Source: an uncultured Chloroflexia bacterium (lineage in GTDB: Bacteria; Chloroflexota; Limnocylindria; Limnocylindrales; CSP1-4). Taken from it: a DNA stretch of 64,000 bases. Within the stretch, counting starts at the first letter, position 1. The number at the start of each line of letters is the position of its first letter. Shown here in pieces: positions 1-64,000 of this stretch. The notes under the pieces are model-generated. The model was not told where the DNA came from. It saw only the letters and a list, made by a program, of their open reading frames with translations, and searched no databases. The translations under genes and the position numbers were made by a program. The stretch covers positions 3,350,151-3,414,150 of the forward strand of contig OY969796.1 in the NCBI GenBank assembly GCA_963703155.1, read 5' to 3'.

Positions 1-214
1 GCGTGTCCATGCGCTTCTTGACCTCGACCGCGGAGAGCTCCTGCGCGGTGCCCTCGGTCGTCTCGCGGTCGAGCGCGGCCTTCACCAGGCCGTGGATCAG
101 GCGCTGGGACCCCCAGATCAGGATGAGCGCGATGACGAGGATCAGGACGATCGGCAGGATCACGTCGCGACCGACGTTCCACAGCCAGGCCTGCACATCG
201 GACGGGATCTTCAT
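1..214 (-). CDS. Probable mechanosensitive channel (MscS-family) protein, N-terminal part; runs off the window edge
   Basis: My translation from ATG at 214 reads MKIPSDVQAWLWNVGRDVILPIVLILVIALILIWGSQRLIHGLVKAALDRE...EVKKRMDT. This is a TM helix followed by the KR-x-x-T pattern typical of MscS N-termini. The ORF is absent from the supplied track. Confidence 0.5.
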   Translation of the reverse strand, partial: MKIPSDVQAWLWNVGRDVILPIVLILVIALILIWGSQRLIHGLVKAALDRETTEGTAQELSAVEVKKRMDT

Positions 215-575
215 GTGCGAAATCTAGCGCGGGACCACGGGCCGTCTCAGCGATTCCCGCAGGGACGCTCCCGACAGCGGCTTGCGAGCACCGCGCTGCG
301 GAGCGGCGGCCGGACACCCGAATCGAGGCTCACCGGTCTCGCGGTGGAACGCCCCGCCCGGATCCCGCGCCGAATCGTGCCCAAAGCGGCGTCGCGTGCA
401 ACGAGCCCGCCCCGATCCGGACGGCCGGGCTCGTCATGCGCCCGTTGCGTCTCGATGCGGCTCGCCGGAGCGGGGGGCAGGGCTTCGGGCTCCGAAACGT
501 CGTCGACCGGACGCCTGCGCGCCCGGTCGACGACGGACATGCGTGTGGCTCCGTCCGCGAACGGACGAGCCCGGC

Positions 576-1346
576 TCAGGCTGGGGTGGCGCCGAGGCGA
601 ACGGACACGGCGGCGGCCGCCTCGCGGGCCGCCTGGGCGAGCTCCGGGATCCGGCCCGGCGTGACGCGGTAGGCGGGCCCCCAGACGTCGACGGCTGCGA
701 CGACCTGGCCACGCGCGTCGTGGACGGGCGCCGCGACGCCGTTGAGCGAAGGGTCGAACTCTCCGAACGCGGTCGCGAAGCCGCGCCGGCGAACCCGGGC
801 CAGCTCCTCGAGAAGCGGCTCGAGCTGCGTGATCGTGCGGTCGGTGCACCGGTCAAGGCCGCGCTTGACGATGCGAACCACGTCGCGCTCGGCCATGGAC
901 GACATGAGGACCTTGCCCGCCGCCACCGAGTGGAGCGGCGCGCCGCGGCCGGTCCAGTCGCCGACGGCGACGAGATTCGGGCCATCGGCCTGCGCGACGG
1001 TCATGAACCGGCCCTCCTGCAGGATCCCCAGTCCCGTGGTCTCGCGCGTCGACCGGGCCAGCCGATCGAGCTCCGGCATCGCGATGGAGCGCAGATCGAG
1101 CGTGGACTCCGCCCGCTCGGCGAGGCGGATCACCACAAGTCCCAACCGGTACTTGCCCGACTCCTCGTCCTGCTCCACGAGGCCCCGCTTCTGGAGCGTT
1201 GCCAGCAGCCTGGACGCGGTTGACTTGTGGAGGCCCAGTCGGCGTGCCAGCTCGGTCACGCCTGCCTCGCCACTGCTCTCCCCCAAGGCCAGCAACAGGG
1301 CCGCCGCGCGGTCCACCGACCGGACGGCGTTCCCGTCGAGCGTCAT
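576..1346 (-). CDS. IclR-family transcriptional regulator
   Basis: MTLDGNAVRSVDRAAALL...GVTELARRLGLHKSTASRLLATL HTH, followed by an IclR effector domain (PLHSVAAGKVL, GVAAPVHD). Start placed at ATG 1346 behind a GGAG-containing SD. Confidence 0.93.
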   Translation of the reverse strand: MTLDGNAVRSVDRAAALLLALGESSGEAGVTELARRLGLHKSTASRLLATLQKRGLVEQDEESGKYRLGLVVIRLAERAESTLDLRSIAMPELDRLARSTRETTGLGILQEGRFMTVAQADGPNLVAVGDWTGRGAPLHSVAAGKVLMSSMAERDVVRIVKRGLDRCTDRTITQLEPLLEELARVRRRGFATAFGEFDPSLNGVAAPVHDARGQVVAAVDVWGPAYRVTPGRIPELAQAAREAAAAVSVRLGATPA

Positions 1347-1395
1347 GCGAGCGTCTCCTCCTTGGTGCTCGGGCCACGCAGGCGAAGGCGCGGCG

Positions 1396-2802
1396 TCAGT
1401 GGGACGACGGGTTCTTGCCCCAGGTCGCGTCTTCCTGATGCGGAAGCGCCTGGCGGTGAGCCCGCAGGTCGAGGGCATGGTCGAGAGACTCGCCGAAGAT
1501 CGTGACGACCTTGTCGGCGATGTCACCCTGCGCGTGGGCCTCGCACACGAACCAGGGCTCCCGGCTGTCGGGCTCGGGCATGGCGCCACGGGCGTGCATG
1601 CCCACAGCCACCGCGTCGTAGAGCTCGTGGTCCGTGGTGGCCCAGTCGCGGTACTCGGTCGCCACCTTGTCGGTGAACAGGATCCCGAACATCGCCGGGT
1701 GGCCGGTGAAGTGGAAGGGCAGGCCCTTCGCGTCGATCTTCTCCTTGAGCCCGGCCTGGATCCGAAGGCCGGTGGCCTGGATCGTCTCGAGCGCGTCCGT
1801 GTCGCGGATGATCTGGAGCGTCTTGCGGGCGGCAGCCGCGGCGACGCGGTTGCCCGCGTACGTCCCGCCATGGCTGACCTTGTCGGGCAGGACGCTCATG
1901 ACTTCCTCGCGGCCGCCGAAGGCTGCGGCCGGATAGCCGTTGCCCATCGCCTTGGCGTAGGTGGCCAGGTCCGGCGTGATGCCGAAGTACTCTGCGGCGC
2001 CACCGCGCGCGAAGCGGAAGCCCGTCTTGACCTCGTCGAAGATCAGCAGGATGCCGAACTCCTCGGTGAGGGCCCGCATCGCCTTGTGGAAGCCCGGCTG
2101 GGGCAGGATCCCGGCGGCGTTGCCGAGGACCGGCTCCACGATGACCGCGGCGATCTCGTGTCCCTGCCGTTCGAACAGCGCGCGGAGCCGCTCGATGTTG
2201 TTGTAGCGGGCCGGGATGATCGTGCTGGCGACCTCCGAGGGGATGCCGCGGCCCCACGCCAGGCCGACGGGGTTGTCCTCGTCGCCCAGGTCGGCCATGT
2301 TGTTCGGCGCGACGCTGATCAGCGCGTAGTCGTGGACGCCGTGGTACTGGCCCTCGAACTTCACGATCTTCGTGCGGCCCGTGTAGGCGCGCGCCACGCG
2401 CATGGCGTGCATCGTGGCCTCGGTGCCCGACACCGTCATGCGGGCCTTGCCGACCCACGGGTTGAGCTGCTTGACCAGCTCCATCGCCTCGACCTCGTCC
2501 TCGCTGGTCAGCGAGAACGACACGCCTCGACGCATGCGCTCATTGACGTAGTCGTCCACGCGATCGTCGCCGTGGCCGAGGACCACCGGGCCGTAGCCCA
2601 TGCGCAGGTCGATGTACTCGTTGCCGTCGATGTCCCAGACCCGTCCGCCCTTCCCCCGATCGACGTAGATCGTGTCCTCGCCCCAGGCGCGGAAGTTCGA
2701 GTCGGTACCGCCGGGGAGCGTCTCGCACGCTCGGTGGTACATCTCGAGCTGCCGCGATCGAGCGAGCTTGGGGGTCGGGCGGGTTGTGGGTTCGGCAGTC
2801 AT
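1396..2802 (-). CDS. Class-III PLP aminotransferase (glutamate-1-semialdehyde aminomutase-like)
   Basis: WDIDGNEYIDLRMGYGPVVLGH, FEGQYHG, IFDEVKTGFR, and the PLP lysine in ATYAKAMGNG. Confidence 0.9.
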   Translation of the reverse strand: MTAEPTTRPTPKLARSRQLEMYHRACETLPGGTDSNFRAWGEDTIYVDRGKGGRVWDIDGNEYIDLRMGYGPVVLGHGDDRVDDYVNERMRRGVSFSLTSEDEVEAMELVKQLNPWVGKARMTVSGTEATMHAMRVARAYTGRTKIVKFEGQYHGVHDYALISVAPNNMADLGDEDNPVGLAWGRGIPSEVASTIIPARYNNIERLRALFERQGHEIAAVIVEPVLGNAAGILPQPGFHKAMRALTEEFGILLIFDEVKTGFRFARGGAAEYFGITPDLATYAKAMGNGYPAAAFGGREEVMSVLPDKVSHGGTYAGNRVAAAAARKTLQIIRDTDALETIQATGLRIQAGLKEKIDAKGLPFHFTGHPAMFGILFTDKVATEYRDWATTDHELYDAVAVGMHARGAMPEPDSREPWFVCEAHAQGDIADKVVTIFGESLDHALDLRAHRQALPHQEDATWGKNPSSH

Positions 2803-2903
2803 ACATGCCTCCATGGTGTCGACCCCAAGGGCCGAACGGCCCGCGCCGACGGGGGACGCACACGGCGCTTGGGGTCCCGTCCACGCCCTTTCGCTGTCTG
2901 TCG

Positions 2904-2922
2904 CGTTGCGGGGTGTGCAACG
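2904..2922. promoter_or_regulatory. Palindrome CGTTGC-N7-GCAACG, candidate operator in the divergent promoter region
   Basis: Perfect 6-bp inverted repeat between the divergent aminotransferase and FAD oxidoreductase genes. A second palindrome, ACGAA-T-TTCGT, lies at 2964-2974. Confidence 0.4.
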
Positions 2923-3053
2923 GGTGGCCGTGATCCTGCCACAGCGGCCGGCGGGTCGTCAACACGAATTTCGTCTCCACAGGGCGCCCCTGACACGGAT
3001 ATCGCAGATATTCGCCAAGAATGGCCCGCGATCCGAGGTATCGTGCGCCTGTC

Positions 3054-4457
3054 ATGACAAGCGCCAATCCCCTGCCGGCGGCCCCCGCGGGCGGCTCGTT
3101 CTGGTGGGCGACCGGTGATCCAGGACCGGGCCGGCCGCCGGCTCGTGGCCGCCACGAGGTTGATGTTGCGGTCGTCGGCGGCGGCTTCACCGGGCTCTGG
3201 GCGGCGATCGCGCTGCTCGACACGGACCCCTCGCTGCGCGTTGCGGTCCTGGAGGCGGAGCGCGTGGGCTGGGGGGCGAGCGGCCGCAACGGCGGGTTCT
3301 GCGAGGCGTCGCTGACCCATGGCCTCCCGAACGGACTCCTGCACTTCCCCGACGAGGTCGACAGACTCGAGGCAGAGGGGCGTCGGAACCTCGCCGAGCT
3401 TGTGGCGTTCGTGGCCTCGGAGGGGATCGACGCCGAGCTGGAGGAGACCGGGACGCTGCTCGTGGCCTCGCAGCCCCACGAGGTGGACGGGCTGCGCGCG
3501 TACGCGGAGGCGAGCGCCCGACTCGGGGGGAGCTCGACATTCCTCGACCGCGCCGAGGTTCGGGCGCTCCAGCCCTCGCCGCGCTGGCTGGCCGGCGTGA
3601 GGTCGGGCGCCGACCAATGCGTGATGGTCAACCCGGCCAAGCTCGCGTGGGGCCTGGCGGCCGCTGCCGAGCGCCGCGGTGCCCAGGTGCTCGAGCACAG
3701 CCGCGTCACGGGACTGCGGCGCCGGGCTGGCGGCGTGACGGTGCGGGTGGACGGTGGTGGCGTGGTGGAGGCGGAGCACGTCCTCGTCGCCACGTCTGCA
3801 TATTCGGCGTGGCTCAAACGGCTCGGGCCCGTGTTCGTGCCGGTCTACGACTACGTCGTGATGACCGAGCCGCTCACCCCGGAGCAGCAGGCGTCGATCG
3901 GCTGGGCGGACCGGTTCGGCATGTCGGACAGCGGCAACCAGTTCCACTACTTCCGCCTGTCCGCCGATCACCGGATTCTGTGGGGCGGCTATGACGCCAT
4001 CTACCACCCGGGCAACCGCGTGGTGCCGCAGCACGACCAGCGGCCGGCGACCTTCGAGGTGCTGGAGCGCAACTTCGCGGCCACGTTCCCCCAGCTCGAC
4101 GGGATCCGCTTCACGCATCGATGGGGCGGCGCCATCGACACCACCACCCGGTTCAGCGCGACGTTCGGCGACGTGATGGGCGGTCGCGTCCACTACGCGC
4201 TGGGATATACCGGCCTGGGCGTGGGCGCCTCACGCTGGGCGGCGGGGATCCTCCGGGACAAGGTGCTGCGGCCGGGGTCGGATCTGCTGCGCCTGCGCTT
4301 CGTCCGCTCCGCGCCGCTGCCCATCCCGCCCGAGCCGCTCCGCGCGCCCGTAGTGAACCTGATGCGCGACGCGGTCATGGGCGCCGACGCGCATGACGGC
4401 CAGCGCAGCCTGTTCCTGCGCGCGATGGACGCACTGGGCGTGGGGTTCGACTCCTAG
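3054..4457 (+). CDS. FAD-dependent oxidoreductase, DAO / PuuB-like amine oxidase family
   Basis: VAVVGGGFTGLWAA Rossmann motif, GASGRNGGF, WGGAID and GYTGLGVG. Confidence 0.88.
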   Translation: MTSANPLPAAPAGGSFWWATGDPGPGRPPARGRHEVDVAVVGGGFTGLWAAIALLDTDPSLRVAVLEAERVGWGASGRNGGFCEASLTHGLPNGLLHFPDEVDRLEAEGRRNLAELVAFVASEGIDAELEETGTLLVASQPHEVDGLRAYAEASARLGGSSTFLDRAEVRALQPSPRWLAGVRSGADQCVMVNPAKLAWGLAAAAERRGAQVLEHSRVTGLRRRAGGVTVRVDGGGVVEAEHVLVATSAYSAWLKRLGPVFVPVYDYVVMTEPLTPEQQASIGWADRFGMSDSGNQFHYFRLSADHRILWGGYDAIYHPGNRVVPQHDQRPATFEVLERNFAATFPQLDGIRFTHRWGGAIDTTTRFSATFGDVMGGRVHYALGYTGLGVGASRWAAGILRDKVLRPGSDLLRLRFVRSAPLPIPPEPLRAPVVNLMRDAVMGADAHDGQRSLFLRAMDALGVGFDS

Positions 4458-4581
4458 GGCCGTCCGGGCGGGTGTGGCTCCGAGGCGCGGGCGCCATGAT
4501 GACGGGCGTCCCTTGTCGGCTGGGCGATCCGGGCAGAGACTGATCGCCCTCGGGCGTCGTCCGAACCGGACTGGGAGCTTC

Positions 4582-5787
4582 ATGGTGTTTCGATCCCTTG
4601 TCGCGCTCGCAGCCGCAGTCGCGCTGTCCGCTGGCCCCGCGCCGGTGGCAGCCGAGGCGGGTCTGCCCCCCGCGCTCGCGGATTCGGGCGTGCTGCCGGC
4701 CGCCATCACGCCGCCCATCACCACATCGGCCACCGCGTACCTCGGGCGCCACCTCAGCTGGACCACCTTCGACCAGCTGAGCGGCGACGGCAGCGCCGGT
4801 CCCAGCGAGGCGACAAGGCTCTGGGGCGTGGCGGGCGGCGCGGGGCTGATCGTCGAGACCGGCGCGGACGGCCCGGCCGGGAAGGCGGCCTCGTGGACCT
4901 CGACCGATGGCGGCGCGAGCTGGACCGAGCACCTCATGACGTCCGGCCCCAGCAGCTTCGGGGAGTTGGTGGCGCACGCGGGCGTGTACGTGACCTACCG
5001 GGCGGACGGGCTGTACAGCTCCACGGACGGCGCGTCGTGGTCGCGCGCGGCGACCGGGCCCCACGCGATCGGGTTCATCAAGGTGGCGGCCGGGCCGCGT
5101 GGCTTCGTCGTGTTCGTCCGCAACGGGACGAGCACCACCACCCGCGTCTGGCGCTCGGCAACGGGGAGCAGCTGGACGGCCGATCCCAACCAGGCGGTGG
5201 TGTCGGGGTTCTGCCCCCAGAGCATCGCGGTCACCAGCACGCGCATCGTGGCCTCGGGCGCGGACTGCGCTACCCCGCGCACGCCGAGGGTGCTGGTGAA
5301 CGCGAGCGGGCGGACGTGGGTCCGGGGCACGCCGCCGCGCGGTCTCCGGGTGAGCGGCACGTATGCCCGCGGCACGTCGGTCAGCTATGTGTCGTCGCGG
5401 TTCCTGCTCACGGGCACCAACTCGACACAGACCGGGACCTGGGTCTGGTCGAGCACCAACGGCGTGTCCTGGACACACGTCTCGTCGATGGGCCGCTCAA
5501 GCTGGTGGAGCGCGGACCACATTGTCCGCATCCTGCGGCTCGCGCCCGGATGGGTGGCCGTGGGCGATCGGGACATGCCGGCCGACGACGGGCAGGTGGT
5601 CACCTGGAGCAGCGCGGACCTCGTGCACTGGACGAGGTCCGTGCCGCGATTGGCGTCGAGTTGCGACGTGACCGTCCAGATGGTGCAGGAGGCGACGGTG
5701 GTGGGCGCCCGGATGCTGGCCGTGGGCACGGCATGGGGCATGGCGGAGAGCTGCGGCGAGACCTGGACGGCGACCGTCACGCCCTGA
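4582..5787 (+). CDS. Secreted Asp-box (BNR-like) repeat protein, probable beta-propeller
   Basis: Signal-peptide-like MVFRSLVALAAAVALSAG. Repeated S-x-D/N-G-x-x-W motifs (STDGGASW, STDGASW, SATGSSW, STNGVSW, SADLVHW). Confidence 0.7.
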   Translation: MVFRSLVALAAAVALSAGPAPVAAEAGLPPALADSGVLPAAITPPITTSATAYLGRHLSWTTFDQLSGDGSAGPSEATRLWGVAGGAGLIVETGADGPAGKAASWTSTDGGASWTEHLMTSGPSSFGELVAHAGVYVTYRADGLYSSTDGASWSRAATGPHAIGFIKVAAGPRGFVVFVRNGTSTTTRVWRSATGSSWTADPNQAVVSGFCPQSIAVTSTRIVASGADCATPRTPRVLVNASGRTWVRGTPPRGLRVSGTYARGTSVSYVSSRFLLTGTNSTQTGTWVWSSTNGVSWTHVSSMGRSSWWSADHIVRILRLAPGWVAVGDRDMPADDGQVVTWSSADLVHWTRSVPRLASSCDVTVQMVQEATVVGARMLAVGTAWGMAESCGETWTATVTP

Positions 5788-5897
5788 CGAGCGCGCGACG
5801 CTGGCCGGAGCCCAGGGTACGAGGGACGTCGCGGCACGTGGCATAGACTCGCAGCAGTCGGGGCTCGGGCGGGCCCCATCCGGTCAGGGGGACCCAT

Positions 5898-7148
5898 GTG
5901 ACTCGCATCCGAAGTCGCGCTTCTGTCTGGGCGGCCTGTCTCGCAAGCGCAGCGATCGCCGCCCTCGGCGTGCCCGCCGAGGCTGCAGTCCCCCAGGCCG
6001 CGGCGCCATCGGTCGTCATGGCCGCCGCGACCGCTGCCGGAGACTTCACACCACCCGCGACCAGCGCGACGATGGCCTATGTCAACGGCACGCACCTGCG
6101 CTGGTCCGTCTTCGACCAGCTCGGCGGCGACGGGACGGGCGGCGCGGTCGGGTCGGCTGCGCTGAACGGCGTGGCGGGCGGCTCGATCGGCATCGTCGAG
6201 GTCGGCGCGGACATCGTGTCGCACAGCGCGGCATCGTGGATCTCGACCGACGGCGGCGTCTCGTGGACCGAGCACGTCGTGGCTGGTCCGGCGGTGTTCC
6301 ACGGCGTGGCCGGTCACGGGGGCGTCTTCGTCGCGCTGGGCTCGAACGGCCTCTACAGCTCAACCGATGGCGTCGCATGGACGAGGGCACCCACCGGCCC
6401 GCATGCACCGCGGATCGACGCCATGTCAGCGTCCATCACGTCCGGGCCACAGGGCTTCGTGCTGTTCGTCCGCAACGGCACCAGCACCACGACGCGCGTG
6501 TGGCGCTCGACGACGGGCGCGCCGGGCTCCTGGACCGCGGCGCCCTACCAGGCCGCGGTGGCAGGCTTCTGTGCGACGAGCGTCGCGATGTCGTCGACGC
6601 GCATGGTCGCTGTCGGTGCCGACTGCGCTCATCCGTCCGTGGCGCGCGTCCTGACGTCGACGAGGGGCGTGGCCTGGAGGCGGGACGTCCTGCCGAGCGG
6701 GCTTCGGGTCACGGGTGACATGACGACCAAGCCGTCCGTGAGCTACGTCGGCAGCCGGTTCCTGATCACCGGCTCCAATACGGCCATGACATCGACCTGG
6801 GTCTGGACCAGCTCTGACGGGATCGTGTGGCGCCACATCAGCTCGTTGGGCCGGGCGAGCTTCTCGTGGATTGACCGCATCGTCAGGGTTGTGCGATTGG
6901 GCAGCGGCTGGACCGGCTTCGGGGAGCGCTACTCGGTCGACGCCGTGTCTCTCACCGCGGTCGTGTGGCGGTCGACGGACCTCGTCCACTGGTCGCGATA
7001 CGAGCTCGCCATCGAGCCCGCGCACCCGGAGATGGCCCAGTTCGTCGGCGGCGTCACTGCCAGCGGCGGGCGCCTCGTCGCGGTGGGCAACGCGACGAGC
7101 GACGCAGACTCCACCGCCCAGACCTGGATCGCCCAGGTCGTGCCCTGA
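5898..7148 (+). CDS. Secreted Asp-box (BNR-like) repeat protein, tandem paralogue of 4582-5787
   Basis: Signal peptide and the same repeat pattern (STDGGVSW, STDGVAW, SSDGIVW, STDLVHW). Shares FDQLxGDG and FVRNGTSTTTRVWRS with the upstream gene. Confidence 0.72.
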   Translation: MTRIRSRASVWAACLASAAIAALGVPAEAAVPQAAAPSVVMAAATAAGDFTPPATSATMAYVNGTHLRWSVFDQLGGDGTGGAVGSAALNGVAGGSIGIVEVGADIVSHSAASWISTDGGVSWTEHVVAGPAVFHGVAGHGGVFVALGSNGLYSSTDGVAWTRAPTGPHAPRIDAMSASITSGPQGFVLFVRNGTSTTTRVWRSTTGAPGSWTAAPYQAAVAGFCATSVAMSSTRMVAVGADCAHPSVARVLTSTRGVAWRRDVLPSGLRVTGDMTTKPSVSYVGSRFLITGSNTAMTSTWVWTSSDGIVWRHISSLGRASFSWIDRIVRVVRLGSGWTGFGERYSVDAVSLTAVVWRSTDLVHWSRYELAIEPAHPEMAQFVGGVTASGGRLVAVGNATSDADSTAQTWIAQVVP

Positions 7149-7173
7149 GCCCAGGCCTGGCGAATCAGCCGGA

Positions 7174-8850
7174 TCAGCCCGGCTTCGGCGCGACCCACCC
7201 GGGCAGCTCCGCCGCAAGCGTCGCGAGCGGCAGCGATCCGTGCCCGATCACCGCGTCGTGGAAGGCGCGGAGGTCGAACCGGCTCCCGTCCCGGGCCTCG
7301 AGCTCGCGGCGCAGTCGACGGATCTCGCGCATCCCGGTCATGTAGCACAGCGCCTGCCCGGGCCAGCAGATGTAGCGGTCGGTCTCGATGAGCGCGTCCG
7401 TGTCGGACAGGCCCGTCCGCAGAAGCCAGTCGATCGACTGCTGGCGCGTCCAGCCCAGGCCGTGCATCCCGGAGTCCACGATCAGCCGCGACGCCCGCCA
7501 CGCCTGCGCGTCGAGCATGCCCATCCGCTCGCCCGCATCGCGGTACAGCCCCAGCTCGTCGGCGAGGCGCTCCGCGTACAGGCCCCAGCCCTCGACGTAG
7601 GCACCGCCCACGATGCGCGCGCCCAGCCGCCGGAAGGCGTTGAGGCTCGGGTGCTCCATCTCGAGCGCAATCTGGAAGTGGTGCCCCGGGACGGCCTCGT
7701 GGAACGTCGTGGACGCGAGCTTCGAGAACGTGCGGCTCGGCAGGTCGTAGGTGTTGACGTAGTAGATGCCGTCGCGCGAACCGTCCGTGGAGGGCGGGAA
7801 GTAGTAGGCGAAGGCGACGTCCTTCTCCTTGAACTCCTCGACCGGGCGGACCTCGCAGGACGCCGCCGGGAGCCGGCCGAACATCGTCGGCGCGACGGCC
7901 ATCGCCCGGCCGATGTCCTCGGTGGCGCGGGCGACCAGCTCCTCCCGCGTGGCGGCCCGGTTGACCGGGTCCGCGGCAAGGGCGGCGCGGTAGCCGGCCA
8001 CGTCGTCGCCGAAACCCTCCGCCCGGGCGATCTCGAGGCGCTCCGCGTCGATGGCGGCCAGCTCGTCAAGCCCGATCTGGTGGACGTCGCGCGGGTGGAG
8101 GTCGAGCGTGGTCCATGCGCGGATGGCATGCTGGTAGAGCGCCTCCCCATTGGGCGCCGACGTCAGGCCCGGCACCTCGCGCGAGGCCTCGAGATACGCG
8201 CCCGAGAGCGCCGCGAGGTAGCGGCGGTCGGCGGGGTACACGACATCGCGGACGACGTCGCGGACCTTCTCGCGATCGGCCTCCGACGCCACCTGCGCCA
8301 TGGACGGGACGATGGCCTGTTCGATCGGCATCGAGAGCAGCCGGTTCAGCTGGTCGATGGTCCGCTCGACGACGATCCGCGCCGCCGTGCGGCCGGACGC
8401 CCGCCCCTCGTCGAGGATCCTGATGTAGGCGTCCATGAAGCCGCCGTATGCCTCGAGGCGGGCGAGGAACTTCTCGAGCCGCTCGGGGGTGTTGGCGGGC
8501 TGGAACTGCGCGGTCTGGGCCAGGACCGTCTGGGGGCCCTGCATGTGGTCCACCGCGGCGAGCTCGTGGAAGCCCAGCGCGGCCTCGCGCTCGGCCAGCT
8601 CGGCGACGATCCGCAGCATGTCGCGCGTGATCCGGTCCTCGACGCCCAGGCCCTCGGCCGGAATCGCCAGTGCCTCGTCGGCCGCCCTGCGCGCGATTGC
8701 GATGCGCGCCGCCCGGCCCTCCGGTCCCGGATCGTCGAGGCGGTCGTCGAAGCGGTCGTCGCCGTACATCGTGGCCGTCAGCGGGCTGAGGCGGAGGTAG
8801 GACTCCCAGAAGCGGGCGGCGATCTCGTCGATGGCGGTGGGCTCGGTCAC
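7174..8850 (-). CDS. DUF885-family protein (putative metallopeptidase fold)
   Basis: SPLTATMYGDDRFDDRL N-terminus, FHEAVPGHHFQ, YVEGWGLYAE, WRASRLIVDSGMH and PGQALCY motifs. GTG start at 8850. Confidence 0.9.
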   Translation of the reverse strand: MTEPTAIDEIAARFWESYLRLSPLTATMYGDDRFDDRLDDPGPEGRAARIAIARRAADEALAIPAEGLGVEDRITRDMLRIVAELAEREAALGFHELAAVDHMQGPQTVLAQTAQFQPANTPERLEKFLARLEAYGGFMDAYIRILDEGRASGRTAARIVVERTIDQLNRLLSMPIEQAIVPSMAQVASEADREKVRDVVRDVVYPADRRYLAALSGAYLEASREVPGLTSAPNGEALYQHAIRAWTTLDLHPRDVHQIGLDELAAIDAERLEIARAEGFGDDVAGYRAALAADPVNRAATREELVARATEDIGRAMAVAPTMFGRLPAASCEVRPVEEFKEKDVAFAYYFPPSTDGSRDGIYYVNTYDLPSRTFSKLASTTFHEAVPGHHFQIALEMEHPSLNAFRRLGARIVGGAYVEGWGLYAERLADELGLYRDAGERMGMLDAQAWRASRLIVDSGMHGLGWTRQQSIDWLLRTGLSDTDALIETDRYICWPGQALCYMTGMREIRRLRRELEARDGSRFDLRAFHDAVIGHGSLPLATLAAELPGWVAPKPG

Positions 8851-9010
8851 AGTCGGGCACCCTGCGCTGCGGTCGATGGACGAGGACGCTCCGAAGGACG
8901 GGCGTCGAATTGCCGCTAGCGTACGGGGCGGGCGCGGAATGCGCGACCGGCCGCGGTGGAGGCGCCCGGACGTCCCTGGGCCGAGGGCGAGTCTCGGCGC
9001 GCCTGCACCG

Positions 9011-11725
9011 CTACCCCTTGAACAGCGAGAGCTGGTCGCCCGTCCGCTCGATCGCCGGGTCGAGGCCCAGGAGCGGCTCCAGGTCGGCGAGCGCCACCTG
9101 GTCGCGGCCCATCCAGTCGCGCAGGTGGTCCGCCTTGACCAGGTGCCAGCCGCCGTTCTCGAGCTCGTTGCGCAGCAGCGGCGAGCGCTCCAGCTTGTAG
9201 CGGACCAGCTCCACGCGCTCGGGGAGGACGACGCAGAACCGGACGACCCGGTCGTCGGCGGCCATGCGGGCGTGGCGTCGCAGGACCGTGTCGCCGAGCA
9301 TCGCCGTCCACTCCACCTCCCAGAAGAACGCCATCCGCCCGCGGACGTACCAGATGACGTCGATGTCCCCGAGCTCCTCGGCGCGGAGCCGGCCGAGATA
9401 GGGCGGGCCGGCGGCCTCCCGCGTGTCGAGCCGGTTCCCCAGCGGCTCGCGAGCGACGCGGCGGCTCTGCTGCCGCGCGCCGATCCAGCACGAGAAGCCC
9501 AGCCGATGACCGAGGTCGACGAGCCCCGCGACCAGCTCGGCATGCTCCTGGCTGCGCTTGGCGAGGTCGTCCGCGGTGAGCAGGCGGTCAGGGGTGCTCG
9601 CGATGCTGCGATAGCTCTCGAGGCAGGCGCGGACGAGGCCCTCGTCGGGGAGGTCGGGCCCGGTGAACAACCCGCTGATCCGCTCGAGGAACGCCCCCTC
9701 CGACATCGGGCCGGCTGCCGAGAGCAGGCTGAACACGGCCCACTCGACGCGGTCCGAGAGGGGCACGGCGGCGGCGTCGCGGTCGGGGCGCTGGCCCAGC
9801 CACCACCGCTCGTCCTCCAGCTTGACCAGCCGACGGCCGTCGGTCTCGGTCAGCGCGTTCCGCACGAGGCCCAGCAGCCGCTCGACGTGGTCGGCCTCCG
9901 GCGCCGGGCGCGCGGAGGTCGCGTCGCGCGTGTCGGCGGCGACGTCCACTCCCTCGGGCTCGGGCGGAGCAGGCGGCCGCACGAGCTGGCGCAAGTGCCC
10001 GGCCCGGTCGAGGCCGACGAGGATCTCCCCCAGCAGTCCGCCGAAGCTCACGGGCTCGCCGCGCATCTTGAGGACGTCCACAGCGGCGTCCACCACGGCG
10101 CGCGCCGCCTCGTCAGCCGAGAACGGCCCACTCGACGGCCCCGGGCGCTCTGCCGCGGCGAACAATCGGTCCGAGCTGTCGGACCGCCCGGAGCGGTCTG
10201 ACCGCACGCTCGCGCCGCGCCCGCCAGTCGGCTCCAGCGCCACGTTGGCGCGCGTGCGCGGCCCTCCTGCGGTCGCGTTGGACCCGGGAGGCGAGAACTC
10301 GACGGTTCCCGTCACGTCGCCGCCCGGCTCCGAGACGCGCGCCGAGACGAGCCGGTAGCCGGCGGCGATGCCGCCCAGCGCCGTGGCCACGAGCGATTCA
10401 GCGCCCTCCGCCTCAAGGAGCAGGATCGTCCGGGCGTCGCGGGCGAGGGCCGGCGCGATGCCGCGGAGCGAACGGGTGATCGCAGCGGCCTGCCAGGACC
10501 ACGACGGCCGGTAGGCCGGACCGAACAGCGGCTCCAACGGCAGGGTCGCCGCGGCGTCGCGGCCCAGGGCCCAGGCCGTCCCGTGGTATGCCCAGGCGAG
10601 CCGGTCCGAGGCCGGGCGCTGCGGGACCGTGCCCAGCACCAGCCGGACGCGCGGCCGGATCCCCGTCCCGGCCAGGTGCTCCATCTCCACGGCGATGGCG
10701 CCGAGGCCCGCCGGGGTGTCCTGGCGCAGGACGGCCGTCGCCGCGCCCTCGTCGAGGCTGCGCAGGTCCTCGCCCAGCCGTCCTGGGACGGGGCCCCACG
10801 CCGCGCCCTCGAGCCGCTGCACGAAGCCGCGGACCGTCCGGATCCCGTCCTCGAAGGCGACCCACGGGTTGCGCTCGCGCCAGGTGGTCCCCGACGGCGG
10901 CTTGACGTGACCGCCCGTGATCCGCAGCGCCGCGACTCGACCCGCCGAGATGGCGAGCCGGCTCGACGGCGCCACCGCCTGAAGCACCGCCAGACGCATC
11001 GCCGATTCGATCGAGCGTGCGCGGAGGTCGCCCTCGACGCGCTCGAGGATGGCGGCGAGCGACGCCAGCTGCCGGGGGGTGTGGAGGTCGAGCAGCTCGT
11101 CGGCCAGTGCGTCGCCGCCGTCGAGCGTCGGGAAGCGGTCGCGCAGCATGGGCCGTGAATCGTCGTCGTCGGAGTCGAGGGCTTTCGCCAGGTCGTTGGC
11201 GTCGAGCGGCGCCTGGCGATTCTCGCCGCCGCCCAGCTGGTCGCGGCAGACGGGGCAGCGGTAGTGCTTGCGGGTCGGGCGCGGGCGGGATGGCCGGCCC
11301 TGCTCGTCGGGCCCGTCGGCGGTCCAGGTGACCTCGTCGAGGATCACGGGCCGGTCACAGGTGGCACACCGGCTGGCGAATCGGTTGGTGATCCACGCCT
11401 TGAGGCTGGTCTCACGCCGGGCGGAGGCGGCCAGCGACTGGACCGCCGCGTCGAGGTGGCGCAGGTCCGGCGGGCGGAGGACCACCTCGGCGAGGAGCCG
11501 GTCCAGCGCGGTGCCCTCGAGGCTGACCGCCTTGCGCTGGTGGTCGATCGCCGCGCGCGCCACCCAGCCGCCGCGCCCGAACGGGTCGAGCACGATGTCC
11601 CCGGGCTCGGATGCGGCCTCGAGTCGTGCGGCGATCAGCGCCGGAGGCGGCGGCGGAGACAGTCGCTCCCAGGCCGGGAGCGAGAAGCCGGGTTCCGCGC
11701 GCAGGAGGAGGGTTCGTCCCGCCAT
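9011..11725 (-). CDS. Degenerate Zn-ribbon DNA methyltransferase-like protein with a C-terminal PD-(D/E)xK-like domain
   Basis: GDIVLDPFGRGG (motif-I-like), CATC...CPVC zinc ribbon, LVLGTVPQ where DPPY is expected, and C-terminal DIDVIW...FWEVE. Confidence 0.6.
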   Translation of the reverse strand: MAGRTLLLRAEPGFSLPAWERLSPPPPPALIAARLEAASEPGDIVLDPFGRGGWVARAAIDHQRKAVSLEGTALDRLLAEVVLRPPDLRHLDAAVQSLAASARRETSLKAWITNRFASRCATCDRPVILDEVTWTADGPDEQGRPSRPRPTRKHYRCPVCRDQLGGGENRQAPLDANDLAKALDSDDDDSRPMLRDRFPTLDGGDALADELLDLHTPRQLASLAAILERVEGDLRARSIESAMRLAVLQAVAPSSRLAISAGRVAALRITGGHVKPPSGTTWRERNPWVAFEDGIRTVRGFVQRLEGAAWGPVPGRLGEDLRSLDEGAATAVLRQDTPAGLGAIAVEMEHLAGTGIRPRVRLVLGTVPQRPASDRLAWAYHGTAWALGRDAAATLPLEPLFGPAYRPSWSWQAAAITRSLRGIAPALARDARTILLLEAEGAESLVATALGGIAAGYRLVSARVSEPGGDVTGTVEFSPPGSNATAGGPRTRANVALEPTGGRGASVRSDRSGRSDSSDRLFAAAERPGPSSGPFSADEAARAVVDAAVDVLKMRGEPVSFGGLLGEILVGLDRAGHLRQLVRPPAPPEPEGVDVAADTRDATSARPAPEADHVERLLGLVRNALTETDGRRLVKLEDERWWLGQRPDRDAAAVPLSDRVEWAVFSLLSAAGPMSEGAFLERISGLFTGPDLPDEGLVRACLESYRSIASTPDRLLTADDLAKRSQEHAELVAGLVDLGHRLGFSCWIGARQQSRRVAREPLGNRLDTREAAGPPYLGRLRAEELGDIDVIWYVRGRMAFFWEVEWTAMLGDTVLRRHARMAADDRVVRFCVVLPERVELVRYKLERSPLLRNELENGGWHLVKADHLRDWMGRDQVALADLEPLLGLDPAIERTGDQLSLFKG

Positions 11726-11813
11726 TGCCGGATTGTCGCAGACGGGTGCCAGCCGGTGGCCGAATCAGCTCGCGGCCCATCGGCCCCGGGCGGGCGCGGC
11801 GTGGGCGCCCGGT

Positions 11814-12671
11814 CTACGGCTCCTCGAGCTCGTCCGTCTCCTCGACGAACGCCTCGTCAGTGGTCTCCTCGGGCGGCAGGACGCGGTCGAGGTTCTCGAT
11901 CTCCTCGTCCTCGATGTCGTCCTCGAGGTCGTCCTCGAGCTCCTCGTCCTCGCGGAGCAGCGTGCCCTTGGTGTACGGGCGCAGGTCCGAGGACTTGGCA
12001 GCGGTCGGGAAGCTGACCTTGCCGTAGTTGCGCGGGTCCTGGAAGACCTCGCGGATGATCAGGCGGACGTCCTTGTCGCCGAGGCTGGTCACGCCGGCGA
12101 GGTACTTGTTGCCGTCGGCCATGAGCTTGAGCAGGCGGGCGGCCACGCGGGGCTCCACGACGCCGATGCGGACGCCGTTGCTGTACGCGATCAGGCGGTT
12201 GCCCTCGGGGACCAGCTCGACGGCGTCACCCGGGTTCACCTGCGCGAGCTCGGCGGAGCGGGCGAGGTTGGTGAGGTGCGCGAACCCCGTCTTGCCGGTC
12301 TCCTCCACGAAGATGCTCACCGGCGCCTTGCTGGTGCTCTTGGCCGGGACCGTCTTCTCGCCCGCCTCGACGAGGAGCACCTTGAGCCGCTCGATGTTGC
12401 GCTCGGCGATGCGGTTGGTGGGATCGAGCTGGAGCGCCCGGACGTAGTGGTCGCGCGCGTCGCCCAGTTCGCCCATCTCCCACAGCGCCTTGGCAAAGCG
12501 GTTCTCGGCCTCGGAGTCGGGGCCCAGCTCCAGCAGGCGGCGGTTGGTCTCGACGGCGTCGGTCCAGCGGGCCTCGGTGGCCTGGCTGATGGCCTGCTCC
12601 GCGAGCTGGCGCTTGAGGCGCGTCTGGCCAGCGGGCGTCTGGGCAGCGCTGTCAAGTTCGGGGAACGTCAC
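11814..12671 (-). CDS. TPR-repeat protein with a C-terminal beta-domain and an acidic tail
   Basis: TPR-like helices (NRFAKALWEMGELGDARDHYVRALQLDPTNRIA), then VELVPEGN...RIGVVEPRVAARL, then an E/D-rich tail. The start is uncertain (GTG 12671 chosen). Confidence 0.75.
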   Translation of the reverse strand: MTFPELDSAAQTPAGQTRLKRQLAEQAISQATEARWTDAVETNRRLLELGPDSEAENRFAKALWEMGELGDARDHYVRALQLDPTNRIAERNIERLKVLLVEAGEKTVPAKSTSKAPVSIFVEETGKTGFAHLTNLARSAELAQVNPGDAVELVPEGNRLIAYSNGVRIGVVEPRVAARLLKLMADGNKYLAGVTSLGDKDVRLIIREVFQDPRNYGKVSFPTAAKSSDLRPYTKGTLLREDEELEDDLEDDIEDEEIENLDRVLPPEETTDEAFVEETDELEEP

Positions 12672-12823
12672 GGGTGCGGTCGTCCTTTCGGGTCCTTCAA
12701 GCCGCGGCGGTGGCCGGCGCGCCGAAGACGGGCGCACCAAGACATCGCTGGTTGCGGGCATGCGTTTCTAGCACCCGCCGGGCGTCGCGTCAAACGTGCG
12801 CCCGCTCAGGAGGGCGGCGCCCG

Positions 12824-13648
12824 CTACGACGGTACCCGCGCGTTCCAGGCCACCACGATGATCGCGAGCCCGGCCAGCAGCAGCATCTCCCACATGAAGC
12901 GCCGCTCCTGGCGTCGGGCGGGCGCCGACGCGTGCTGCACGTCCCACAGGTAGAAGACGAGCGTCAGGACGGCCGGCCCCACGAGGCGCGGCAGGTCGAT
13001 GGCCCTGATCAGCCCGGCCGAGATGGCCGCGATCAGCGCGTAGGTCAGCGCGGACCGGACGATCTGGAACGGGGCGCCGAACCGCAGCGCCGAGATCCGC
13101 CAGCCGATCACCAGCGCTGCCGCCGCGTCGGCGAGCGCGAGTGCCGCCAGCCAGCCCTGCGTCATCGCGCTGGTCCCCGCGACCGGTGAGCCGGCGGGCT
13201 CGGGCATGCCCCCTGGGATCAGGCTGGCAACCCCGGTGAACGCGAGGAACGCGGTGACGACCGCGGCCACGAGCACCTCCGAGCGGTCCGACTCAGAGTC
13301 GCCGCTCACCTGGAGCACGATCCGCGACTCCAGCTCGACCACGCGGTCCAGCACGATGGCGAACGCCGCCACCGCGACGAGCAGCCACGGCCCCGCTGGG
13401 ACGAGGTGGACCGCGGCCGCCGCGCTGCCGGTCATGACGGCTGGCAGCAGCAGGGCCGCGTACGGGCGCGATGGTGCTCCGGCCGCCCGCAGCACGCCGA
13501 GGCCCGCCACGAGGACGGCGACCGGCAGGAGGGCCGCGAGGACGAACGCGTCGTCAGGGGCCACGAGCGTCGAGAGGCCGACCAGCAGCGTCGCCGCGAG
13601 GACGAGCTCGTGGCGTGCGACCGCCGGGGTGGGTTCGAGGGCAAGCAT
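12824..13648 (-). CDS. Multi-pass membrane protein of unknown function
   Basis: About 8-9 hydrophobic segments. A TACCAT -10-like hexamer lies 8 nt before the ATG. Confidence 0.75.
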   Translation of the reverse strand: MLALEPTPAVARHELVLAATLLVGLSTLVAPDDAFVLAALLPVAVLVAGLGVLRAAGAPSRPYAALLLPAVMTGSAAAAVHLVPAGPWLLVAVAAFAIVLDRVVELESRIVLQVSGDSESDRSEVLVAAVVTAFLAFTGVASLIPGGMPEPAGSPVAGTSAMTQGWLAALALADAAAALVIGWRISALRFGAPFQIVRSALTYALIAAISAGLIRAIDLPRLVGPAVLTLVFYLWDVQHASAPARRQERRFMWEMLLLAGLAIIVVAWNARVPS

Positions 13649-13688
13649 TCGGCGCGATGGTACGGGACGGACGCGACGCGGACTGCGC

Positions 13689-15515
13689 CTACACGCGTGA
13701 CGGCTTGGCGGCGACCCAGGCGAGGAGCTCGTCGAGGGACCGGGTGTTGAGCACGTGGCGCGGCTCCACCCAGGCGCGACGGGCCTGGTCGACGCCCCAG
13801 CGCAGGAAGTCGAGCTCCTCGATCCGGTGCGCGTCGGAGTCGATGGCCAGCAGGCAGCCCGCCTCGACCGCCCTCCGTGCGCGCTCGGCGGAGAGGTCGA
13901 GCCGGGGCGGCGACCCGTTCATCTCGAGCGCGGTGCCGGTCTCGGCCGCCGCGGCGTAGACCGCGTCCCAGTCGAGGTCAAGGTCGTCGCGCCCGCCGAT
14001 CATGCGCCCCGAGGGATGCGCGATCACATCCACGTGCGGGCTGCGGATCGCGGCCAGCGTGCGCCGAGTGAGCTCCGCGCGCGTCTGCCGCCGGGCGACG
14101 TGCACCGAGGCCACGACGAGGTCGAAGCGGGCGAGAAGGTCGTCCGGGTAGTCGAGCGTGGCGTCGGCGCGCACCTCGAGCTCGCAGCCGTGGAGCAGGC
14201 GGAAGCCCGGGACCGCGCCCGGCGGCGTGGCGCCCGCCGCGTCCTCGGCCGCGAACCGCGCGTTGAGCTCGGCGATGATCGAGCGCTGCAACTCCACGCG
14301 CTCCGGCTCCAGCCCATGGGCGATGCCGAGGCTCTGCGTGTGGTCGGTGAGGACCTGATAGGCGTGGCCGCGACGTCGGGCGGCATCCGCCATGACGTCG
14401 ATCGAGTGGGTGCCATCGCTCCAGTCGGAGTGCGAATGCAGGTCGCCCCGCAGATCGACGGCGGTGATGAGCGACGGCAGGCGGTGATCCCGGGCAGCCT
14501 GGATCTCGCCGCGGTCCTCGCGCAGCTCCGGCGGCACGCTGTCGAGGCCGAGGAACGCGTACACGCCGGACTCGTCGGGGAACGTGCGCAGCTCGGCGGC
14601 GTCCCCGGTCAGCGGCTCGCCATCCTCGCCCAGGCGCAGGAACCCCTTCTCGGACAGGCTCCAGCCCTTGTCCCGGGCAATCCCCCGCAGCGCCACGTTG
14701 TGCGCCGCGGAGCCGGTGAAGTGGACGAGGTAGGTGCCCGCCGCCCCGGGCGGCATCACCATCAGGTCGACCTGCGTCCCGCCCGCGAGCACGACGGCCG
14801 CCTTCGCGTGCCCCGCGCCCAGCACACGGTCGACCGCCGGGAGCGCCGTGAACCGCGCCACCACCGCATCGGCGTCGTCGGTCTCGACCAGCAGGTCGAG
14901 GTCGCCGATGCTCTCGCGACGGCGCCGGAGCGAGCCCGCCTGGACGATCCGCCGGACGCCGGGGACGTCCGCGAGCTGCGCCACGATCCCGTCCGAGATG
15001 GCCTGCGCCTGGTCGATGTGCATCCGGTCGGATCTCGCGGCGAGGGCGGCGATGCCCTCGAGGATCCGCTGCTCGGCCATGGCCGACACGCCCTTGAGCC
15101 CGCGGAGCCGGCCCGCCTCGGCGGCAGCCCGAAGGCCCTCCACGTCGACGACACCGAGGCCTTTCCAGACGAGCGCCACGGTCTTGGGGCCGACGCCCGG
15201 GATCTGGAGCAGGTCCACGAGCGTCGCCGGCATCTCGGCTCGCAGGCTGTCGTAGAACCGCATGCGGCCCGTGGTCGCGAGCTCGACGATCTTGTCGCCG
15301 ATGGCCGAGCCCACTCCGGCGATCGGGCGCCTGTCGCCCGCCGCATACACCTCGGCGACCACGAAGGGCGCCCGCTCGATCGCGTCCGCGGCGCGGTGGT
15401 AGGCGACGGTCTTGAAGACCACCTCGCCGCGGACCTCGAGCAGGTCGCCGATCTCGTGGAAGACTCGCGCGAGCTCGGCGTTGGTGGGCGGTGTGCGGGT
15501 GGGGTCGTCGGGCAC
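13689..15515 (-). CDS. polX: DNA polymerase X / PHP 3'-5' exonuclease (PolX)
   Basis: GSLRRRRESIGDLDLL and QVDL polymerase aspartates, HFTGSAAHN, and PHP motifs DLHSHSDWSDG, TDH, HPSGR, DSDAH. Start at GTG 15515 or ATG 15524. Confidence 0.95.
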   Translation of the reverse strand: MPDDPTRTPPTNAELARVFHEIGDLLEVRGEVVFKTVAYHRAADAIERAPFVVAEVYAAGDRRPIAGVGSAIGDKIVELATTGRMRFYDSLRAEMPATLVDLLQIPGVGPKTVALVWKGLGVVDVEGLRAAAEAGRLRGLKGVSAMAEQRILEGIAALAARSDRMHIDQAQAISDGIVAQLADVPGVRRIVQAGSLRRRRESIGDLDLLVETDDADAVVARFTALPAVDRVLGAGHAKAAVVLAGGTQVDLMVMPPGAAGTYLVHFTGSAAHNVALRGIARDKGWSLSEKGFLRLGEDGEPLTGDAAELRTFPDESGVYAFLGLDSVPPELREDRGEIQAARDHRLPSLITAVDLRGDLHSHSDWSDGTHSIDVMADAARRRGHAYQVLTDHTQSLGIAHGLEPERVELQRSIIAELNARFAAEDAAGATPPGAVPGFRLLHGCELEVRADATLDYPDDLLARFDLVVASVHVARRQTRAELTRRTLAAIRSPHVDVIAHPSGRMIGGRDDLDLDWDAVYAAAAETGTALEMNGSPPRLDLSAERARRAVEAGCLLAIDSDAHRIEELDFLRWGVDQARRAWVEPRHVLNTRSLDELLAWVAAKPSRV

Positions 15516-15576
15516 GCGGACCATGGTAGCCGTGTCGCTCCGACGGCCCGATGGGCGAAGCGGGCGCTCGACTGCC

Positions 15577-16989
15577 CTAGGCGGCCACGACGCGGTCCCG
15601 GCCGCCCCGCTTGGCGCGGTACAGGGCTCGGTCCGCCTCGTCGATCACCTCGTCGAGCTCGGTCTCGGGCTGGTCCGCGACGGCGACGCCCACCGACACC
15701 GACACCCTCGCCACCCCGAACCGCCGCAGGTCCAGGTCCGCCACGGCGCGCCGGACGCGCTCCCCCACCTCGATCGCCACGCGCGGACCCGGGTTCCGGA
15801 GCAGCACGACGAACTCCTCGCCGCCGAACCTCGCCGGCACATCGCCTTCCCGGACTGCACCCGCGATCGCCTGCGCCACCTCGCGCAGGACGTGGTCCCC
15901 GACGGCGTGGCCGTACGTGTCGTTGAGCCGCTTGAACCGGTCGATGTCGATCATCAGCACGCCAACCCGGTCGTCGGCGCGGCGGCGGCGGGCCAGCAGC
16001 CCCAGGTACTCGTCGAAGTAGCGGCGGTTGGGCAGGCCGGTCAGCGCGTCCGTCGCGGCGCGGGTCTCGGCGTCGCGGAGCGTGTACAGCCGCGACAGCG
16101 CGGCCGAGGTCTCGATCGCGGCCGCGGCCAGCAGGCGGCGGGCCCGGGCCGACCACGGCTCGTCCGTCCGCCGCGAGAGCACGATGGCGCCCTCCACGCG
16201 GCCGTCCACCCGCAGCGGCGCCGCCACCACGTTGCGGAGCCCGTACTCGTCGCGCACGCGGTCGGCAATCCGGTCGGCGATCCGCTGCTCGGAACCCACC
16301 CGGATCGGTGCCGCATGGCCGAACCCCGGCTGCCGGCGAGCGGGGGCGGCCGGCATGGCGTCTGTCAGGACGGTGGCCCGGGAGTCCTCGCCATCCCGCC
16401 CGCTGACCGCCGCGAGGACCGGACGCGGCGGGGCGAGGCCCAGGGTGGCGAGCTCCGGGTCGGCGTCGAAGTCGGGCTCGATCGGCACCGCGGCGTACCG
16501 CCGACCCCGGGCGGCGAGGATCGACATCTCGACGGCCGCGGCCTCGACCGCGGGGTCCTCGAGCGTTGACAGCGGAAGGTACGTCCGCGACGCGGGTGCA
16601 CCGGGCCGAGTCGGGGACAGCACCGCCTCGAGGTGCCGCGATTCGGGTCGCCGCCGCACCACGCTCACGTGGTCCGCCCCGGTTCCCGCGCCGAGCTCCT
16701 CGACGATGGCCGCCACGATGGCGTCTGGCGAGACCGAGCGAGACAGGCCGCGCAGGATGCGCGCAAAGCTCTCGGCCTCGGTCTCGCGGGCGCCCTCCGC
16801 GAGGGCCTCGTCGTCGTTGTCGCGGGCGATCACGTAGCCGGCCGTGAGCAGCAGCACGAGCAGGACGAGGTCCACCGGCTGACTGGCGAGGATGAGGCGG
16901 ACAAGCTCGACGCCGGCGACGGCCGCGAGCAGCGACGGGGCGGGTCGACGAGACAGGGCCCGCAGGTATCTGCGCGGCCCACCCGTCAT
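15577..16989 (-). CDS. Membrane-anchored GAF + GGDEF diguanylate cyclase
   Basis: N-terminal hydrophobic helices, DALTGLPNRR, MIDIDRFK, RxxD I-site (REGD) and RFGGEEF. Confidence 0.9.
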   Translation of the reverse strand: MTGGPRRYLRALSRRPAPSLLAAVAGVELVRLILASQPVDLVLLVLLLTAGYVIARDNDDEALAEGARETEAESFARILRGLSRSVSPDAIVAAIVEELGAGTGADHVSVVRRRPESRHLEAVLSPTRPGAPASRTYLPLSTLEDPAVEAAAVEMSILAARGRRYAAVPIEPDFDADPELATLGLAPPRPVLAAVSGRDGEDSRATVLTDAMPAAPARRQPGFGHAAPIRVGSEQRIADRIADRVRDEYGLRNVVAAPLRVDGRVEGAIVLSRRTDEPWSARARRLLAAAAIETSAALSRLYTLRDAETRAATDALTGLPNRRYFDEYLGLLARRRRADDRVGVLMIDIDRFKRLNDTYGHAVGDHVLREVAQAIAGAVREGDVPARFGGEEFVVLLRNPGPRVAIEVGERVRRAVADLDLRRFGVARVSVSVGVAVADQPETELDEVIDEADRALYRAKRGGRDRVVAA

Positions 16990-17104
16990 GTCGAGCTCTC
17001 CCCGTTCGCTCACCTTGGAACACAAGGATGGGGCCACCCTCGCCTTGCGGCAAGCACCCGTCGTGGTACCGATGGCGCCCGGATGCCAGTACTTTCGTAC
17101 TGGG

Positions 17105-18982
17105 TCAGACCGCTCCCGACCCGCCTCCACCGCCGACGAGCGCCCGCAGCGAGGAGATCCCGTGGCGGCCCGAGAAGGCGTGCGTCGCCGGCTGCTCCGC
17201 GACGTCGCTGATCTGCCGGCCGAGCATCCCGACCCGCACCTTGCTCCCGCCCTCGGCCTTGGCGGCGTACAGGCCGGCGTCGGCCGCCGCGATGAGCTCA
17301 GTTGCCGTTCTGCCGTCCCCGGGGTGGGTGGCAATCCCGATCGAGGTGCCCACCGGGAGCGGCGTCCGGCCGTCGGCGCTGAACGGGTGCGCATGGAAGG
17401 CGGCGAGGACGCGTTCCGCCACGCTCGCCGCCTCGTGCGCCGTGGTCTCCGGGAGGATGAGGGCGAACTCGTCGCCGCCATACCGGGCTGCCACGTCCAA
17501 TTCCCGGAGGCTCTCCCGGATCGTCTCGGCCACGTAGACCAGGACCCGGTCGCCGTAGACGTGCCCGAGGGTGTCGTTGACGAGTTTGAAGTCGTCGAGG
17601 TCGAGCATCACCACCGAGACCGGGCGGCGCATGCGGACCGCCCGCACCACCTCTTCGGACAGGCGCTCGTGGAGGTAGCGGTGGTTGAAGAAGCCCGTCA
17701 GCGGATCGCGGTCGGCAAGGTTCCGGGCCGCCTCGTAGACGCGGGCATTCTCGAGCGCCATCGCGGCCTCGTGGGCCATCGTGCGCGCCAGCGTGATCCG
17801 CCCCGGCTCGTCGGTGGGTCGACCCGACGAGGTGATCTCCGCGATCCCGATCGCCTCGCCCTTGGCGACAAGGGGCAGCATGATCAGCCCCCGCATCCCA
17901 TCGCGCTGCAGCTCGGCCACCTCAGCCGGGTCCGCGTCGGGGTCGTCCGCGTCAACCATGGCGATGACGCCCTCCGCGAGCACCCGCGCGGTGAGCGGAT
18001 AGTCTGCCAGCGAGTAGAAGTCGTCGATGGAGCTCCGGCACTCCGGCGGGTAGCAGCCGAGGGTCCGGACGCGGTTCCCGGCGCGGTCCCAGTCGCTGAT
18101 CTGCGCGCGCTCGGCGCCCACCGCACGGACCAGGTGCTCGGCCATCAGCGCGGCGACGTCCTTGGGGTCGAGCGAGCGCGACAGCGCGGAGCTCATGTCC
18201 AGGAGCTGGCGCAACTCGGCGGCGAGACGACGGGTCTCCGCGAGGTGGGCGGCGCCCGCGAACGCCGTCGCGGCCTGGTCGGCGAGGATCATCAGCAGGC
18301 GCAGGTCGTCATCGACGAAGCCGTGCAGCCCCAGCTTGGAGAGCGTGATCACGCCCAGCAGGCGGTCGTCGTGGCGCATCGGGACCACCAACATCGACTC
18401 GTCCACGTCATCGGTTCCCGGGATGGTCACTCCGCGCGGGTCCCGGCGGGCGTCGTCCACGCGGAGCGGCGTCCCCTCCCGGGCGACCCAGCCCGTGAAC
18501 CCCTCGCCGACCTTGGTGCGCAGGATGTCGAGGTCCACCTTCTCGTAGGCGCCGACGGTGCCCTCGAACGCGACGGGCATCAGGTCCTCGCCCTCGAGGA
18601 GGTAGACGCGGGCGTTGTGGTATGGGATGACCTGCCGGATCTCCTCGACGACTGCGAGGCCAACGTCGTCGGGCTCGATGCCCGCACTCATCCGCCGGGC
18701 GGCCTGGCCAAGCACCTGGAGCTGCGCCTCGAGGTGCGCCTCCTTCGCGCGCGCCCGGCCGACCAGGGAGGACGTCGTCAGGAGCGTGCCGCCGATGGTG
18801 AAGTCCAGGACCACCGCGATCTCGACCGGGTTCGCCGGTCCGCCCGTCGTGAACCACGCCACGAGGCCGAGGGCGAGGGTGATCAGCCCGCCCGCCAGCG
18901 CGAGCGCATGGAGGCGCGGCTGGCTCAGCCTGGCCTGACGGACCTGCGGGGCGACCGCTGACGAACGGACGAGACGCGTCAC
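17105..18982 (-). CDS. Membrane-anchored GAF-GAF-GGDEF diguanylate cyclase
   Basis: Two TM helices, two GAF domains, DPLTGFFNHR, MLDLDDFK, RxxD I-site (RELD) and RYGGDEF. Confidence 0.92.
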   Translation of the reverse strand: MTRLVRSSAVAPQVRQARLSQPRLHALALAGGLITLALGLVAWFTTGGPANPVEIAVVLDFTIGGTLLTTSSLVGRARAKEAHLEAQLQVLGQAARRMSAGIEPDDVGLAVVEEIRQVIPYHNARVYLLEGEDLMPVAFEGTVGAYEKVDLDILRTKVGEGFTGWVAREGTPLRVDDARRDPRGVTIPGTDDVDESMLVVPMRHDDRLLGVITLSKLGLHGFVDDDLRLLMILADQAATAFAGAAHLAETRRLAAELRQLLDMSSALSRSLDPKDVAALMAEHLVRAVGAERAQISDWDRAGNRVRTLGCYPPECRSSIDDFYSLADYPLTARVLAEGVIAMVDADDPDADPAEVAELQRDGMRGLIMLPLVAKGEAIGIAEITSSGRPTDEPGRITLARTMAHEAAMALENARVYEAARNLADRDPLTGFFNHRYLHERLSEEVVRAVRMRRPVSVVMLDLDDFKLVNDTLGHVYGDRVLVYVAETIRESLRELDVAARYGGDEFALILPETTAHEAASVAERVLAAFHAHPFSADGRTPLPVGTSIGIATHPGDGRTATELIAAADAGLYAAKAEGGSKVRVGMLGRQISDVAEQPATHAFSGRHGISSLRALVGGGGGSGAV

Positions 18983-19143
18983 GCTGCGGATCGTGCCAAT
19001 TCTTCACAGTTCCGGACACCGCCCGGAAGTACCCCGGCGGTGCGGGACCTGCCCGTCTCGACCGCCCTGGTCAGGCGTCCCGGGCATCGGGCGCCGGCTG
19101 GCCGCCCGACAAGCCGCGGGACGGCCGCATGCGCCTTCTCGCC

Positions 19144-19713
19144 TCACCCCACCCGGAACGCCGCCGATTCCGGCCGCGCGAGCCAGTCCGCCAGCGTGCC
19201 GGCGGCCGCGTCCTTGGGCGATGTGAGCGGCGCGGCCACCGGCCAGGGGATGGCCAACACGGGATCGTCCCAGCGGATCGCCGACTCACAGGCCGGGTTG
19301 TACGTGCCGGTGCAGAAGTACTCGACCTCGGTCACGTCCGACAGGGCGCAGAAGCCGCGCGCGAAGGTGGCCGGTGCCCAGAACAGGAGCGGCTCGTCGG
19401 CGGACCCCTCAACCGCGACATGCTGCCCCAGCGTGGGCGAGCCGGGCCGGATGTCCGCGGCCACCATCAGCGCCCGGCCGGTGACCACGCGCATGAGCTT
19501 GCCCTGCGGCGGGTCCCACTGGAAGTGCAGGCCACGGACGACGCCCCGATTGGAGCGCGACTGGTTGACCTGGACGAAGCGGGCCGGCAGTCCGAGCGCC
19601 TCGAACTGGTCGGTGCGCAGGATCTCGGCGAACCAGCCCCGGTCGTCGGGGAAGGTCCGCGGCCGGACGATGCGGACCTCCGGGATGGACGTGGTCTCGA
19701 CGCTGAACGGCAC
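19144..19713 (-). CDS. rfbC: dTDP-4-dehydrorhamnose 3,5-epimerase
   Basis: FPDDRGWFAE, QVNQSRSNRGVVRGLHFQ, GKLMRV, FARGFCALS and IRWDDP. Confidence 0.92.
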   Translation of the reverse strand: MPFSVETTSIPEVRIVRPRTFPDDRGWFAEILRTDQFEALGLPARFVQVNQSRSNRGVVRGLHFQWDPPQGKLMRVVTGRALMVAADIRPGSPTLGQHVAVEGSADEPLLFWAPATFARGFCALSDVTEVEYFCTGTYNPACESAIRWDDPVLAIPWPVAAPLTSPKDAAAGTLADWLARPESAAFRVG

Positions 19714-19720
19714 CGGCCGA

Positions 19721-20470
19721 TTACATCATGACCAGCCCGCCGTCGACGGCGAGCACCTGCCCGGTGATGTACCCGGCCTCGTCCGAGGCGAGGAACGCCA
19801 CGGCGTTCGCGATCTCCTCGGTGGTGCCGAAGCGGCCGAGCGGCGTGCGGGCGGTGATCTCGTCCATGAGCGCCTGGGGCAGGTCCTGCGTGAGCTCGGT
19901 CAGGACGAAGCCGGGCGCCACCGCATTGACGGTGATCCCGCGCGAGGCGAGCTCACGGGCGGCCGCCTTGGTGAGCCCGATCAGACCGGCCTTGGCGGAC
20001 GAGTAGTTCGCCTGGCCCGTCTGGCCCGCCTGCCCCGACACGCTGGTGATGTTGATGATCCGCCCGCCGCGGGCCTTGAGCATCGGCCGGGTGACGGCCT
20101 TGAGCGCGTAGAACGCGCCGAACAGGTTGGTCTCGAGCACCTCGGACCACTCGTCGGAACCCATCCGCATGATCAGGTTGTCGCGCGTGATGCCGGCGTT
20201 GTTCACCAGGATGTCAACCTTGCCGAACGCAGCGAGGACGCCCTTGACCAGCGCCTCTGCGCCCTCCTGCGAGCGGGCGTCCGCCTGGACCGCGAGGGCG
20301 CGGCGCCCCAACGCCTCAACCTCGCCCGCCGTGGCCTCCGCCGCGGTGACGTTGCCCTTGTAGCTGAACGCCACGTCGGCGCCCTGGGTGGCGAGGCGCA
20401 GCACGATTGCCCGACCGATGCCGCGTGAGCCTCCGGTCACGAGCGCGGTCTTGCCGGTCAGGTCGAGCAT
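19721..20470 (-). CDS. fabG: 3-oxoacyl-ACP reductase
   Basis: TGGSRGIG, NNAGITRD, YSSAK (YxxxK) and GQVLAVDGGL. Confidence 0.95.
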   Translation of the reverse strand: MLDLTGKTALVTGGSRGIGRAIVLRLATQGADVAFSYKGNVTAAEATAGEVEALGRRALAVQADARSQEGAEALVKGVLAAFGKVDILVNNAGITRDNLIMRMGSDEWSEVLETNLFGAFYALKAVTRPMLKARGGRIINITSVSGQAGQTGQANYSSAKAGLIGLTKAAARELASRGITVNAVAPGFVLTELTQDLPQALMDEITARTPLGRFGTTEEIANAVAFLASDEAGYITGQVLAVDGGLVMM

Positions 20471-20513
20471 GCGCGGGTCCTCCTGGATTCGGGCGGCGCT
20501 GTCAGGCGACGCT

Positions 20514-21709
<1,196 letters not shown>

Positions 21710-21713
<4 letters not shown>

Positions 21714-22444
21714 GCGGGCTCAACCTCGATCAGCGGTGACTTGGCCTTCACGAGCTGGCCGTTGTCGGCGCAGATGCGCACCACCTTGCCGGCGAGGTCG
21801 CTCTTGATTTCATTGAACAGCTTCATCGCCTCGATCAGGCCGATGATCTGGCCCACCGAGACATGGTCCCCGACAGACACGTACGGCGTGGCGCCGGGCG
21901 ACGGGGCGCCGTAGAAGATCCCGGTGAGCGGCGCGTTCACCGACGGTCGGACCGGGGGCACGGCGGGCGCTGCGACCGGCGCCGGGGCCAGCGCGACGGC
22001 CGCGGCCCCGGAAGCGCCGCCGCCATCGGCGGGCGGCAGGAATGCGGACGTCGCGAGGACGCGCTCCACGGCAGCCGGCGAGCGCACGATGATCGTCGTG
22101 TCGCCCGCGCTGACCTCGAGCTCGGCGAGCTCGCCGCGGTCCAGGATCGCCGCCAGCCGGTCCACCAGGCCCAGCAGCGTGGCGTCGCCAGCATCGGTAG
22201 GCGCAAGGGGGCCGGGCGGCTCACCGGGACTGGACATCAGGTCGCCGTCTCGGGGCCGGGAGCGGCCGCCCGCTGTGGACGTGGACGGGGCCGGCCGAGG
22301 CGGATCCCCGGGCCCGACGGGCACCGGGTCGACGTGGCGGCGGCCGTGGCCGGACCCGTTCGTCGGCGTGGTCGAGCCGGTCTCCGGGGCGTGCTCCGCG
22401 GCGGCCGAGCCGGTGTCGGCGGGGAGGACCGGGTCGTCGCTCAT
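21710..22444 (-). CDS. accB: Acetyl-CoA carboxylase biotin carboxyl carrier protein (biotinylatable)
   Basis: APLTGIFYGAPSP and IEAMKLFNEI with the biotin Lys intact. It has a long low-complexity N-terminus, so the start may lie further downstream (ATG 22237). Confidence 0.88.
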
Positions 22445-23712
22445 GCTTCCCACCGGCGGAAGACCAGCGCCGTGTTCTGGCCGCCGAACCCGAACGAGTT
22501 GGACAGCGCCACCCGCGGGTCCCGTTTCGCCGCCACGTTGGGCGTGAGGTCCAGTCCCGCTGCCGCGTCGTCGGGATCGTCGAGGTTGATGGTGGGCGGC
22601 ACGATCCCGGTGCGCAGCGTCAGGACGGTCACGATCGCCTCCACGGCGCCGGCCGCGCCCAGCGTGTGGCCCAGCATGGACTTGTTGGCGGTCACGGACA
22701 CGTTGCGGGCATGATCGCCGAAGATCGTCCGGATCGCCTCCAGCTCCGCCTTGTCGCCCGGCGGCGTGGACGTGGCATGGGCATTGACGTGGTCCACCTC
22801 GGAGGGGTCGAGGCCGGCCTTGTCGAGCGCTCGGCGCGCCGCGCGGACCGCGCCGATCCCGCCCGGTGCCGGCAGCGTGATGTGCGAGGCGTCGGCCGTG
22901 GCGCCGTAGCCCACCAGCTCCGCGAGCGGGGCGGCGCCGCGCGCCTCGGCATGCTCGAGCGCCTCGAGGACCAGCACACCGCACCCTTCACCCACCACGA
23001 AGCCGTCTCGGGCCTTGTCGAACGGGCGCGAGGCGGCCTCGGGGTCGTCGTTCCGGGTGGACAGCGCCTTCATCGAGGCGAAGCCGCCGACGGTTGCCTC
23101 GTGGATCCCGGCCTCAACGCCGCCGGCGAGCATCAGGTCGGCATCACCCCGGCGGATGGTCTCCCACGCCTCGCCCAGCGCATGGCCGCCGGTGGCGCAG
23201 GCCGACACCGTGGCGAAGTTGGGCCCGAGGGCGCCGGTGGAGATGGCGACCTGCCCGGCGCCGACGTTGCCGATGCCCATGGGGACGAAGAAGGGCGAGA
23301 TCCGGTCGGGCCCGCGCTGGCCCATCACGAGCACGTTGTCGAACAGCGTGTGCACGCCGCCCAGCCCGGAGCCGATGATCACGCCAGCCCGCTCCGCGAG
23401 CTCGTCGTCGAAGCGCTCCGGCAGGCCAGCGTCGCGGACAGCCTGATGCGCCGTCCACACCGCGAACTGGATGTAGCGGTCGATGCGCCGGATCTCCTTG
23501 CGGTCGAGGACCGACGAGGGGTCGAAGCCCTTCGCCTCCGCTGCGAACCGCACGGCGAGGCGCGACGGGTCGAACGCCTGGATCGGCGCCACCCCGCTCC
23601 GACCGGCGACCAGGCCGTCCCACGTGGTCGCCACGTCGTTGCCCAGCGCGGTGATGGCGCCCATCCCGGTCACGACCACCCGCCGGGGCCGCTGGGGCCA
23701 GCTCCAGCTCAT
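22441..23712 (-). CDS. fabF: 3-oxoacyl-ACP synthase II
   Basis: RRVVVTGMG, SACATG (Cys), HATST and KSMLGHTLGAAG, plus SNSFGFGGQN. Confidence 0.95.
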   Translation of the reverse strand: MSWSWPQRPRRVVVTGMGAITALGNDVATTWDGLVAGRSGVAPIQAFDPSRLAVRFAAEAKGFDPSSVLDRKEIRRIDRYIQFAVWTAHQAVRDAGLPERFDDELAERAGVIIGSGLGGVHTLFDNVLVMGQRGPDRISPFFVPMGIGNVGAGQVAISTGALGPNFATVSACATGGHALGEAWETIRRGDADLMLAGGVEAGIHEATVGGFASMKALSTRNDDPEAASRPFDKARDGFVVGEGCGVLVLEALEHAEARGAAPLAELVGYGATADASHITLPAPGGIGAVRAARRALDKAGLDPSEVDHVNAHATSTPPGDKAELEAIRTIFGDHARNVSVTANKSMLGHTLGAAGAVEAIVTVLTLRTGIVPPTINLDDPDDAAAGLDLTPNVAAKRDPRVALSNSFGFGGQNTALVFRRWEA

Positions 23713-24456
23713 CGGACGTGCTTCCCCGTGCGCACCGTGGCTGCACGGTAGACGTCGCCCGGCAGCCCGCGCGCCGAGATGGCGCTCGCCACGGAGAGCG
23801 CGTCGTAGGCGGTCCGGCGGATGACCACGTCCACCTTGCCGTCGGCGATCGTCGCCATCGCCCAGCTCGCGGTGGGATCGCCGTCGAACACGTAGCCGCA
23901 CGACCCGTCGTTGACGATCACCTTCCAGCCGAGGTCGCGGACCTCGGGCACGTGCGTGTGGCCGACGAAGATGACCCGGGCGTCGGTGCCCGCGGCGCGC
24001 TCGTAGATCACCGACGCGTCGAGCGCCTGGTCGAAGCCGCGCGTCTGGGAGCCCGGGGAGGCGTGCACCACCAGCACCAGCGTGTCGTCGGCGGTGCGCA
24101 TGCGGCGCTCGGACGGCAGGCGGCGGAGCCAGTCGAGCTGGTCGTCGCCGAGCTCGTCATGGGCCCACTCGGCGGCCGCGGTGATCACCTCGGGCACGCC
24201 GTCCTGGTACTGCGGGTAGGCGGCGCCGTAGTCGAAGTCGCCGACCGCGATGTCGGTGTTGCCCGACACGATCAGCGCTCCCTCGGACTCGAGGTGCCGC
24301 AGCGCGTCAACGCAGCCGTTGGGATAGCGGGCCGTTGAGGATGAGGTCGCCAGCGACGAGGACCGCGTCGGGCTTCTCGCGGCGGATCTCGGCGGCAACG
24401 GCCTCGAGGGCCGTGAGGTTGCCGTGGATGTCGGACAGGACGGCGATGCGGGTCAT
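23709..24456 (-). pseudogene. Metallophosphoesterase (calcineurin-like, YfcE-type) with an apparent 1-nt frameshift near 24327-24331
   Basis: The frame from ATG 24456 reads MTRIAVLSDIHGNLTALEAV...VAGDLILNGP and then stops. The remaining motifs (GNTD, VHASPGS, GHTH, NDGSCG) are in the next frame. Length is 3n+1. This may be a sequencing error. Confidence 0.8.
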
Positions 24457-24505
24457 CGGGCAGTTCCCCGGGCGGGCGTGGAGGCGGCAATATCGAGGTG
24501 GACCG

Positions 24506-25000
24506 TCATCGCAGGGCCCCCGCGGGCGGGATGATGAAGGACAGGAGGCCCTCGCAGGCCACCTCGCCGTTCACGCTGGCCACCGCGCGGCCCTTGCCGA
24601 AGCGGCTGCCCAGCTTCTCCATGGTGACCTCGAGGCGGAGCGTGTCGCCCGGCACCACGATCCGCTTGAAGCGGACCTCGTCGATGCCCGCGAACAGGCC
24701 CATCCGGTCGCCGAAGCCCGGCTGCTTGGCCACGTAGACGGCCATCGTCTGGGCGAGCGCCTCCACCTGGAGGACGCCGGGCATCACCGGCATCTCCGGG
24801 AAGTGACCCCCGAAGAACCACTCGGTGGCGGTCACGGCCTTGATGCCCACGATCCTCTTGGCGTCGGGGTCGTACTCGATGATCCGGTCCACGAGCAGGA
24901 ATGGCCAGCGGTGCGGGATCAGCGATTGGATCTCGCGCGCGGTGTGGACGGTCCCGGGCGTCGCCGGGCTCTCGGCGGACGGGATGGCTTGGTCGGTCAC
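24506..25000 (-). CDS. fabZ: 3-hydroxyacyl-ACP dehydratase
   Basis: IPHRWPFLLVDRI, FFGGHFPEMPVMPGVLQVEALAQ and FKRIVVPGD. Confidence 0.95.
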   Translation of the reverse strand: MTDQAIPSAESPATPGTVHTAREIQSLIPHRWPFLLVDRIIEYDPDAKRIVGIKAVTATEWFFGGHFPEMPVMPGVLQVEALAQTMAVYVAKQPGFGDRMGLFAGIDEVRFKRIVVPGDTLRLEVTMEKLGSRFGKGRAVASVNGEVACEGLLSFIIPPAGALR

Positions 25001-25115
25001 GGGCGGCTCCTGGCGGGGTCGTCGGCAGCGTAGGCGGCGGCGATCGAGGCACGATGGCGGGTGTGTGCAGGGATGCACGCGCGGGCTGGCCGCGGCGCGC
25101 TGGACAGGACGCGCA

Positions 25116-26483
25116 TCAGGCGCGCTCGGCGGCCGCGAGGAAGGCAGCCGCGCCAACCCGGTCGAGCAGGTTGGTGGTGAAGTGCCCGGCGAGGAACGGC
25201 TCCGAGGCGAGGAGCGCCTGGTGGATCGCCACATTGGTGACCACCCCCTCGATCACGAGCTCTGCGAGGGCGGCCTTGCCGCGGGCGATCGCCGCCTCGC
25301 GGGTCTGGCCCCAGACGATCAGCTTGCCGAGCAGCGAATCGTAGTACGGGGGGATGTCGTAGCCGGTGTAGGCGTGGCTGTCGAAGCGGACGCCGGGGCC
25401 GCCGGGCGCGTTCAGCCGCTCGATGGTGCCGGCGCCGGGCCGGAACTCGTGGGCGGGGTCCTCGGCGTTGATCCGGAACTCGATCGCGTGGCCGTCCTGG
25501 TGCACGTCCGCCTGGGTGAACCCGAGCGGCTCGCCGGCGGCGATGCGGATCTGCGTGGCGACGAGGTCGATGCCCGTGAGCATCTCGGTGACCGGGTGCT
25601 CCACCTGGATCCGGCAGTTGATCTCGATGAAGTAGGCGTTGCCGTCGCCGTCGACCAGGAACTCGAGCGTGCCCACGTTCTCGTACCCGGCCGCGACCAC
25701 CGCCTTCACGGCTCGCTCGGCCAGTTCGCGGCGCCCGGCCGCTGTCATCGCGGGCGAGGGCGACTCCTCGAGGATCTTCTGGTGCCGGCGCTGGATGGAG
25801 CAGTCACGCTCCCAGAGGTGGACGCCATAGCCGAAGCGGTCCACGGCCACCTGGACCTCGACGTGGCGGTTGTCCTCCAGCCAGCGCTCGAGGTACAGCG
25901 CGTCGTCGCCGAACGCGGCGCGCGCCTCGGAGCGGCAGATCGGCAGGACGGCCGCGAGCTCCCGCGCGGAGCGGACCATGCGCATCCCCTTGCCGCCGCC
26001 CCCTGCGGAGGGCTTGACGAGGACCGGGTACCCCACCCGGCCCGCCTCCTCGAGGGCGTGGGCCTCGTCGCCGAGGAGCCCCGATCCGGGGATGGTCGGC
26101 AGGCCGTGGGCGGCGAGGAGGCGGCGGACCTCCTCCTTGGACGCGAACCTCTCGAGCACGGGTGCCGACGGGCCGATGAACGTCAGGCCGTGGGCGCGCA
26201 CTGCCTCGGCGAAGGCGTCGTCCTCGGACAGGAAGCCGTAGCCCGGGTGGATGGCGTCGCAGCCGGTGACCAGCGCGGCGGAGATGATGGCGGGAGCCGA
26301 GAGGTACGAGCGGCGGGCGTCGGCGGGGCCGATGCAGATGGCCTCGTCGGCGAGCAGCGCCGGCAGCGAGGCGCGGTCCGCCTCCGAGTACGCGACGACG
26401 GCCTCGATCCCCAGCGTCCGGCAGGCGCGGAGGATCCGGAGCGCGATCTCGCCCCGGTTGGCGATCAGGACGCGGCTGATCAT
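25116..26483 (-). CDS. accC: Acetyl-CoA carboxylase biotin carboxylase subunit
   Basis: MISRVLIANRGEIALRI, IHPGYGFLSE, GGGGKGM, EINCRIQVEHPVTE and YDSLLGKLI. Confidence 0.96.
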   Translation of the reverse strand: MISRVLIANRGEIALRILRACRTLGIEAVVAYSEADRASLPALLADEAICIGPADARRSYLSAPAIISAALVTGCDAIHPGYGFLSEDDAFAEAVRAHGLTFIGPSAPVLERFASKEEVRRLLAAHGLPTIPGSGLLGDEAHALEEAGRVGYPVLVKPSAGGGGKGMRMVRSARELAAVLPICRSEARAAFGDDALYLERWLEDNRHVEVQVAVDRFGYGVHLWERDCSIQRRHQKILEESPSPAMTAAGRRELAERAVKAVVAAGYENVGTLEFLVDGDGNAYFIEINCRIQVEHPVTEMLTGIDLVATQIRIAAGEPLGFTQADVHQDGHAIEFRINAEDPAHEFRPGAGTIERLNAPGGPGVRFDSHAYTGYDIPPYYDSLLGKLIVWGQTREAAIARGKAALAELVIEGVVTNVAIHQALLASEPFLAGHFTTNLLDRVGAAAFLAAAERA

Positions 26484-26485
26484 GC

Positions 26486-27046
26486 TCAGCCCTCCCCCGC
26501 CCCGTCGGCGCTCGTCGTCTCGGCATCCGGCTCGGGATCGCCCTCGACCAGCGCGATCTCCTCGCCGTACTCGACGCCGTCGCCAGCCTGCGGATACACC
26601 TCGATGACGGTGCCGTCGATCGGTGCGACGACATCGAGCGCGATCCCCAGCAGGTCCACCGTGGCGATGCGGTCCCCGGCGCGGACGCGGGTCCCCGGCG
26701 CGACGCCCGGCTTGAACATGCCAACGGTCGGCGAGAGCGCGGGCTCCCGCGGAGGCCCGCCGCCTGCGTCCTCGATCGGAGCGGCCGGTGCGGAGGCTGC
26801 GGCGCCAGACGGCGTCACGATGGGGGGCGCGGCGCGATGCGGGCGCTCGCGGCGGGGGCCGAGGCCGGCGGGCCGCCGGACACGGACGTGCCAGTCGCCC
26901 TCGCGGATCTCGACCTCGCCGAGGTTCGCGGCGCCCAGCTTCACGACGAGCGCGGGCACGAGCGCGTCGGCGAGGCGGGCGATCCCGGCGTGGTCGGCGG
27001 CGCGCTGGGCGGCGTTGCGGTCCCCGGGTCGGGGCTGGTCGGGCAT
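26486..27046 (-). CDS. BCCP-like protein lacking the biotin-accepting lysine
   Basis: BCCP-type N-terminus, Pro/Ala linker and biotinyl-domain frame (ALSPTVGMF...GDGVEYGEEIALVE). However, it has ATVDLLGIALDV where EAMKxxNEI is expected. Confidence 0.8.
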   Translation of the reverse strand: MPDQPRPGDRNAAQRAADHAGIARLADALVPALVVKLGAANLGEVEIREGDWHVRVRRPAGLGPRRERPHRAAPPIVTPSGAAASAPAAPIEDAGGGPPREPALSPTVGMFKPGVAPGTRVRAGDRIATVDLLGIALDVVAPIDGTVIEVYPQAGDGVEYGEEIALVEGDPEPDAETTSADGAGEG

Positions 27047-27049
27047 CGG

Positions 27050-28090
27050 CTAGACGTCCTCGCGGGCTGGTGGCTCGTCGCGCCGTCCCACCTGGAGCGG
27101 CGCGGGGATGGCTCGCGAACCGGCCTCGAGGAGACCGCGCAGGCGGTCGGCGAAGCCGCTCCGCGGCGGAGCGACGGGCGTGGGGACCTCGGTCACAACC
27201 TCGGTGTAGGCGCCGAGCGAACGGTAGCGGCGATAGCGCTGCTCGACCAGCAGCTCGAGCGGGATGGCCGTCAGGCGGTCCAGCTCGCGCAGCACCGCGG
27301 TCTTGATGCGCCTGCCCGTCTCCTCGTGGTCGGTGTGGGCGCCGCCCTCGGGCTCCGGGATGACGTGGTCGATCACGCCCAGCGCCTGCTGGTCGGCCGC
27401 GCTCATCCGCATGGCCGTGGCCGCAGTCGACGCCTCGTCGGTGGTGCGCCACAGGATGCTGGCGCAGCCCTCGGGCGAGATGACCGCGTAGACGGCGTTC
27501 TCCAGCGCGAGGACCACGTCGCCCACGGCGATCGCGAGCGCCCCGCCGGAGCCCCCCTCTCCGGTGATGACCGTGACGATGGGCGTCCGCAGTCTCGTCA
27601 TCAAGCCGACGGAGCGCGCGATGGCCTCCGCGATGCCGCGCTCCTCGGACTCGGGGCCCGGGTAGGCCCCGGGCACATCCACGAACGTCACGATCGGCAG
27701 GCCGCTGCGCTCCGCGAGCTCCATCACGCGCATCGCCTTGCGGTACCCCTCCGGGTGGGGCATCCCGAAGTTGCGGCGCAGGTTCTCCTCGGTGTCCGCG
27801 CCCTTCTGCTGGCCGACGACCGCCACGCGGTAGGGACCGATGCGCGCGAAGCCGGCCACGACCGCCTCGTCGTCGCCGAACGCCCGGTCACCGTGGAGCT
27901 CGATGACCTCATCGGCCATCACGGCGAGCAGCTCGAGGATCCGCGGGCGGCGCAGGTTGCGTGCGAGCTGGACGCGGGCCCAGACCTCCGCCCTGCGGTC
28001 CGCGGGCGCCGGCTCGGCGGACGCGGATGCCGCGGTGCCGGGCTCAGGCGCCTGGCGCTCCTCGCGCCGGCCCAGGATTCGGTCAACCAC
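27050..28090 (-). CDS. accA: Acetyl-CoA carboxylase carboxyltransferase alpha subunit
   Basis: VELHGDRAFGDDEAVV, RNFGMPHPEGYRKAMR, FVDVPGAYPG, GEGGSGGALA and VISPEGCASILW. Confidence 0.95.
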   Translation of the reverse strand: MVDRILGRREERQAPEPGTAASASAEPAPADRRAEVWARVQLARNLRRPRILELLAVMADEVIELHGDRAFGDDEAVVAGFARIGPYRVAVVGQQKGADTEENLRRNFGMPHPEGYRKAMRVMELAERSGLPIVTFVDVPGAYPGPESEERGIAEAIARSVGLMTRLRTPIVTVITGEGGSGGALAIAVGDVVLALENAVYAVISPEGCASILWRTTDEASTAATAMRMSAADQQALGVIDHVIPEPEGGAHTDHEETGRRIKTAVLRELDRLTAIPLELLVEQRYRRYRSLGAYTEVVTEVPTPVAPPRSGFADRLRGLLEAGSRAIPAPLQVGRRDEPPAREDV

Positions 28091-28934
28091 GAGGGGCCTC
28101 CGTCGAACTCGGGGCGAGGTAGCGGAGCAGCGCGGCAACCTCTCGTCGGAGATCCGCGCGGGCCACGACGCGGTCGACGAAGCCGTGGCGGAACAGGAAC
28201 TCGGCGCGCTGGAACCCGGGCGGCAGCTCCTGGCCAATCGTCCCGGCACCCACCCTGGCGCCCGCGAACCCGATCAACGCGTTGGGCTCGGCGAGGTTCA
28301 CGTCGCCCATCGCGGCGTAGCTCGCGAACACGCCGCCCGTGGTCGGGTCGCTCATCACCGACACGTACGGGACGTGGGCCGCGCGCAGCCGCTCGAGAGC
28401 GGCCATGGTCTTGGCGAGCTGCATCAGGGCCAGCGTCCCCTCCTGCATCCGCGCCCCGCCCGACGCCGAGACGATGATCAGCGGCACGCGGGAGGCGAGC
28501 GCGCCCTCTGCGGCGCGGGCGACCTTCTCGCCCACCACGGCGCCCATCGACCCGCCCATGAACCCGAAGTCCATGACCAGGATCGCGACGCGCTGGTCCT
28601 CGATGCGCCCGTAGCCCCAGACGGCGGCGTCACGGAGGCCGGTGGCGAGCTGTGCAGCGGCCAGGCGGTCGGGGTACGCCTTCTGGTCCACGAACCCGAG
28701 CGGGTCCTTGGACGTGAGGCCCGGATCGCGCTCCTCGAACGAGCCCGGGTCCAGCAGCTGCCCGAGGCGGAGCGCGGACGTGAGCCGGAAGTGGTGGCCG
28801 CACGACGGGCAGACGTGGAGCGTCTTCTCGAGCGCCTTGTTGAACAGCTGCTCGGAGCACGACGGGCAGCGCGTCCACAGCTTGTCCGGGACGGCCTCGT
28901 GACGGGAGCGGAAGCCCGGGAACTTGACGGGCAT
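28083..28934 (-). CDS. accD: Acetyl-CoA carboxylase carboxyltransferase beta subunit
   Basis: N-terminal C4 zinc finger (CPSC...CPSC), DFGFMGGSMG, SASGGARMQEG, PTTGGVFAS and GFAGARV. Confidence 0.96.
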   Translation of the reverse strand: MPVKFPGFRSRHEAVPDKLWTRCPSCSEQLFNKALEKTLHVCPSCGHHFRLTSALRLGQLLDPGSFEERDPGLTSKDPLGFVDQKAYPDRLAAAQLATGLRDAAVWGYGRIEDQRVAILVMDFGFMGGSMGAVVGEKVARAAEGALASRVPLIIVSASGGARMQEGTLALMQLAKTMAALERLRAAHVPYVSVMSDPTTGGVFASYAAMGDVNLAEPNALIGFAGARVGAGTIGQELPPGFQRAEFLFRHGFVDRVVARADLRREVAALLRYLAPSSTEAPRG

Positions 28935-29590
28935 CAGGCGGGCCCTCCGGGGATGCCCGCGGCCAGGTCGGCGAGGTCCGCGATGCGGCGGGCGTGGGCG
29001 GCCCTCGCAGCGCGGCTCATGGGTGCGCCGGCGGGACGAGAGGCGCGCCAGGCCACCCAGGCCACGCCCACGAGCGAGATGGCGGCTGAGGTGATCGCGC
29101 CGCCCACGAGGAGCGGCCGGGCCGGGGATCGGACGCCGTTGGCGCGGGCGACGGCCGCCTCGTCGGACGGGTCGAGCTGGCCGGCGAGGACCGCTGCGAG
29201 CAGCGCGTCGTCCGCCGGGATGCCAGCAGCGGGGAACGGGATGAGGTCGCCGGAGCGGTCCGCGACGTCAGCTCGACCGCGCAGCTCGCCTGCAGCGAGG
29301 TCGGCGATCTCGGCGGCCAGCCGCTCCTCGAACCGGAAGGACGGGTGGGCGCGGAGCAGCGTCGACCGGAGGACCGCGACGGCATGGCGCAAGGACGGAT
29401 CGAGTGCGCCCTGCTCGATGGCGGTCGCCCACCCCTCGAGGGCCCGCACACCGTCGGCGGTCCTCCCCGTCGTCATCGACGGCATCGGCGCCGCCCGGCG
29501 CTCGGCCTGCGCCAGCAGGGTGTCGAGATACTGGTCGGTCACCAGCGCATCGACCGACTCCTCGTGGTCCCGCGCTCGTGCCCGCCTCAC
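28934..29590 (-). CDS. Hypothetical protein, possible membrane-anchored anti-sigma factor
   Basis: Overlaps the ECF sigma stop codon (GTGA) and the accD start (TGATG). It has one C-terminal TM helix. The function is inferred from position only. Confidence 0.5.
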   Translation of the reverse strand: MRRARARDHEESVDALVTDQYLDTLLAQAERRAAPMPSMTTGRTADGVRALEGWATAIEQGALDPSLRHAVAVLRSTLLRAHPSFRFEERLAAEIADLAAGELRGRADVADRSGDLIPFPAAGIPADDALLAAVLAGQLDPSDEAAVARANGVRSPARPLLVGGAITSAAISLVGVAWVAWRASRPAGAPMSRAARAAHARRIADLADLAAGIPGGPA

Positions 29591-30228
29591 CGGCGCGACC
29601 CCCGGTCGTGGCCCAGCTCGTGCGCGACGCTCCCGAGGGCCCGGTGGATGAGCACCCGGACCGCGCCCTCGGAGCGGCCCAGGATGCCGGCGATCTCGGC
29701 TGTGCTCATCTCGTCGACGAACCGCAGCAGGAGCGCCCGGCGCCGATCGTCCGGGAGGTCGCGGACGACCCGCATCGCCGCGGCGGCCTCGTCGCGCGTC
29801 ACGGCGTCGCCCTCGAGGTCCACGCCGTCCGCGATGGTCAGCCCGGTGTCCAGCACCGCGTCGAGCGAGGAGGCGGGCTTGCGCCGACGCGAGCGCCGCT
29901 CGTTGGCGACCACGTTGCGCGCGATGCGGAACAGCCAGACGCGGAATGTGCTCGCCTCGGGGCCGTCCTCGGGCCGCGCGAGCTCGCGGAACCGCGGCAG
30001 GGCCGCCAGCGCGCGGAGGAAGGTCCGCTCCGTGGCGTCCTCCGCCGCGTGGTGGTCGGCGAGCTCGTAGAGGGCGTAGCTGTACACCTGGGCGAGGTAC
30101 TTCCGGTAGAGGGCGTCGAACTTGGCGGGATCCCGGCGCGCCGCCTCGACGAGCGGCCGGTCACGGTCGAGCGCGACGACGACGCGCTCCGCCGCCGGCT
30201 CGGCTGTTCCAAACCCCAGTCGCGCCAT
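29587..30228 (-). CDS. ECF-type RNA polymerase sigma-70 factor
   Basis: FDALYRKY, AEDATERTFLRA, FRVWLFRIARN and region 4 (MSTAEIAGILGRSEGAVRVLIHRA). Confidence 0.93.
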   Translation of the reverse strand: MARLGFGTAEPAAERVVVALDRDRPLVEAARRDPAKFDALYRKYLAQVYSYALYELADHHAAEDATERTFLRALAALPRFRELARPEDGPEASTFRVWLFRIARNVVANERRSRRRKPASSLDAVLDTGLTIADGVDLEGDAVTRDEAAAAMRVVRDLPDDRRRALLLRFVDEMSTAEIAGILGRSEGAVRVLIHRALGSVAHELGHDRGSRR

Positions 30229-30232
30229 CGCG

Positions 30233-31114
30233 TTACACCCGCGCCGCGAGTCGGACGTGGACGACCTCGCCCGCGTGGACCGCGTGCTGGTCGCCACCGC
30301 CGACGGGCGACACCACGAGCGCGCCGCTGCTCCCGTCGACGCCGTCGACGGTCACGTCCTCGCCGGCACCGGCACCGTGGCCATCCAGCCGGACCACCCG
30401 CCCGGTCAGCGCCTGGCGCGTGGTCCACGTCCCCACATCGAAGAAGCCCGCCCGAAGGGCCTCGAGCCTCGTCTCGAGGTAGCCCAGGAATGCCGCCAGC
30501 AGCGCGTCGATGTCGATCGGCCGCCCGGCGGAGGCTTCCCGGAGGCTGGTCATCGTCCCGGCGAGCGTGGGCGGAAAGTCGGCCGCCGACCAGTCGGCGT
30601 TGATCCCGATCCCGACGACGGCCCGAGGGTCCGCCGTGCCCAGGCCGTCGGTCTCGCCCAGCACGCCCGCCACCTTGCGCAGGTCGAGCGGCGCCGCCAG
30701 GCGTCGTGCCGCCTCCTCGGCGGCAAGGACCCCGGTGAGCAGCGCGTGAGGACCGGCCACCTCGAATACGAGGTCGTTCGGCCACTTGAGCCGGATCGCG
30801 CCCTCGGGCAGCCCAGCGACCTCCTCTCCCGCATCGCACATCGCCAGGGACACGGCTGCGCCCAGCCGCCAGACCTTGTCGGGCGGCAGCCATGTGGGGA
30901 GGAAGCCGCACGAGAGCATCAGCGAGGCGCCGGGCGGCGACACCCAGGCGCGGCCTGCGCGCCCGCGGCCCGCGGTCTGCTCACGGGCGACCGCGACCGC
31001 GACCTCGGGCGTGCCGTCGGCCAGCCAGCCGCGGACGACGTCGTTCGTGGACTCGACCGTATCGAAGCGCTCGAGCCTGCTGAGCGTGGCGATGACCGAT
31101 TCGGGGTCCGTCAC
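30233..31114 (-). CDS. birA: Biotin-[acetyl-CoA-carboxylase] ligase, no N-terminal HTH (class I)
   Basis: STND, QTAGRGRAGRAW, KWPNDL, KVAGVL and GIGIN. Confidence 0.93.
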   Translation of the reverse strand: MTDPESVIATLSRLERFDTVESTNDVVRGWLADGTPEVAVAVAREQTAGRGRAGRAWVSPPGASLMLSCGFLPTWLPPDKVWRLGAAVSLAMCDAGEEVAGLPEGAIRLKWPNDLVFEVAGPHALLTGVLAAEEAARRLAAPLDLRKVAGVLGETDGLGTADPRAVVGIGINADWSAADFPPTLAGTMTSLREASAGRPIDIDALLAAFLGYLETRLEALRAGFFDVGTWTTRQALTGRVVRLDGHGAGAGEDVTVDGVDGSSGALVVSPVGGGDQHAVHAGEVVHVRLAARV

Positions 31115-31118
31115 CGGC

Positions 31119-32417
31119 TCAGCCGGCCGCGGCCGCCTCGACCGCCTCGGGCTGCTCCAGCGCGAACGCGGCGTGCAGGGCCCGGACGGCCTCCTCGACG
31201 CGGTCCTCGGCGATGATCGTCGTGATCCGGATCTCGGAGGTGGAGATCATCTCGATGTTGATGCCCGCGTCCGCCAGCGTGCCGAACATCCGGGCGGCAT
31301 AGCCCGGTGCGTTCTGGATGCCGGCGCCCACGATGGACACCTTGGCCACCGAGCTGTCGGTGGTCATGTCGGCGAAGCCCAGCTCCCGGACGAGCGGGTC
31401 CAGGAGGCGCTTCGCCTTGGCGAGCTCCACGCGCGGGATCGTGAACGAGATGTCCGTCGAGCCACCGTGGCCCACGTTCTGGACGATCATGTCCACGATG
31501 ACGCCGGCGTCGGCCAGCGGCCCGAAGACGTGGTTCGCGACGCCGGGCCTGTCGGGTACGCCGACGAGCGTGATCTTGGCGACGTTCCGGTCGTGGGCGA
31601 GACCCCGGACCTTGTTGCGCTGCTCCACGAGCGCGTCCTCCTTGATGAGCGTGCCGGGGGCGTCCTCGAACGAGCTGAGGACCTCGATGACGACGTCGTT
31701 GACCCAGCCCAGCTCCACGGCGCGCACCTGCATCACCTGGGCGCCCTGGTGGGCGAGCTCCATCATCTCCTCGTAGCCGATGACGGGCAGCTGGCGGGCG
31801 TCGGGGGCAATCCGCGGGTCCGCGGTGTAGATCCCCTTCACGTCCGTGAAGATCTGGCAGCGGTCGGCGCGCAGCTGGGCGGCGAGCGCGACGGCGGTGG
31901 TGTCCGATCCGCCCCGGCCGAGGGTGGTGATCTCGGCTGAGTGGACGTCGCTCGCGGTCGCGCTGTCCTCCAGCGCGGCGACGCCCTTCGTGCTCATGCC
32001 CTGGAAGCCCGCGACGATCACGACCTTGCCGGCGGCGATCTCGGCGTTGACCCGCCGGGGGTCGATGCCCGCAATGCGCGCCTTGCCGTACGTGCCGTCC
32101 GTGGTGATCCCCGCCTGCGGGCCGGTGAGGCTGATGGCGGCGACACCCAGCGAGTGGAGGGCCATCGAGACCAGCGTGGCGCTCTGGTGCTCGCCAGTGG
32201 CGAGGAGCACGTCGAGCTCGCGCGGGTCCGGCTCATCGGTGATGGCGGCGGCGAGGGCGAGGAGCTCATCGGTGGTGTCGCCCATGGCGGACACGATGAC
32301 GACGAGGTTGGAGCCCGCCGTGCGCTCCCGTGCGATCCGCCTGGCGACGCGCTTGATGCGCTCGGCGCCCGCGACGGACGAGCCGCCGAACTTCATGACG
32401 ACGAGAGGAGTGGACAT
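31119..32417 (-). CDS. lysC: Aspartate kinase with two ACT domains
   Basis: VMKFGGSSV, SAMGDTTD, TTLGRGGSDTTA, FTDVKGIYTADPR, and the C-terminal ACT domains (INIEMISTSEI). Confidence 0.96.
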   Translation of the reverse strand: MSTPLVVMKFGGSSVAGAERIKRVARRIARERTAGSNLVVIVSAMGDTTDELLALAAAITDEPDPRELDVLLATGEHQSATLVSMALHSLGVAAISLTGPQAGITTDGTYGKARIAGIDPRRVNAEIAAGKVVIVAGFQGMSTKGVAALEDSATASDVHSAEITTLGRGGSDTTAVALAAQLRADRCQIFTDVKGIYTADPRIAPDARQLPVIGYEEMMELAHQGAQVMQVRAVELGWVNDVVIEVLSSFEDAPGTLIKEDALVEQRNKVRGLAHDRNVAKITLVGVPDRPGVANHVFGPLADAGVIVDMIVQNVGHGGSTDISFTIPRVELAKAKRLLDPLVRELGFADMTTDSSVAKVSIVGAGIQNAPGYAARMFGTLADAGINIEMISTSEIRITTIIAEDRVEEAVRALHAAFALEQPEAVEAAAAG

Positions 32418-32560
32418 AGCCGGGCAATTCTAGCGGGCAGATGCGGTGATGCCGCCGTTTCGGTTCGGTTGCGGCGCTTCGGCTGCTCTCGGCCGTGCCC
32501 GCGCGTCCATTTCGCCCCTCGCCCTCGCGCCACGCCGCGCTCCCGCGTCGCGCGCCCAAT

Positions 32561-32632
32561 CGCCGTGCTCGGGCGCTGGCGCCTCGCCGTACTCGGGCGC
32601 TTGCGCCTCGCCGCCCTCCCGCGCTGGCGCCT
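32561..32632. repeat. Three tandem imperfect 24-bp repeats, consensus CGCCGYNCTCSSGCGCTKGCGCCT
   Basis: Units at 32561-32584, 32585-32608 and 32609-32632, read directly from the sequence. Confidence 0.75.
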
Positions 32633-32670
32633 CGCCCTTCACGCCCTCGGGGGCACCCGTCCCGCAATTT

Positions 32671-32789
32671 CCGGCAGATGTTCCTCGTGCGGCCGCTATA
32701 GGCGGCTGAATCGCCACATGTTCATGACGCGGCCACCTGCCCGCAGATCTGGGCAGTCCCCCGCCAGATGTTCGTCGTACGGCCGTTAT
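32671..32789. repeat. Direct-repeat array with core CA(G/C)ATGTTC-N7-GGCC behind the XRE-nuclease gene
   Basis: 29-bp repeats at 32671 and 32761 (25/29 identical). A third core lies at 32715 and a CAGATCTG variant at 32744. Confidence 0.7.
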
Positions 32790-32822
32790 CCAGCGATTCA
32801 TCGGACAACGGCCGACCCACGG

Positions 32823-33580
32823 TCATTTGGGGAAGCCCGAGTCGGCTGGATTGCTGGCCGGTGCAGCCGAGACGCGAACGCGCTTCGGGGTCGCCGCCTT
32901 AGCGGTCGCAGCGCGGTCATCTGCAAGAAACCAGACGCCCGCAGGAGCCGGCCCCACAGGGTCCTCGAGCCAGTGTCGGATTTCGAGCGTTCCCGCCGGC
33001 AGAGCGGCCTGAACCGTGGCGCCGAACCTCGCGAGTCGTCGCCGGTTCGTACTGGTGTCGGCCAGCACGAGGATCCTCGCCACCGACGACACCGGCGCCC
33101 AGCCCCGATCCCGCGCGATCGTCGGGCCGAGCCGCCCCTTGCGGTCGATCCCGCCGAGCATCGCCTGCATGTCGGGCGTGATCGACTTGACCTCGAACAC
33201 AGTCAGGGCGTGGCGCTTCGGATGCCAGGCCAGAACGTCGATCGAGCCGCGCTCGCCGTAGTGCGAGAACGATGCCTCGACGCAGACCTCCCAGCCCAGC
33301 GCGCCGAGGCGCGCGACCAGCGCTTCAACGATCCGCGCGTGCGCCTCGTCGAGCAGTCGGTCGAGACCCTCGCCCTGCCAGTGGGCCGAAGCTCGAGCGA
33401 GCCTCCTACCGCCACCACGACGCGCTCGATCACGCCGATCGCGATCGCCCCGCTCTCGCCCCGCTCGATCCGGCCGACGACTGGCCGAGAGACATGGGCC
33501 TTGCGCGCGAGATCGTCCTGACGCCACTGACGACGCCGTCGCAGGGCGCGGACCGCGCGGCCGATCCGATCGAGCTCCAT
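32823..33580 (-). pseudogene. XRE-type HTH + PD-(D/E)xK nuclease-fold protein, split by an apparent 1-nt deletion at the G run 33383-33385
   Basis: Frame 1 reads MELDRIGRAVRALRRRRQWRQDDLARKAHVSRPVVGRIERG (XRE HTH). Frame 2 reads HWQGEGLDRLLDEAHA...EASFSHYGERGSIDVLAWH...FEVKS. Length is 3n+2. Confidence 0.8.
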
Positions 33581-33859
33581 GCGGACAGGGTCGCCAGACG
33601 GCCTCAACTCCGGCTTATGTGCGCCCGCCAGCCGGTCGTTGCAGATGAAGGCCGCTGGCGAGCCAGAGATGCCCTGTGCATAAGGGCAGGGTGAGCGTCC
33701 GCCTGCATGCTGCTGTCACCGCCCCGGGCGGGAGGGGGTTTGTGGTGGCCGCCAGTGCGCTGGCGTCTCGCCGTGGCGGTGGGCGGCGGAGCGCCCAAAT
33801 CGCCGCCCTGCGCCACAATCGGCGCACCCGAGACAAGCGCCCCGCCCCGGAGACCTGCC

Positions 33860-34621
33860 ATGTGCTTCGACCACGACTCCCGGCCGCCCATCGTCCCCGA
33901 CCCGTCGGGCATCCGCGACGCGCAGGAGGTGGAACTGGAGGCAGCCGATGGCAACCGGTTCGCCGCCTACGTCGCGCGGGCCGCGCACCCCACCGGCGCG
34001 GGGATTGTCATCCTCCCCGACGTCCGCGGCCTCCACACGTACTACAAGGAGTTGGCCGAGCGCTTCGCGGAGCACGGGGTGGACGCGGTCGCGATCGACT
34101 TCTTCGGGCGCACCGCCGGCATCAGCGACCGCGGGCCGGATTTCGAGTACATGCCGCACGTCGCCGCCACGACCTACGCGGGCCTGACGGCGGACATCCA
34201 CGCCGCTGCCGAGCGCCTCCGGCAGGACGCCAGCGTCGATCGCCTCTACGCCACGGGCTTCTGCTTCGGCGGACGACTGGCATTCCTCACGGCCGGCATG
34301 GCGGACCTGGACCTCACCGGCGTCATCGGCTTCTACGGCTGGCCGACGGGCGCATCGCGCAACGACACGCCCGCCCCCGCCGACGTCGCCTCGACCTTCA
34401 CCTGCCCGGTCCTGGGGATCTTCGGCGGTGCCGACCAGGGGATCTCCGCTGACGTGGTGGCGGCCTTCGAGCACGCGTTGACCGAAGCGGGAATCGAGCA
34501 CCGGCTGACCACGTACGATGGGGCTCCGCATTCCTTCTTCGACCGGAAGGCCGCCGAGTTCGCCGAGGCCAGCGACGGCGCGTGGGCGGAGACGCTGGGC
34601 TTCATGGGGGTCGCCAAGTGA
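33860..34621 (+). CDS. Dienelactone hydrolase family protein
   Basis: VILPDVRGL, nucleophile GFCFGG and GAPHSFFD. GGAG SD before the ATG. Confidence 0.92.
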   Translation: MCFDHDSRPPIVPDPSGIRDAQEVELEAADGNRFAAYVARAAHPTGAGIVILPDVRGLHTYYKELAERFAEHGVDAVAIDFFGRTAGISDRGPDFEYMPHVAATTYAGLTADIHAAAERLRQDASVDRLYATGFCFGGRLAFLTAGMADLDLTGVIGFYGWPTGASRNDTPAPADVASTFTCPVLGIFGGADQGISADVVAAFEHALTEAGIEHRLTTYDGAPHSFFDRKAAEFAEASDGAWAETLGFMGVAK

Positions 34622-34631
34622 GGGTCGCGCA

Positions 34632-34877
34632 ATGAGCTTCCTGCGGCGGATGTTCGGGGGAGGGGCTGCGGCGACCGACGGGATGGCCCGAGCGCCCCTC
34701 GACCCAGCCGAAGCCGCCGCCGAGGATGCCGAGCACGAGCGTGCGCTCCTGCGCGAGGAGGCCGTCCGCCTCTCCGACGAGCTGCTGGCGCGCCAGATGC
34801 GGTACGCCGACCGGTCGTGGACCCCGCCCGCGCAGGGCGGGGAGCGTCGCGCCGGCGACAGCGAAGGCAACGAGTAG
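34632..34877 (+). CDS. Small hypothetical protein (81 aa)
   Basis: MSFLRRMFGG start, tightly packed between co-directional genes, with GC-biased codon use. Confidence 0.6.
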   Translation: MSFLRRMFGGGAAATDGMARAPLDPAEAAAEDAEHERALLREEAVRLSDELLARQMRYADRSWTPPAQGGERRAGDSEGNE

Positions 34878-34884
34878 GAGGCCG

Positions 34885-35379
34885 ATGGTGCGCCTGGTCC
34901 AATTCCTCGTCCGGCTGCTGATCGCGTTCACGGTCGCCGTCACCGCCGCCTCGCTCGTCTCGACGGCTGTGGCGCTGGCCAAGCGCGACCAGTTCCCCGA
35001 CGATGCCGAGCCGGAGGACGACGAGCTCGACTTGGCGACGATCCTGCGGGGCCGCACATTCCGCTCCGAGGCGACCGCCTTCCGCGGCGGCCGCCTCATC
35101 TCGTGGCAGGGCGCGGCCGACATCGACCTGCGTGGCGCGAGGCTCGATCCCGCCGGCGCTCACCTCGAGGTCGTGACGGTCTTCGGAGGCATGCAGATGC
35201 GCGTGCCGCAGGACTGGCCGGTCCGGATGCACGGCGTGGCGATCTTCGGCGGGGCGGGGTCGATGGCCCGGCATCCCGACGGGGGCGAGAGCGGCCCCGT
35301 CCTGACGATCCGCTACCGCACGATCTTCGGGGGCTTCGGCGTGACCGCCGAGCCGGACGACGAGTTGCTGACTGTCTGA
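34885..35379 (+). CDS. Membrane-anchored protein with a LiaF/DUF2154-like beta-solenoid domain
   Basis: N-terminal TM helix, then IDLRGARL...VTVFGGMQMRVPQDWPVRMHGVAIFGG. GGAGG SD. Confidence 0.7.
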   Translation: MVRLVQFLVRLLIAFTVAVTAASLVSTAVALAKRDQFPDDAEPEDDELDLATILRGRTFRSEATAFRGGRLISWQGAADIDLRGARLDPAGAHLEVVTVFGGMQMRVPQDWPVRMHGVAIFGGAGSMARHPDGGESGPVLTIRYRTIFGGFGVTAEPDDELLTV

Positions 35380-35445
35380 CGGACCGGCGTCCGCGCCGCC
35401 CGCGCGGCACGCTAGGCTGAGAGTCCACACCATCAAGGAGGGGCC

Positions 35446-35679
35446 ATGAAAGAACGGCTCATCGGCGAAGACCAGCTGCTGGTCACGGCCGACACCTCGC
35501 TCGGCGACGCGCTCTGGGATTGGGTTGCAGCGGACGCCTCGCGGCGCGCGGCCGACGGCTGGCGGATCGCGAACATCGGCGGCATCGGCACCCAGATGGG
35601 GATGCAGCAGCCGCAGATGGGCTACGGAGCGCCCTCGTACGCGGTTGCCCTCTCGCTCTGGATCCTGTACCGCCGGTGA
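35446..35679 (+). CDS. Small hypothetical protein (77 aa)
   Basis: Strong AAGGAGG SD. The stop codon overlaps the GTG start of the next gene. Confidence 0.65.
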   Translation: MKERLIGEDQLLVTADTSLGDALWDWVAADASRRAADGWRIANIGGIGTQMGMQQPQMGYGAPSYAVALSLWILYRR

Positions 35680-36353
35680 GCGACGTCTCGCCCGCCTCGT
35701 CGGGCCAACCGGGCGACACCACGCCGCCCGCCAGCGACCGGGTCCGCCTCCGCCGCAAGCCGATGCGCGGCCGCCACGACCGCGAGACGATCGACGCGAT
35801 CATCGACGCCGCGGTCATCGGCGTGATCGCGTTCGTCCAGGACGGCCAGCCGTACGCGATCCCAACCAACGTCTGGCGCGAGGGCGACCGCGTCTACTGG
35901 CACGCCTCGGCTGGCAGTCGCCTGCTCCGGGTGGCGGACGGGACCGCGGTCTGTGTCACGCTCTACCACCTGGACGGGCTGGTGCTGGCCCGCTCCGCCA
36001 CCAACCACTCGGTCAACTTCCGCTCGGTGGTGATCCTCGGCACGGCGCACCTGGTCGTCGAGCCAGGCCCGGTGGAGCACGCGCTCGAAGGGCTGGTCGA
36101 GTCGCTGTATCCCGGCCGCTGGGCGCAGCTGCGCCCCATGACCGAGAAGGAGCGCAAGGAGACCGGCGTCATGTACGTGGACCTCGCCGAGGCCTCCGCG
36201 AAGGTCCGCGACGAAGGGCCCCACGACAACGCGGGCGACGAGACCTGGCCGGTGTGGGCCGGGCTGATCCCGGTGCAGACGGTCCGCGGCGAGGCCGAGC
36301 CCGACGAATTCGTGCAGCCGGGCACGCCGGAGCCGGTGGTCCGTCTCCCCTAG
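35676..36353 (+). CDS. Pyridoxamine 5'-phosphate oxidase-like FMN-binding split-barrel protein
   Basis: PYAIPT, VYWHASAGSRL, LDGLVLARSATNHSVNFRSVVILG and ASAKVR. Confidence 0.9.
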   Translation: MSDVSPASSGQPGDTTPPASDRVRLRRKPMRGRHDRETIDAIIDAAVIGVIAFVQDGQPYAIPTNVWREGDRVYWHASAGSRLLRVADGTAVCVTLYHLDGLVLARSATNHSVNFRSVVILGTAHLVVEPGPVEHALEGLVESLYPGRWAQLRPMTEKERKETGVMYVDLAEASAKVRDEGPHDNAGDETWPVWAGLIPVQTVRGEAEPDEFVQPGTPEPVVRLP

Positions 36354-36376
36354 CTTCGTTCGACGCCATGAGGGCC

Positions 36377-36545
36377 GCGCGAGTCGCGTGCGACTCGATC
36401 CGCGGCGCGTCGAGCGTGGGCGGCGCGCCCAACGTCGGTTTCGCGGAACGAGGCGCGCTCGCCGAACCGCGATTCGAGTCCGTGGCGACTCACGGGCGCC
36501 GAACGATGTGCCGACCGATGTGCCGACGACGTGCCGAACGATGTG
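36377..36545. repeat. Dispersed palindromic element (GAGTC-N6-GACTC x2), copy A, with a 4x 11-12-bp tandem tail
   Basis: Palindromes at 36381 and 36476, 95 bp apart. CCGAACGATGTG-like units at 36499-36545. Confidence 0.72.
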
Positions 36546-36548
36546 GCG

Positions 36549-37538
36549 CTAGGCCCCTTCGATCAGCTCCGGCCCCCGGTTGCGCGGCGCGACGATCGAG
36601 GTCTGCCCGGTGAGCCCAGCACCGTCGGCGGCGTCACGGAGCGCCTCCTCAACCGGACCGGCGTCGGCATCGGGCGCCACGAAGGCGAGCACCGTGGAGC
36701 CCGCGCCCGAGAGGAACGCGCCCAGCGCCCCGGCCGCCCGGGCGGCACCCGTGAGGCGCGGCAGCTGCGGGTAGGCCACCGAGCGGTACGGCTCGTGGAT
36801 GCGGTCAACTGTGAGGTCGGCCAGCAGGTCCCAGCGGCCGGACGCGATCCCCGCCACACCGATCGCGATGCGGCTCATGTTGGACACCGCGTCGCGGAGC
36901 GGCACCTCGGCCGGGAGGACGCGCCGCATGTCGGCGGTGGACAACCGTCGGTCGGGGATGAACAGCACCGCGCGGAGCCCCTCGGGCGCATCGAACCGCA
37001 CCGCTTCCACGCGCTGGCCCAGGTGGGCCGACACGACGAAGCCGCCCATGAGCGCGGCCGACGCGTTGTCCGGATGGCCCTCGATGTCCGTCGCGAGGCG
37101 CAGCATCGTCGGCATCGAGAGCGTTCCGCCGCCCAGCGCGTTGCCTGCCCAGATGCCACCGACAGCAGCCGCCGACGACGAGCCCAGCCCGCGCGACAGC
37201 GGGATCCGGTTGTGGGCGGTGATCCGCCAGCCGACATCGGGCGGCCGCGGCCCCAATTGCGCCTCGATGGCCGACTCGAGACCCATGACGAACCGGTTCG
37301 ACCGTTCCGGTCCGAGCTCATCGGCCCCCTCGCCGGTGGTCGTCAGCTCAATCGACCCGTCGGCCCCGACCGCCTCGACCTCGACCCGGTTGCACAGCTC
37401 CAGCGCCAGTCCAAGGCAGTCGTACCCGGCGCCCAGGTTGGCGGTGGAGGCGGGCACGTCGACCACCAGCCGGCGGCCGAGCACCGACGACCAGTCGCCG
37501 TGGGTCTGCCAGTGGCCTGCGACAGGGCTGGGGGCCAT
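36549..37538 (-). CDS. thrB: Homoserine kinase
   Basis: VPASTANLGAGYDCLG, GHMP motif PLSRGLGSSSAA, EGHPDNASAAL and LSGAGSTV. Confidence 0.95.
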   Translation of the reverse strand: MAPSPVAGHWQTHGDWSSVLGRRLVVDVPASTANLGAGYDCLGLALELCNRVEVEAVGADGSIELTTTGEGADELGPERSNRFVMGLESAIEAQLGPRPPDVGWRITAHNRIPLSRGLGSSSAAAVGGIWAGNALGGGTLSMPTMLRLATDIEGHPDNASAALMGGFVVSAHLGQRVEAVRFDAPEGLRAVLFIPDRRLSTADMRRVLPAEVPLRDAVSNMSRIAIGVAGIASGRWDLLADLTVDRIHEPYRSVAYPQLPRLTGAARAAGALGAFLSGAGSTVLAFVAPDADAGPVEEALRDAADGAGLTGQTSIVAPRNRGPELIEGA

Positions 37539-37543
37539 GTCGG

Positions 37544-38660
37544 TCAGTCCCCGATCGGGTAGCAGGCGCCCGACGGCGCAGCGACGCACTCACCGGCAAC
37601 AGGGCGCACCACGACATCGGCGCCACCCTCCGCGCGCACAGCCCCCGCCCATGTGGAGCCCAGCCCGCGGGCGATCGACACGAGGTCCGAGAGCACGGCG
37701 GCGGCGGCGGCGGCACCGCCTGCGCCTGGCCCCTCGAACGCCACCCGCCCGACCGGATCAGCGTCCACCTCGACCCGGTTGAGCACGCCGTCGCAGCGGC
37801 CGAAGGGCGATCCAGCGGGCACCGCGGTCGGGACCACGGACGCCTCGATCGCACCGTCCTGGGCGAGTCGGGTCGTGGCGATCAGGCGGAGCGTTCGGCC
37901 CTCCGCAGCGAGGGCGGCCACATCGGCGGCACTGACGCCCGTGATGCCCGGGGAGCCCGGCGTCCCGGTGACGGAGCCGGGGCGGTTCGACACGGCATCG
38001 GGCGAGATCCACGAGCCGAACGCGAGGCGGGCGAGGATGACGAGCTTGTTGACCGCGTCGAGCCCCTCCACGTCGGCGGTGGGATCGGCCTCGGCGTAGC
38101 CCTTCGCCTGGGCCTCGAGGAGCACGTCCGCGTAGTCGCGCCCGTCACGGGCCATCGCGGTGAGCATGTAGTTGGTCGTGCCGTTCACGATTCCGCGGAC
38201 GCGGGCGATACGGTCCCCGGCGAGGTCCCCGGCGATGGGCCCGAGGAGCGGGATGCCGCCGCCAACGGCCGCCTCGAACCGCAGGACCGCGCCCGTCTCG
38301 CGGGCGAGCGCCTCGAGCTCCGGCCCGTGGTGGGCGATGACGTGCTTGTTCGCCGTCGCCACGTGACGTCCGGCGGCGAACGCTGGCCCTGACGAGCGAG
38401 TGCGCGGGCTCGTCGCCGCCCATCGTCTCCACGATCACGTCCACGTCGTCGCGCGCGACCAGGGCGAAGGCGTCGTCGGACAGCAGTTCGGCGGGGATGC
38501 CGTTGGCGATGGCGCGCTCGGTGAACTTCTCGGCGATGCCGACCAGGACGAGCGGCCGGCCATCCGCGGGGGCAAGGCGGGGCGACCGCTCGAGGAACGC
38601 TCGGACGACCTCTCGGCCGACGGTGCCGGCGCCGATGACGCCGACGCGCAGGGGCTGCAT
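37544..38660 (-). pseudogene. hom: Homoserine dehydrogenase with an apparent 1-nt insertion at about 38384
   Basis: The N-part (LRVGVIGAGTVG...VIVETMGG) is in one frame. The C-part (HVATANK, FEAAVGGGIP, NGTTNYML, YAEADPTADVEGLDA) is in another. Removing one base restores RAAFAAGRHVATANK. Confidence 0.88.
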
Positions 38661-38834
38661 GCTCAACGGGGATCTCCGGACGGTTTGGGCGACGCCGGGA
38701 TGGTATCGAACGCGGGGCGCCATCGGCGACCGGCGGCCGGCGCCCGCTCGGCGCAGGGCTCGCATCGCGCTCCGTGTCTGTGCCTCTCCGCGTCGGAGGC
38801 GTGCGGGCGTCCGGCTCAGTCGCCCTTGCTTTCG

Positions 38835-40844
38835 CTAGGACCTCGATCCCCTGGCGCCGAGCCGACCGATCTCCTCGACGATGGCCGGGTTCTCGAGGGA
38901 CGAGAGATCGCCGGCGTCGAGCCCCAGCCAGGCCGATCGCGCAACGCGCCGCATGACCTTGCCAGAGCGGGTCTTGGGCAGCGCGGTCACGACCTCGACC
39001 CGCTCGGGGCGGAGCGTCTTGCCGAGGCTGAAGGTGACGCCGTCGGCGATCTCGCGGAGCAGGTCGGGGTCGGGCGTCACGCCGGGCCGCAGAACGCACA
39101 GGACAACGATGACCTCCCCCTTGACCGGGTCGGGCACGCCGATCGCTGCGGCCTCGATCACCGCGTGGTGGACCGACGCTGCCCCCTCCACCTCGGCCGG
39201 CCCGACCCGCTTGCCCGCCACCTTGAGCGTGTCGTCCGAGCGGCCGTGGATGTACCAGTAGCCGTCGGCGTCGATCTCAGCCCAGTCTCCGTGCAGCCAG
39301 ACGCCGGGCAGGCGCGCCCAGTAGCTGGCGAGGTACCGGTCGCGGTCGTGCCAGAAGCCGCGGGTCATGCCAGGCCACGGCGCCCGGATCGCCAGCTCGC
39401 CGTAGGCACGCCGAACCGGCGCGCCGTCCGGGGCCACCACATCGGCGGCCATGCCGATGCTCGGCCCGCTGAACGAGGCGGGCTTGATGGGCGTGAGCAG
39501 GTTGCAGGCGACGATCCCGCCGCTGACCTCGGTCCCGCCGCTGTAGTTGATCACCGGGCAGCGACCGCCGCCGACCTCGCGGAAGTACCACCACCACGGC
39601 TCGTCGTTCCACGGCTCGCCGGTGGAGCCCAGCACGCGCAGCGAACCGAGGTCGTGGCCTCGGACCGGCTCGGTGCCGTGGGCCATGAGCGCCCGCACAA
39701 GCGTTGGGGAGATGCCGAGGTGGCTCACGCGATGACGCTCAACGATGGCCCACATCCGGTCGGGGCCGGGATGGTCGGGCGCGCCCTCGTAGATCACCAG
39801 CCGGGCCCCGAGGAGCAGCGCCCCGGAGATGGCCCACGGTCCCATCATCCAGCCCAAGTCGGTGTACCAGAACAGGGTGTCGCCGGGCCCGAGGTCGAAA
39901 TTGTGGGCGAGGTCCTGGGCGCCCTTGACCGGGAAGCCTCCGTGGACGTGGACCGCCGCCTTCGGCCGCCCCGTGGTGCCCGAGGTGTAGATGAGCATGT
40001 AGGGCGCCTCGGGGTCGGTCTGGGCGCGGGGTGCGGGAATTGTCTCCGCGGGGACATCCGGGAGCGCCTCGTCCCACCAGCGGTCCCGCTCGGAATCCCA
40101 CGAGACCTCGCCTGCACGATCGCCGAGCCGCCGGACGACGATGACGCGCCGCACGCTCGGGGCGTCGGCCAGCGCCGCATCGGCGACCTCCTTGAGGCGG
40201 ACCGGCCTGCCGCGGCGGAGGAAGCCGTCGGCGGTGATCAGGACGCTCGCCTCGCAGTCGGAAAGGCGGCTCGCGATCGCCGGCGCGCCATACCCCGAGA
40301 AGATCGGCGTGAAGATCGCCCGGAGCCGGCCGAGCGCGAGGACCGCGACGACGGTCTCGACCAGCATCGGCAGCAGGATGCCGACCCGATCTCCCGCGCC
40401 GACGCCCTGGCGCGCGAGCATCGTCGCGGCCGCGTCCACCGCGCGCAACAACTCTGCGTTGGTCAGCTGCCGAACATCGCCGTCCTCGCCCTCCCAGATG
40501 AGCGCGATCCCGTCGGGATCGGCCGTCGCGCGGGGCTCGAGCGCCGCGGTCGCGTAGTTGAACGACCCGCCGCCCCACCACCGGGCGAACTCGGGCCCAT
40601 CGCTCGTGTCGAGCACCGACGTCGGACGCCGATCCCAGGCAAGGCCGAGGTCGCTGGCAGCGGCGCCCCAGAACCACGCCGGGTCGGCCACGGCGTGCCG
40701 CTGCAGGGCGTTAAGCGAGGGCTCCCTGACCTCGCGCAGGAACCGGGCCAGCCGGCTCGTCGCCAGCTGCTCAGCGCTCGGGCGCCAGGCGGCGCCGGGG
40801 ACGTCGCGGCCGAACATCGGCTCCTCGTCGGGCGGCCGGGCCAT
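38835..40844 (-). CDS. Acetate/short-chain acyl-CoA ligase (AMP-binding, Acs-like)
   Basis: YTSGTTGRPK, GSTGEP, YSGGTE, HGDWA, GRSDDTLKVAGKR and LPKTRSGKVMRR. Confidence 0.92.
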   Translation of the reverse strand: MARPPDEEPMFGRDVPGAAWRPSAEQLATSRLARFLREVREPSLNALQRHAVADPAWFWGAAASDLGLAWDRRPTSVLDTSDGPEFARWWGGGSFNYATAALEPRATADPDGIALIWEGEDGDVRQLTNAELLRAVDAAATMLARQGVGAGDRVGILLPMLVETVVAVLALGRLRAIFTPIFSGYGAPAIASRLSDCEASVLITADGFLRRGRPVRLKEVADAALADAPSVRRVIVVRRLGDRAGEVSWDSERDRWWDEALPDVPAETIPAPRAQTDPEAPYMLIYTSGTTGRPKAAVHVHGGFPVKGAQDLAHNFDLGPGDTLFWYTDLGWMMGPWAISGALLLGARLVIYEGAPDHPGPDRMWAIVERHRVSHLGISPTLVRALMAHGTEPVRGHDLGSLRVLGSTGEPWNDEPWWWYFREVGGGRCPVINYSGGTEVSGGIVACNLLTPIKPASFSGPSIGMAADVVAPDGAPVRRAYGELAIRAPWPGMTRGFWHDRDRYLASYWARLPGVWLHGDWAEIDADGYWYIHGRSDDTLKVAGKRVGPAEVEGAASVHHAVIEAAAIGVPDPVKGEVIVVLCVLRPGVTPDPDLLREIADGVTFSLGKTLRPERVEVVTALPKTRSGKVMRRVARSAWLGLDAGDLSSLENPAIVEEIGRLGARGSRS

Positions 40845-41216
40845 CAGCCGACGCCTCCCGCCCGGGAGCGCCGGCCGTGCAGGGCCGCGCTGGGCCCGCC
40901 GACTCGACCTCGACCCCCGCGCGGCCCCCCGGCGACGCGAGCCGGCTCGCCGGGTGAGCCCAATCGCCGCGTCCTCGGCCTGGCTTGCCGGCTGGCGAGC
41001 GGCAGGCGCGGCGCGGCGTGCGGGCTGCTCTCCAAGCGATCCGGCTGCTCGCCAGCGCGTGCGTTTCGCCCGCGACGCGAGCGGCGGTCCTGCGCGAGGC
41101 CTTCGGCTCGGCTCCGGTCATGCTCAACCTGCGCTCGCATGGGCTCCATTGTCGTCAGAGTGCGGGAGCCGTCCACCGCCTGCCGATTTCGCCTGCCCCG
41201 AGCGCACAATGGCCCC

Positions 41217-41663
41217 ATGGACCCCTTCGACCTCGAGCGCTTCGTCGGTGCCCAGCGGGGCGGCTACGACGGCATCCTCCGCGAGCTGCGCGCCGCGCGC
41301 AAGACCGGCCACTGGATGTGGTTCGTGTTCCCGCAGGTCGTCGGCCTGGGCATGACGTGGATGTCACGGCACTACGCGATCCGATCGCTCGACGAAGCGC
41401 GGGCCTACCTCGCGCACCCGGTCCTGGGTCCGCGGCTTCGCGAGTGCGCGGACGCCGTCCTGGCGGCTCCCCGCGTCGCCACGGCCGAGTCGATCCTGGG
41501 GGGCATCGACGCGATGAAGCTCCGCTCCTCGATGACGCTGTTCGTTCGCGCCGCCCCCGACGAGCCGCGCTGGCAGCACGTCCTCGACCGCTTCTACGAC
41601 GGCGTCCCTGATCGGCTCACCGACGAGATTCTGGGCGGCGGCGGGATGTTGTCTCACCGGTGA
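41217..41663 (+). CDS. DUF1810-family protein
   Basis: MDPFDLERFVGAQ, GHWMWFVFPQ, YLAHPVLGPRL and DAMKLRSSMTLF. Confidence 0.9.
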   Translation: MDPFDLERFVGAQRGGYDGILRELRAARKTGHWMWFVFPQVVGLGMTWMSRHYAIRSLDEARAYLAHPVLGPRLRECADAVLAAPRVATAESILGGIDAMKLRSSMTLFVRAAPDEPRWQHVLDRFYDGVPDRLTDEILGGGGMLSHR

Positions 41664-41805
41664 TCCACGTGCCGTTCGACGATGCGGCAGCGCGTCTTCG
41701 CCCTGGTGGCTGGCGGTCGGCGGCGGTGTGGCAGGAAGGGAGCGTGAACCGGCCGGAGCACCGCCGCCGGCAGATCGCCGCGGCCCTCCGTTACACTCCG
41801 GGCCA

Positions 41806-42825
41806 ATGACCACCGAGCTTCTCCCCTCCCCGGCCCCCGTCCAGGCGCCCATGCCGCGCCCGCGGATCTTCTCGGGCATCCAGCCGTCCGGCATCGTCCA
41901 TCTCGGGAACGACCTGGGCGCGATCCGCAACTACGTGATGCTCCAGTGGGAGTACGAGGCGATCTACTGCATCGTCGACTACCACGCCCTCACGAGCACC
42001 CACGACCCGGTGGCCATGCGCCAGCGGACCCGCGAGATGGCCGCCAGCCTGCTGGCGCTGGGCCTGGACCCGGACCGCTGCACGCTGTTCGTCCAGAGCC
42101 ATCGCCCGGAGCACACCGAGCTGATGTGGCTGTTCGCCACCGTGACGCCGGTGAGCTGGCTCGAGCGGACGCCGACCTACAAGGAGAAGAAGCAGAACCA
42201 GCCGGACGACATCAACCACGGGCTGCTCACCTACCCGGTCCTCCAGGCCGCCGACATCGCGATCTACAAGGCCGGGCTCGTCCCGGTGGGCAAGGACCAG
42301 GCGGCGCACCTGGAGCTCTCGCGGGAGATCGTCCGCGCCTTCAACAACCGGTACGGGGAGACGTTCCCGGAGGCCGAGGCGGTCTACACCGAGGCGCCCG
42401 TCGTGCTGGGCACCGACGGTGTCCGGAAGATGAGCAAGTCCGTCGGGAACACCATCGAGATCCTTGGCTCGCCGGAGGAGATCCGCAAGCAGGTGATGTC
42501 GATGGTGACCGACACGAAGCGGATCCTGCGGACCGATCCCGGGCGCCCCGAGGTCTGCAACGTGTGCCAGATGCACCAATTCTTCGGCGATGACTGGGAG
42601 GAGATCCAGGACGGCGAGCGCACCGCGCGGACTGGCTGCGTGGACACCAAGAAGCTGCTCGCCGCGCGGATCATCGAGCACTACGCGCCCGCCCGGGAGC
42701 GCTATGCCGAGCTGATGGCGCATCCCGCCGAGATCGACGGGATCCTAGAAGCAGGCGCCGACCGCCTCGAGCCGCTCGCCCGGGCGACGATGGACGAGGT
42801 CCGCACCAAGATGGGCCTCCGCTAG
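41806..42825 (+). CDS. trpS: Tryptophan--tRNA ligase
   Basis: FSGIQPSGIVHLGN (HIGH-like), YPVLQAADI, VPVGKDQ and KMSKS. Confidence 0.96.
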   Translation: MTTELLPSPAPVQAPMPRPRIFSGIQPSGIVHLGNDLGAIRNYVMLQWEYEAIYCIVDYHALTSTHDPVAMRQRTREMAASLLALGLDPDRCTLFVQSHRPEHTELMWLFATVTPVSWLERTPTYKEKKQNQPDDINHGLLTYPVLQAADIAIYKAGLVPVGKDQAAHLELSREIVRAFNNRYGETFPEAEAVYTEAPVVLGTDGVRKMSKSVGNTIEILGSPEEIRKQVMSMVTDTKRILRTDPGRPEVCNVCQMHQFFGDDWEEIQDGERTARTGCVDTKKLLAARIIEHYAPARERYAELMAHPAEIDGILEAGADRLEPLARATMDEVRTKMGLR

Positions 42826-42886
42826 GAGCGACAGGCGGCCCCGCGGGCGGTCGAGGCGCGGCCGGCGAGCCCGCACGACCGCGACG

Positions 42887-43603
42887 TCAGCGGCCGGATC
42901 CCTTCAGGGTGCCCGTCAGCGGCCCGAGGTTGGGATCGGCCAGTGAGCACTGGACCCCGCGGTCGCCGCTGCTCCAGCTCGCCTCGCTCGGGAAGAAGTA
43001 GTAGTACGTGAGCGTCGTCTGGGCGGCGGTGGTGCCCACGTAGGTCTCGAACGCGGGCGTGCAGTTCTGGTCCGTCCAGTCGCTGAGCTGCGCCTCGGTC
43101 GGGTAGGTGTCGGCTGTGATGTCGCCCCGGTAGAAGACCTCGTAGTGGTGCGACTGCGCGCAGGGAACGGCGGTGGTCTTCTCGATGGTGGCGTTGGGGT
43201 CAGGGCTGAGCATGTCGTTCGGGAGGTCGAAGCAGTCGCCCACGAGGAGGTCGGCGGGCGCCATGTCGCCGGCCTTGTCGATCTGCCCGCTCGAGTTGCG
43301 GCCTGCATTGGAGACGAAGGCCACGACGGCGCCGATGACGACGATGACCACCAGGACCGCGAGCCGCGCCCCGATGTTCCCGATGATGCCCGCAGCGAGG
43401 GACCGCTTCGCGCTCACCCCCTGGCCCGGCACGGGCGCCCCAGGATAGCCGCCGGGAGCCGGCCCGCCCGCCACAGGAGGAGGCGGGGTCAAGACGTTGG
43501 CCTGGGTGACGACGCCACCCCGGATCATGCCGCAGGAGCGACACGAGACCGCGCCCTCGTCGTTCTGGGCGGAACACCGGCCGCAGGTCCAGCCGCTCGC
43601 CAT
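42887..43603 (-). CDS. Zn-ribbon + TM + septum-formation-family domain protein
   Basis: N-terminal WTCGRC...CRSC ribbon and one TM helix. The Cys-rich extracellular domain reads GDCFD...VPCAQSHHYEV...WSSGDRGVQC. Confidence 0.75.
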   Translation of the reverse strand: MASGWTCGRCSAQNDEGAVSCRSCGMIRGGVVTQANVLTPPPPVAGGPAPGGYPGAPVPGQGVSAKRSLAAGIIGNIGARLAVLVVIVVIGAVVAFVSNAGRNSSGQIDKAGDMAPADLLVGDCFDLPNDMLSPDPNATIEKTTAVPCAQSHHYEVFYRGDITADTYPTEAQLSDWTDQNCTPAFETYVGTTAAQTTLTYYYFFPSEASWSSGDRGVQCSLADPNLGPLTGTLKGSGR

Positions 43604-43835
43604 CGGGGTTCGCCTCCCTTGCCACGGGCGCGGCCCCACTCGACCCGCGCTGCGGCCAAGAATCGCCCTCGGGGAGCCGGTGTGCAAGGCCGAAGCGAGG
43701 GGCTCGTCCGGGGGGAGGGTGCGCGTGTCGAGGGCCGCCAACATGGTGCCAACCGTCAGTGCCGATGCGGCGCCGGGCAAGACGCCCAGCCGAAGCGATG
43801 AGCGCGGCGTGAGGCAGCCGTCGTAGGCTGTGGCC

Positions 43836-45143
43836 ATGCCAGTTGAGCTCTCCGAGCGGCAGCGCCGCCTCCTCGACGCAGCCCTTGTCCTTGCCGTCGT
43901 CGCGCTGGCCTTCGTGGTGGTCGCCGACGTCGCCAGCGTGCTGACGCTGTTCAGCGACGTCCTGCTCGTCTTCTTCCTCGCCTGGCTGCTCTCGTTCGCG
44001 ATCCTGCCGCTCATCAACCTGGTCAAGCGGCTGGTGCCCGGCCTGCCGGACATCGTGGCGGTGCTCCTGGTGTACCTGGTCGTCGTCGGGCTGCTGCTCG
44101 GCCTCCTGATCCAGGTCTCCAGCGTCCTGGCGTCGTCGATCGGCGCCCTGCCCAAGGACCAGCCCCTCTACGACCAGTTCGTGAAGCTGCTGACCGACGT
44201 GCAGGCGCGCCTCGTCGGAGTGGGCTTCCGGGTGGACCTCGTTGGCCAGGCGCCGGCGATCTGGGACACCATCAACCAATGGGCGGTCCAGCTCGTCGGG
44301 CCGCTCCAGCAGGTGGCCGTGGCCAGCATCGGCGTGCTGGGCAACGTGCTGATCATCACGATCCTCTCGGTGTACCTGGTCATCGACCGCGAGGAGGCCC
44401 TTGCCTTCGTCTACCGGCTGGTCCCGCCCGGAAGGACGCAGACCGCTCGCCTCGTCCAGACCAGCGTCGCCCGCTCCTTCGGCGGGTTCCTGCGCACGCA
44501 GCTGGTGATGGGCCTCGTGTTCGGCGTCCTGGCCGCGGTCGTCAACGCGGTGTTCGGCCTGCCCTACAGCAGCGTGACCTCGGTGGCGGCCGGCGTGCTG
44601 CACGCCATCCCGTTCTTCGGGCCCTTCCTCTCCTGGCTGCCGCCGGTGGCCGTGGCCCTGCTGTCGACGCAGTTCCCGACGCCGGTGATCGTCTTGGCGG
44701 TGATGGGCGTCGGCTGGTTCGCGACGATGAACATCCTCCAGCCGCGGCTCATGGCCGGGGCGGTCGGGATCCACCCGATCGTGGTCCTGGGTTCGGTGGT
44801 GGTCGGGTCGAAGCTGGCCGGCATTCCCGGGGCCATCTTCGGCATCCCCATCGCGGCGGTGCTCTCGGCGTTCTTCTTCCACTGGTTCGAGCGGTCGCGC
44901 GAGGGCGGCTCGGTGGCGGACCGCGCGACGAGGCGGCTCCAGGCGCGCGAGGGGCATCCGGTGCGACGGCCGCAGGAGCCGGTCCCGGGGCTGGACGAAG
45001 ACGTGGACGAAGTGCGCCGACGCCGCCAGGGGCAGGACACGGAGCCCATCGCGGCGGAGGACGATCCGGTGATCGCGGCCGCGGCTGGCATCGTTGCCAC
45101 CGTCACGCCGCCCGAGTCGGTAAGCGATCGGGGCTCCCGGTGA
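43836..45143 (+). CDS. AI-2E (PerM/YhhT) family transporter
   Basis: Multi-TM protein with IPFFGPFL, NILQPRLMAGAVGIHP and GIPGAIFGIPIAA. Confidence 0.92.
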   Translation: MPVELSERQRRLLDAALVLAVVALAFVVVADVASVLTLFSDVLLVFFLAWLLSFAILPLINLVKRLVPGLPDIVAVLLVYLVVVGLLLGLLIQVSSVLASSIGALPKDQPLYDQFVKLLTDVQARLVGVGFRVDLVGQAPAIWDTINQWAVQLVGPLQQVAVASIGVLGNVLIITILSVYLVIDREEALAFVYRLVPPGRTQTARLVQTSVARSFGGFLRTQLVMGLVFGVLAAVVNAVFGLPYSSVTSVAAGVLHAIPFFGPFLSWLPPVAVALLSTQFPTPVIVLAVMGVGWFATMNILQPRLMAGAVGIHPIVVLGSVVVGSKLAGIPGAIFGIPIAAVLSAFFFHWFERSREGGSVADRATRRLQAREGHPVRRPQEPVPGLDEDVDEVRRRRQGQDTEPIAAEDDPVIAAAAGIVATVTPPESVSDRGSR

Positions 45144-45168
45144 CGCTCGGCCCGACGCACCCCTGGCG

Positions 45169-46191
45169 ATGAGCGCCAACGACCCCGGCCGGCCGGAGAT
45201 GGCACGGGAGCGCGCCCGGACCGAGCGCCGCGACCTCGACAAGGAGCGCGGCGAGCCGCTGGCCGGCGCTCGGGGCGGCAAGCGCTCGCTCAAGCGGATG
45301 GGCAAGCCGCTCGACGCGTGGACGACCCGTCCGCGGATCCTCGTGACCAACGATGACGGGATCGAGTCGCACGGGATCCTCGCCCTCAAGCGGGCGCTCG
45401 AGCCGCTGGGCGACGTGATCGTCGTGGCGCCCGACTCCAACCAGTCGGCTGTGGGGCACCAGAAGACGCTGTCGCGCCCCCTCCGTGTCCGGGAGCGCAC
45501 GCTCCCCGACGGGTCCACCGGCTACGCGATCGACGGCTCGCCCACCGACGCGGTCAGCCTGGGCCTGCTGGGCTTCTTCGACGAGAAGTTCGACCTGGTC
45601 GCGTCGGGCATCAACTACGGCGCGAACCTCGGCGACGACCTCACCTACTCGGGCACGGTGTCGGCCGCGATGGAGGCGATCATCAACTCCACGCCCGCCT
45701 TCGCCATCTCGCAGGAGTACTCCGAGGAGGTGGACTTCACCCTCGCGGGCATCGCGGCGGCGATCGTGGGGCGCAACATCCTCGAGCACGGCCTGCGGCG
45801 CGGCGAGCTGCTCAACGTCAACGTGCCCGCGGTCAGCGTGGAGGAGTGCGGCGGCATCGAGGTGACGCGGCTCGGCCGGCGCGTGTACCAGGACCAGCTC
45901 ATCGCGCGGGTCGACCCGCGCGGGCTCCCCTACTACTGGATCGGCGGGCCGCCGCCGTCGGGGATCGCGCTGCCGGGGACCGACTTCGACGCCATCGTCA
46001 ACCGGCGCGTCTCGGTCACGCCGGTGCACCTGGACTTGACGGGGCGGCGCCTGCTGCGGGAGCTGCCGAAGTGGGACTGGGCGCTCGAGGCGTCGCCGAA
46101 GCAGCCGACGCCGGAGGACGCCGAGGCGCTTCGCCCCGCGCCGGCCGAGCGCGAGCGGTTCGCCGAGGAGACGAAGCTCGAGCGGCGGTAG
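45169..46191 (+). CDS. surE: 5'/3'-nucleotidase SurE with an N-terminal extension
   Basis: ILVTNDDG, VAPDSNQSAVG, GSPTDAV and SGINYGANLG...YSGTVSAA. Confidence 0.94.
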   Translation: MSANDPGRPEMARERARTERRDLDKERGEPLAGARGGKRSLKRMGKPLDAWTTRPRILVTNDDGIESHGILALKRALEPLGDVIVVAPDSNQSAVGHQKTLSRPLRVRERTLPDGSTGYAIDGSPTDAVSLGLLGFFDEKFDLVASGINYGANLGDDLTYSGTVSAAMEAIINSTPAFAISQEYSEEVDFTLAGIAAAIVGRNILEHGLRRGELLNVNVPAVSVEECGGIEVTRLGRRVYQDQLIARVDPRGLPYYWIGGPPPSGIALPGTDFDAIVNRRVSVTPVHLDLTGRRLLRELPKWDWALEASPKQPTPEDAEALRPAPAERERFAEETKLERR

Positions 46192-46216
46192 CGACCGTCA
46201 CTTCAGGCGCCATTCC

Positions 46217-46442
46217 GATGGTGGTCTGGCGCCACCAAAGTGACCAACATCGGTCCCGGGTGGCCTTCGATGGTGGTCCAGCGCCACCGAAGTGACCCGG
46301 GTGGCCGGCGATGGTGGCTCACTCCCACCAACTCGTGCGGAATGGTGGTCCGCGCCCACCATCGCGTGCGGATGGTGGCGCCCTGCCACCGAAATCGCCG
46401 TGTGATCCGTCGAGCCGGGCAATTTGGTGGTGCCAGACCACC
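46217..46442. repeat. Array of six GGTGG-N7-CCACC palindromes
   Basis: Sites start at 46220, 46272, 46313, 46344, 46374 and 46426, between the convergent surE and flavoprotein genes. Confidence 0.85.
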
Positions 46443-46494
46443 GCGAGTCGACGACCCTCAACGGCCCTCGCAAGGCGAGCAGGCCAACCTCGAG

Positions 46495-48183
46495 CTAGCG
46501 GCGCCGCTTCCTCCGGTCCGCGATGACCTCGCGCGCCGCGTTCCGGCCCGGGGCGCCCGTGACGCCGCCGCCGGGATGCGCGCCCGACCCAGCGAGGTAC
46601 AGCCCGCTCACCGGCATGCGGTAACGGGACCAGCCCAAGAGCGGCCGCCACAGCCAGAATGCGTCGAGCGCCGGCTCCACGTGCATCGGGTGGCCGCCGG
46701 TGAGCCCGAACTCGCGCTCGAGGTCGGCCGGCGTGAGCACCTGGCGGGCCGTGACGCGGGAGGAGATCCCGGGCGCCACGCTCTCGAGTGAGCGCAGGAC
46801 GGCGTCGCCCACGGCCTCGCGCTGTGTGTCCCACTCGGCGGCGGTCGGCGCAGACGGCATCCACTGGGCGATCACGCTCATCACGTGCGTGCCCTCGGGC
46901 GCACCCGCCACGAGCGACGGGTCCACCAGGGACGGGATCGTCGCCTCCAGGACCGGCTGCTCGGCGAACCGCCCGTACTTCGACGCGTCGAAGACGCGCT
47001 CCATCGCGTCGATCGAGGTCGTCCCCACCTGGATCCGGCCGCGCAGGAGTCGCGCGTCGCCCGCGGCCGCGGGGAACTCCGGCAAGCCCTCCAGCACGAG
47101 GTTGACCTTCGCCGACACGGCCGGGGTGCGGATGTTCCCCGCCCGCCAGCGCATGTTCGGCCCCACGGTGACCGGATCGACCAGCGAGGTCAGCAGGCGC
47201 TTGGGGTTGATGCCCGCCACCACCGTCGGCGCGGCGATCTCCTCGCCGGACTCCAGCACGACGCCCGTGACGACGCCGTCCGCGGTGGCCACCGACGCGA
47301 CGCGCGCGCCGGTCCGGATCTCCGCGCCGGCGAGCTTGGCAGCTGACGCGAGCGCCTCGGAGACGGCCGAGGGGCCGCCCTTGGCGAACACGGTCTCGCC
47401 GATGCCGCCGCTGTCCGTGCCGGCCGCGTCCGCGAGCAGGACCGACGTCGAGCCGGCCGACCACGGCCCCATCGCGGTGTGGCGGACGCCACGCCAGGCC
47501 GTGGTGGCGCGGATCGCCTCCGTCTCGAACGACTCGGCGACGAAGTCCGCGATGGCCATCGCGAGGACCCGCAGGATCGTGCGCCCGTCGTCGCGGCCCA
47601 TGCCGCGGAAGGCGCGCGCGAGGCGCAGGCCCATGAGCGCGTCGCCAGCGCCCGGGCCCTGGATGTCGGGCGGGGTCTCCTCGCCGATGTCCACGAGGAA
47701 CTTCGAGAGGGCGCGCACCCGCCGGTCGAACTCGACGAACGCGGTGGCGTCGTCGTCGGACCACGCGCGCAGCGACTCGACGCTCTTGCCCAGGTCGGCC
47801 CACAGCGTCACGGCACGGCCGTCGGGCTGGGGGGCGAAGACGCGGACCTCGGGCGAGACGAGCGCCATCCCGAAGCCGCCCAGGTCGAGGTCGCGGGCGA
47901 CTGCCGGGCGCAGCCGGCCAACGGTGTGGGCGAGCGTCGGCACGCGCACGCCGGGCGCGATCTCCTCGGTCACGGCCGCACCGCCGACGCGGTCGCGCGC
48001 CTCGAGCACCAGGACTCGCTGCCCTGCCCGCGCGAGGTACGCCGCGGCGGTCAGCCCGTTGTGGCCGGCGCCGACGACGATGACGTCATAGGCGACGCCA
48101 GTCGAAACCGGGGCCGTCGCGGTCGACGGGTCCGCCTTGGCCGGAGCCGGCGCGGGCGTGGTCGAAGTCGCAGTCGTGGTCAT
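46495..48183 (-). CDS. Phytoene-dehydrogenase-like FAD oxidoreductase (second of a pair)
   Basis: VVGAGHNGL, LEARDRVGGAAVTEE, PSLVDPSL and YLAGSGAHPGGGVTG. Confidence 0.88.
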   Translation of the reverse strand: MTTTATSTTPAPAPAKADPSTATAPVSTGVAYDVIVVGAGHNGLTAAAYLARAGQRVLVLEARDRVGGAAVTEEIAPGVRVPTLAHTVGRLRPAVARDLDLGGFGMALVSPEVRVFAPQPDGRAVTLWADLGKSVESLRAWSDDDATAFVEFDRRVRALSKFLVDIGEETPPDIQGPGAGDALMGLRLARAFRGMGRDDGRTILRVLAMAIADFVAESFETEAIRATTAWRGVRHTAMGPWSAGSTSVLLADAAGTDSGGIGETVFAKGGPSAVSEALASAAKLAGAEIRTGARVASVATADGVVTGVVLESGEEIAAPTVVAGINPKRLLTSLVDPVTVGPNMRWRAGNIRTPAVSAKVNLVLEGLPEFPAAAGDARLLRGRIQVGTTSIDAMERVFDASKYGRFAEQPVLEATIPSLVDPSLVAGAPEGTHVMSVIAQWMPSAPTAAEWDTQREAVGDAVLRSLESVAPGISSRVTARQVLTPADLEREFGLTGGHPMHVEPALDAFWLWRPLLGWSRYRMPVSGLYLAGSGAHPGGGVTGAPGRNAAREVIADRRKRRR

Positions 48184-48184
48184 G

Positions 48185-49807
48185 TCAGGCCACCTTCCGG
48201 CCGCGGGACTTGAGGACCTCGAGCGCGGCCAGCCGCCCGTTGGCGCCCATGAGGCCGCCGCCGGGGTGCGTGGACGAGCCCGACAGGTACAGGTTCTGCA
48301 CGGGCGTCTTGAACCGCGCGTAGCCGGGCACCGGCCGGTTGAAGAACAGCTGCTCGAGCGAGAGCTCGCCCTGGAAGATGTTCCCCTCGGTCAGGCCCAT
48401 CGTCCGCTCGATGTCGAGCGGGGTCAGGACCTGACGGCCGATGATGATCTCGCGGATGTTGGGCGCGAACTCCGCGATCCGGTCGATGACCGCGTCGCCG
48501 AAGGCCTCGCGCTGGTCGTCCCAGGTGCCGAGCTCGGGCGCCAGCTTGTACGGCGCGTACTGGACGAAGCACGAGATGACGTGCTTTCCCGGAGGCGCCA
48601 TCTGCGGGTCCACCAGCGTGGGGATGATCATGTCGATGTACGGCTTGCGGCTGAACCGCCCGTACTTCGCATCGTCGTAGGCCTGCTCCATCTCGATCGT
48701 GTTCGGGCTGAACGAGATGGCGCCGCGGAGGTGCTCGCCCTCGCCGGGGAGGCACGTGAAGTCGGGCAGGCGGTCCACGGCCAGGTTGACCTTGCCCGAG
48801 CTGCCGCGGAACTTGAAGCGGCGGACCTCCTGCTCGAACAGCGGGTCGAGCGAGCCGGGCTCGAGCAGGTCGAGGAACGTGACCTTCGCGTCAGCTGAGG
48901 AGAGGACGACGCTCGCCTCGATCTCCTCGCCGCTCTCGAGCGCGACGCCCGTCGCCCGGCCGTTCTTGACGACGATCCTCGCGACCGGCGCCTCGGTCCG
49001 GATCTCGGCGCCCAGCGCTTGCGCCGCACGGGCGATCGAGTACGACACCCCGCCGGTGCCGCCCTTGGGGATGCCCCACGCGCGGAAGGCGCCGTCGATC
49101 TCGCCCATGTAGTGGTGGAGCAGCACGTAGGCCGTGCCCGGCGAGCGGATGCCCTGGTAGGTGCCGATGATCCCCGACGCCGACATCGTCGCCTTGAGCG
49201 GCTCGGTCTCGAACCACTGGTCGAGGAAGTCCTTGGCGGACATCGTCATCAGCTGGACGAAGACGGCCTGCTGGCGCTCGGGGAGCTGGGCGAAGCGGCG
49301 GGCGAGGCTCGCGATCGGGAGCAGCGGGCGCGGGTCGTTGTCGGTGGGGTCGCCCGGGACGATGCCGAGGATCGGCTTGATGAACCGGGCCATCTCCACC
49401 ATGAGCTGGCCGTACTCCTCGTACGCCTCGGCGTCGTTCTTCGACCAGCGGCGCAGCTCACGGACCGTCCGGCCGTGGTCGTTGACCCGCCACAGGTAGT
49501 CGCCGCCGTCGGGCGTCCTGTCCACGCCCTTCCGCAGCGGGGTGAACGTGCCGTCAAGCGGCAGGATGTCGAGGCCGTAGCGGGGCAGGTTGAGGTCGCG
49601 GATGATCTCCGGGCGCAGCAGGCTCACGACGTAGCTCGCGACCGAGAAGCGGAAGCCGGGGATGATCTCCTCGGTGACGGCCGCGCCGCCGAGCACGTGC
49701 CGGCGCTCGAGGACGAGCGTCTTCAGGCCCGCCCTGGCCAGGTAGGCCGCGGACACGAGCCCGTTGTGCCCGCCGCCGATGATCACCGCGTCGTAGCGCT
49801 GGGGCAC
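48185..49807 (-). CDS. Phytoene-dehydrogenase-like FAD oxidoreductase (first of a pair)
   Basis: IIGGGHNGL, LERRHVLGGAAVTEE, AYVLLHHYMG, PTLVDPQMAPPGKH and YLSGSSTHPGGG. Confidence 0.9.
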   Translation of the reverse strand: MPQRYDAVIIGGGHNGLVSAAYLARAGLKTLVLERRHVLGGAAVTEEIIPGFRFSVASYVVSLLRPEIIRDLNLPRYGLDILPLDGTFTPLRKGVDRTPDGGDYLWRVNDHGRTVRELRRWSKNDAEAYEEYGQLMVEMARFIKPILGIVPGDPTDNDPRPLLPIASLARRFAQLPERQQAVFVQLMTMSAKDFLDQWFETEPLKATMSASGIIGTYQGIRSPGTAYVLLHHYMGEIDGAFRAWGIPKGGTGGVSYSIARAAQALGAEIRTEAPVARIVVKNGRATGVALESGEEIEASVVLSSADAKVTFLDLLEPGSLDPLFEQEVRRFKFRGSSGKVNLAVDRLPDFTCLPGEGEHLRGAISFSPNTIEMEQAYDDAKYGRFSRKPYIDMIIPTLVDPQMAPPGKHVISCFVQYAPYKLAPELGTWDDQREAFGDAVIDRIAEFAPNIREIIIGRQVLTPLDIERTMGLTEGNIFQGELSLEQLFFNRPVPGYARFKTPVQNLYLSGSSTHPGGGLMGANGRLAALEVLKSRGRKVA

Positions 49808-49934
49808 CCCACCCTCCGTTCGGGACGCGCGGCCTCGCGACCGCTATTCAGCCTGCATGGGATTGATGCAGTCTAGCCGACCAAGGCCCGGGCGTCGGGG
49901 CGAGGTTCACGGAACGGGCCGGCCGCGACCCTGG

Positions 49935-50130
49935 GCGCGAGTCGGCTGCGACTCAATCCGAAGGGTGTCGTGCGCGACCCGCCACCCCGAATGACGTTGC
50001 GGGCCCCGAGCCGTGCAGGACGGTGGCCCGAACGAGTCTGCCGCGACTCACGACCCCGAACGAGTCTGCCGCGACTCAGGGACCTGGCTCTGCCGCGATC
50101 CGGTGGCGGCCACGGAGTCGCGACGAGCTC
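49935..50130. repeat. Dispersed palindromic element (GAGTC-N6-GACTC), copy B, with an exact 24-bp duplication
   Basis: Palindromes at 49939, 50034 and 50062. CCCGAACGAGTCTGCCGCGACTCA occurs at 50027-50050 and 50055-50078. Degenerate copies at 49965, 50086 and 50115. Confidence 0.78.
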
Positions 50131-50159
50131 CCGTCCGGCGCCAATCTGCAGATCGCGCG

Positions 50160-53111
50160 CTACCAGCCCTCGTCGAGCGTCCGCGCCAGGGCCGCGACGA
50201 CCACATCCGCGCTGCGCCGGTCGATGCACAGCGGCGGCTTCACCTTGAGCACGTTGTTGCCGTCGCCGGTGGGCTGGACGATCACGCCCAGCTCCAGCAT
50301 CCGCTCACAGACCGCCAGTGCCTCGGCATCGGCCGGCTCGAGGGTCACCCGGCTCCGCACCAGCTCCACGCCGAGGTACAGGCCCATCCCATGCACGGCG
50401 CCGACGATCTCCGGGTGCGCTGCGGCCACCTGCTCCAGGCCGGTCCTGAGATGGCCCCCGACCTCGCGGGCGTTGTCGCGCAGTCCCTCGCGGTCGATGG
50501 TCTCGAGCACGGCCAGGCCCGCCGCGCAGGCCACCGGCGACCCGCCCACCGTCGAGAAGAACGACCCCTCGGCGGCGAACGCCTCAGCGATCGCCCGCGT
50601 GGTCACGACCGCGCCCACCGCCATGCCGTTCCCGGCCGCCTTGGCCACGGTCACGATGTCGGGGATGACGGCCTGCTGCTCGAACGCCCACTGGTGGTGG
50701 CCCAGGCGCGAGTAGCCGGTCTGCACCTCGTCGGCGATGGCGAGGCCCCCCGAGGCGCGGACCGCGGCGTAGACCTGGCGCAGGTAGTCGTCGGGCAGGA
50801 CCACGCCGCCGGCGTTGCCGTACAGCGGCTCGGCGATGAACGCCGACGGGCGCCGGCCGCCGGCCGCCAGACGCGCCAAGACGGCGCGGACGTCGTCGGC
50901 GTAGCGAGTGCCAGCGTCGGGGCCCCGATGGAGCCCGCGGTACGTGTTGGGCGGCTCGACCGGGTGCACCCACGCCGGCCGCGTGCCCAGCGCCCGCGGG
51001 TTGTCGAGCGCCGAGGTGGTGATGGCGTCGGTGGCGCCCGTCCAGCCGTGGTACTCGCCGCGGACGCACAGCACGTCCTCGGCACCCGTGGCGGCCCGCG
51101 CGAGGCGCAGGGCCAGCTCGTTCGCCTCGGAGCCCGTGTTCACGAGGAAGACCGTGTCGAGCGGCGCGGGGAAGCGCGCGGCCAGCGCCTCCGCGAACTC
51201 GACCATCGCCGCATACAGGAACCTCGAGTTGGTGTTCAGCCGCCGGAGCTGGCGCACGACGGCCTCCTCGACCGCCGGGTGGCTGTGGCCGAGGACGGCG
51301 ACGTTGTTGACGATGTCGACGTAGGCCCGGCCGCCCGTGTCGACGAGGTGGTGGCGCCAGCCGCGCTCGATCCTCGGCGGGGCGTCGAAGTAGTGGACCT
51401 GCACGTCGGCGAGCACGCGGCTGCGGCGGGCCAGCAGAGCGGCGGTGTCGCCGGGCGACGCGTCGAGCACACCCGGGCCGAGCCCGAGGAGCGCCGAAGG
51501 GTCGGGGCAGAGGGCCTTCCATGCCGCGGCCAGCGACGGGACCGCACGAGGGGGCGCGTCAAGCCCCGGCACCAGCACGAGCTGCACGTGGACCCGCGGC
51601 GGCGGGCCGTCCGTGTGCTGCCCGGCGACCTCACCGATGGGATCGCCCGCGACAACCGTTTCGCCATCAGCGACGTCGGCCAGCACGCCGCCAAGCCGGA
51701 GCTCGAAGCCGTGGACGGCGATCGCGACCCCGTCCGGCAGCCGACGGATCGAGCCCGCGAGGGGCGCGGCCACGGGAGTCCCGGCCCGAACGAAGACATC
51801 GGCGCCGAGGTGGACGGTCTCGTGCTCTTCGAGCGAGTCCAGCTCCACATCCGCCAGCCGCGCCTCGCCCCACCGCCCGATCGCCATCGGCCCGGCGGCC
51901 GCGACTGCGGCCGCCGTCGCGTTGTTGTCGCCCGTCGATGCGGACGACAACGCGTTGCTCGTTGTCGACAGGTCCAGCACCGGCGCCGTCGTCATGCCGG
52001 CGACCAGGGCCAGCGGAGGAACGAGTGGCCGCGGAGCAGCGCGGGAGGGCCCCAGCCCCGCCGCAGCCCGGAGCACCTCCTCGGCCAACTCGAAGGGGAC
52101 GGCCGCCACCGCCGCCAGCGCATCCCACTCCTCATCGCGGGTCGAGGCGACATAGGCGTTGTCGGGCTCCAGCGCCGCCTGCTGGTCCCCGCTCACGGCG
52201 ACGGCCGCGGCGCGCGCCACGACCATCGGCCAGATCGCTGCCAGTTCGGCCTCGCCGAGCGGCAGGAGCGCGAGGAACCCGGTTGCGATCGGACGCGCCA
52301 CCGCCAGCGGGTGCGCCATGTCGCGGATGGCGTCGGCCGCGATCGTCACGGCCAGCTCGGCCGCGCGCCACGTTCGCGACAGGTCGCCGAAGTCGATCAG
52401 GCCCGCGGGCATCGGCCGGCCGGCCCGGTCACGCCGGGCTAGGGTGTTGACGTCGGTCACGTCCTGGTGGACGACCGCGATCCTCAGCTGCCCCTCGAGT
52501 GGGCCCAGGACCACCGTCGCGCGCGCGACCGCTTCCTCGGCCAGCTGCCGGCGTGCCGGCGTGCCCACGAACGGCGCCAGGGCCCGGACGACGGCGCCCG
52601 CGTGTCGGACGTCCCATTGGAGGGCACGGTCGAGCGCTGGGTGCTCGAACCCGTCAAGCGCCAGCGCGATCCGTGCCGCCATCGCGCCGTGCGCCCGGAG
52701 CACCGGCGGCGCGAGGTGGCCGACGCGGTCCATCGGCTCGCCCTCGATCCAGCTCACGACGCGCAGGTCGTGCGCGGTGCCGGACTCGGTCATCGCGCGC
52801 ACGATCAGCGAGCCGTTGAGCGCCGACCGGGGGACGGGCACCTCGAACGGGAGGCCCGCGGCCGCCGCCCGGACCATGGCGGCGTTCTCGGCCTCGAGGG
52901 CGGCACGGCCCAGCCCCTCCCGGGCCACCTTGAGGACGTACCGATCGCCCGCAGGCGTGGCCACCCGGTAGTTGCGGTCCTGGTGGCTCCCGAGCTCGAG
53001 CAGCTCGCCCTCGAGCCCGAAGGCCCGGCGCAGCAGCCGTGCGGCCTCGGGGGCTTCGACGGCGGGGCGCCGGTGCTCGTGGCCGTGGAACGGATTTGCG
53101 GCGTCGCTCAT
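50160..53111 (-). CDS. Fusion of an aminoglycoside-phosphotransferase-like kinase, an M23-like domain and a class-III aminotransferase
   Basis: Kinase motifs YVLKV, HQDVTDVN and IDFGD. M23-like HLGAD...TPVAAPLAG. Aminotransferase motifs YHGWT, IADEVQTG and TVAKAAGNG. Confidence 0.88.
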   Translation of the reverse strand: MSDAANPFHGHEHRRPAVEAPEAARLLRRAFGLEGELLELGSHQDRNYRVATPAGDRYVLKVAREGLGRAALEAENAAMVRAAAAGLPFEVPVPRSALNGSLIVRAMTESGTAHDLRVVSWIEGEPMDRVGHLAPPVLRAHGAMAARIALALDGFEHPALDRALQWDVRHAGAVVRALAPFVGTPARRQLAEEAVARATVVLGPLEGQLRIAVVHQDVTDVNTLARRDRAGRPMPAGLIDFGDLSRTWRAAELAVTIAADAIRDMAHPLAVARPIATGFLALLPLGEAELAAIWPMVVARAAAVAVSGDQQAALEPDNAYVASTRDEEWDALAAVAAVPFELAEEVLRAAAGLGPSRAAPRPLVPPLALVAGMTTAPVLDLSTTSNALSSASTGDNNATAAAVAAAGPMAIGRWGEARLADVELDSLEEHETVHLGADVFVRAGTPVAAPLAGSIRRLPDGVAIAVHGFELRLGGVLADVADGETVVAGDPIGEVAGQHTDGPPPRVHVQLVLVPGLDAPPRAVPSLAAAWKALCPDPSALLGLGPGVLDASPGDTAALLARRSRVLADVQVHYFDAPPRIERGWRHHLVDTGGRAYVDIVNNVAVLGHSHPAVEEAVVRQLRRLNTNSRFLYAAMVEFAEALAARFPAPLDTVFLVNTGSEANELALRLARAATGAEDVLCVRGEYHGWTGATDAITTSALDNPRALGTRPAWVHPVEPPNTYRGLHRGPDAGTRYADDVRAVLARLAAGGRRPSAFIAEPLYGNAGGVVLPDDYLRQVYAAVRASGGLAIADEVQTGYSRLGHHQWAFEQQAVIPDIVTVAKAAGNGMAVGAVVTTRAIAEAFAAEGSFFSTVGGSPVACAAGLAVLETIDREGLRDNAREVGGHLRTGLEQVAAAHPEIVGAVHGMGLYLGVELVRSRVTLEPADAEALAVCERMLELGVIVQPTGDGNNVLKVKPPLCIDRRSADVVVAALARTLDEGW

Positions 53112-53165
53112 GCCGCCCATCGTGGCAGACCGGGCGCATCGTCCGCGACCCGTGCCACCGTGCGG

Positions 53166-54206
53166 TCAGGGGATGGGCATCGTCCGGACCCGCGACAGCC
53201 ATCGTTCCGCGCTGCCGCCGGGCCGGGCAGCGGCGGGCGGGGGACCGCCGGGCACGGCGTCGCTCGGCACCGGGCTCGACGACGGGCTTGACGACGGGCT
53301 CGTCGACGGAGGGTCTGAGGGTGTCGGGCTCGGGGGCGCAAGCAGCGCCTGCGCCGCGAGCGCCGGCCCGACCGGGAAGCGCATCGGCGCGGCCCCGGGG
53401 AGCCCGAGCAGCTGGGGTACGGTCACGAACGTGAAGCCGCGCGAGCGATACGAGGCGATGACCCCTGGCAGCGCGGCGAGATCGACCTGGTTGCCGCAGT
53501 GCCCCAGCACCACCGAGCCGGCCACGCCGCGGGACGCCGAGCGGATGTACGAGGCGATGGGCCATCGCTGCCCGTTGGGTCGGTGCGAGGAGTCCGCGAA
53601 GGATGCGTCCCAGTTGAGGACGATCGGATAGCCTGCCTCGCCTGCCGCGAGCAGCGTGCCCCGGCTGAAGGCGCCGTACGGCGGCCGGAAGACGAGCAGC
53701 GATGGCCCGCCGATGACCGTCTCCACGACGCGACGGTCCGTCTCGATCTGCGCCAGCTGGTCCGCGTAGCTCAGGCTGGGCATCTCGGGGTGAGTGGCCG
53801 TGTGGTTGCCGATCGGGAAGCCCAGCGCGGCCACGCGGCGCCACAGCTGCGGGGCCCGTGCAACGTTCACGGAGTTGGGGAAGAACGTCGCGGGCGTCGC
53901 GGTCCGCTCCAGGACGTCGACGAGCGCGCCGCACGCGGCGGGGTTGTAGCCGTCGTCAAAGGTCAGGGCGACGACGCGCGCGCTCCGTGCGCCATGGGTC
54001 ACCGGGACGGCCGGCTTCGCCGGCACCTCCGTCAGCGACACGTCCGGCGGGATCGCGGCGCTCGCCCGGGATGGTGCGCCAAGGAGGGCGGCCGCGACCA
54101 GCAGGCCAAGGACGGAGAGGCATCGGGCGGCTCGGGGTCGGGTTGCGGACACGGCAGCCCATTCTGACGCGAGCGCATGGCACCGCGTGACGAGTCCCAC
54201 GTCCAT
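53166..54206 (-). CDS. Secreted polysaccharide deacetylase (NodB-homology) with a Pro/Ser-rich tail
   Basis: ALTFDDG, IGNHTATHP and FRPPYG, with a hydrophobic leader. The start codon is uncertain. Confidence 0.8.
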   Translation of the reverse strand: MDVGLVTRCHALASEWAAVSATRPRAARCLSVLGLLVAAALLGAPSRASAAIPPDVSLTEVPAKPAVPVTHGARSARVVALTFDDGYNPAACGALVDVLERTATPATFFPNSVNVARAPQLWRRVAALGFPIGNHTATHPEMPSLSYADQLAQIETDRRVVETVIGGPSLLVFRPPYGAFSRGTLLAAGEAGYPIVLNWDASFADSSHRPNGQRWPIASYIRSASRGVAGSVVLGHCGNQVDLAALPGVIASYRSRGFTFVTVPQLLGLPGAAPMRFPVGPALAAQALLAPPSPTPSDPPSTSPSSSPSSSPVPSDAVPGGPPPAAARPGGSAERWLSRVRTMPIP

Positions 54207-54223
54207 CGTGGCATCATCGCTTG

Positions 54224-54835
54224 GTGCATCCCTTCGACGCCAAGGCAGCAGAGTGGGACAGCCCCGTCCGCGTCGAGCGGGCCGTCGCGATCGCCGGGGC
54301 TGTCCGCGCGGCCGTCCCGGTTGGGCCCGGCACGCGGGTGGCGGACGTGGGCGCAGGAACGGGCCTCCTCGGCCGTGCGCTGGCACCGCACGTGGGGAGC
54401 GTCGTCGTCACCGACCCCTCATCGGGGATGCTCGCCCAGGCGGCGTCGGCGATCGCCCGGGACGGCCTGGCGAACGTGTCGACGCGCCAGTTCGAGCTCG
54501 GCGTGGACTCGCCGCCGGCGGCAGAGTTCGACGTCGTCGTCAGCCTGATGGCCATGCACCACGTGCCCGACACGGACCTTGCGCTGCGCCATCTCGCCAC
54601 CATGCTGGCGCCGGGCGGCTGGATTGCGATGGCGGACCTCGATGCCGAGGACGGCTCCTTCCATGTCGACCCGGAGGAGCGCCCCCTGGTCCTCCACGGC
54701 TACGACCGAGACGACCTTGGCCAGCGAGCTGGGGCCGCAGGCTTCGAGGCGGTGCGCTTCGAGGACGTCTGGGACATCACCAGGAACGATCGGCGCTACA
54801 CCCTGTTCCTGATGGTCGCCCGCCTGGCCGGGTGA
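54224..54835 (+). CDS. Class I SAM-dependent methyltransferase
   Basis: VADVGAGTGLL, VTDPSSGML, FDVVVSLMAMHHV and LAPGGWIAMAD. Confidence 0.88.
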   Translation: MHPFDAKAAEWDSPVRVERAVAIAGAVRAAVPVGPGTRVADVGAGTGLLGRALAPHVGSVVVTDPSSGMLAQAASAIARDGLANVSTRQFELGVDSPPAAEFDVVVSLMAMHHVPDTDLALRHLATMLAPGGWIAMADLDAEDGSFHVDPEERPLVLHGYDRDDLGQRAGAAGFEAVRFEDVWDITRNDRRYTLFLMVARLAG

Positions 54836-54960
54836 GGCCCCGTGCGCGGCCGTGCCCTGACACCGGGCGCGACGGTGCGTGGTCTCGCTGGCAGCGCCCC
54901 GCTATCCACACTGCATAGCGCTCATGCATACTTCGCCGGTCACCTGACTGGAGGAAGTGC

Positions 54961-56151
54961 GTGAGCGTCGGCACCCCGTTCCATCCCCGGGCAGCGGCCC
55001 TGAATCGCAAGATGCAGTGGCGCGAGTGGTCCGGCTACTGGGCGTCGTCGGTCTACGCTGACTTCCACGACATCGAGTACAACGCGATCCGCGAGGCGGC
55101 GGCCGTCATCGACGTCAGCCCGCTGTACAAGTACCGGCTGACAGGCCCGGACGCCCTCCGGCTCACGGACCGGGTGATCACGCGCGACGCGTCGAAGCTG
55201 GCCGTCGGGCAGGTCTACTACACGCCCTGGTGCGACGAGCACGGCAAGGTGATCGATGACGGGACCGTGCACCGCGTCGGCGAACACGAGATCCGCTGGA
55301 CTGCCGCCGATCCCCAGTACCGCTGGCTGACGCTCAACGCGGCGGGCCTCGACGTGACCGTCGAGGACGTCTCGGAGTCGATCGCCACGCTGGCCCTCCA
55401 GGGCCCGTTCAGCCGGGCCGTCCTCGAGGCGGCGACGGGCGAGAGCTTCGCCGACCTGCGGTACTTCCGGCGCCGCGCGAGCCAGATCGCCGGGACCGCG
55501 ATCGACGTGAGCCGGACCGGCTACACCGGCGACCTGGGCTACGAGCTGTGGATCCCGGCCGAGGCAGCGTCCGGTGTCTGGGACCGGCTGTTCGAGGTCG
55601 GCAAGGCCTATGCCATCCGCCCCGCCGGGATGCTGGCGCTCGACGTCGTGCGGCTTGAGGCCGGCCTCGTCCTGCTCGAGGTGGACTACACCTCCGCCCG
55701 CCACGCGATGAACCCCGAGCAGAACTACAGCCCCGCCGAGATCGGGCTCGGCCGCCTCGTCAACCTCGACAAGGACGATTTCGTGGGGAAGCGCGCGCTG
55801 GCCGCAGAGCGCGCCGCGGGGGGTCCCGCCCGACGTCTCGTGGGCCTCCAGCTCGACTGGTACGACATCGAGGCGCTGTTCGACGCCCAGGGCCTGCCGC
55901 CCGCCGTCTCGCCCATCGTGGACCGCTCGCCGGTGCCGGTGTTCTCCGGGGGAAGCCAGGTCGGCAAGGCCACGTCCCACGGCTGGAGCCCGATCCTCAA
56001 GCAGGCCATCGCGCTGGCGTCGGTGCCACCGCGGTTCGAGCGGACCGGGACGCGCCTCGCGGTCGAGTGGACTGTCGAGGGCCGCCGCGGCCGGGTCGGC
56101 GCCACGGTCGTGGAGCTGCCGTTCCTCGACCTCGAGCGCAAGCGCGCGTGA
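54961..56151 (+). CDS. Aminomethyltransferase (GcvT-like) family protein
   Basis: EYNAIREAAAVIDVSPLYK, IDDGTV, LALQGP, SRTGYTGDLGYELW and VVRLEAG. Confidence 0.9.
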   Translation: MSVGTPFHPRAAALNRKMQWREWSGYWASSVYADFHDIEYNAIREAAAVIDVSPLYKYRLTGPDALRLTDRVITRDASKLAVGQVYYTPWCDEHGKVIDDGTVHRVGEHEIRWTAADPQYRWLTLNAAGLDVTVEDVSESIATLALQGPFSRAVLEAATGESFADLRYFRRRASQIAGTAIDVSRTGYTGDLGYELWIPAEAASGVWDRLFEVGKAYAIRPAGMLALDVVRLEAGLVLLEVDYTSARHAMNPEQNYSPAEIGLGRLVNLDKDDFVGKRALAAERAAGGPARRLVGLQLDWYDIEALFDAQGLPPAVSPIVDRSPVPVFSGGSQVGKATSHGWSPILKQAIALASVPPRFERTGTRLAVEWTVEGRRGRVGATVVELPFLDLERKRA

Positions 56152-57551
56152 GCGGCCCCGACGCTCCCGGCCCCGATGCCTGGGTGGCGTTCGACGCGCT
56201 GGTCGCCGAGCGCCTGCCCGCGTGGACGGCCGAGCTCGTGGACTACCTCGCGATCCCGTCCGAGGGCGGCGACGAGGCAGCGCTGGCCGACGCCGCGGCC
56301 TGGACGGCCGACCGACTCACTCGCGCCGGGGCGACCGTGGAGGTCATCACGATCGAGCGCGTCCCGCCGCTGGTCGTGGGCGAGCTGGGCGACGGTCCCC
56401 GGACCATCAACGCCGTCCAGCACTACGACGTCCAGCCCGCCGAGCCGCTCGGCCTCTGGACGACGCCGCCCTACGCGCCCCACGTCCGCGACGGGCGCGT
56501 CTGGGCGCGCGGCGCGACGGACAACAAGGGCGAGTTCCTGCCCCGCCTCTGGGCCCTGGAGGCCTATCGCGACGCGATCGGCCCGCTCCCCTGCCGGGTC
56601 CGGTTCCTCGTCGAGGGCCAGGAGGAGACTGGCTCGGGCGCGCTCGACGCCCTGCTCGACCAGGCCCCGCGGCTGCGCGAGGCCGACGCCGCGCTCATCG
56701 AGGGCGGCGGGCTCGACATGAACGGGCGCCCCGGGGTCGTCGGGGGCGGCAAGGGCATCGTCGTGTTTGAGCTGTTCGCCAAGACGATGGCGCACGACGC
56801 GCACTCGAGCCTGTCGGTGCTGCTCCAGAACGCCGGTCACCGGCTCATCGCCGCGCTGGCGACGTTCTGGGACGCGGAGGGCCGCCCCGCGATCGCGGGG
56901 CTCGACGCGGGCAAGCGCGCGCCCACAATCGCGCAGCTGGCCGTGATCGCGGCGCAGGACCAGCAGGACCTCGCCGACATCCGGGCGGACTGGGAGGTGG
57001 AGCGCTTCATCGGAGGGCTCGACGGCGTGGCCGCGATGGAGGCGCTGACCTTCCAGACGACGCTCAACCTCCAGGGGCTGTGGGCCGGCCACACTGATCC
57101 GACGCCCAAGACCGTGACGCCGGCGGAGGCGCACGCCCGCCTCGACATCCGGATCGTCCCGGACCAGCAGCCCGACGAGATCCTCGGGGCGGTCCGGCGC
57201 CACCTCGACGCGCACGGCTTTGCCGATGTGGAGATCCGCAAGCGCGAGGGTGAGCCGGCGTGGTGGACGCCCCCCGACCACGTCGTGGTGACCACCGCGG
57301 CCGCGGTGTCGTCGGAGGTGGCCGGTCTCGAGGCGACGCTGGGCGTGTCGGCGGCCGGGACCGTGCCGATGGCGCAGGTCTGCGCCCGTCACCGCGTTCC
57401 GTGCACATCGCTCGGCGCCGGTCGGGCCGACTGCCGCGCCCATGCGCCCGACGAGAACATCCGCCTCGAGGACCTCGCGGCCGCGGCCAGGATGATGGGG
57501 CGCTTCGTGGCCTCGTTCGCGCGCCTGCCCGAGGTGCCTCGGGTCCCCTGA
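56148..57551 (+). CDS. M20-family metallopeptidase / amidohydrolase
   Basis: HYDVQP, ARGATDNKG, EGQEETGS and AHAPDENI. Confidence 0.9.
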   Translation: MSGPDAPGPDAWVAFDALVAERLPAWTAELVDYLAIPSEGGDEAALADAAAWTADRLTRAGATVEVITIERVPPLVVGELGDGPRTINAVQHYDVQPAEPLGLWTTPPYAPHVRDGRVWARGATDNKGEFLPRLWALEAYRDAIGPLPCRVRFLVEGQEETGSGALDALLDQAPRLREADAALIEGGGLDMNGRPGVVGGGKGIVVFELFAKTMAHDAHSSLSVLLQNAGHRLIAALATFWDAEGRPAIAGLDAGKRAPTIAQLAVIAAQDQQDLADIRADWEVERFIGGLDGVAAMEALTFQTTLNLQGLWAGHTDPTPKTVTPAEAHARLDIRIVPDQQPDEILGAVRRHLDAHGFADVEIRKREGEPAWWTPPDHVVVTTAAAVSSEVAGLEATLGVSAAGTVPMAQVCARHRVPCTSLGAGRADCRAHAPDENIRLEDLAAAARMMGRFVASFARLPEVPRVP

Positions 57552-57585
57552 CGGCGCCTCGTTCGCCCCCGAGCGGCCCGTGTCG

Positions 57586-58272
57586 CTAGGGCCCCACGAC
57601 CTTCGCGCCGCCGGTGACGGTCACGGACTGCGCCACCGGGGCCACTGCGAGCGTGATCACGGAACCGCCGTCGGCCGTGCCGGTCAGCTGCTTGACCACC
57701 CTGAGGGTCGCCTTGGCGCCGCCGGCGGCGCTGATCATTCCGGTGTCCGCCGTCAGGTCGCCCATCTGGGCATCGGCGCCGCCGAGCGACGTGACGGTGA
57801 GCTGCTGCACGGTGCCGATCCCACGGAGGACCGACCCGCCCGAGACCGAGACGGTCATCGAGGCGGCCATCACCTCCATCGTGCCCTGCGCGCCACCGTC
57901 GAGCGAGAGCGAGGTCACGGTGGGCGACGTGATCCGCACCGTCACGGGCTTGGCCGACACGAACCCGGGCGCCGCGACGGCGATCGCGAGGTCGGTGCCC
58001 GTCAAGGTGGTCGTGACCAGGGGCAGGAAATTCGAGGCGGCCTCGATCTGGACGTCGACGCCGGTGCCTGAGGCAAGGACCACGTTCAGCGGACCGTCCA
58101 CGCTGACCGACGTGAACTCGCCGACCTCGCGGACCTCGGTCCTGGTGTCCCCGGAAGCGGGAACGGGGGTCGGCGAGGCGACGGTGCCGACGCACGCGCT
58201 GGCCGCGACCGCGATGGTCACGGCCGCGACGGCGAGACGGGCATGGGCGCGGCCATGCGTGCGGGAAGACAA
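57586..58272 (-). CDS. Putative lipoprotein with a DUF2807 (GIN-like beta-solenoid) domain
   Basis: Lipobox-like ASAC, ETRTEVREVGEFTSVSVDG and repeated SxxGG rungs. Confidence 0.75.
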   Translation of the reverse strand: MSSRTHGRAHARLAVAAVTIAVAASACVGTVASPTPVPASGDTRTEVREVGEFTSVSVDGPLNVVLASGTGVDVQIEAASNFLPLVTTTLTGTDLAIAVAAPGFVSAKPVTVRITSPTVTSLSLDGGAQGTMEVMAASMTVSVSGGSVLRGIGTVQQLTVTSLGGADAQMGDLTADTGMISAAGGAKATLRVVKQLTGTADGGSVITLAVAPVAQSVTVTGGAKVVGP

Positions 58273-58415
58273 GGGGTCTGGGCTCCAATCCGCGGACGCA
58301 GTCCCGAGGATGCACTGCGCCGACCTGTGGGCGGAGGGCCGGAGGGGGCACCGCTGCGGGCCGCAGGTCCGTGGATCGGGGGGCGACTCGGCAGGAGGCG
58401 CTTCCCGTCAGCCCT

Positions 58416-59132
58416 CTAGGTGCCGACGCGCGCCAGCGCCGCGCCGAGCGAGACCGTTGTCGCCTGGTCGAGACCCGACGTGACCATCAGCCAGCTCGGC
58501 GTGCTCCCGCGGGCCGCGACGATCGCGTAGCCGCCGGCATCGGTCGTCACGAGCGTGCCGCCCATGGCGCCGAAGGCGGCGTCGCCGGCATCGGTGCCCG
58601 AGAACGCGCAGTCGGGATCGTCAGGGCCGTAGGCTCCCTCGCAGAGGCTGACCTTCGCGCCGGCGGGACCCTTGTAGCTGACCACCAGCTTGCCGCCGTT
58701 CGCAAGCCGATAGGAGCCCGCGGAGAGGACCCAACCCTTCGGCAGGACCGCGCAGTAGACATCCCAGCTGACCGAGTTGGCGATGCCGGGCCAGAACGAC
58801 GGGTTGTTGCCCTCCGGCTGGCACGCCGAGGTCGCCATGCTGGCGGACGGTGAGGCCGGGGTCGACGGGCCGTCGCTCGGGGCCTCGGCCGAGGGATCGG
58901 CGTTCGGTGTCGTGTCAGCGCTCGGGCCGGTTGTGTCGGTCGGCGCGGACGAGGCCGGGGATGTGGTGTCCGAGGGCCCGCTGCTCGCACCCGGCGCACT
59001 GGGCGACCCGGAGGTCGGCGCGCCGGCGCTCGTTCCCGGCACTGTGCCGGCGCCGCTCGAGGGCGCGCTCGACCCGCACGCAGCTGCAAGGAGCGCCACG
59101 AGCAGGAGGGAGGCGGCGGGTGCGCGTCTCAT
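58416..59132 (-). CDS. Putative lipoprotein with a Ser/Thr/Pro-rich linker and a small Cys-containing domain
   Basis: LLAAAC lipobox, long S/T/P linker, then CQPEGNNPSFW...WDVYCAVLPKGW. An alternative GTG start at 59234 overlaps the ABC ATPase stop codon. Confidence 0.7.
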   Translation of the reverse strand: MRRAPAASLLLVALLAAACGSSAPSSGAGTVPGTSAGAPTSGSPSAPGASSGPSDTTSPASSAPTDTTGPSADTTPNADPSAEAPSDGPSTPASPSASMATSACQPEGNNPSFWPGIANSVSWDVYCAVLPKGWVLSAGSYRLANGGKLVVSYKGPAGAKVSLCEGAYGPDDPDCAFSGTDAGDAAFGAMGGTLVTTDAGGYAIVAARGSTPSWLMVTSGLDQATTVSLGAALARVGT

Positions 59133-59230
59133 CTCGTCAAGCGTACCCGCCCCGGGCCAGCCGCGCCTGCCGATTGCCAGAAGGAGCGCTCCAGCGCGGC
59201 CGACCGGTCCGACGGGCACGGAGCGCTGGC

Positions 59231-59989
59231 TCACTCGGCCGCCGCCAGGCGCACAAGCGCAGGCTCCACGCCGAACACCTCGCGGATGCGCCCGTCGGTC
59301 AGCACCTCAGCCGGCGTCCCGTCCCCGACGAGCCGCCCGTGGTGGAGCAGCACCAGCCGGGGGAAGAAGTGCGACGCGAGCGCGAGGTCGTGGAGGACCG
59401 CGACGAGCGTTGTCCCGTCGCGCTCGTTGAGGTCGCGCATGAGCTCCATCGCCTCCACCTGGTGCCGCAGGTCGAGGTGCACCGTGGGCTCGTCGAGGAG
59501 CAGCGTCGGCGACTCCTGGGCGACCGCGAGCGCGAGCAGCAGCAGCTGCCGCTCGCCCAGTGAGAGCTCCCGGGCGTCGCGGCCCAGCAGGTGGCCCAGC
59601 CCCACACGGTCGATCGCCTCCGCAACCGCGGCGCGGTCCGCCGGCCGGGTGCCGCGCAGCGCGTGCTCGTGCGGCAGCCGCCCGAGCGCCACCACCTCCT
59701 CGACCCGCATCGAGAACGGCAGCGCGGTCTGCTGCGGGACCACGGCGAGGCGCCGGGCCACGGCCGTCCGGTCCATCGAGGCCACGGGCACGCCGCCCAG
59801 CTCAACGCGGCCCGCGTTGGGCCGCAGGACCCCCGCCACCACGCGCAGCAGCGTTGACTTGCCGGCGCCGTTGGGCCCGATCAGGGCGACCCGCTCGCCC
59901 GCCTCGACGGTGAACGAGACGTCGCGCAGGATCGGGCGGCCGCGCGCCTCGACCGTGACGCCGTCGAGCCAGATAGCCGGGCGGGTCAC
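59231..59989 (-). CDS. Cobalamin/siderophore ABC transporter ATP-binding subunit (BtuD/FepC-like)
   Basis: GPNGAGKST, LSLGERQ, LLLDEPTVHLD and VLHDL. Confidence 0.93.
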   Translation of the reverse strand: MTRPAIWLDGVTVEARGRPILRDVSFTVEAGERVALIGPNGAGKSTLLRVVAGVLRPNAGRVELGGVPVASMDRTAVARRLAVVPQQTALPFSMRVEEVVALGRLPHEHALRGTRPADRAAVAEAIDRVGLGHLLGRDARELSLGERQLLLLALAVAQESPTLLLDEPTVHLDLRHQVEAMELMRDLNERDGTTLVAVLHDLALASHFFPRLVLLHHGRLVGDGTPAEVLTDGRIREVFGVEPALVRLAAAE

Positions 59990-61065
59990 AGCTCGTACCC
60001 CGTCCGCGCCCGGCGGAGCAGCGCGAGGAAGAACGGCGCGCCGATGATCGCGGTCACGACGCCCACCGGGATGTCCCCGAACACGCGCGCCGCGAGGTCG
60101 GAGTAGACGAGCAGGTTCGCGCCCCAGAGCGCCGAGATCGGGATGACCGCCCGGGCGTTCGGCCCCGTGAGGAGCCGGACGATGTGCGGGACCACCAGCC
60201 CCACGAAGCCGATCAGCCCGCTGACCGTCACCGCGGCCGCGGTGACGAGCGAGGCGAGGCCCAGCAGCAACGGGCGCTCCCGCTCCACGTTGACCCCGAG
60301 GTGGGCGGCGGCCTGCTCGCCGAGGAGCAGGCCGTTGAGGGTGCGCGCTCGGCTGCCGATGAGGATCGACCCGACCAGCACGATGGGCAGGGCGCCCCAG
60401 AGCCGCTCCCAGGACGCCTGCTCGAAGCTGCCGAGGATGTAGTTGAAGATCTCGCGCAGGGCCGCGCCCGAGAGGTACATCGCCATCGTCAGGCCCGCCG
60501 CGAGCAGCGACGCCACGGCGTAGCCGGTGAGCAGCAGCCCCGTCAGCGGCGCGAGACCCGTGACCCGCGCGAGGCGGTAGACGACCGTGATCGACACGAC
60601 CGCGCCCACGAACGCGAGGACGTTGGAGAGGCCGAAGCCGAGGAACAGGGCGTGGATCGGGAGGAGGAGGCCGATGGCAGCGCCCAGCGCGGCTCCCGAC
60701 GCCGTGCCCAGCACGTACGGGTCGGCGAGCGGATTGCGCAGCAGCCCCTGGAACGTTGCCCCGGCCACCGCCAGACCGGCGCCCACGGTCATCGCCAGCA
60801 GGACGCGCGGGACGCGCAGCTCCCAGACGATCGCCGCGGTTGCGGGATCGGCAGTGGACAGGTGCGTGCCGAGCAGCTTGTCGGCGACGATCGTGAGCGT
60901 GTCGCCGAACGGGACGGCCACGCTCCCGAACGCCACGCCCAGCATGGCGCCGAGGAGCGCCACGACGATCCCGGCGACGACGAGCCAGAAGCGGCGGTCC
61001 CGACCGCGGGCGGCCGCCCGGAGCCGAGCCCCGGTGTCGCCCGCGGTCGCGACGCCCGAGGTCAC
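59986..61065 (-). CDS. Cobalamin/siderophore ABC transporter permease (FecCD/BtuC family)
   Basis: LRVPRVLLA, FQGLLRNPLADPYVLG, GLIGFVGLVVPH and PVGVVTAIIGAPFF. Confidence 0.93.
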   Translation of the reverse strand: MTSGVATAGDTGARLRAAARGRDRRFWLVVAGIVVALLGAMLGVAFGSVAVPFGDTLTIVADKLLGTHLSTADPATAAIVWELRVPRVLLAMTVGAGLAVAGATFQGLLRNPLADPYVLGTASGAALGAAIGLLLPIHALFLGFGLSNVLAFVGAVVSITVVYRLARVTGLAPLTGLLLTGYAVASLLAAGLTMAMYLSGAALREIFNYILGSFEQASWERLWGALPIVLVGSILIGSRARTLNGLLLGEQAAAHLGVNVERERPLLLGLASLVTAAAVTVSGLIGFVGLVVPHIVRLLTGPNARAVIPISALWGANLLVYSDLAARVFGDIPVGVVTAIIGAPFFLALLRRARTGYEL

Positions 61066-62135
61066 GGGACGGCGGGGATCGGGGATGCCTGGGGAATGGT
61101 CAGATCCGGGTGGATCGCCGCCGCCAGGAGCTGGAGGCCCAGGAACAGGCGCGGGCCGGGGCGCGAGATCATGGTGTCGTCGATGGGAGCCACGGCGTTG
61201 TCCTTGACGGCGGTCAGTGTCGACCAGCCGGGGCGCTTGACCGCATCGGAGACCTGGCTGAAGTCGGCCAGCAGCACGATCTGCGGGTCTGCCTTGATCA
61301 GCTTCTCGGCCGAGAGGTCCCACTTGGTGGTGGAGCCCGTCGTGATCGGCGTGCCACCGGCGTCGGTGATCATCTCTGCCAGGAACGAGCCGTCGGCGGG
61401 CGCGTATCCCTCGCCGATCTCGTAGTAGACCCGCGGCGAGGGGGCGGTCTTGACGGCGGCCCCGACGGCGTCGAAGGCGGCCTGCATCTGGGTCGCGATC
61501 GCAGCGGCGGCATCGGTCTTGCCCACGGCCTTGCCGATGAGCTTGATGTCGCTCATCACGCCGGCCACGTTGGGGGCGTAGACGACCAGGACCGGGATGC
61601 CCAGGCCGCGCAGCTTGGTCACCGTGTCGGCTGGGGTCCCATAGTCGCCGCCGGCGATGACCAGGTCGGCCTTCGCCGCGACGATCTTCTCGACGTCCAC
61701 CGCGACTGCGCCGTTGTCGAACTTCTCGAAGTCGGGCACCGCGCTCGCCTGCGGCGGGTAGAGCGAGATGTCCTGCGCCTTGCCGACGATGGTGTCGCCC
61801 ACGCCGAGCGCGAACAGCGTCTCCGTCACCGCGGGCATCAGCGAGACGATCCTGGTGGGCTGGGCCGCGATGGTGACCTGCGTGCCCTCGTCATCGGTGA
61901 GGGTCTGCGGGAAGGCGGCAGCGGGCGCAGCGGTGGGGGCCGACGTCAGCGAGTCGGTCGGCGCCGCGGACGCCGAGGCGGCCGGGACTGAGGTCGGGGC
62001 GCTCGACTGTTGCGGGGTCGCCGGGGCGAGCGTCGACGTCGCGGCCGGGGCGGCAGAGCAGGCGGCCAGCAGGACGGCGACGCCGAGGGTGGCGATCAGC
62101 TGGCGGGCGCGGGCGAACGGGCGAGGGGCGTCCAC
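61062..62135 (-). CDS. Cobalamin-binding ABC lipoprotein (BtuF-like)
   Basis: LLAAC lipobox, PTRIVSLMPAVTETLFALG, VDVEKIVAAKADLV and SRPGPRL. It lies downstream of a B12 riboswitch. Confidence 0.9.
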   Translation of the reverse strand: MDAPRPFARARQLIATLGVAVLLAACSAAPAATSTLAPATPQQSSAPTSVPAASASAAPTDSLTSAPTAAPAAAFPQTLTDDEGTQVTIAAQPTRIVSLMPAVTETLFALGVGDTIVGKAQDISLYPPQASAVPDFEKFDNGAVAVDVEKIVAAKADLVIAGGDYGTPADTVTKLRGLGIPVLVVYAPNVAGVMSDIKLIGKAVGKTDAAAAIATQMQAAFDAVGAAVKTAPSPRVYYEIGEGYAPADGSFLAEMITDAGGTPITTGSTTKWDLSAEKLIKADPQIVLLADFSQVSDAVKRPGWSTLTAVKDNAVAPIDDTMISRPGPRLFLGLQLLAAAIHPDLTIPQASPIPAVP

Positions 62136-62254
62136 AGACAACTCCGGTGGAAGGCAGTGGGAGAAATGAAGGACCCCCGGCTTCGGGGTGAAGCCAAGGG
62201 GTCAGACGTGAGGTCGCACAGTACGCCTGACCTTTCTCTCGAAGGCTCGAGCGG

Positions 62255-62375
62255 CACGCTGCGTCGGCGACCGGACTTGCGCCCTTTCGGGCGTTCACCG
62301 TAGCGGGACTGTGCCGGATTCACACCGGCTTCGCGACCGTAGCGCGTCGGATCTGCAGGGGCGCGAGGCCCCGTT
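62255..62375 (-). ncRNA. Cobalamin riboswitch (compact form)
   Basis: The minus strand reads GCGAAGCCGGTGTGAATCCGGCACAGTCCCGCTACGGTGA-ACGCCCGAAAGGGCGC-AAGTCCGGTCGCC, matching the P3-P6 core and J6/3 strand. It lies upstream of the BtuFCD-like genes. Boundaries are approximate. Confidence 0.85.
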
Positions 62376-62490
62376 GACTCCGGCAGGGTAGCACCACGGG
62401 AAGCCGATAAGGGCCCGATAAGGGCCCACGGCGATGATCCGCTCACCGCCTCCTCCCGCCACCAAGCACTCCCGCCGGAGGAGGGGCTCG

Positions 62491-63594
62491 ATGGAGCTCG
62501 CTCGACGGACCCGATGGATCGCCCTGACGCTACCGGTCGCCCTGGCGGCCGTCGCGGCGCTCGCCAGGCCGGCACCCCCCGGAGTCCTGGCCGCCGGCCC
62601 ACAGCCCGAGCGGGCGTGTGCGCAGGCGCCAGACATGGATGGCAACAGCACCACGGTGGCGGACGGGTCGCCGTGGTACCGCCTGGACCCCATGCTGGAT
62701 GCGAAGGGCAGCCTCGTGGGCAGAACGCTGACCGCCGGCCGCGGCTCGGTGCGGTGGACGGCGGAGCTGCCGCCCGAGTCCTTCGCGTCAGGACCCGTGG
62801 GCGGTCGGGTGCTGGTGGGCGACGACGACGGCCGCCGCTCCCGGCTGCGCCTCTTCGACACGGGTCGCGGCTGCTGGACGACCGTCGCCACGGAGGCGAG
62901 CGTCATCCGCAGTGCGCTCCTCACGGCCGACGCCAGCGGCCTCTACGAGCACCGGGTGGATCGGGCCACACGGCGTGACCTGGGCGTGTGGCAGCGAGAC
63001 GGCCGTGCGCCCAACGCCACGCGGCAGATCCTCCCCGGGCTTGATTCCGTCGCGGAGTACGGGCCCACGTTCTCGACCACGCTGCTCCTGGCGGATGACG
63101 GGCAGCTCGCGGTGAGCTCCTGCGGCGAGCGGGCCTGCCGAACGCGCGTCGTGGACCCGGCGACGGGCGCCACGTCGAGAGCGAGCGGGACAGGACCGGC
63201 GGCCGCCGTCCTCAGCGGGCGGCTCCTCGTCCTCGAGGCATGTGATGGGCTGCCGTGTCCCGTGCGTTCGATCGATCTGGCGTCGGGCGAATCGTCGGCC
63301 CTTGGCGCCGCGATGGGCAGCGCGGTGCTGGCCGCCGGCGGCTCGGGCCTCGTCGTGTTCCCCGGCGAGCGTGGGCTGCGGATCGCGACGACACGTGGCG
63401 CCGCAGCGATCTCGGACGTCCCCGGCTCATCGGGACTCGCGCCCGTCCCGCGCACGTCAACGTCCGAGAGCGGGTTCGAGGCGCCGCGCGGCCGGGTCGC
63501 CGTCGCCCCGGGCGGCAGTGTCGCGGACCCGGCCCTCGTCCGCCTCCTCGACCCCGCCACCCTGCAGATCACCGCCGGCGAGGTGCTCCCGTGA
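62491..63594 (+). CDS. Secreted hypothetical protein, probably beta-propeller-like
   Basis: Signal peptide MELARRTRWIALTLPVALAAVAALA, beta-rich repeats, and paired Cys motifs (SCGERAC, ACDGLPC). Confidence 0.7.
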   Translation: MELARRTRWIALTLPVALAAVAALARPAPPGVLAAGPQPERACAQAPDMDGNSTTVADGSPWYRLDPMLDAKGSLVGRTLTAGRGSVRWTAELPPESFASGPVGGRVLVGDDDGRRSRLRLFDTGRGCWTTVATEASVIRSALLTADASGLYEHRVDRATRRDLGVWQRDGRAPNATRQILPGLDSVAEYGPTFSTTLLLADDGQLAVSSCGERACRTRVVDPATGATSRASGTGPAAAVLSGRLLVLEACDGLPCPVRSIDLASGESSALGAAMGSAVLAAGGSGLVVFPGERGLRIATTRGAAAISDVPGSSGLAPVPRTSTSESGFEAPRGRVAVAPGGSVADPALVRLLDPATLQITAGEVLP

Positions 63595-64000
63595 TGACCC
63601 GTTCACTCGCCCGCCGGCTCGCTGCCGGCGTCGCCGCCCTCTGCATCCTCATGTGCGTCACAGGTGCCGCGCTCGCGGTCTCCCCTGACCCAGCCCTGTC
63701 GCCCGCGTGGCCCGCCGACACCACGCTGACCTACCGCTGGACGGCCGGCGCGGTGCCCCCCACGGCGATGGCGGCGGCGGTCAACAGGGCTGCCGGGGAT
63801 GCGAATGGCAGCCGTGCGTCGCGCGCGCCGTCGTTCTCGTACAGCAGCGGCGGCGCGAACGGTGTGTCGTACGGCACCAGCACCCCGTGCGGCGTCAACG
63901 GCCTCGCGTGCTTCGCGCGCAACCCGGCCGGTGGGTACTGGCACCTGTGGTTCCGCGAGAACGGCCACCGCTACGACTGGGGCACGCTGACCTGGTGTGA
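63594..64000 (+). CDS. Secreted hypothetical protein, partial (runs off the window)
   Basis: My translation reads MTRSLARRLAAGVAALCILMCVTGAALA-VSPDPALSPAW...CGVNGLACFARN...HRYDWGTLTWC. The start overlaps the upstream stop codon. Confidence 0.65.
   Translation, partial: MTRSLARRLAAGVAALCILMCVTGAALAVSPDPALSPAWPADTTLTYRWTAGAVPPTAMAAAVNRAAGDANGSRASRAPSFSYSSGGANGVSYGTSTPCGVNGLACFARNPAGGYWHLWFRENGHRYDWGTLTWC

What the first reader, a model, noticed from the sequence alone, without database searches (positions are those of the whole stretch)
26486..27046. Non-biotinylatable BCCP paralogue in the canonical accB position: a possible bacterial analogue of plant BADC proteins
Seen: the gene between accA and accC keeps the BCCP layout (N-terminal assembly segment, Pro/Ala linker, biotinyl-domain frame ending GDGVEYGEE). 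The hairpin reads ATVDLLGIALDV instead of EAMKxxNEI, so the acceptor Lys is replaced by Gly. A true accB with EAMKLFNEI sits 4 kb downstream between fabF and fabH. Established: plastid heteromeric ACCase has biotin-free BCCP-like BADC subunits that modulate assembly or activity. Inference: this could be an independent bacterial scaffold or regulatory ACCase subunit.
Basis: partly seen in the sequence, partly recalled or inferred. Interest (0 to 1): 0.7.

Follow-up and report, generated by a model that had tools for sequence, protein, structure and literature searches.

The report
Biotin-less BCCP twin in ACC operon
A whole class of soil and freshwater bacteria (Limnocylindria, Chloroflexota) keeps, between the acetyl-CoA carboxylase genes accA and accC, a well-folded, strongly conserved copy of the biotin carrier protein that cannot carry biotin, while the real carrier is encoded 4 kb away; this looks like a bacterial counterpart of the plant BADC proteins, which the plant paper read here calls unique to plants.

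Summary
Gene 26486-27046 (-) encodes a 186-aa protein with the full BCCP layout: an N-terminal helix plus beta-hairpin, a Pro/Ala linker and a biotinyl-type barrel. Its hairpin reads VDLLGI where BCCP has EAMK(L/M), and the 8-residue "thumb" is deleted. A true accB (LIEAMKL, thumb intact) lies at 21710-22444 between fabF and fabH.

This is not decay. About 95 Limnocylindria loci keep the order accD-accA-pBCCP-accC-fabZ-MPE-fabF-accB-fabH. Gly replaces the Lys in 93/93 of those copies and in 143/150 distant representatives. dN/dS of both folded domains is 0.03-0.30, the same range as the true AccB.

First, the paralogues keep complementary ancestral motifs. pBCCP alone keeps SPxVG and VEYG. The true AccB alone keeps the EAMK hairpin and thumb, and reads V[KR]A[KR]. 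This looks like subfunctionalisation. Second, the same D-x-(L/F)-G dead hairpin occurs in Fervidibacteria and in plant BADCs.

Trees cannot say whether these lineages share an origin. The most likely role is a non-catalytic ACC subunit for assembly, docking or regulation. No binding or activity data exist.

The parts
26486..27046 (-). pBCCP: 186-aa lysine-less, thumb-less BCCP paralogue (stop TGA at 26486-26488)
   Evidence: AF2 model has pLDDT 83.8. Foldseek to 1BDO and 2EJF_C.
26873..27022 (-). N-terminal domain (residues 9-58): long helix 12-40 plus beta-hairpin 44-49/52-57. It holds the BCCP-type assembly motif LGEVEIREGDWHVRVRR with near-invariant W52, R55 and R57.
   Evidence: It aligns to E. 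coli BCCP residues around 9-40. dN/dS is 0.03-0.28.
26741..26872 (-). Pro/Ala/Arg-rich linker (residues 59-102), variable in length and sequence
   Evidence: dN/dS 0.16-0.43. pLDDT is 54-58.
26543..26740 (-). Biotinyl-type beta-barrel domain (residues 103-168) that keeps the ancestral SPxVG and VEYG motifs
   Evidence: pLDDT 97-98. Foldseek: 1BDO TMt 0.78 with rmsd 1.8 A, 2EJF_C TMt 0.91 with rmsd 1.1 A. Column comparison. dN/dS 0.04-0.30.
26642..26659 (-). Dead hairpin V130-D-L-L-G134-I in place of (I/V)-E-A-M-K-(L/M). The G134 codon GGG is at 26645-26647.
   Evidence: L133 and G134 are invariant in 120/120 diverse family members, D131 in 108/120. No conserved Lys occurs anywhere in the domain.
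25116..26483 (-). accC (biotin carboxylase, 455 aa), translationally coupled to pBCCP
27050..28090 (-). accA (carboxyltransferase alpha, 346 aa; GTG start overlaps the accD stop by 8 nt). Short N-terminus and a 49-aa C-terminal tail.
28083..28934 (-). accD (carboxyltransferase beta with Zn ribbon, 283 aa)
21710..22444 (-). True accB (244 aa): LIEAMKLFNEI hairpin and thumb kept, but SPxVG reads APLTG and VEYG reads VKAK. ATGA overlaps with fabF and fabH.
30233..31114 (-). birA-type biotin-protein ligase (no HTH domain detected), conserved at the head of the cluster

Best explanation
[quoted passage not shown] It is a BCCP paralogue that cannot be biotinylated. It has no Lys in the hairpin and no conserved Lys in the domain, and it lacks the thumb.

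Shown here:
- It is made from the same tightly coupled accD-accA-pBCCP-accC message as the catalytic subunits.
- It keeps a BCCP-type N-terminal helix plus beta-hairpin and a well-folded carrier-type barrel.
- Both domains, including the dead hairpin, are under strong purifying selection.
- A true AccB always co-occurs.
- The two paralogues retain complementary sets of ancestral BCCP motifs.

Inferred mechanism:
- The N-domain hairpin co-assembles with the N-domains of true AccB into the BCCP beta-barrel that tethers carriers to biotin carboxylase. This barrel is seen in C. aurantiacus BC1 (PMC11077971) and is modelled for the E. coli ACC tubes (PMC11160672).
- The barrel domain, which alone keeps the ancestral SPxVG and VEYG surface, occupies a BCCP docking site on BC or AccD.
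- The true AccB supplies the mobile biotin arm.
- The ancestral BCCP's two jobs, anchoring or assembly and carrying biotin, would thus be split between two proteins. pBCCP would also set how many productive carriers each complex holds.
For: Architecture and fold.

Lys replaced by Gly: 120/120, 143/150 and 93/93. L133 and G134 are invariant in 120 diverse members, and there is no conserved Lys.

Synteny: the same order holds in about 95 loci, and 218 species genomes encode a relative.

A true AccB with LIEAMKL is present in every locus long enough to show it.

dN/dS: whole gene 0.17-0.27, N-domain 0.03-0.28, C-domain 0.04-0.30. The true AccB falls in the same range.

Translational coupling, with the accC SD inside the pBCCP tail.

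Complementary retention: of 43 columns conserved in other phyla's AccBs, S105, V108, E159, Y160 and G161 are kept only in pBCCP. The thumb residues Y, P, F and the hairpin residues A, K are kept only in the true AccB.

pBCCP scores higher against ordinary AccBs of other phyla (median 41 bits) than against the co-resident AccB clade (median 27 bits).

Precedent: plant BADCs bind BC and BCCP and help assemble the BC-BCCP subcomplex (PMC11926652). BADCs carry the same D-x-(L/F)-G hairpin.

Weak sign of transcription: a 209-nt contig in an RNA-labelled run is identical to 26847-27053.
Against: - No experimental or co-folding evidence that pBCCP touches AccC, AccB or AccD. Only single-chain prediction was available.
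- The 3D location and partner of the VEYG and SPxVG surface were not determined here.
- The strongly conserved dead hairpin is not explained by a pure anchoring role. It suggests the tip still docks somewhere specific, such as a BC or CT active-site mouth or the ligase, which could equally mean inhibition.
- The rest of the genome could not be searched because the genome search was shut. Other carboxylases that might use either protein were therefore not excluded.
- The RNA evidence is thin, and the run type is only guessed.
Confidence: 0.55

Rival explanations
1. Dispensable brake. pBCCP is a competitive negative regulator, as in the original BADC model. It competes with holo-AccB for the BCCP sites on biotin carboxylase and so lowers ACC activity, without being needed for assembly.
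For: It keeps the BC-binding-type N-domain and a carrier-like barrel but no biotin. The hairpin tip is the most conserved part, as expected if it plugs a catalytic site. Plant BADCs were first described as inhibitors (PMC11926652, citing Salie 2016 and Keereetaweep 2018).
Against: A pure brake is usually regulated separately and is lost sporadically. Here the gene is translationally coupled between accA and accC and is present in every locus examined. The true AccB has lost ancestral motifs that only pBCCP keeps, which suggests dependence rather than competition.
Confidence: 0.2
2. Biotin-homeostasis or expression regulator. pBCCP acts as a pseudo-substrate for the co-clustered biotin-protein ligase. 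Alternatively, like the N-terminal part of E. coli AccB, it acts as an autoregulator of the acc operon, rather than as part of the enzyme.
For: birA heads the same conserved cluster. pBCCP keeps the acidic hairpin residue (D131, where BCCP has E) and the E of VEYG, whereas the true AccB has K there. From memory and unverified: E119 and E147 of E. coli BCCP matter for BirA recognition. PMC11160672 reviews regulation of acc expression by the AccB N-terminus.
Against: No DNA- or RNA-binding feature was found. The ligase has no HTH domain in Pfam, so no repressor switch is apparent. Stoichiometric coupling to the catalytic genes fits a subunit better. No data bear on ligase binding.
Confidence: 0.1
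3. Exapted for a job unrelated to ACC. In this reading it is a carrier-fold adaptor, and its operon position is only a historical relic.
For: Other Lys-less BCCPs sit away from accC. One example is Dictyobacter, in the order pepP-efp-accB'-xseA. Barrel-sandwich hybrid domains are reused widely: the Foldseek hits include CphZ, BesA and AstE-type proteins.
Against: In Limnocylindria the accA-pBCCP-accC arrangement and coupling are invariant. The BCCP-specific N-domain is the most constrained part.
Confidence: 0.05
4. Decaying pseudogene, sequencing error or strain-specific mutation of the operon's accB.
For: The family scores far below the BCCP equivalog cut-off (32.5 against 115.2 bits).
Against: The frame is intact in more than 200 species. 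dN/dS is 0.17-0.27. Gly is invariant, and the dead hairpin is more conserved than the rest of the protein. The AF2 model is confident.
Confidence: 0.01

Closest known systems
Plant/algal BADC proteins (biotin attachment domain-containing; Arabidopsis BADC1-3), non-catalytic subunits of plastid heteromeric ACCase
   Same: Both are BCCP-derived, with an N-terminal segment, a linker and a biotinyl-type barrel. The acceptor Lys is replaced by Gly and the preceding E by D (or H), giving D-x-(L/F)-G: plants have DQFG or HQLG in 108/120 clusters, and here VD(L/V/M)LG. Both keep xYG after the last Val. Both coexist with a functional BCCP.
   Different: Only 29% identity over 69 residues. BADCs keep a thumb-length insert, whereas pBCCP has it deleted. 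pBCCP is operon-encoded between accA and accC. Common descent is not shown. BADC interactions and effects have been measured, and none have for pBCCP. PMC11926652 describes BADCs as unique to the plant enzyme.
Canonical AccB / BCCP (TIGR00531; E. coli AccB, PDB 1BDO, 4HR7)
   Same: The domain order and fold are the same. The N-domain motif LxELEVxxGxxxVRxxR, SPxVG and VEYG are kept. The gene sits immediately upstream of accC, as in the widespread accBC operon.
   Different: No EAMK, no thumb, and below the family cut-off. It has an extra ~25-residue N-terminal helix extension. It cannot carry biotin.
Lys-less AccB of Fervidibacteria/Armatimonadota (including cultured Fervidibacter sacchari) and of Ktedonobacteria (Dictyobacter)
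   Same: Fervidibacteria: D(A/S/T)LG hairpin in 39/39 clusters, GDWRV in the N-domain hairpin, and the gene lies next to accC. This is the best non-family match to pBCCP, at 58-59 bits.
   Different: 28-31% identity. The thumb is only shortened by 2 residues, and a small hydrophobic ORF is wedged before accC. Dictyobacter has IQSLNV and sits in pepP-efp-accB'-xseA without accC. Whether these are one old clade or parallel losses is unresolved. None of these proteins appeared in the papers searched here.
Other bacterial non-catalytic carboxylase partners: AccE (epsilon) of actinobacterial acyl-CoA carboxylases, PII/GlnB binding to BCCP, and MSMEG_0435-0436 on the mycobacterial LCC complex
   Same: All are small proteins that tune assembly or activity of a biotin carboxylase complex (PMC11926652, PMC11160672, PMC13012033).
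   Different: None is a BCCP homologue, so they are unrelated in fold and origin.

Membership tests
Canonical BCCP/AccB (TIGR00531) | Score at or above the curated equivalog cut-off | tested here: not met
   32.5 bits against a cut-off of 115.2. The co-resident true AccB scores 101.6, also just below.
Canonical BCCP/AccB (TIGR00531) | (E/V)-A-M-K-(L/M) hairpin with the biotinyl-Lys | tested here: not met
   VDLLGI. Gly stands at the Lys column in 93/93 syntenic copies and 143/150 representatives. There is no conserved Lys in the domain.
Canonical BCCP/AccB (TIGR00531) | 'Thumb' insert between strands 2 and 3 (a feature of ACC-type BCCPs) | tested here: not met
   8-residue deletion relative to E. 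coli and the true AccB. The conserved thumb residues Y, P and F are absent.
Canonical BCCP/AccB (TIGR00531) | N-terminal oligomerisation/BC-binding domain, Pro/Ala linker and C-terminal barrel-sandwich fold | tested here: met
   The profile aligns to 4HR7_B over both domains at E = 3.5e-14. AF2 gives helix 12-40, hairpin 44-57 and a barrel at pLDDT 97-98. Foldseek: 1BDO rmsd 1.8 A, 2EJF_C rmsd 1.1 A.
Canonical BCCP/AccB (TIGR00531) | Biotinylated in vivo and shuttles carboxybiotin between BC and CT | not testable with these tools
   Sequence predicts it cannot. A streptavidin blot and an activity assay are needed.
BADC (plant/algal biotin attachment domain-containing proteins) | BCCP-like protein lacking the biotinyl-Lys motif, coexisting with a functional BCCP | tested here: met
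BADC (plant/algal biotin attachment domain-containing proteins) | Belongs to the BADC clade by descent | tested here: inconclusive
   The free tree groups all Lys-less proteins with SH-aLRT 74 on stems of 2.2-2.9 substitutions per site. Holding BADC with a cyanobacterial AccB gives lnL +22, p-AU 0.78. Holding pBCCP with the Limnocylindria AccB gives lnL +18, p-AU 0.77. pBCCP scores 31 bits to BADC against a median of 41 to ordinary AccBs.
BADC (plant/algal biotin attachment domain-containing proteins) | Binds BC and/or BCCP and changes ACCase assembly or activity | not testable with these tools
   Only single-chain structure prediction was available. Pull-down and reconstitution are needed.
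BADC (plant/algal biotin attachment domain-containing proteins) | Plastid-targeted and nuclear-encoded | tested here: not met
   This is a bacterial operon gene in Chloroflexota.

The most novel reading that the evidence does not exclude
Heteromeric ACC in Limnocylindria is an obligate five-subunit enzyme in which the ancestral BCCP has been subfunctionalised. One product is a fixed anchor or docking subunit (pBCCP, which keeps SPxVG and VEYG and has the dead D-x-L-G tip). The other is a mobile carrier (AccB, which keeps EAMK and the thumb). The same D-x-(L/F)-G dead-hairpin solution has been reached, or inherited, in Fervidibacteria and in plastid BADCs. A biotin-less BCCP twin would then be a general, recurrent design element of heteromeric ACCs rather than a plant peculiarity.
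Probability: 0.35. Interest if true: 0.8.

Novelty: new variant of a known kind. Interest (0 to 1): 0.66.

Why it matters
Acetyl-CoA carboxylase is the committed step of fatty-acid synthesis and an antibiotic and herbicide target. How the four-subunit bacterial enzyme assembles is still being worked out (PMC11160672).

Biotin-less BCCP-like subunits are known so far only from plastids. There, whether they act as brake or glue is disputed, and they are a target for raising seed oil (PMC11926652).

A bacterial counterpart is operon-encoded, small and present in hundreds of species. It also has a relative in a cultured organism, Fervidibacter sacchari. Such a system would be simple to express and could settle what a dead carrier does to a heteromeric ACC.

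The complementary loss of motifs in the two paralogues would also show which BCCP surfaces serve anchoring and which serve catalysis.

A practical point: annotation pipelines name these proteins 'acetyl-CoA carboxylase biotin carboxyl carrier protein', which is misleading.

Tried and rejected
Only the window could be scanned, and it holds two BCCP-family ORFs.
- First AF2 run with 22 sequences gave a poor model (pLDDT 56.6). A 120-sequence alignment fixed this.
- Direct BLASTP of pBCCP against the co-resident AccB finds only the N-domain (E = 0.001). Profile and structure methods were needed.
- Deep phylogeny: the quick ML tree was beaten by both constrained trees. No statement on origin is justified, whether in-lineage duplication, an old Lys-less clade or a link to BADC.
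- Expression: the sequencing-run hits were nearly all DNA metagenomes. The RNA-labelled runs gave only short contigs, mostly from relatives, so this is weak support only.
- Residue-level BC-BCCP contacts: Broussard 2013 (PMC3965354) and Conrado 2024 (evolution of ACC regulatory subunits) are not held. A search for E147K/E119K found nothing. The role of VEYG therefore stays unassigned.
- Pseudogene or error reading: rejected on conservation.
- MSMEG_0435-0436 as a possible analogue: these are KipA/KipI-type proteins, not BCCP-like.

Full report
**1. What is in the window**

On the minus strand lies a tightly packed lipid-synthesis cluster. In order it reads: birA (30233-31114), an ECF sigma factor, a 218-aa ORF with no family hit, accD (28083-28934), accA (27050-28090), the gene in question (26486-27046), accC (25116-26483), fabZ, a metallophosphoesterase, fabF, a true accB (21710-22444), fabH and fabG.

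The junctions show translational coupling:
- accD and accA overlap by 8 nt.
- accA ends TAG-CCG-ATG at the start of the gene.
- The gene ends TGA-GC-ATG at accC. The accC Shine-Dalgarno GGGGGAGGG lies inside its last four codons. This explains why the C-terminal 'AGEG' is conserved.
- fabF/accB and accB/fabH are ATGA overlaps.

**2. The protein (here called pBCCP)**

It has 186 residues. Pfam Biotin_lipoyl matches residues 102-165. NCBIfam BCCP (TIGR00531) aligns residues 33-168 to almost the whole profile, but at 32.5 bits against a cut-off of 115.2. A family profile finds full-length E. coli BCCP (4HR7_B) at E = 3.5e-14 across both domains.

With a 120-sequence alignment, AlphaFold2 gives mean pLDDT 83.8. 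The model has a long helix (12-40), a beta-hairpin (44-49/52-57), a disordered Pro/Ala/Arg linker, and a barrel (100-169) at pLDDT 97-98. The barrel superposes on BCCP biotinyl domains: 1BDO at TM 0.78 and rmsd 1.8 A, and P. horikoshii BCCP 2EJF_C at TM 0.91 and rmsd 1.1 A.

The hairpin reads V130-D-L-L-G134-I where BCCPs read (I/V)-E-A-M-K-(L/M). The 8-residue 'thumb' of ACC-type BCCPs is deleted. The true AccB, 4 kb downstream, keeps LIEAMKLFNEI and the thumb. The thumb deletion is an additional feature.

**3. It is a conserved family, not decay**

- A search of 5.8 billion proteins gave 528 relatives. All 120 listed have Gly at the Lys column and the motif VDLLGI.
- A profile search of 1.84 billion cluster representatives gave 478 hits at E <= 1e-10. 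Of the best 150, 143 have Gly there. The other seven are fragments or frame-shifted calls.
- In the species-level genome collection, 218 genomes encode a relative. The best hits are all Chloroflexota labelled Limnocylindria or Limnocylindrales.
- In about 95 fetched loci the order birA ... accD-accA-pBCCP-accC-fabZ-MPE-fabF-accB-fabH is kept.
- pBCCP has Gly in 93/93 aligned copies. Every true AccB has LIEAMKL.
- Across 120 diverse members, L133 and G134 are invariant and D131 is present in 108/120. No position of the barrel holds Lys in more than 6% of sequences.
- Nei-Gojobori dN/dS against six relatives is 0.17-0.27 for the whole gene, 0.03-0.28 for the N-domain and 0.04-0.30 for the barrel. 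The true AccB falls in the same range. Only the linker is relaxed.
- An RNA-labelled public run holds a 209-nt contig identical to 26847-27053, across the accA/pBCCP junction. This is weak evidence of transcription.

**4. Complementary retention in the two paralogues**

I took the 43 alignment columns that are at least 85% conserved in 58 AccBs from other phyla.
- Seven are kept only in the Limnocylindria true AccB. These include the hairpin A and K and the thumb Y, P and F.
- Five are kept only in pBCCP: S105 and V108 of SPxVG, and E159, Y160 and G161 of VEYG.

All 27 Limnocylindria true AccBs read APLTG and V[KR]A[KR] at those places. In line with this, window pBCCP scores higher against ordinary AccBs of other phyla (median 41 bits) than against the AccB clade of its own class (median 27 bits).

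This is the pattern expected if one ancestral BCCP's functions were divided between two proteins that now need each other. It argues against pBCCP being a mere optional add-on.

**5. The same dead hairpin elsewhere**

- I fetched real plant BADC sequences. My recalled Arabidopsis sequence matched a database entry at 95% identity, and only database sequences were used afterwards. Their hairpin is DQFG (91 clusters) or HQLG (17 clusters). So in both families E becomes D, M becomes L or F, and K becomes Gly.
- A Fervidibacter locus that came up in the genome scan has IDALGV next to accC. Its 39 relatives, including cultured Fervidibacter sacchari, all have D(A/S/T)LG, and they share GDWRV with pBCCP in the N-domain hairpin.
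- Dictyobacter aurantiacus has a Lys-less AccB (IQSLNV) in the order pepP-efp-accB'-xseA.
- Earlier notes of this scan report the Limnocylindria family in other genomes, and Lys-less BCCPs in Armatimonadota and Eremiobacterota. I treated these as leads and re-tested what I could.

**6. Origin**

Limnocylindria pBCCPs form one clade (SH-aLRT 99-100), and so do their true AccBs (100).

With the hairpin columns removed, the quick ML tree puts all Lys-less proteins together. Support is only 74, and the stems are 2.2-2.9 substitutions per site, which is a setting prone to long-branch attraction.

Two constrained trees both scored better than the free tree and are not rejected:
- BADC held with a cyanobacterial AccB: lnL +22, p-AU 0.78.
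- pBCCP held with the Limnocylindria AccB: lnL +18, p-AU 0.77.

The data therefore cannot decide between in-lineage duplication, an old bacterial Lys-less clade, and any link to BADCs. There is no positive evidence that BADCs descend from this family.

**7. Mechanism**

Shown:
- The protein cannot accept biotin at the canonical site.
- It is folded.
- It is co-encoded and coupled with the catalytic subunits.
- It is constrained in both domains and at the dead tip.
- It always has a true AccB as partner.

Inferred, with the N-domain as the canonical BCCP helix/beta/beta module:
- In C. aurantiacus BC1 the BCCP N-terminal strands form an eight-stranded barrel joining two BC dimers (PMC11077971).
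- For E. coli ACC tubes, a barrel of BCCP N-termini is modelled in the lumen, while the biotinyl domain parks on a non-catalytic BC/AccD site (PMC11160672).
- I propose that pBCCP and AccB N-domains form a mixed barrel. The pBCCP barrel domain, with the ancestral VEYG and SPxVG surface, would take the parking or anchoring site. AccB would provide the swinging biotin arm.
- This matches the 'glue' view of plant BADCs (PMC11926652).
- The invariant D-x-L-G tip suggests that the tip still docks specifically. A braking role by occupying a catalytic mouth therefore remains a live rival, as does a role towards the co-clustered biotin ligase.

**8. Novelty**

PMC11926652 calls BADCs 'unique to the plant htACCase'. 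My literature searches found no description of a bacterial Lys-less BCCP subunit. The one evolutionary paper on ACC regulatory subunits (Conrado 2024) could not be read, so prior mention there cannot be excluded. Databases name these proteins plain BCCP.

I class it as a new variant of a known kind: a bacterial, operon-encoded, thumb-less counterpart of BADC with signs of subfunctionalisation. Function remains untested.

Noticed in passing
window 27050-28090 (accA): AccA aligns to the accA profile only from profile position 56, so it lacks about 22 residues of the usual N-terminal helices. In E. coli those helices link the rings of the ACC tube. It also carries a 49-aa C-terminal tail with the motifs DRLRxL and RDxPPARE.V, conserved in 28 Limnocylindria. 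The last codons also hold the AGGA Shine-Dalgarno for pBCCP.
   Followed up: partly
window 26486-26500 and 27050-27065: The conserved C-terminal 'AGEG' of pBCCP coincides with the accC ribosome-binding site GGGGGAGGG. Its conservation is probably at the nucleotide level and not a protein feature.
   Followed up: partly
window 28934-31114: A biotin-protein ligase without a detectable HTH domain, an ECF sigma factor and a 218-aa ORF with no family hit (possibly an anti-sigma factor) sit directly upstream of accD. They do so in every related locus long enough to show it.
   Followed up: partly
window 23709-24398: A calcineurin-like metallophosphoesterase gene is wedged between fabZ and fabF, with a 4-nt overlap onto fabF. 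It is conserved there across the class. Its role in a fatty-acid operon is unexplained.
   Followed up: no
L133 7974-8450 and 8452-8805 (Candidatus Fervidibacter sp.): A Lys-less AccB (IDALGV) is followed by a 117-aa ORF with a hydrophobic N-terminus and no Pfam hit, then accC. 39/39 relatives, including cultured Fervidibacter sacchari, have D(A/S/T)LG.
   Followed up: partly
L121 7926-8441 (Dictyobacter aurantiacus S27): A Lys-less AccB homologue (IQSLNV, Asn at the Lys position) lies in the order pepP-efp-accB'-xseA with no accC nearby.
   Followed up: partly
L158 (contig binned as Candidatus Limnocylindrales SMAG_U13189): It carries an ordinary accB-accC pair (EAMKL) that clusters with Acidobacteriota AccBs. 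This is probably a mis-binned contig rather than a second system in the class.
   Followed up: no
window 21710-22444 (true accB): The true AccB has a ~65-residue low-complexity N-terminal extension before its BCCP N-domain. It scores just below the TIGR00531 cut-off (101.6 against 115.2 bits).
   Followed up: no

What the first reader, a model, noticed from the sequence alone, without database searches (positions are those of the whole stretch)
36377..50130. A GAGTC-N6-GACTC element present in two copies 13.5 kb apart with identical internal geometry
Seen: locus A (36377-36545) and locus B (49935-50130) each carry two GAGTC-N6-GACTC palindromes exactly 95 bp apart (36381/36476 and 49939/50034). 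The first sites align at 23/26 nt and the second at 17/20 nt. Both continue as GACTCACG...CCGAACGA, while the sequence between the palindromes has diverged. Inference: conserved palindromes and spacing with a drifting spacer point to a dispersed non-autonomous element (REP/BIME/MITE-like) or a structural protein-binding or RNA element of a family I do not recognise.
Basis: partly seen in the sequence, partly recalled or inferred. Interest (0 to 1): 0.62.

Follow-up and report, generated by a model that had tools for sequence, protein, structure and literature searches.

The report
Dispersed palindrome doublets with cognate nuclease
The two spots are copies of a 111-base repeat scattered through this soil Chloroflexota genome and its relatives; the repeat appears to be the docking site of an undescribed family of DNA-binding nuclease genes, a 'repeat plus enzyme' pairing like known selfish-repeat systems, and this genome has lost the enzyme.

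Summary
GAGTC-N6-GACTC occurs 5 times in the window (0.24 expected) and 48 times in the 4.15-Mb genome, against 0-3 for any other spacing. Nineteen pairs lie 92-96 bp apart.

Each pair bounds a 111-bp, dyad-symmetric intergenic element. It has conserved inner motifs (GAGCGyG ... CrCGCTC), a rigid length and an otherwise very diverged interior.

The tests excluded several readings:
- It is not an Rfam RNA, and its interior folds no better than shuffled sequence.
- It has no target-site duplication.
- No Y1/RAYT gene is present.

In relatives (Limnocylindrales MAGs), a roughly 270-aa XRE-HTH + PD-(D/E)xK nuclease gene sits directly between or beside such doublets. In two genomes, all or half of the exact sites flank that gene.

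Homologues of the gene carry other cognate palindromes: GACTC-N6, GAGTC-N7, GATCC, GATCA, GGCAC and GAGCA. Their doublet spacings are 85, 95 or 106 bp, or 8, 9 and 10 helical turns.

The likely meaning is that in-phase double-stranded sites are bound by HTH dimers. The layout resembles REPIN/RAYT but uses a different enzyme class.

This genome has lost both clade-I genes that its sister genomes keep, so its copies are orphans. Locus A is nevertheless better conserved than its flanks. Cleavage and mobilisation are inferred, not shown.

The parts
36381..36491 (.). Locus A: a complete 111-bp palindrome doublet, between the stops of two convergent genes (a pyridoxamine-oxidase-like gene at 35520-36353 + and a gene at 36549-37589 -)
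   Evidence: nhmmer scores it 72.7 bits. It is orthologous to a doublet in G432 at 88% identity with no indel.
36381..36396 (.). Locus A left palindrome, GAGTC-GCGTGC-GACTC
36412..36418 (.). Locus A inner motif GAGCGTG (element positions 32-38)
   Evidence: G34, C35 and G38 are 89-96% conserved without having been selected for.
36454..36460 (.). Locus A mirrored inner motif CGCGCTC (element positions 74-80)
36476..36491 (.). Locus A right palindrome, GAGTC-CGTGGC-GACTC
49939..50049 (.). Locus B: a complete 111-bp doublet, between the stop of the 986-aa aminotransferase-fusion gene (50160-53120 -) and the start of the FAD-oxidoreductase gene (48185-49807 -). Its inner motifs are partly decayed (GTGCGCG / CGTGCAG).
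   Evidence: nhmmer scores it 59.7 bits.
49939..49954 (.). Locus B left palindrome, GAGTC-GGCTGC-GACTC
50034..50049 (.). Locus B right palindrome, GAGTC-TGCCGC-GACTC
50062..50077 (.). A third palindrome at locus B, an exact 28-bp tandem duplicate of the right palindrome and its 5' flank (CCCGAACGAGTCTGCCGCGACTCA)

Best explanation
Loci A and B are two of about 25-44 copies in this genome of a 111-bp dyad-symmetric 'palindrome doublet'. The layout is yGAGTC-N6-GACTCr, 15 bp, GAGCGyG, about 35 bp, CrCGCTC, 15 bp, yGAGTC-N6-GACTCr.

The doublet family is the cognate DNA site of one clade of a Limnocylindrales-specific gene family. These genes encode an N-terminal XRE-type helix-turn-helix fused to a PD-(D/E)xK (restriction-endonuclease-fold) domain. 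In genomes that keep the gene, it sits between or beside such doublets, in a unit of about 1.3 kb (doublet, gene, doublet). Solo doublets are scattered in intergenic DNA.

Proposed working (inferred):
- An HTH dimer reads each 16-bp palindrome on double-stranded DNA.
- The two palindromes lie 9 helical turns apart on the same face, so two dimers can synapse over the bent 79-bp interior. The inner motifs, which are conserved across families, may mark the contact or cut site of the nuclease domains.
- This nucleoprotein complex is what spreads, duplicates or maintains the doublets. That would make it an analogue of REPIN/RAYT that uses a different enzyme and dsDNA sites.

This genome (G000) has lost both clade-I genes that its sister genomes retain, so its copies are orphans. 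They are still conserved, either because the loss is recent or because they have a second, host-level use.
For: SHOWN: the family and its anatomy
- There are 48 sites against 0-3 at other spacings, and 19 pairs at 92-96 bp.
- Of 127 copies from many MAGs, 81 are exactly 111 bp although interior identity is only about 41%.
- The inner motifs are 86-98% conserved without having been selected for.

SHOWN: linkage to the gene
- The most enriched neighbour family of 130 copies is the HTH gene.
- GAGTC doublets or sites lie within 300 bp of the gene in G432, G431, G014, G005, G019 and G077.
- G019 has 4 exact sites in 4.6 Mb, and 2 of them lie 80 bp from the gene. G077 has 8 sites in 3.8 Mb, and 4 of them flank the gene.

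SHOWN: the rule holds across homologues
- Of 80 clade-I loci, 22 carry at least 3 copies of one A/T-containing 5-N5-7-5 palindrome. Only 2.9% of 800 random windows do.
- Half-site and doublet spacing change together with the homologue: GAGTC-N6 95 bp, GACTC-N6 94-95, GAGTC-N7 85, GATCC 106, GATCA-N7 106-107, GGCAC 95, GAGCA 94-95.
- The recognition helix differs between specificities: S/C in 5 of 5 GAGTC-N6 loci against W in 5 of 5 GACTC-N6 loci.
- Doublets of the different families share the inner motifs.

SHOWN: the protein
- E113, D126, E141 and K143 are invariant in 44 homologues.
- The AF2 model (pLDDT 89) has an HTH plus an alpha-beta-beta-beta-alpha-beta core.
- Foldseek finds HipB and C-proteins for the HTH, and the R2 restriction-like endonuclease domain for the rest.

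SHOWN: sequence readout rather than hairpin readout
- None of 7 double mismatches in decayed palindromes is compensated.
- The interior folds no better than shuffles (z = -0.33).

SHOWN: turnover and constraint
- Locus A is absent from 12 more distant genus members.
- Many G431 doublets are absent at syntenic G000 sites.
- Locus A is 88% identical to its G432 orthologue with no indel and all motifs kept, while its flanks are about 50-60% identical.
- Copy number is highest where the closest gene pair is present: 129 and 71 sites in G431 and G432, against 48 in G000.

SHOWN: gene loss in G000
- The best tblastn hit to the GAGTC-type protein is 30% identical.
- The G431 gene locus is occupied by an aminotransferase gene in G000.
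- A second clade-I gene survives only as a 3' relic.
Against: - No binding, cleavage or mobilisation has been observed.
- No clean empty site or element boundary could be defined, because intergenic DNA is unalignable even between sister genomes.
- Gene and element do not always occur together. G000 (48 sites) and G193 (27 sites) lack a close gene. G401, G162 and G409 have 47-54% homologues but 0-1 GAGTC sites, and at least G162's homologue has GGCAC sites instead.
- G283 and G294 have 55% homologues with no GAGTC site within 1.5 kb.
- Only about a quarter of clade-I loci show an obvious perfect-5-mer family.
- The helix-residue correlation is confounded by phylogeny. A W-type gene in G431 has yet other palindromes nearby.
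- There is a weak but significant copy-specific complementarity between the two arms: 65.5% of cells paired against 60.8% in shuffles, with 0 of 500 shuffles as high. This leaves room for a single-strand foldback step.
- Conservation of orphan copies in G000 fits a host function at least as well as a selfish one.
Confidence: 0.6

Rival explanations
1. The doublets are operator or architectural sites of a pure DNA-binding regulator. The HTH protein would be an autoregulator or nucleoid-associated factor whose nuclease-like domain only oligomerises it. The dispersed doublets would be a regulon or chromosome-organising sites kept by host-level selection, not mobile DNA.
For: - The closest solved relatives of the HTH are autoregulators with multi-operator arrays: HipB, C-proteins and SinR.
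- The sites sit beside the gene's own promoter region.
- In-phase spacing is typical of looped operators.
- The orphan locus A is better conserved than its flanks in a genome without the gene.
- An arc of about 1 Mb around the likely origin has no sites.
Against: - The catalytic tetrad E/D/E-x-K is invariant in 44 homologues.
- 39% of copies lie between convergent gene ends and only 16% in divergent (promoter) spacers.
- Apart from the HTH gene itself, no neighbour gene family is enriched.
- Distribution is very patchy, at 13 of 401 family genomes. Syntenic sites differ between sister genomes.
- Tandem amplification of near-identical copies occurs.
Confidence: 0.2
2. It is a single-strand foldback element or structured RNA. 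The doublet would act as a long hairpin in ssDNA (REPIN-like, moved by an HUH enzyme) or in a transcript (a small RNA, terminator or stabiliser).
For: - Whole elements fold with z = -3.2 against shuffles.
- The spacers of the two palindromes tend to be reverse complements.
- Arm-to-arm complementarity exceeds shuffles.
- Copies are enriched at convergent gene ends.
Against: - The folding signal comes only from the terminal palindromes. The interior has z = -0.33.
- An all-against-all column scan gives one pair above noise.
- There is no Rfam match.
- No Y1/HUH gene is found in 8 genomes, while the controls are positive.
- Half-sites are conserved in sequence and not compensated.
- Each end is itself a palindrome with a free spacer, which a hairpin model does not require.
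Confidence: 0.08
3. It is an ordinary MITE, a deletion derivative of a DDE-transposase insertion sequence, and the palindromes are simply its terminal inverted repeats.
For: It is short and intergenic, it has inverted ends, it shows presence/absence polymorphism, and copy number differs between genomes.
Against: - No target-site duplication is seen at any offset or length in 120 copies.
- No transposase lies between palindrome pairs; the genes they flank are housekeeping genes.
- The only linked gene is the HTH-nuclease gene.
- Interiors are diverged to 41% identity while the ends and the length are kept, which is not neutral decay of young copies.
Confidence: 0.05

Closest known systems
REPIN/RAYT systems (REP doublets and their REP-associated tyrosine transposase; Bertels & Rainey, PMC3337134; Ton-Hoang et al., PMC3479197, PMC8266576)
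   Same: - Short palindromes occur as inverted doublets of about 100 bp.
- They are dispersed in intergenic DNA in tens to hundreds of copies.
- A small cognate gene is itself flanked by the repeats.
- Several gene/repeat families with different repeat sequences exist in one lineage.
- There is no target duplication.
- Orphan repeat populations remain where the gene is lost.
   Different: - The enzyme is an XRE-HTH + PD-(D/E)xK nuclease, not an HUH/Y1 transposase. PF01797 is absent.
- The palindromes are 5-N6-5 sites with free spacers, and they are conserved in sequence rather than as stems.
- There is no GTAG/CGTC tag.
- The interior is not a hairpin.
- Doublet spacing is quantised in helical turns, which points to duplex rather than single-strand recognition.
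BIME-1 / RIP (RIB) elements of E. coli (two inverted REPs flanking an IHF site)
   Same: An element of about 100 bp is made of two inverted palindromic units with a conserved central part that may bind a second factor.
   Different: The sequences and the lineage are unrelated. No IHF consensus was tested. A linked nuclease gene is present here.
XRE-family autoregulators with operator arrays (HipB, restriction-modification controller C-proteins, SinR, 434 repressor)
   Same: They are the best sequence and fold matches for residues 10-75. Like the new family, they are dimers that read short palindromes next to their own gene.
   Different: Those proteins have 70-110 residues and no nuclease domain, and their operators are not dispersed through the genome.
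Two-site (type IIE/IIF) restriction endonucleases such as SfiI, and the restriction-like endonuclease domain of R2 retrotransposons
   Same: They share the PD-(D/E)xK core with the E..D..ExK motif, read interrupted palindromes, and need or use two sites held in a loop.
   Different: DNA recognition here is by a separate HTH domain. No partner methyltransferase is seen. The recognition sites are enriched in the host genome rather than avoided.
Foldback MITEs (Correia/NEMIS, ERIC/IRU)
   Same: They are of similar size, imperfectly dyad-symmetric, intergenic, and vary in copy number between strains.
   Different: Here there is no TSD, no hairpin-stabilised interior and no DDE parent element.

Membership tests
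REP / REPIN-RAYT | A RAYT (Y1 HUH transposase, PF01797) is encoded in the genome and flanked by the repeats | tested here: not met
   There is no PF01797 match in G000, G431, G432, G193, G283, G294, G006 or G010. The same search is positive in 6 control genomes.
REP / REPIN-RAYT | The repeats occur as inverted doublets (REPINs) in intergenic DNA | tested here: met
   There are 19 doublets in G000 and 127 in other genomes. All are intergenic.
REP / REPIN-RAYT | The REP unit is a stem-loop with a conserved GTAG or CGTC tag, and its stem is kept by compensatory change | tested here: not met
   The consensus is yGAGTC-N6-GACTCr, with no such tag. None of 7 double mismatches is compensated.
MITE of a DDE insertion sequence | A target-site duplication flanks the inverted ends | tested here: not met
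   No direct repeat of 2-8 bp at any of 64 offset combinations exceeds shuffled flanks in 120 copies.
MITE of a DDE insertion sequence | A full-length parent element has the same ends and a DDE transposase | tested here: not met
   Genes lying between close element pairs are an aldehyde dehydrogenase, a tRNA synthetase, a PGA_cap protein and TA-system genes. The only recurrent gene is the HTH-nuclease gene.
Known structured RNA (Rfam 15) | A match to a covariance model, or covariation supporting a fold | tested here: not met
   There are 0 hits at E <= 1 over window 36000-51000. The interior has z = -0.33. Only weak mirrored covariation is seen.
PD-(D/E)xK nuclease superfamily (the linked protein) | An alpha-beta-beta-beta-alpha-beta core carrying acidic residues and a lysine in the D...(D/E)xK arrangement | tested here: met
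   E113, D126, E141 and K143 are invariant in 44 sequences. In the model they fall on strands E109-116, E123-131 and E136-143. R2 RLE domains are among the fold hits. Catalysis itself is not testable here.
XRE-family HTH DNA-binding proteins (the linked protein) | An HTH_3 / HTH_31 domain | tested here: met
   PF01381 matches at 2.8e-09 and PF13560 at 3.1e-07. PDB profile hits include HipB, C.BclI and 434 repressor.
Homing endonuclease gene | The gene interrupts its own recognition site, so that intact sites exist only in gene-less alleles | tested here: not met
   Complete, intact doublets lie on both sides of the gene.
Restriction-modification system | A partner methyltransferase is present and the recognition site is avoided in the host genome | tested here: inconclusive
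   The site is enriched about 24-fold over other spacings rather than avoided. No methyltransferase was seen in the 1.3-kb units, but neighbours were not searched systematically.

The most novel reading that the evidence does not exclude
The XRE-HTH/PD-(D/E)xK genes and their in-phase palindrome doublets form a previously unrecognised class of bacterial replicator. It would be a duplex-DNA counterpart of REPIN/RAYT, in which a tetrameric, two-site nuclease synapses two 16-bp palindromes 8, 9 or 10 helical turns apart and copies, moves or maintains them. The gene family would then also be a natural series of modular nucleases, whose 5-N6/7-5 specificity has diversified through a few helix-3 residues.
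Probability: 0.4. Interest if true: 0.85.

Novelty: new variant of a known kind. Interest (0 to 1): 0.72.

Why it matters
Dispersed palindromic repeats with a dedicated enzyme are known essentially from one system (REP/REPIN with the HUH enzyme RAYT) and from MITEs with DDE transposases.

Here the same genomic logic appears with a different protein architecture and a different kind of site:
- the gene is flanked by its own repeat doublets;
- solo doublets are spread through intergenic DNA;
- several gene/repeat families with distinct repeat sequences coexist;
- orphan repeats remain after gene loss.

The protein is an HTH fused to a restriction-endonuclease fold. The sites are duplex palindromes with helically phased spacing.

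If the nuclease is active, it would be a new route by which short repeats populate bacterial genomes. It would also give a set of natural, co-varying protein/site pairs in which sequence recognition by an HTH-tethered nuclease can be read directly from genomes.

For this genome alone, the result explains about 25-44 conserved intergenic blocks that annotation leaves blank.

Tried and rejected
- **Rfam scan of 36000-51000 at E <= 1:** nothing found.
- **Structured RNA or foldback:** an all-against-all column covariation scan gave only one pair above noise. The interior folding z-score is -0.33. A formal pair count gave only a weak copy-specific signal.
- **Target-site duplications:** none at any offset.
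- **RAYT/Y1 search:** none found.
- **A regulon:** no neighbour gene family was enriched except the HTH gene.
- **A transposase between close element pairs:** only housekeeping and TA-system genes lie there.
- **A cognate gene in G000:** the six paralogues are at most 30% identical, belong to clade II, and have no 5-Nx-5 palindrome cluster nearby. The one clade-I trace is a 3' relic of a gene with a different specificity.
- **Clean empty sites between G000 and G431:** intergenic DNA cannot be aligned beyond the stop codons, so no boundaries or footprints were obtained.
- **TIR or direct-repeat relation between the doublets flanking a gene:** inconsistent. One pair is inverted at 82%, one is direct at 90%, and the rest are at background level.
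- **GC skew to place the origin:** too weak to use.
- **Literature searches for an HTH/restriction-fold enzyme tied to dispersed palindromes:** nothing relevant found.
- **NCBIfam, PADLOC and PDB sequence searches:** they recognise only the HTH.

Full report
**Observation**

The window holds five exact GAGTC-N6-GACTC sites, at 36381, 36476, 49939, 50034 and 50062. Only 0.24 are expected, and none of 100 shuffles reaches five. The first two pairs are each exactly 95 bp apart.

The window lies in a single 4.15-Mb contig of 71.9% G+C. Genome-wide the palindrome occurs 48 times with an N6 spacer, against 0-3 times for every other spacer from N0 to N20. In a census of all 5-Nx-5 palindromes it is the clearest family not explained by codon periodicity. 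Nineteen pairs are spaced 92-96 bp, mostly 95. A profile built from them finds 44 loci.

**Anatomy**

Each pair bounds a 111-bp element that is itself dyad-symmetric. The layout is yGAGTC-N6-GACTCr, then a short A/T-containing stretch, then GAGCGyG at positions 32-38. A centre with GAAyC...GrTTC follows, then the mirror CrCGCTC at positions 74-80, and then the second palindrome.

The consensus spacers of the two palindromes (GCGTCA and TGACGC) are reverse complements of each other.

In 127 copies from many genomes, 81 are exactly 111 bp long. Yet the interiors of 83 non-redundant copies are only 41% identical on average, where about 30% is expected for random sequence of this composition.

G34, C35 and G38 and their mirror positions were not used to find the copies, and they are 86-98% conserved.

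All copies are intergenic. Of 113 copies with both neighbours called, 44 lie between convergent genes, 51 between tandem genes and 18 between divergent genes.

**What it is not**

- Rfam has no match.
- The 79-nt interior folds no better than dinucleotide shuffles (mean z = -0.33). The whole element's z of -3.2 comes from the terminal palindromes.
- An all-against-all scan for complementary columns gives one pair above noise.
- A formal count on 45 copies shows 57% of interior mirror cells paired, against 28-40% when partners are slid. Overall 65.5% of cells pair, against 60.8% in shuffles. This is a weak, copy-specific dyad signal, not a set of covarying helices.
- Decayed palindromes show no compensation: 0 of 7 double mismatches are compensated.
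- Flanks carry no target-site duplication at any offset.
- No Y1/RAYT gene exists in this or five other element-bearing genomes, while the control genomes are positive.

**Distribution**

The organism is a Chloroflexota of the Limnocylindrales. The strict doublet pattern occurs in 13 of 401 genomes of its family, in 4 of 49 genera. The reversed control pattern occurs in none.

Single-site counts are 129 (SKS1.bin7, G431), 71 (BP4.bin83, G432), 48 (this genome), then 27, 22, 17 and 15, down to 0-1.

G431 and G432 turned out to be close relatives of this genome, at 83-95% nucleotide identity in syntenic DNA.

- **Locus A** is missing from the same convergent spacer in 12 more distant members of the genus. 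It is present at the orthologous place in G432. There the element is 88% identical with no indel, and all twenty half-site bases and both inner motifs are intact, while the flanking spacer DNA is only about 50-60% identical. In G431 the same spacer has grown to 639 bp, with a partial copy, a solo palindrome and a full doublet.
- **Locus B's** position in G431 holds an 870-bp methyltransferase-like insert and only a decayed trace of the element.
- Of 24 G431 doublets with syntenic flanks in this genome, about six are shared and the rest are absent here.
- Two shared pairs keep the half-sites and the total length of 111 bp, despite 25-31% divergence and several indels that cancel out.

The element therefore turns over between sister genomes. 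Where it persists, its motifs and spacing are under constraint.

**The linked gene**

Clustering the genes next to 130 copies gave one recurrent family. It is a protein of about 270 aa with an XRE-type HTH (PF01381) and an unannotated C-terminal part.

- In BP4.bin83 the gene has two doublets upstream and two palindromes downstream, all with the consensus spacer.
- In SKS1.bin7 an 80% orthologue has two doublets upstream and a palindrome downstream.
- In G014, G005 and G019, homologues of 50-55% identity have GAGTC sites within 300 bp.
- In G077, from another genus, a 40% homologue with one in-frame stop lies exactly between the only two strict doublets of that genome.
- G019 has four exact sites in 4.6 Mb, and two of them lie 80 bp from the gene.

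A scan of 185,579 species genomes with a clade profile returned 80 further loci, essentially all from Limnocylindrales-type MAGs. Twenty-two of them carry at least three copies of one A/T-containing 5-N5-7-5 palindrome, against 2.9% of 800 random windows of this genome.

The usual layout is doublet, 100-250 bp, gene, 30-170 bp, doublet. Half-site and doublet spacing change with the homologue:

| Cognate palindrome | Doublet spacing (bp) |
|---|---|
| GAGTC-N6 | 95 |
| GACTC-N6 | 94-95 |
| GAGTC-N7 | 85 |
| GATCC-N6/7 | 106 |
| GATCA-N7 | 106-107 |
| GGCAC-N6 | 95 |
| GATGC-N7 | 96-97 |
| GAGCA-N6 | 94-95 |

The values 85, 95 and 106 correspond to 8, 9 and 10 turns of B-DNA. The two palindromes therefore always face the same side of the helix.

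Doublets of all these families share the inner AGCGyG/CrCGCT motifs. So they are homologous elements whose outer sites have changed together with the protein.

In helix 3 of the HTH, the residue before a conserved arginine is S or C in 5 of 5 GAGTC-N6 loci. It is W in 5 of 5 GACTC-N6 loci. This agrees with co-evolution, but it is confounded by ancestry.

**The protein**

Forty-four homologues keep E113, G-W-I-D126 and E141-x-K143 invariant. The AlphaFold model (pLDDT 89) has a five-helix HTH, a long linker helix and an alpha-beta-beta-beta-alpha-beta core. The invariant residues sit on the first three strands of that core.

Foldseek returns HipB, C-proteins and SinR for the N-terminal part, and the restriction-like endonuclease domain of R2 elements for the rest. 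Pfam, NCBIfam, PADLOC and PDB sequence searches see only the HTH. Public annotations read 'helix-turn-helix transcriptional regulator'. The family is multi-copy, with 2-9 members per genome.

**State in this genome**

The six paralogues here belong to a second clade, are at most 30% identical to the GAGTC-type protein, and have no palindrome cluster nearby.

The place where SKS1.bin7 carries the GAGTC-type gene and its doublets is occupied here by an aminotransferase gene.

A second clade-I gene, intact in SKS1.bin7 with other palindromes, survives here only as its last 56-59 codons, at genome position 1305851-1306035.

Both clade-I genes of the sister genome are therefore gone, and the 48 GAGTC sites are orphans.

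**Mechanism**

Shown: the physical linkage, the co-variation of site and homologue, the phased spacing, the intact nuclease motif, and the sequence-level (not stem-level) conservation.

Inferred:
- HTH dimers read each palindrome on duplex DNA.
- Two dimers synapse across the bent interior.
- The nuclease domains act on or near the conserved inner motifs or the spacer.
- This complex underlies the duplication or spread of doublets.

Tandem near-identical copies show that local amplification happens. Long-range movement is inferred only from presence/absence.

The main rival is that the protein is a regulator or architectural factor and the doublets are host-selected sites. The conservation of orphan locus A favours this rival. 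The invariant catalytic residues, the bias toward gene ends, the absence of a coherent regulon and the patchy distribution all count against it.

**Comparison and novelty**

The genomic logic matches REPIN/RAYT, but two defining features fail the test: the HUH enzyme and the tagged hairpin REP. DDE-type MITE membership also fails, since there is no duplication and no parent IS.

Two literature searches found no description of an HTH/restriction-fold enzyme tied to dispersed palindrome doublets.

I rate this as a new variant of a known kind of system. Its biochemical basis is untested.

**Caveats**

- All genomes but this one are MAGs.
- The gene calls used for context are heuristic.
- Copies were found with an exact pattern, so the conservation of the ten half-site bases within the collected set is partly by construction. 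The orthologue comparisons and the inner motifs are free of that bias.
- Co-occurrence of gene and element is imperfect.

Noticed in passing
window 32900-33590 (- strand): This is a clade-II member of the same HTH/PD-(D/E)xK family. Its HTH part and its nuclease part read in different frames, so it has either an apparent frameshift or a sequencing error. It has its own, different repeats upstream (CAGATGTTC... units at 32677-32790) and no GAGTC site nearby.
   Followed up: partly
window 46220-46442: Six GGTGG-N7-CCACC palindromes sit in one 220-bp spacer. They form another 5-N7-5 family, of the kind that flanks clade-I genes in relatives, but no such gene is adjacent here.
   Followed up: no
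window 36492-36545: Directly 3' of locus A lies a short tandem array of CGA(A)CGATGTGCCGA-like units. It is partly shared with the G432 orthologue. CCGAACGA also precedes the right palindromes of locus B.
   Followed up: no
genome C1:1305851-1306035 (outside the window): A 3' relic (56-59 codons) of a clade-I HTH-nuclease gene lies in the spacer after a carbamate-kinase-like gene. The orthologous site in SKS1.bin7 holds the intact gene plus GACAC-N6-GTGTC and AACTC-N6-GAGTT palindromes, so G000 has suffered a deletion of about 1.1 kb here.
   Followed up: yes
genome C1:1981009-1982562 (outside the window): Between conserved flanks, this genome has an aminotransferase gene where SKS1.bin7 has two GAGTC doublets plus the GAGTC-type HTH-nuclease gene. 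This is a segment replacement at one site.
   Followed up: partly
genome C1, arc 3.45 Mb through 0 to 0.378 Mb: No exact GAGTC-N6-GACTC site, and only weak profile hits, lie in this 1.08-Mb arc. Gene-strand bias suggests the arc is centred on the replication origin. GC skew is too weak to confirm this. This is a post-hoc observation and is unexplained.
   Followed up: partly
L240:2095-3599 and L183:3434-3666 (other MAGs): Some clade-I genes are followed not by doublets but by regular arrays: GCGTC-N5-GACGC every 51 bp (7 units) and CCGGG-N8-CCCGG every 29 bp.
   Followed up: no
protein hits P0004-P0120: Many family members sit on contigs of only 1.0-1.5 kb, about the size of the doublet-gene-doublet unit. 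This would be expected if the flanking repeats break short-read assemblies. Most contigs of that collection are short anyway, so this is only a hint.
   Followed up: no
L255:2324-3198 (SKS1.bin7, orthologue of the locus B spacer): An 870-bp insert encoding a SAM-methyltransferase-like ORF, possibly frameshifted, lies where this genome has the locus B doublet.
   Followed up: no

What the first reader, a model, noticed from the sequence alone, without database searches (positions are those of the whole stretch)
46217..46442. Six GGTGG-N7-CCACC palindromes spaced at about whole helical turns
Seen: six perfect 5-bp inverted repeats, each with a 7-nt variable centre, start at 46220, 46272, 46313, 46344, 46374 and 46426. 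The spacings are 52, 41, 31, 30 and 52 bp, or about 5, 4, 3, 3 and 5 turns of 10.4 bp. Five sites are preceded by AT, and CCCGGGTGGCC and AAGTGACC also recur. The array lies between convergent genes, so it is not a promoter. Inference: constant half-site geometry with same-face phasing suggests a cooperative protein-loading platform (nucleoid organiser, recombination or partition-like site, or mobile-element end) more than a simple REP/terminator. No obvious cognate protein is encoded next to it.
Basis: partly seen in the sequence, partly recalled or inferred. Interest (0 to 1): 0.7.

Follow-up and report, generated by a model that had tools for sequence, protein, structure and literature searches.

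The report
Helically phased palindrome array, protein-binding platform
Six identical-armed short palindromes between two convergent genes of an uncultured soil/freshwater Chloroflexota (Limnocylindria) bacterium all lie on one face of the DNA helix; they belong to a family of such arrays whose recognition sequence changes between relatives, and they most likely form a docking platform for an unidentified DNA-binding protein.

Summary
Six perfect GGTGG-N7-CCACC sites lie at the stated coordinates (0.16 expected by chance in 64 kb) between convergent surE and a CrtI-like oxidoreductase gene.

The same-face phasing also holds. The six positions fit a 10.3-bp period (R=0.98, p≈4e-4). Arrays in other genomes fit that fixed period (0 of 20,000 simulations).

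Limnocylindrales relatives carry the same architecture, often as a four-site core spaced 52-31-52. It occurs in other intergenic gaps and with other half-sites: GGTGG, GTTGG, GGTGC, GATGC and GTTGC, all GNTGS-N7-SCANC.

Between orthologous arrays the arms are 93% identical, the centres 61% and the linkers 47%, with no indel. The two halves vary independently, and no U-tract terminator or Rfam family matches.

The best reading is a cooperative array of dimer-binding operators on double-stranded DNA. One lead for the binder is a fast-evolving XRE-HTH protein with a nuclease-like C-terminal domain. It sits directly downstream of such arrays in two lineages, each with its own half-site, and has a (frameshifted) paralogue in the window.

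The binder and the function at this convergent gap remain unproven.

The parts
46220..46236 (.). site 1, GGTGGtctggcgCCACC (flanks gaT...Aaa)
   Evidence: site 1 plus 9 nt is an inverted copy of site 6 (26 nt, 88%, I1)
46272..46288 (.). site 2, GGTGGtccagcgCCACC
   Evidence: 90% identical over 30 nt to site 1, so a recent tandem duplicate (D1)
46313..46329 (.). site 3, GGTGGctcactcCCACC
   Evidence: aligns with the first perfect site of the sister genome L039/L240
46344..46360 (.). site 4, GGTGGtccgcgcCCACC (7-bp arms ATGGTGG/CCACCAT)
   Evidence: 31 bp from site 3, the same spacing as the central pair in all related arrays
46374..46390 (.). site 5, GGTGGcgccctgCCACC
46426..46442 (.). site 6, GGTGGtgccagaCCACC, an inverted copy of site 1
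   Evidence: I1
46203..46445 (.). whole array with its repeated linker modules (CCCGGGTGGCC x2, AAGTGACC x2, CGTGCGGA x2); all six sites on one helical face (period 10.3 bp)
45169..46191 (+). surE (5'/3'-nucleotidase), left boundary gene; ends 28 nt before site 1
   Evidence: Pfam PF01975, E=1.3e-58
46495..48183 (-). CrtI/amine-oxidase-like FAD oxidoreductase, right boundary gene, convergent with surE; ends 52 nt after site 6
   Evidence: Pfam PF01593/PF13450
32826..33607 (-). Paralogue (apparently frameshifted near 33385) of the XRE-HTH + nuclease-like-domain family that I propose as the kind of protein that binds such arrays. It is NOT shown to bind this array.
   Evidence: A profile of 58 homologues matches the C-domain at E=1.9e-10 and the HTH, in another frame, at E=7e-5; HTH_31/HTH_3 by Pfam

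Best explanation
The array is a set of six operator-like binding sites on double-stranded DNA for one homodimeric sequence-specific DNA-binding protein. Each site is an interrupted palindrome, wwT-GGTGG-(Y-N5-R)-CCACC-Aww. The protein contacts the two arms, whose centres are 12 bp apart (a T-N11-A geometry), and does not read the 7-bp centre. Site starts are separated by whole helical turns (3, 3, 4, 5 and 5 turns of about 10.3 bp). The bound dimers would therefore line up on one face and could touch each other, giving a cooperative higher-order nucleoprotein complex over about 220 bp.

The array belongs to a Limnocylindrales-wide family of such modules. Four of the related arrays have a four-site core spaced 52-31-52 or one close to it. 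The half-site differs between modules and genomes, which implies a binder whose specificity co-evolves with its sites.

The most likely kind of binder is a member of a fast-evolving family with an XRE-type HTH and a roughly 180-aa restriction-endonuclease-like C-terminal domain. This is inferred, not shown. Because this copy lies between convergent genes it cannot be a classical promoter operator. I infer that it is an 'orphan' platform, acting as a transcriptional roadblock or insulator between the two converging units, as a titration site, or as the footprint of a selfish element.

Shown: the sites, the phasing, selective conservation of arms and spacing, half-site switching, and patchy locus distribution. 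Inferred: protein binding, cooperativity, the identity of the binder, and the physiological role.
For: (1) Six perfect sites against 0.16 expected.
(2) Phasing: R=0.98 at 10.3 bp, p about 4e-4. Eight spacings from arrays in other genomes or loci (31, 52, 51, 52, 31, 62, 82, 53), tested at the period fixed from the window, give R=0.94 with 0 of 20,000 simulations as good. Counting each distinct spacing once gives p=1.5e-4.
(3) Related arrays share the same 5-N7-5 geometry and spacing grammar:
- sister L240: GTTGG/GGTGG, 52-31-52-51
- L248 and L250, hom|DUF1810 gap: GGTGG, 52-31-62
- L249: GGTGC, 52-31-52
- L248, surE|crtI gap: GATGC, 52-30-52
- L232: two arrays, spaced 52-31-53 and 82-53
- L261: GTTGC, 83-125
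A generic scan for 52-31-52 modules with any half-site over about 200 kb found four family arrays, in window, L240, L248 and L249, and a further array in L232 at 335-487.
(4) Selection: in the orthologous arrays of L248 and L250 (surE 85% nt identity) the arms are 37/40 identical, centres 17/28 and linkers 64/135, in an ungapped alignment.
(5) Sequence is conserved, not pairing. Position -1 (T>C) and position +1 (A>G) vary independently, with 4 C/A combinations against 1 C/G. Nearly all single changes break the would-be pair. The variant half-site GTTGG recurs on either side independently.
(6) The arms are homogeneous within an array although centres and linkers are near-random. That argues for a trans factor rather than recent copying.
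(7) Candidate binder: in L232 a 52-31-53 G[GT]TGG array ends 46 nt before an XRE-family gene. In L261 the syntenic orthologue (43% aa identity, against 84% for the neighbouring lrp gene) has three GTTGC-N7-GCAAC sites upstream and only one such site (one mismatch) in the other 20 kb. L257 lacks both the gene and the sites. The AlphaFold model has pLDDT 93. Its HTH is closest to ClgR, HipB and R-M controller proteins, and its C-domain weakly resembles the endonuclease-bearing R2 retrotransposon protein and the nuclease Bax1.
(8) No terminator-like site, no promoter-like site and no Rfam family.
Against: No binding experiment exists and no cognate gene lies next to this array.

The XRE link rests on two syntenic loci. 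The paralogue in the window is 12.6 kb away, looks frameshifted, and is flanked by a different repeat.

Arrays between convergent genes (window, L248, L249) are unusual for transcription-factor operators and typical of REP/BIME-type repeats.

Symmetric half-site changes between arrays (GGTGG, GGTGC, GATGC) also preserve Watson-Crick pairing, so they are equally what a hairpin model predicts. One sister site (GTTGG...CCAAC) is a compensated double change.

Sites 1, 2 and 6 are recent duplicates, so part of the window's spacing regularity is inherited rather than independently selected.

Each unit can form an RNA hairpin of -8 to -11.6 kcal/mol.

Genome-wide copy number and RNA 3' ends could not be examined.
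Confidence: 0.55

Rival explanations
1. REP/BIME-like element. The units are short hairpin-forming repeats that spread and are maintained as single-stranded DNA or RNA structures, for example mobilised by a RAYT/IS200-type HUH transposase. They sit at gene 3' ends, where they stabilise mRNA or are simply tolerated.
For: Three of the arrays lie between convergent genes (window, L248 surE|crtI, L249 yidB gap). Presence among relatives is patchy, and different families occupy the same gap. Several palindrome families coexist in one genome. Half-site changes between arrays keep the arms complementary. The units fold as hairpins. Classical GTAG-GGTGGGC...GCCCACC REPs exist in other phyla.
Against: The arms are only 5-6 bp, with DNA hairpins of -4.8 to -7.2 kcal/mol. 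There is no conserved GTAG-type tag. Loops and linkers are near-random while the arms are fixed, which is the opposite of copy-and-paste repeats. Flanking and arm positions vary independently rather than as pairs. Exact conservation of whole-helical-turn spacing has no meaning for isolated hairpins. Only one cluster occurs in 64 kb.
Confidence: 0.2
2. Miniature foldback (MITE-like) mobile element. The roughly 150-220-bp module is a non-autonomous element with terminal inverted repeats (site 1 against site 6), inserted into tolerant intergenic gaps. Its internal sites are binding sites for the transposase or recombinase that moves it. This overlaps with the best explanation.
For: Site 1 plus flank and site 6 plus flank form a 26-nt, 88% inverted repeat. 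In all arrays the outer sites face inward with A-rich flanks. The module architecture is symmetric, 52-31-52. Arrays occur at at least five different gaps and are absent from orthologous gaps in relatives. An earlier follow-up in the same genome described about 165-nt foldback repeats.
Against: The linkers of the two halves are not, or only marginally, complementary (p = 0.27, 0.05, 0.04, 0.014, <0.002). No target-site duplication or clean empty site could be defined. Orthologous arrays persist with conserved arms after the linkers are saturated, which points to host-level selection.
Confidence: 0.12
3. RNA-level role only. The six stem-loops are bidirectional transcription terminators or 3'-end protective hairpins for the convergent surE and crtI-like mRNAs.
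For: The array sits between convergent genes. Each unit folds at -8 to -11.6 kcal/mol as RNA. The whole region folds better than shuffles on both strands, with z = -5.5 and -4.0.
Against: There is no U-tract and no terminator-like site in the scan. The same arrays also occur in divergent promoter gaps and upstream of genes. All stems have the same sequence instead of drifting with compensatory changes. Spacing falls in whole DNA turns. Six hairpins are far more than termination needs.
Confidence: 0.08
4. Functionless by-product of local tandem and inverted duplication of one palindromic unit.
For: Sites 1, 2 and 6 and the linker modules are clearly recent duplicates. The sister genome has fewer perfect sites.
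Against: There is cross-genome conservation of arms and spacing against decayed linkers. The same grammar recurs with different half-sites at other loci.
Confidence: 0.05

Closest known systems
HipB (XRE-family antitoxin) operator array of the E. coli hipBA promoter
   Same: An XRE-type HTH dimer binds an interrupted palindrome with 5-bp arms and an unread centre. From my own knowledge the consensus is TATCC-N8-GGATA. Four operators are bound cooperatively (PMC3376134). HipB is among the best structural matches to the HTH of the candidate binder family.
   Different: HipB operators lie in the promoter of their own operon and act with the HipA toxin. The window's array has six sites, lies between convergent genes, has no TA or HTH gene beside it, uses N7 rather than N8, and has wider spacing (3-5 turns).
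REP / BIME clusters of enterobacteria and RAYT-associated REPs
   Same: Clusters of short palindromic units fill intergenic gaps, often between convergent genes. They are patchy between relatives, and several families occur per genome.
   Different: REPs have longer imperfect stems (about 10-15 bp), a conserved GTAG-type tag, and loops as conserved as the stems. They occur in tens to hundreds of copies. Here the arms are 5-6 bp, the centres are free, the spacing is helically phased, and only one cluster occurs in 64 kb.
Restriction-modification controller (C) protein operators (C-boxes)
   Same: Small XRE-HTH dimers bind paired palindromic boxes cooperatively. Specificity diversifies between systems. 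C.BclI, C.AhdI and C.Esp1396I are structural neighbours of the candidate HTH.
   Different: C-boxes are two adjacent sites upstream of the C gene within an R-M operon. No methyltransferase/endonuclease operon is present here, and the arrays are larger and dispersed.
LysR-type T-N11-A boxes (recognition and activation binding sites about 3 turns apart)
   Same: GNTGS-N7-SCANC satisfies T-N11-A. The central pair of sites is 30-31 bp apart, similar to the two dimer sites of a LysR-type regulator tetramer (my own knowledge).
   Different: No LysR gene lies adjacent or divergent. The arrays have four to six sites, and one lies between convergent genes.

Membership tests
REP/BIME (RAYT-associated repetitive extragenic palindromes) | Imperfect palindrome of about 20-40 nt with a conserved 5' GTAG/GTRG tag | tested here: not met
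   Arms are 5-6 bp and no conserved tag lies outside the arm; the half-site logo is wwT-GGTGG-y. True GTAG-GGTGGGC REPs from other phyla look different.
REP/BIME (RAYT-associated repetitive extragenic palindromes) | Copies are near-identical throughout (loop included) because they arise by copying | tested here: not met
   Centres and linkers are near-random while the arms are fixed.
REP/BIME (RAYT-associated repetitive extragenic palindromes) | Tens to hundreds of copies per genome and a cognate RAYT gene flanked by REPs | not testable with these tools
Only one cluster occurs in the 64-kb window.
Intrinsic (Rho-independent) terminator | GC-rich hairpin followed by a U-tract | tested here: not met
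   0 terminator-like sites in 45800-46900; no T-run follows any site.
XRE/HipB-type cooperative operator array | Interrupted palindromes with fixed arm spacing, repeated and placed so that dimers can interact | tested here: met
   Six 5-N7-5 sites on a 10.3-bp lattice.
XRE/HipB-type cooperative operator array | Array lies in the promoter region of the gene for its binder (autoregulation) | tested here: not met
   The window array lies between convergent surE and a crtI-like gene. The feature is met only for related arrays in L232 and L261.
XRE/HipB-type cooperative operator array | Specific binding by the HTH protein | not testable with these tools
   Needs EMSA, DAP-seq or ChIP.
ParB-parS centromere | 16-bp parS palindrome (TGTTNCACGTGAAACA) near parAB or the origin | tested here: not met
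   The sequence is unrelated. No parAB is among the neighbouring genes. The GC skew shows no switch.
CRISPR array | Direct repeats of 23-47 nt separated by unique spacers of similar length, usually with cas genes | tested here: not met
   The units are 17-bp palindromes 30-52 bp apart, and the linkers share repeated modules.
Any Rfam RNA family | Covariance-model match at or above the gathering score | tested here: not met
   No hit near the gathering score in 45000-48000.
Lrp/AsnC operator array | Sites conserved upstream of the regulator gene in relatives | tested here: not met
   Array B of L232 lies upstream of an lrp gene, but 17 loci with close homologues of that lrp gene (L251-L267), 13 of them with 90 nt or more of upstream sequence, lack any such site there.

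The most novel reading that the evidence does not exclude
Limnocylindria carry a so far undescribed two-part system. One part is a rapidly diversifying family of XRE-HTH proteins fused to a restriction-endonuclease-like domain. The other part is helically phased four- to six-site palindrome modules (GNTGS-N7-SCANC, core spacing 52-31-52) whose half-site co-evolves with the protein. The modules are seeded at changing intergenic positions, including gaps between convergent genes. There they would act as sequence-addressed nucleoprotein barriers or as the mobile ends of a selfish element. That would make this a new class of specificity-switching protein/DNA-array pairs.
Probability: 0.25. Interest if true: 0.8.

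Novelty: new variant of a known kind. Interest (0 to 1): 0.62.

Why it matters
If the reading is right, this gives a clean natural example of a DNA-binding protein and its multi-site platform changing recognition sequence together while keeping an exact three-dimensional layout (52-31-52 bp on one helical face). Such a case is useful for understanding how specificity evolves and how higher-order nucleoprotein complexes are built. It would also assign a function to the conspicuous repeat-filled intergenic gaps of an abundant but uncultured soil and freshwater lineage. Finally, it would give a directly testable candidate protein family for those gaps.

Tried and rejected
**Closed or exhausted tools**
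There was therefore no genome-wide count, no spacing statistics in the window's own genome, and no RAYT or XRE paralogue census.
- The window's own proteins are not on record in the contig index.

**Scans that were uninformative**
It returned mostly unrelated GTAG-type REPs of Planctomycetota and Cyanobacteria or coding repeats. Only L039, the syntenic sister locus, was relevant.
Only L232 was relevant.
- The viral-contig scan found one unrelated 31-nt tandem repeat.
- No RNA-seq run holds the stretch. Contigs from four DNA metagenome runs stop at the edges of the array, so they give neither population variants nor 3' ends.

**Hypotheses rejected**
- Lrp/AsnC as the binder. This was suggested by L232 array B lying upstream of an lrp gene. 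Homologous lrp loci L251-L267 carry no such sites; they share a different palindrome near the start instead.
- A simple long-foldback model. Outer linkers are at best marginally complementary.
- Origin or terminus location. There is no GC-skew switch in the window.
- A match to any Rfam family.

**Other searches that led nowhere**
- A literature search for TGGTGG/CCACCA palindromes and for Limnocylindria repeats found nothing relevant.
- Pfam, NCBIfam, PADLOC and a PDB profile search recognise only the HTH of the candidate binder family.

Full report
**Observation.** The sequence between 46192 and 46494 contains exactly six perfect GGTGG-N7-CCACC palindromes, at 46220, 46272, 46313, 46344, 46374 and 46426. 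No other copy exists in the 64-kb window. Dinucleotide-preserving shuffles of the window give 0.16 on average and never more than one. I enumerated every palindrome with 5-bp arms and a loop of 3-9 nt; the only other local cluster of three or more was a group of three GAGTC-N6-GACTC sites near 50 kb. Five sites are preceded by AT and the sixth by TT. The linker modules CCCGGGTGGCC, AAGTGACC and CGTGCGGA each occur twice. The gap lies between surE (45169-46191, +; PF01975, E=1.3e-58) and a CrtI/amine-oxidase-like FAD oxidoreductase (46495-48183, -), so the two genes are convergent. SurE homologues and earlier notes place the genome in the Limnocylindria/Limnocylindrales (Chloroflexota), at about 72% G+C.

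**Phasing.** Relative to site 1 the sites lie at 0, 52, 93, 124, 154 and 206 bp. On a 10.3-bp lattice all six fall within +/-0.5 bp (resultant length 0.98). Random spacings of 28-60 bp reach this in 0.035% of trials when the period may vary between 10 and 11 bp. They reach it in 0.7% of trials when any period from 5 to 20 bp is allowed. Sites 1, 2 and 6 are recent duplicates: sites 1 and 2 are 90% identical over 30 nt, and site 6 is an inverted copy of site 1 with 26-nt arms at 88%. The window alone therefore cannot separate inherited spacing from selected spacing.

**Relatives.** Most of its hits were classical GTAG-GGTGGGCnnnGCCCACC REPs of Planctomycetota and Cyanobacteria or coding repeats, and are unrelated. 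It did return the syntenic locus of a sister MAG, L039 (also fetched as L242). That MAG's SurE is 96% identical in protein and 92% in DNA, with 20% divergence at third codon positions. There the intergenic DNA is only 57% alignable, but it holds palindromes at 11111 (GTTGG...CCAAC), 11163, 11194, 11246 (one mismatch) and 11297 (two mismatches). Their spacing is 52-31-52-51. More distant relatives carry arrays elsewhere:
- L248 and L250 have four GGTGG sites spaced 52-31-62 in the divergent hom|DUF1810 gap, and L246 has a decayed copy there.
- In L248 the surE|crtI gap itself holds four GATGC-N7-GCATC sites spaced 52-30-52.
- L249 has four GGTGC-N7-GCACC sites spaced 52-31-52 in another convergent gap, plus a lone GATGC site after surE.
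- L232 is a Limnocylindrales metagenome contig; its Lrp is 91% identical to a protein named from that order. It carries two arrays, at 335-487 (G[GT]TGG, 52-31-53) and at 4195-4347 (GGTGG, 82-53).

A generic scan for four palindromes with any shared half-site at 52-31-52 (+/-1) over about 200 kb of window and relatives returned four family arrays, in window, L240, L248 and L249, and the new L232 array at 335-487. All half-sites fit GNTGS, so every site is GNTGS-N7-SCANC, which is a T-N11-A box.

**Independent test of the phasing.** Eight spacings from the non-window arrays were tested at the period fixed from the window (10.3 bp). They give a resultant length of 0.94, reached by none of 20,000 simulations. 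Counting each distinct spacing value once (30, 31, 41, 51, 52, 53, 62, 82) still gives p=1.5e-4. The two L261 spacings, 83 and 125 bp, are 8.0 and 12.1 turns.

**Selection.** The hom|DUF1810 arrays of L248 and L250 come from genomes whose surE genes are 85% identical. They align without a gap across all four sites. The arms are 37/40 identical, the centres 17/28 and the linkers 64/135, which is close to random at this base composition. Arm sequence and site position are therefore maintained while everything else decays.

**Sequence or structure?** The half-site logo from 42 halves is wwT-GGTGG-y. The base before the left arm (T>C) and the base after the right arm (A>G) do not covary. C/A combinations occur four times and C/G once. 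Nearly all single changes in the arms break the would-be pair. The variant half GTTGG turns up five times on either side, only once on both. This pattern is expected for two independently read half-sites of a dimer on duplex DNA, not for a stem. Two observations are ambiguous: the arms are homogeneous within each array, and the switches between arrays (GGTGG, GGTGC, GATGC, GTTGC) are symmetric. Both are predicted by a co-evolving binder and also by a hairpin. Each unit can fold, at -8 to -11.6 kcal/mol as RNA and -4.8 to -7.2 as DNA. However, there is no U-tract, no terminator-like or promoter-like site, and no Rfam match. The outer linkers are at best marginally complementary, so the module is not a simple long foldback.

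**Distribution.** Each array is missing from the orthologous gap of some relatives:
- The surE|crtI gap holds GGTGG sites in the window and sister, GATGC sites in L248 and none in L250. In L246 the gap is only 27 nt, next to a different neighbour.
- The hom|DUF1810 gap is empty in L249, and in the window and sister the gap upstream of DUF1810 (where hom is not the neighbour) carries no sites.
- The lrp-upstream array of L232 is absent from 17 loci with close homologues of that lrp gene, 13 of which include 90 nt or more of upstream sequence.

The Lrp lead is thereby rejected. The patchiness shows that arrays are gained, lost or re-specified quickly. All the surE-region arrays lie within about 6 kb of surE, but I only sampled that region, so I give this no weight. 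The GC skew shows no origin or terminus signal.

**A candidate binder.** In L232 the 52-31-53 array ends 46 nt before an XRE-family gene. That copy carries an in-frame TAG. In L261-L266 the syntenic orthologue is only 43% identical, whereas the neighbouring Lrp is 84% identical. It is preceded by three GTTGC-N7-GCAAC sites (13726, 13809, 13934), and only one further site, with one mismatch, occurs in the remaining 20 kb. L257, which lacks the gene, has no such sites. The family has about 65 clusters, nearly all at 40-57% identity, and the two with an organism name are from Chloroflexota. It has an N-terminal HTH_3 domain and a conserved roughly 180-aa C-terminal domain with invariant E114, P120 and D126 and nearly invariant E141 (E..D..ExH/K-like motifs). 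The AlphaFold model is confident (pLDDT 93). Its HTH matches ClgR, HipB, SinR and R-M controller proteins. The C-domain gives only weak matches to the endonuclease-bearing R2 retrotransposon protein and to Bax1. A profile of the family detects a paralogue in the window at 32826-33607 (-). The C-domain matches at E=1.9e-10 and the HTH, in another frame, at E=7e-5, which indicates an apparent frameshift. That paralogue is 12.6 kb from the array and is flanked by a different repeat, so it is not shown to be the cognate protein. HipB, an XRE-family dimer that binds four interrupted-palindrome operators cooperatively (PMC3376134), is the closest described analogue of the site architecture.

**Verdict.** REP/BIME-like hairpin repeats (0.2), a MITE-like element (0.12, partly overlapping) and RNA 3'-end hairpins (0.08) are the rivals. 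Three things remain unknown: the binder, the role of an array between convergent genes, and the genome-wide copy number. No RNA run holds the stretch. DNA metagenome contigs stop at the array's edges.

Noticed in passing
window 36381, 36476, 49939, 50034, 50062: A second palindrome family, GAGTC-N6-GACTC, occupies two other intergenic gaps with spacings of 95 and 28 bp. The geometry differs (N6) and the spacings do not fall on the 10.3-bp lattice.
   Followed up: partly
window 32826-33607 (-) and 32640-32800: This gene is a paralogue of the XRE-HTH + nuclease-like C-domain family, with an apparent frameshift near 33385. It is followed by three direct repeats with a core (C/A)(G/C)ATGTTC...CGGCC. 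A related inverted pair, CCAGATGTGAA...TTCACATCTGG, fills the surE|crtI gap of L250 (11018-11282).
   Followed up: partly
L232 534-1283: The XRE-family gene directly downstream of the 52-31-53 array has an in-frame TAG at 961-963, at a conserved Leu position. It is either a pseudogene or a sequencing error.
   Followed up: no
L240-L245, 3' part of the surE|crtI gap (e.g. L242 11350-11499): Strains with identical SurE differ only in the copy number of a roughly 36-nt tandem repeat (cgcagcgaggcccggcgaccgatcgcctaccggcgc) next to the array. The gap length ranges from 390 to 476 nt.
   Followed up: no
L001-L119 (e.g. L027, L035, L050, L068, L087): Planctomycetota, Cyanobacteria and Poribacteria genomes are full of clustered GTAG-GGTGGGCnnnGCCCACC units. 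These are classical REP-type repeats that merely share the letters GGTGG/CCACC with this finding.
   Followed up: partly
window 46495-49807 (-): Two CrtI/COG1233-like FAD oxidoreductase paralogues lie head to tail with a 1-nt gap. They are conserved in the relatives and no carotenoid genes are nearby.
   Followed up: no
L232 4100-4160; L257 9930-9990; L261 9940-9990: A conserved palindrome around CCGAAGATC(N)TTCGG lies just upstream of the lrp-tnaA operon in all relatives. It is probably the real Lrp autoregulatory operator.
   Followed up: no
window vs L240 (blastn, window 35-57 kb): All intergenic gaps between the window and the sister genome (genes 85-90% identical) fail to align at all. 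Intergenic turnover in this lineage is therefore much faster than synonymous divergence.
   Followed up: partly
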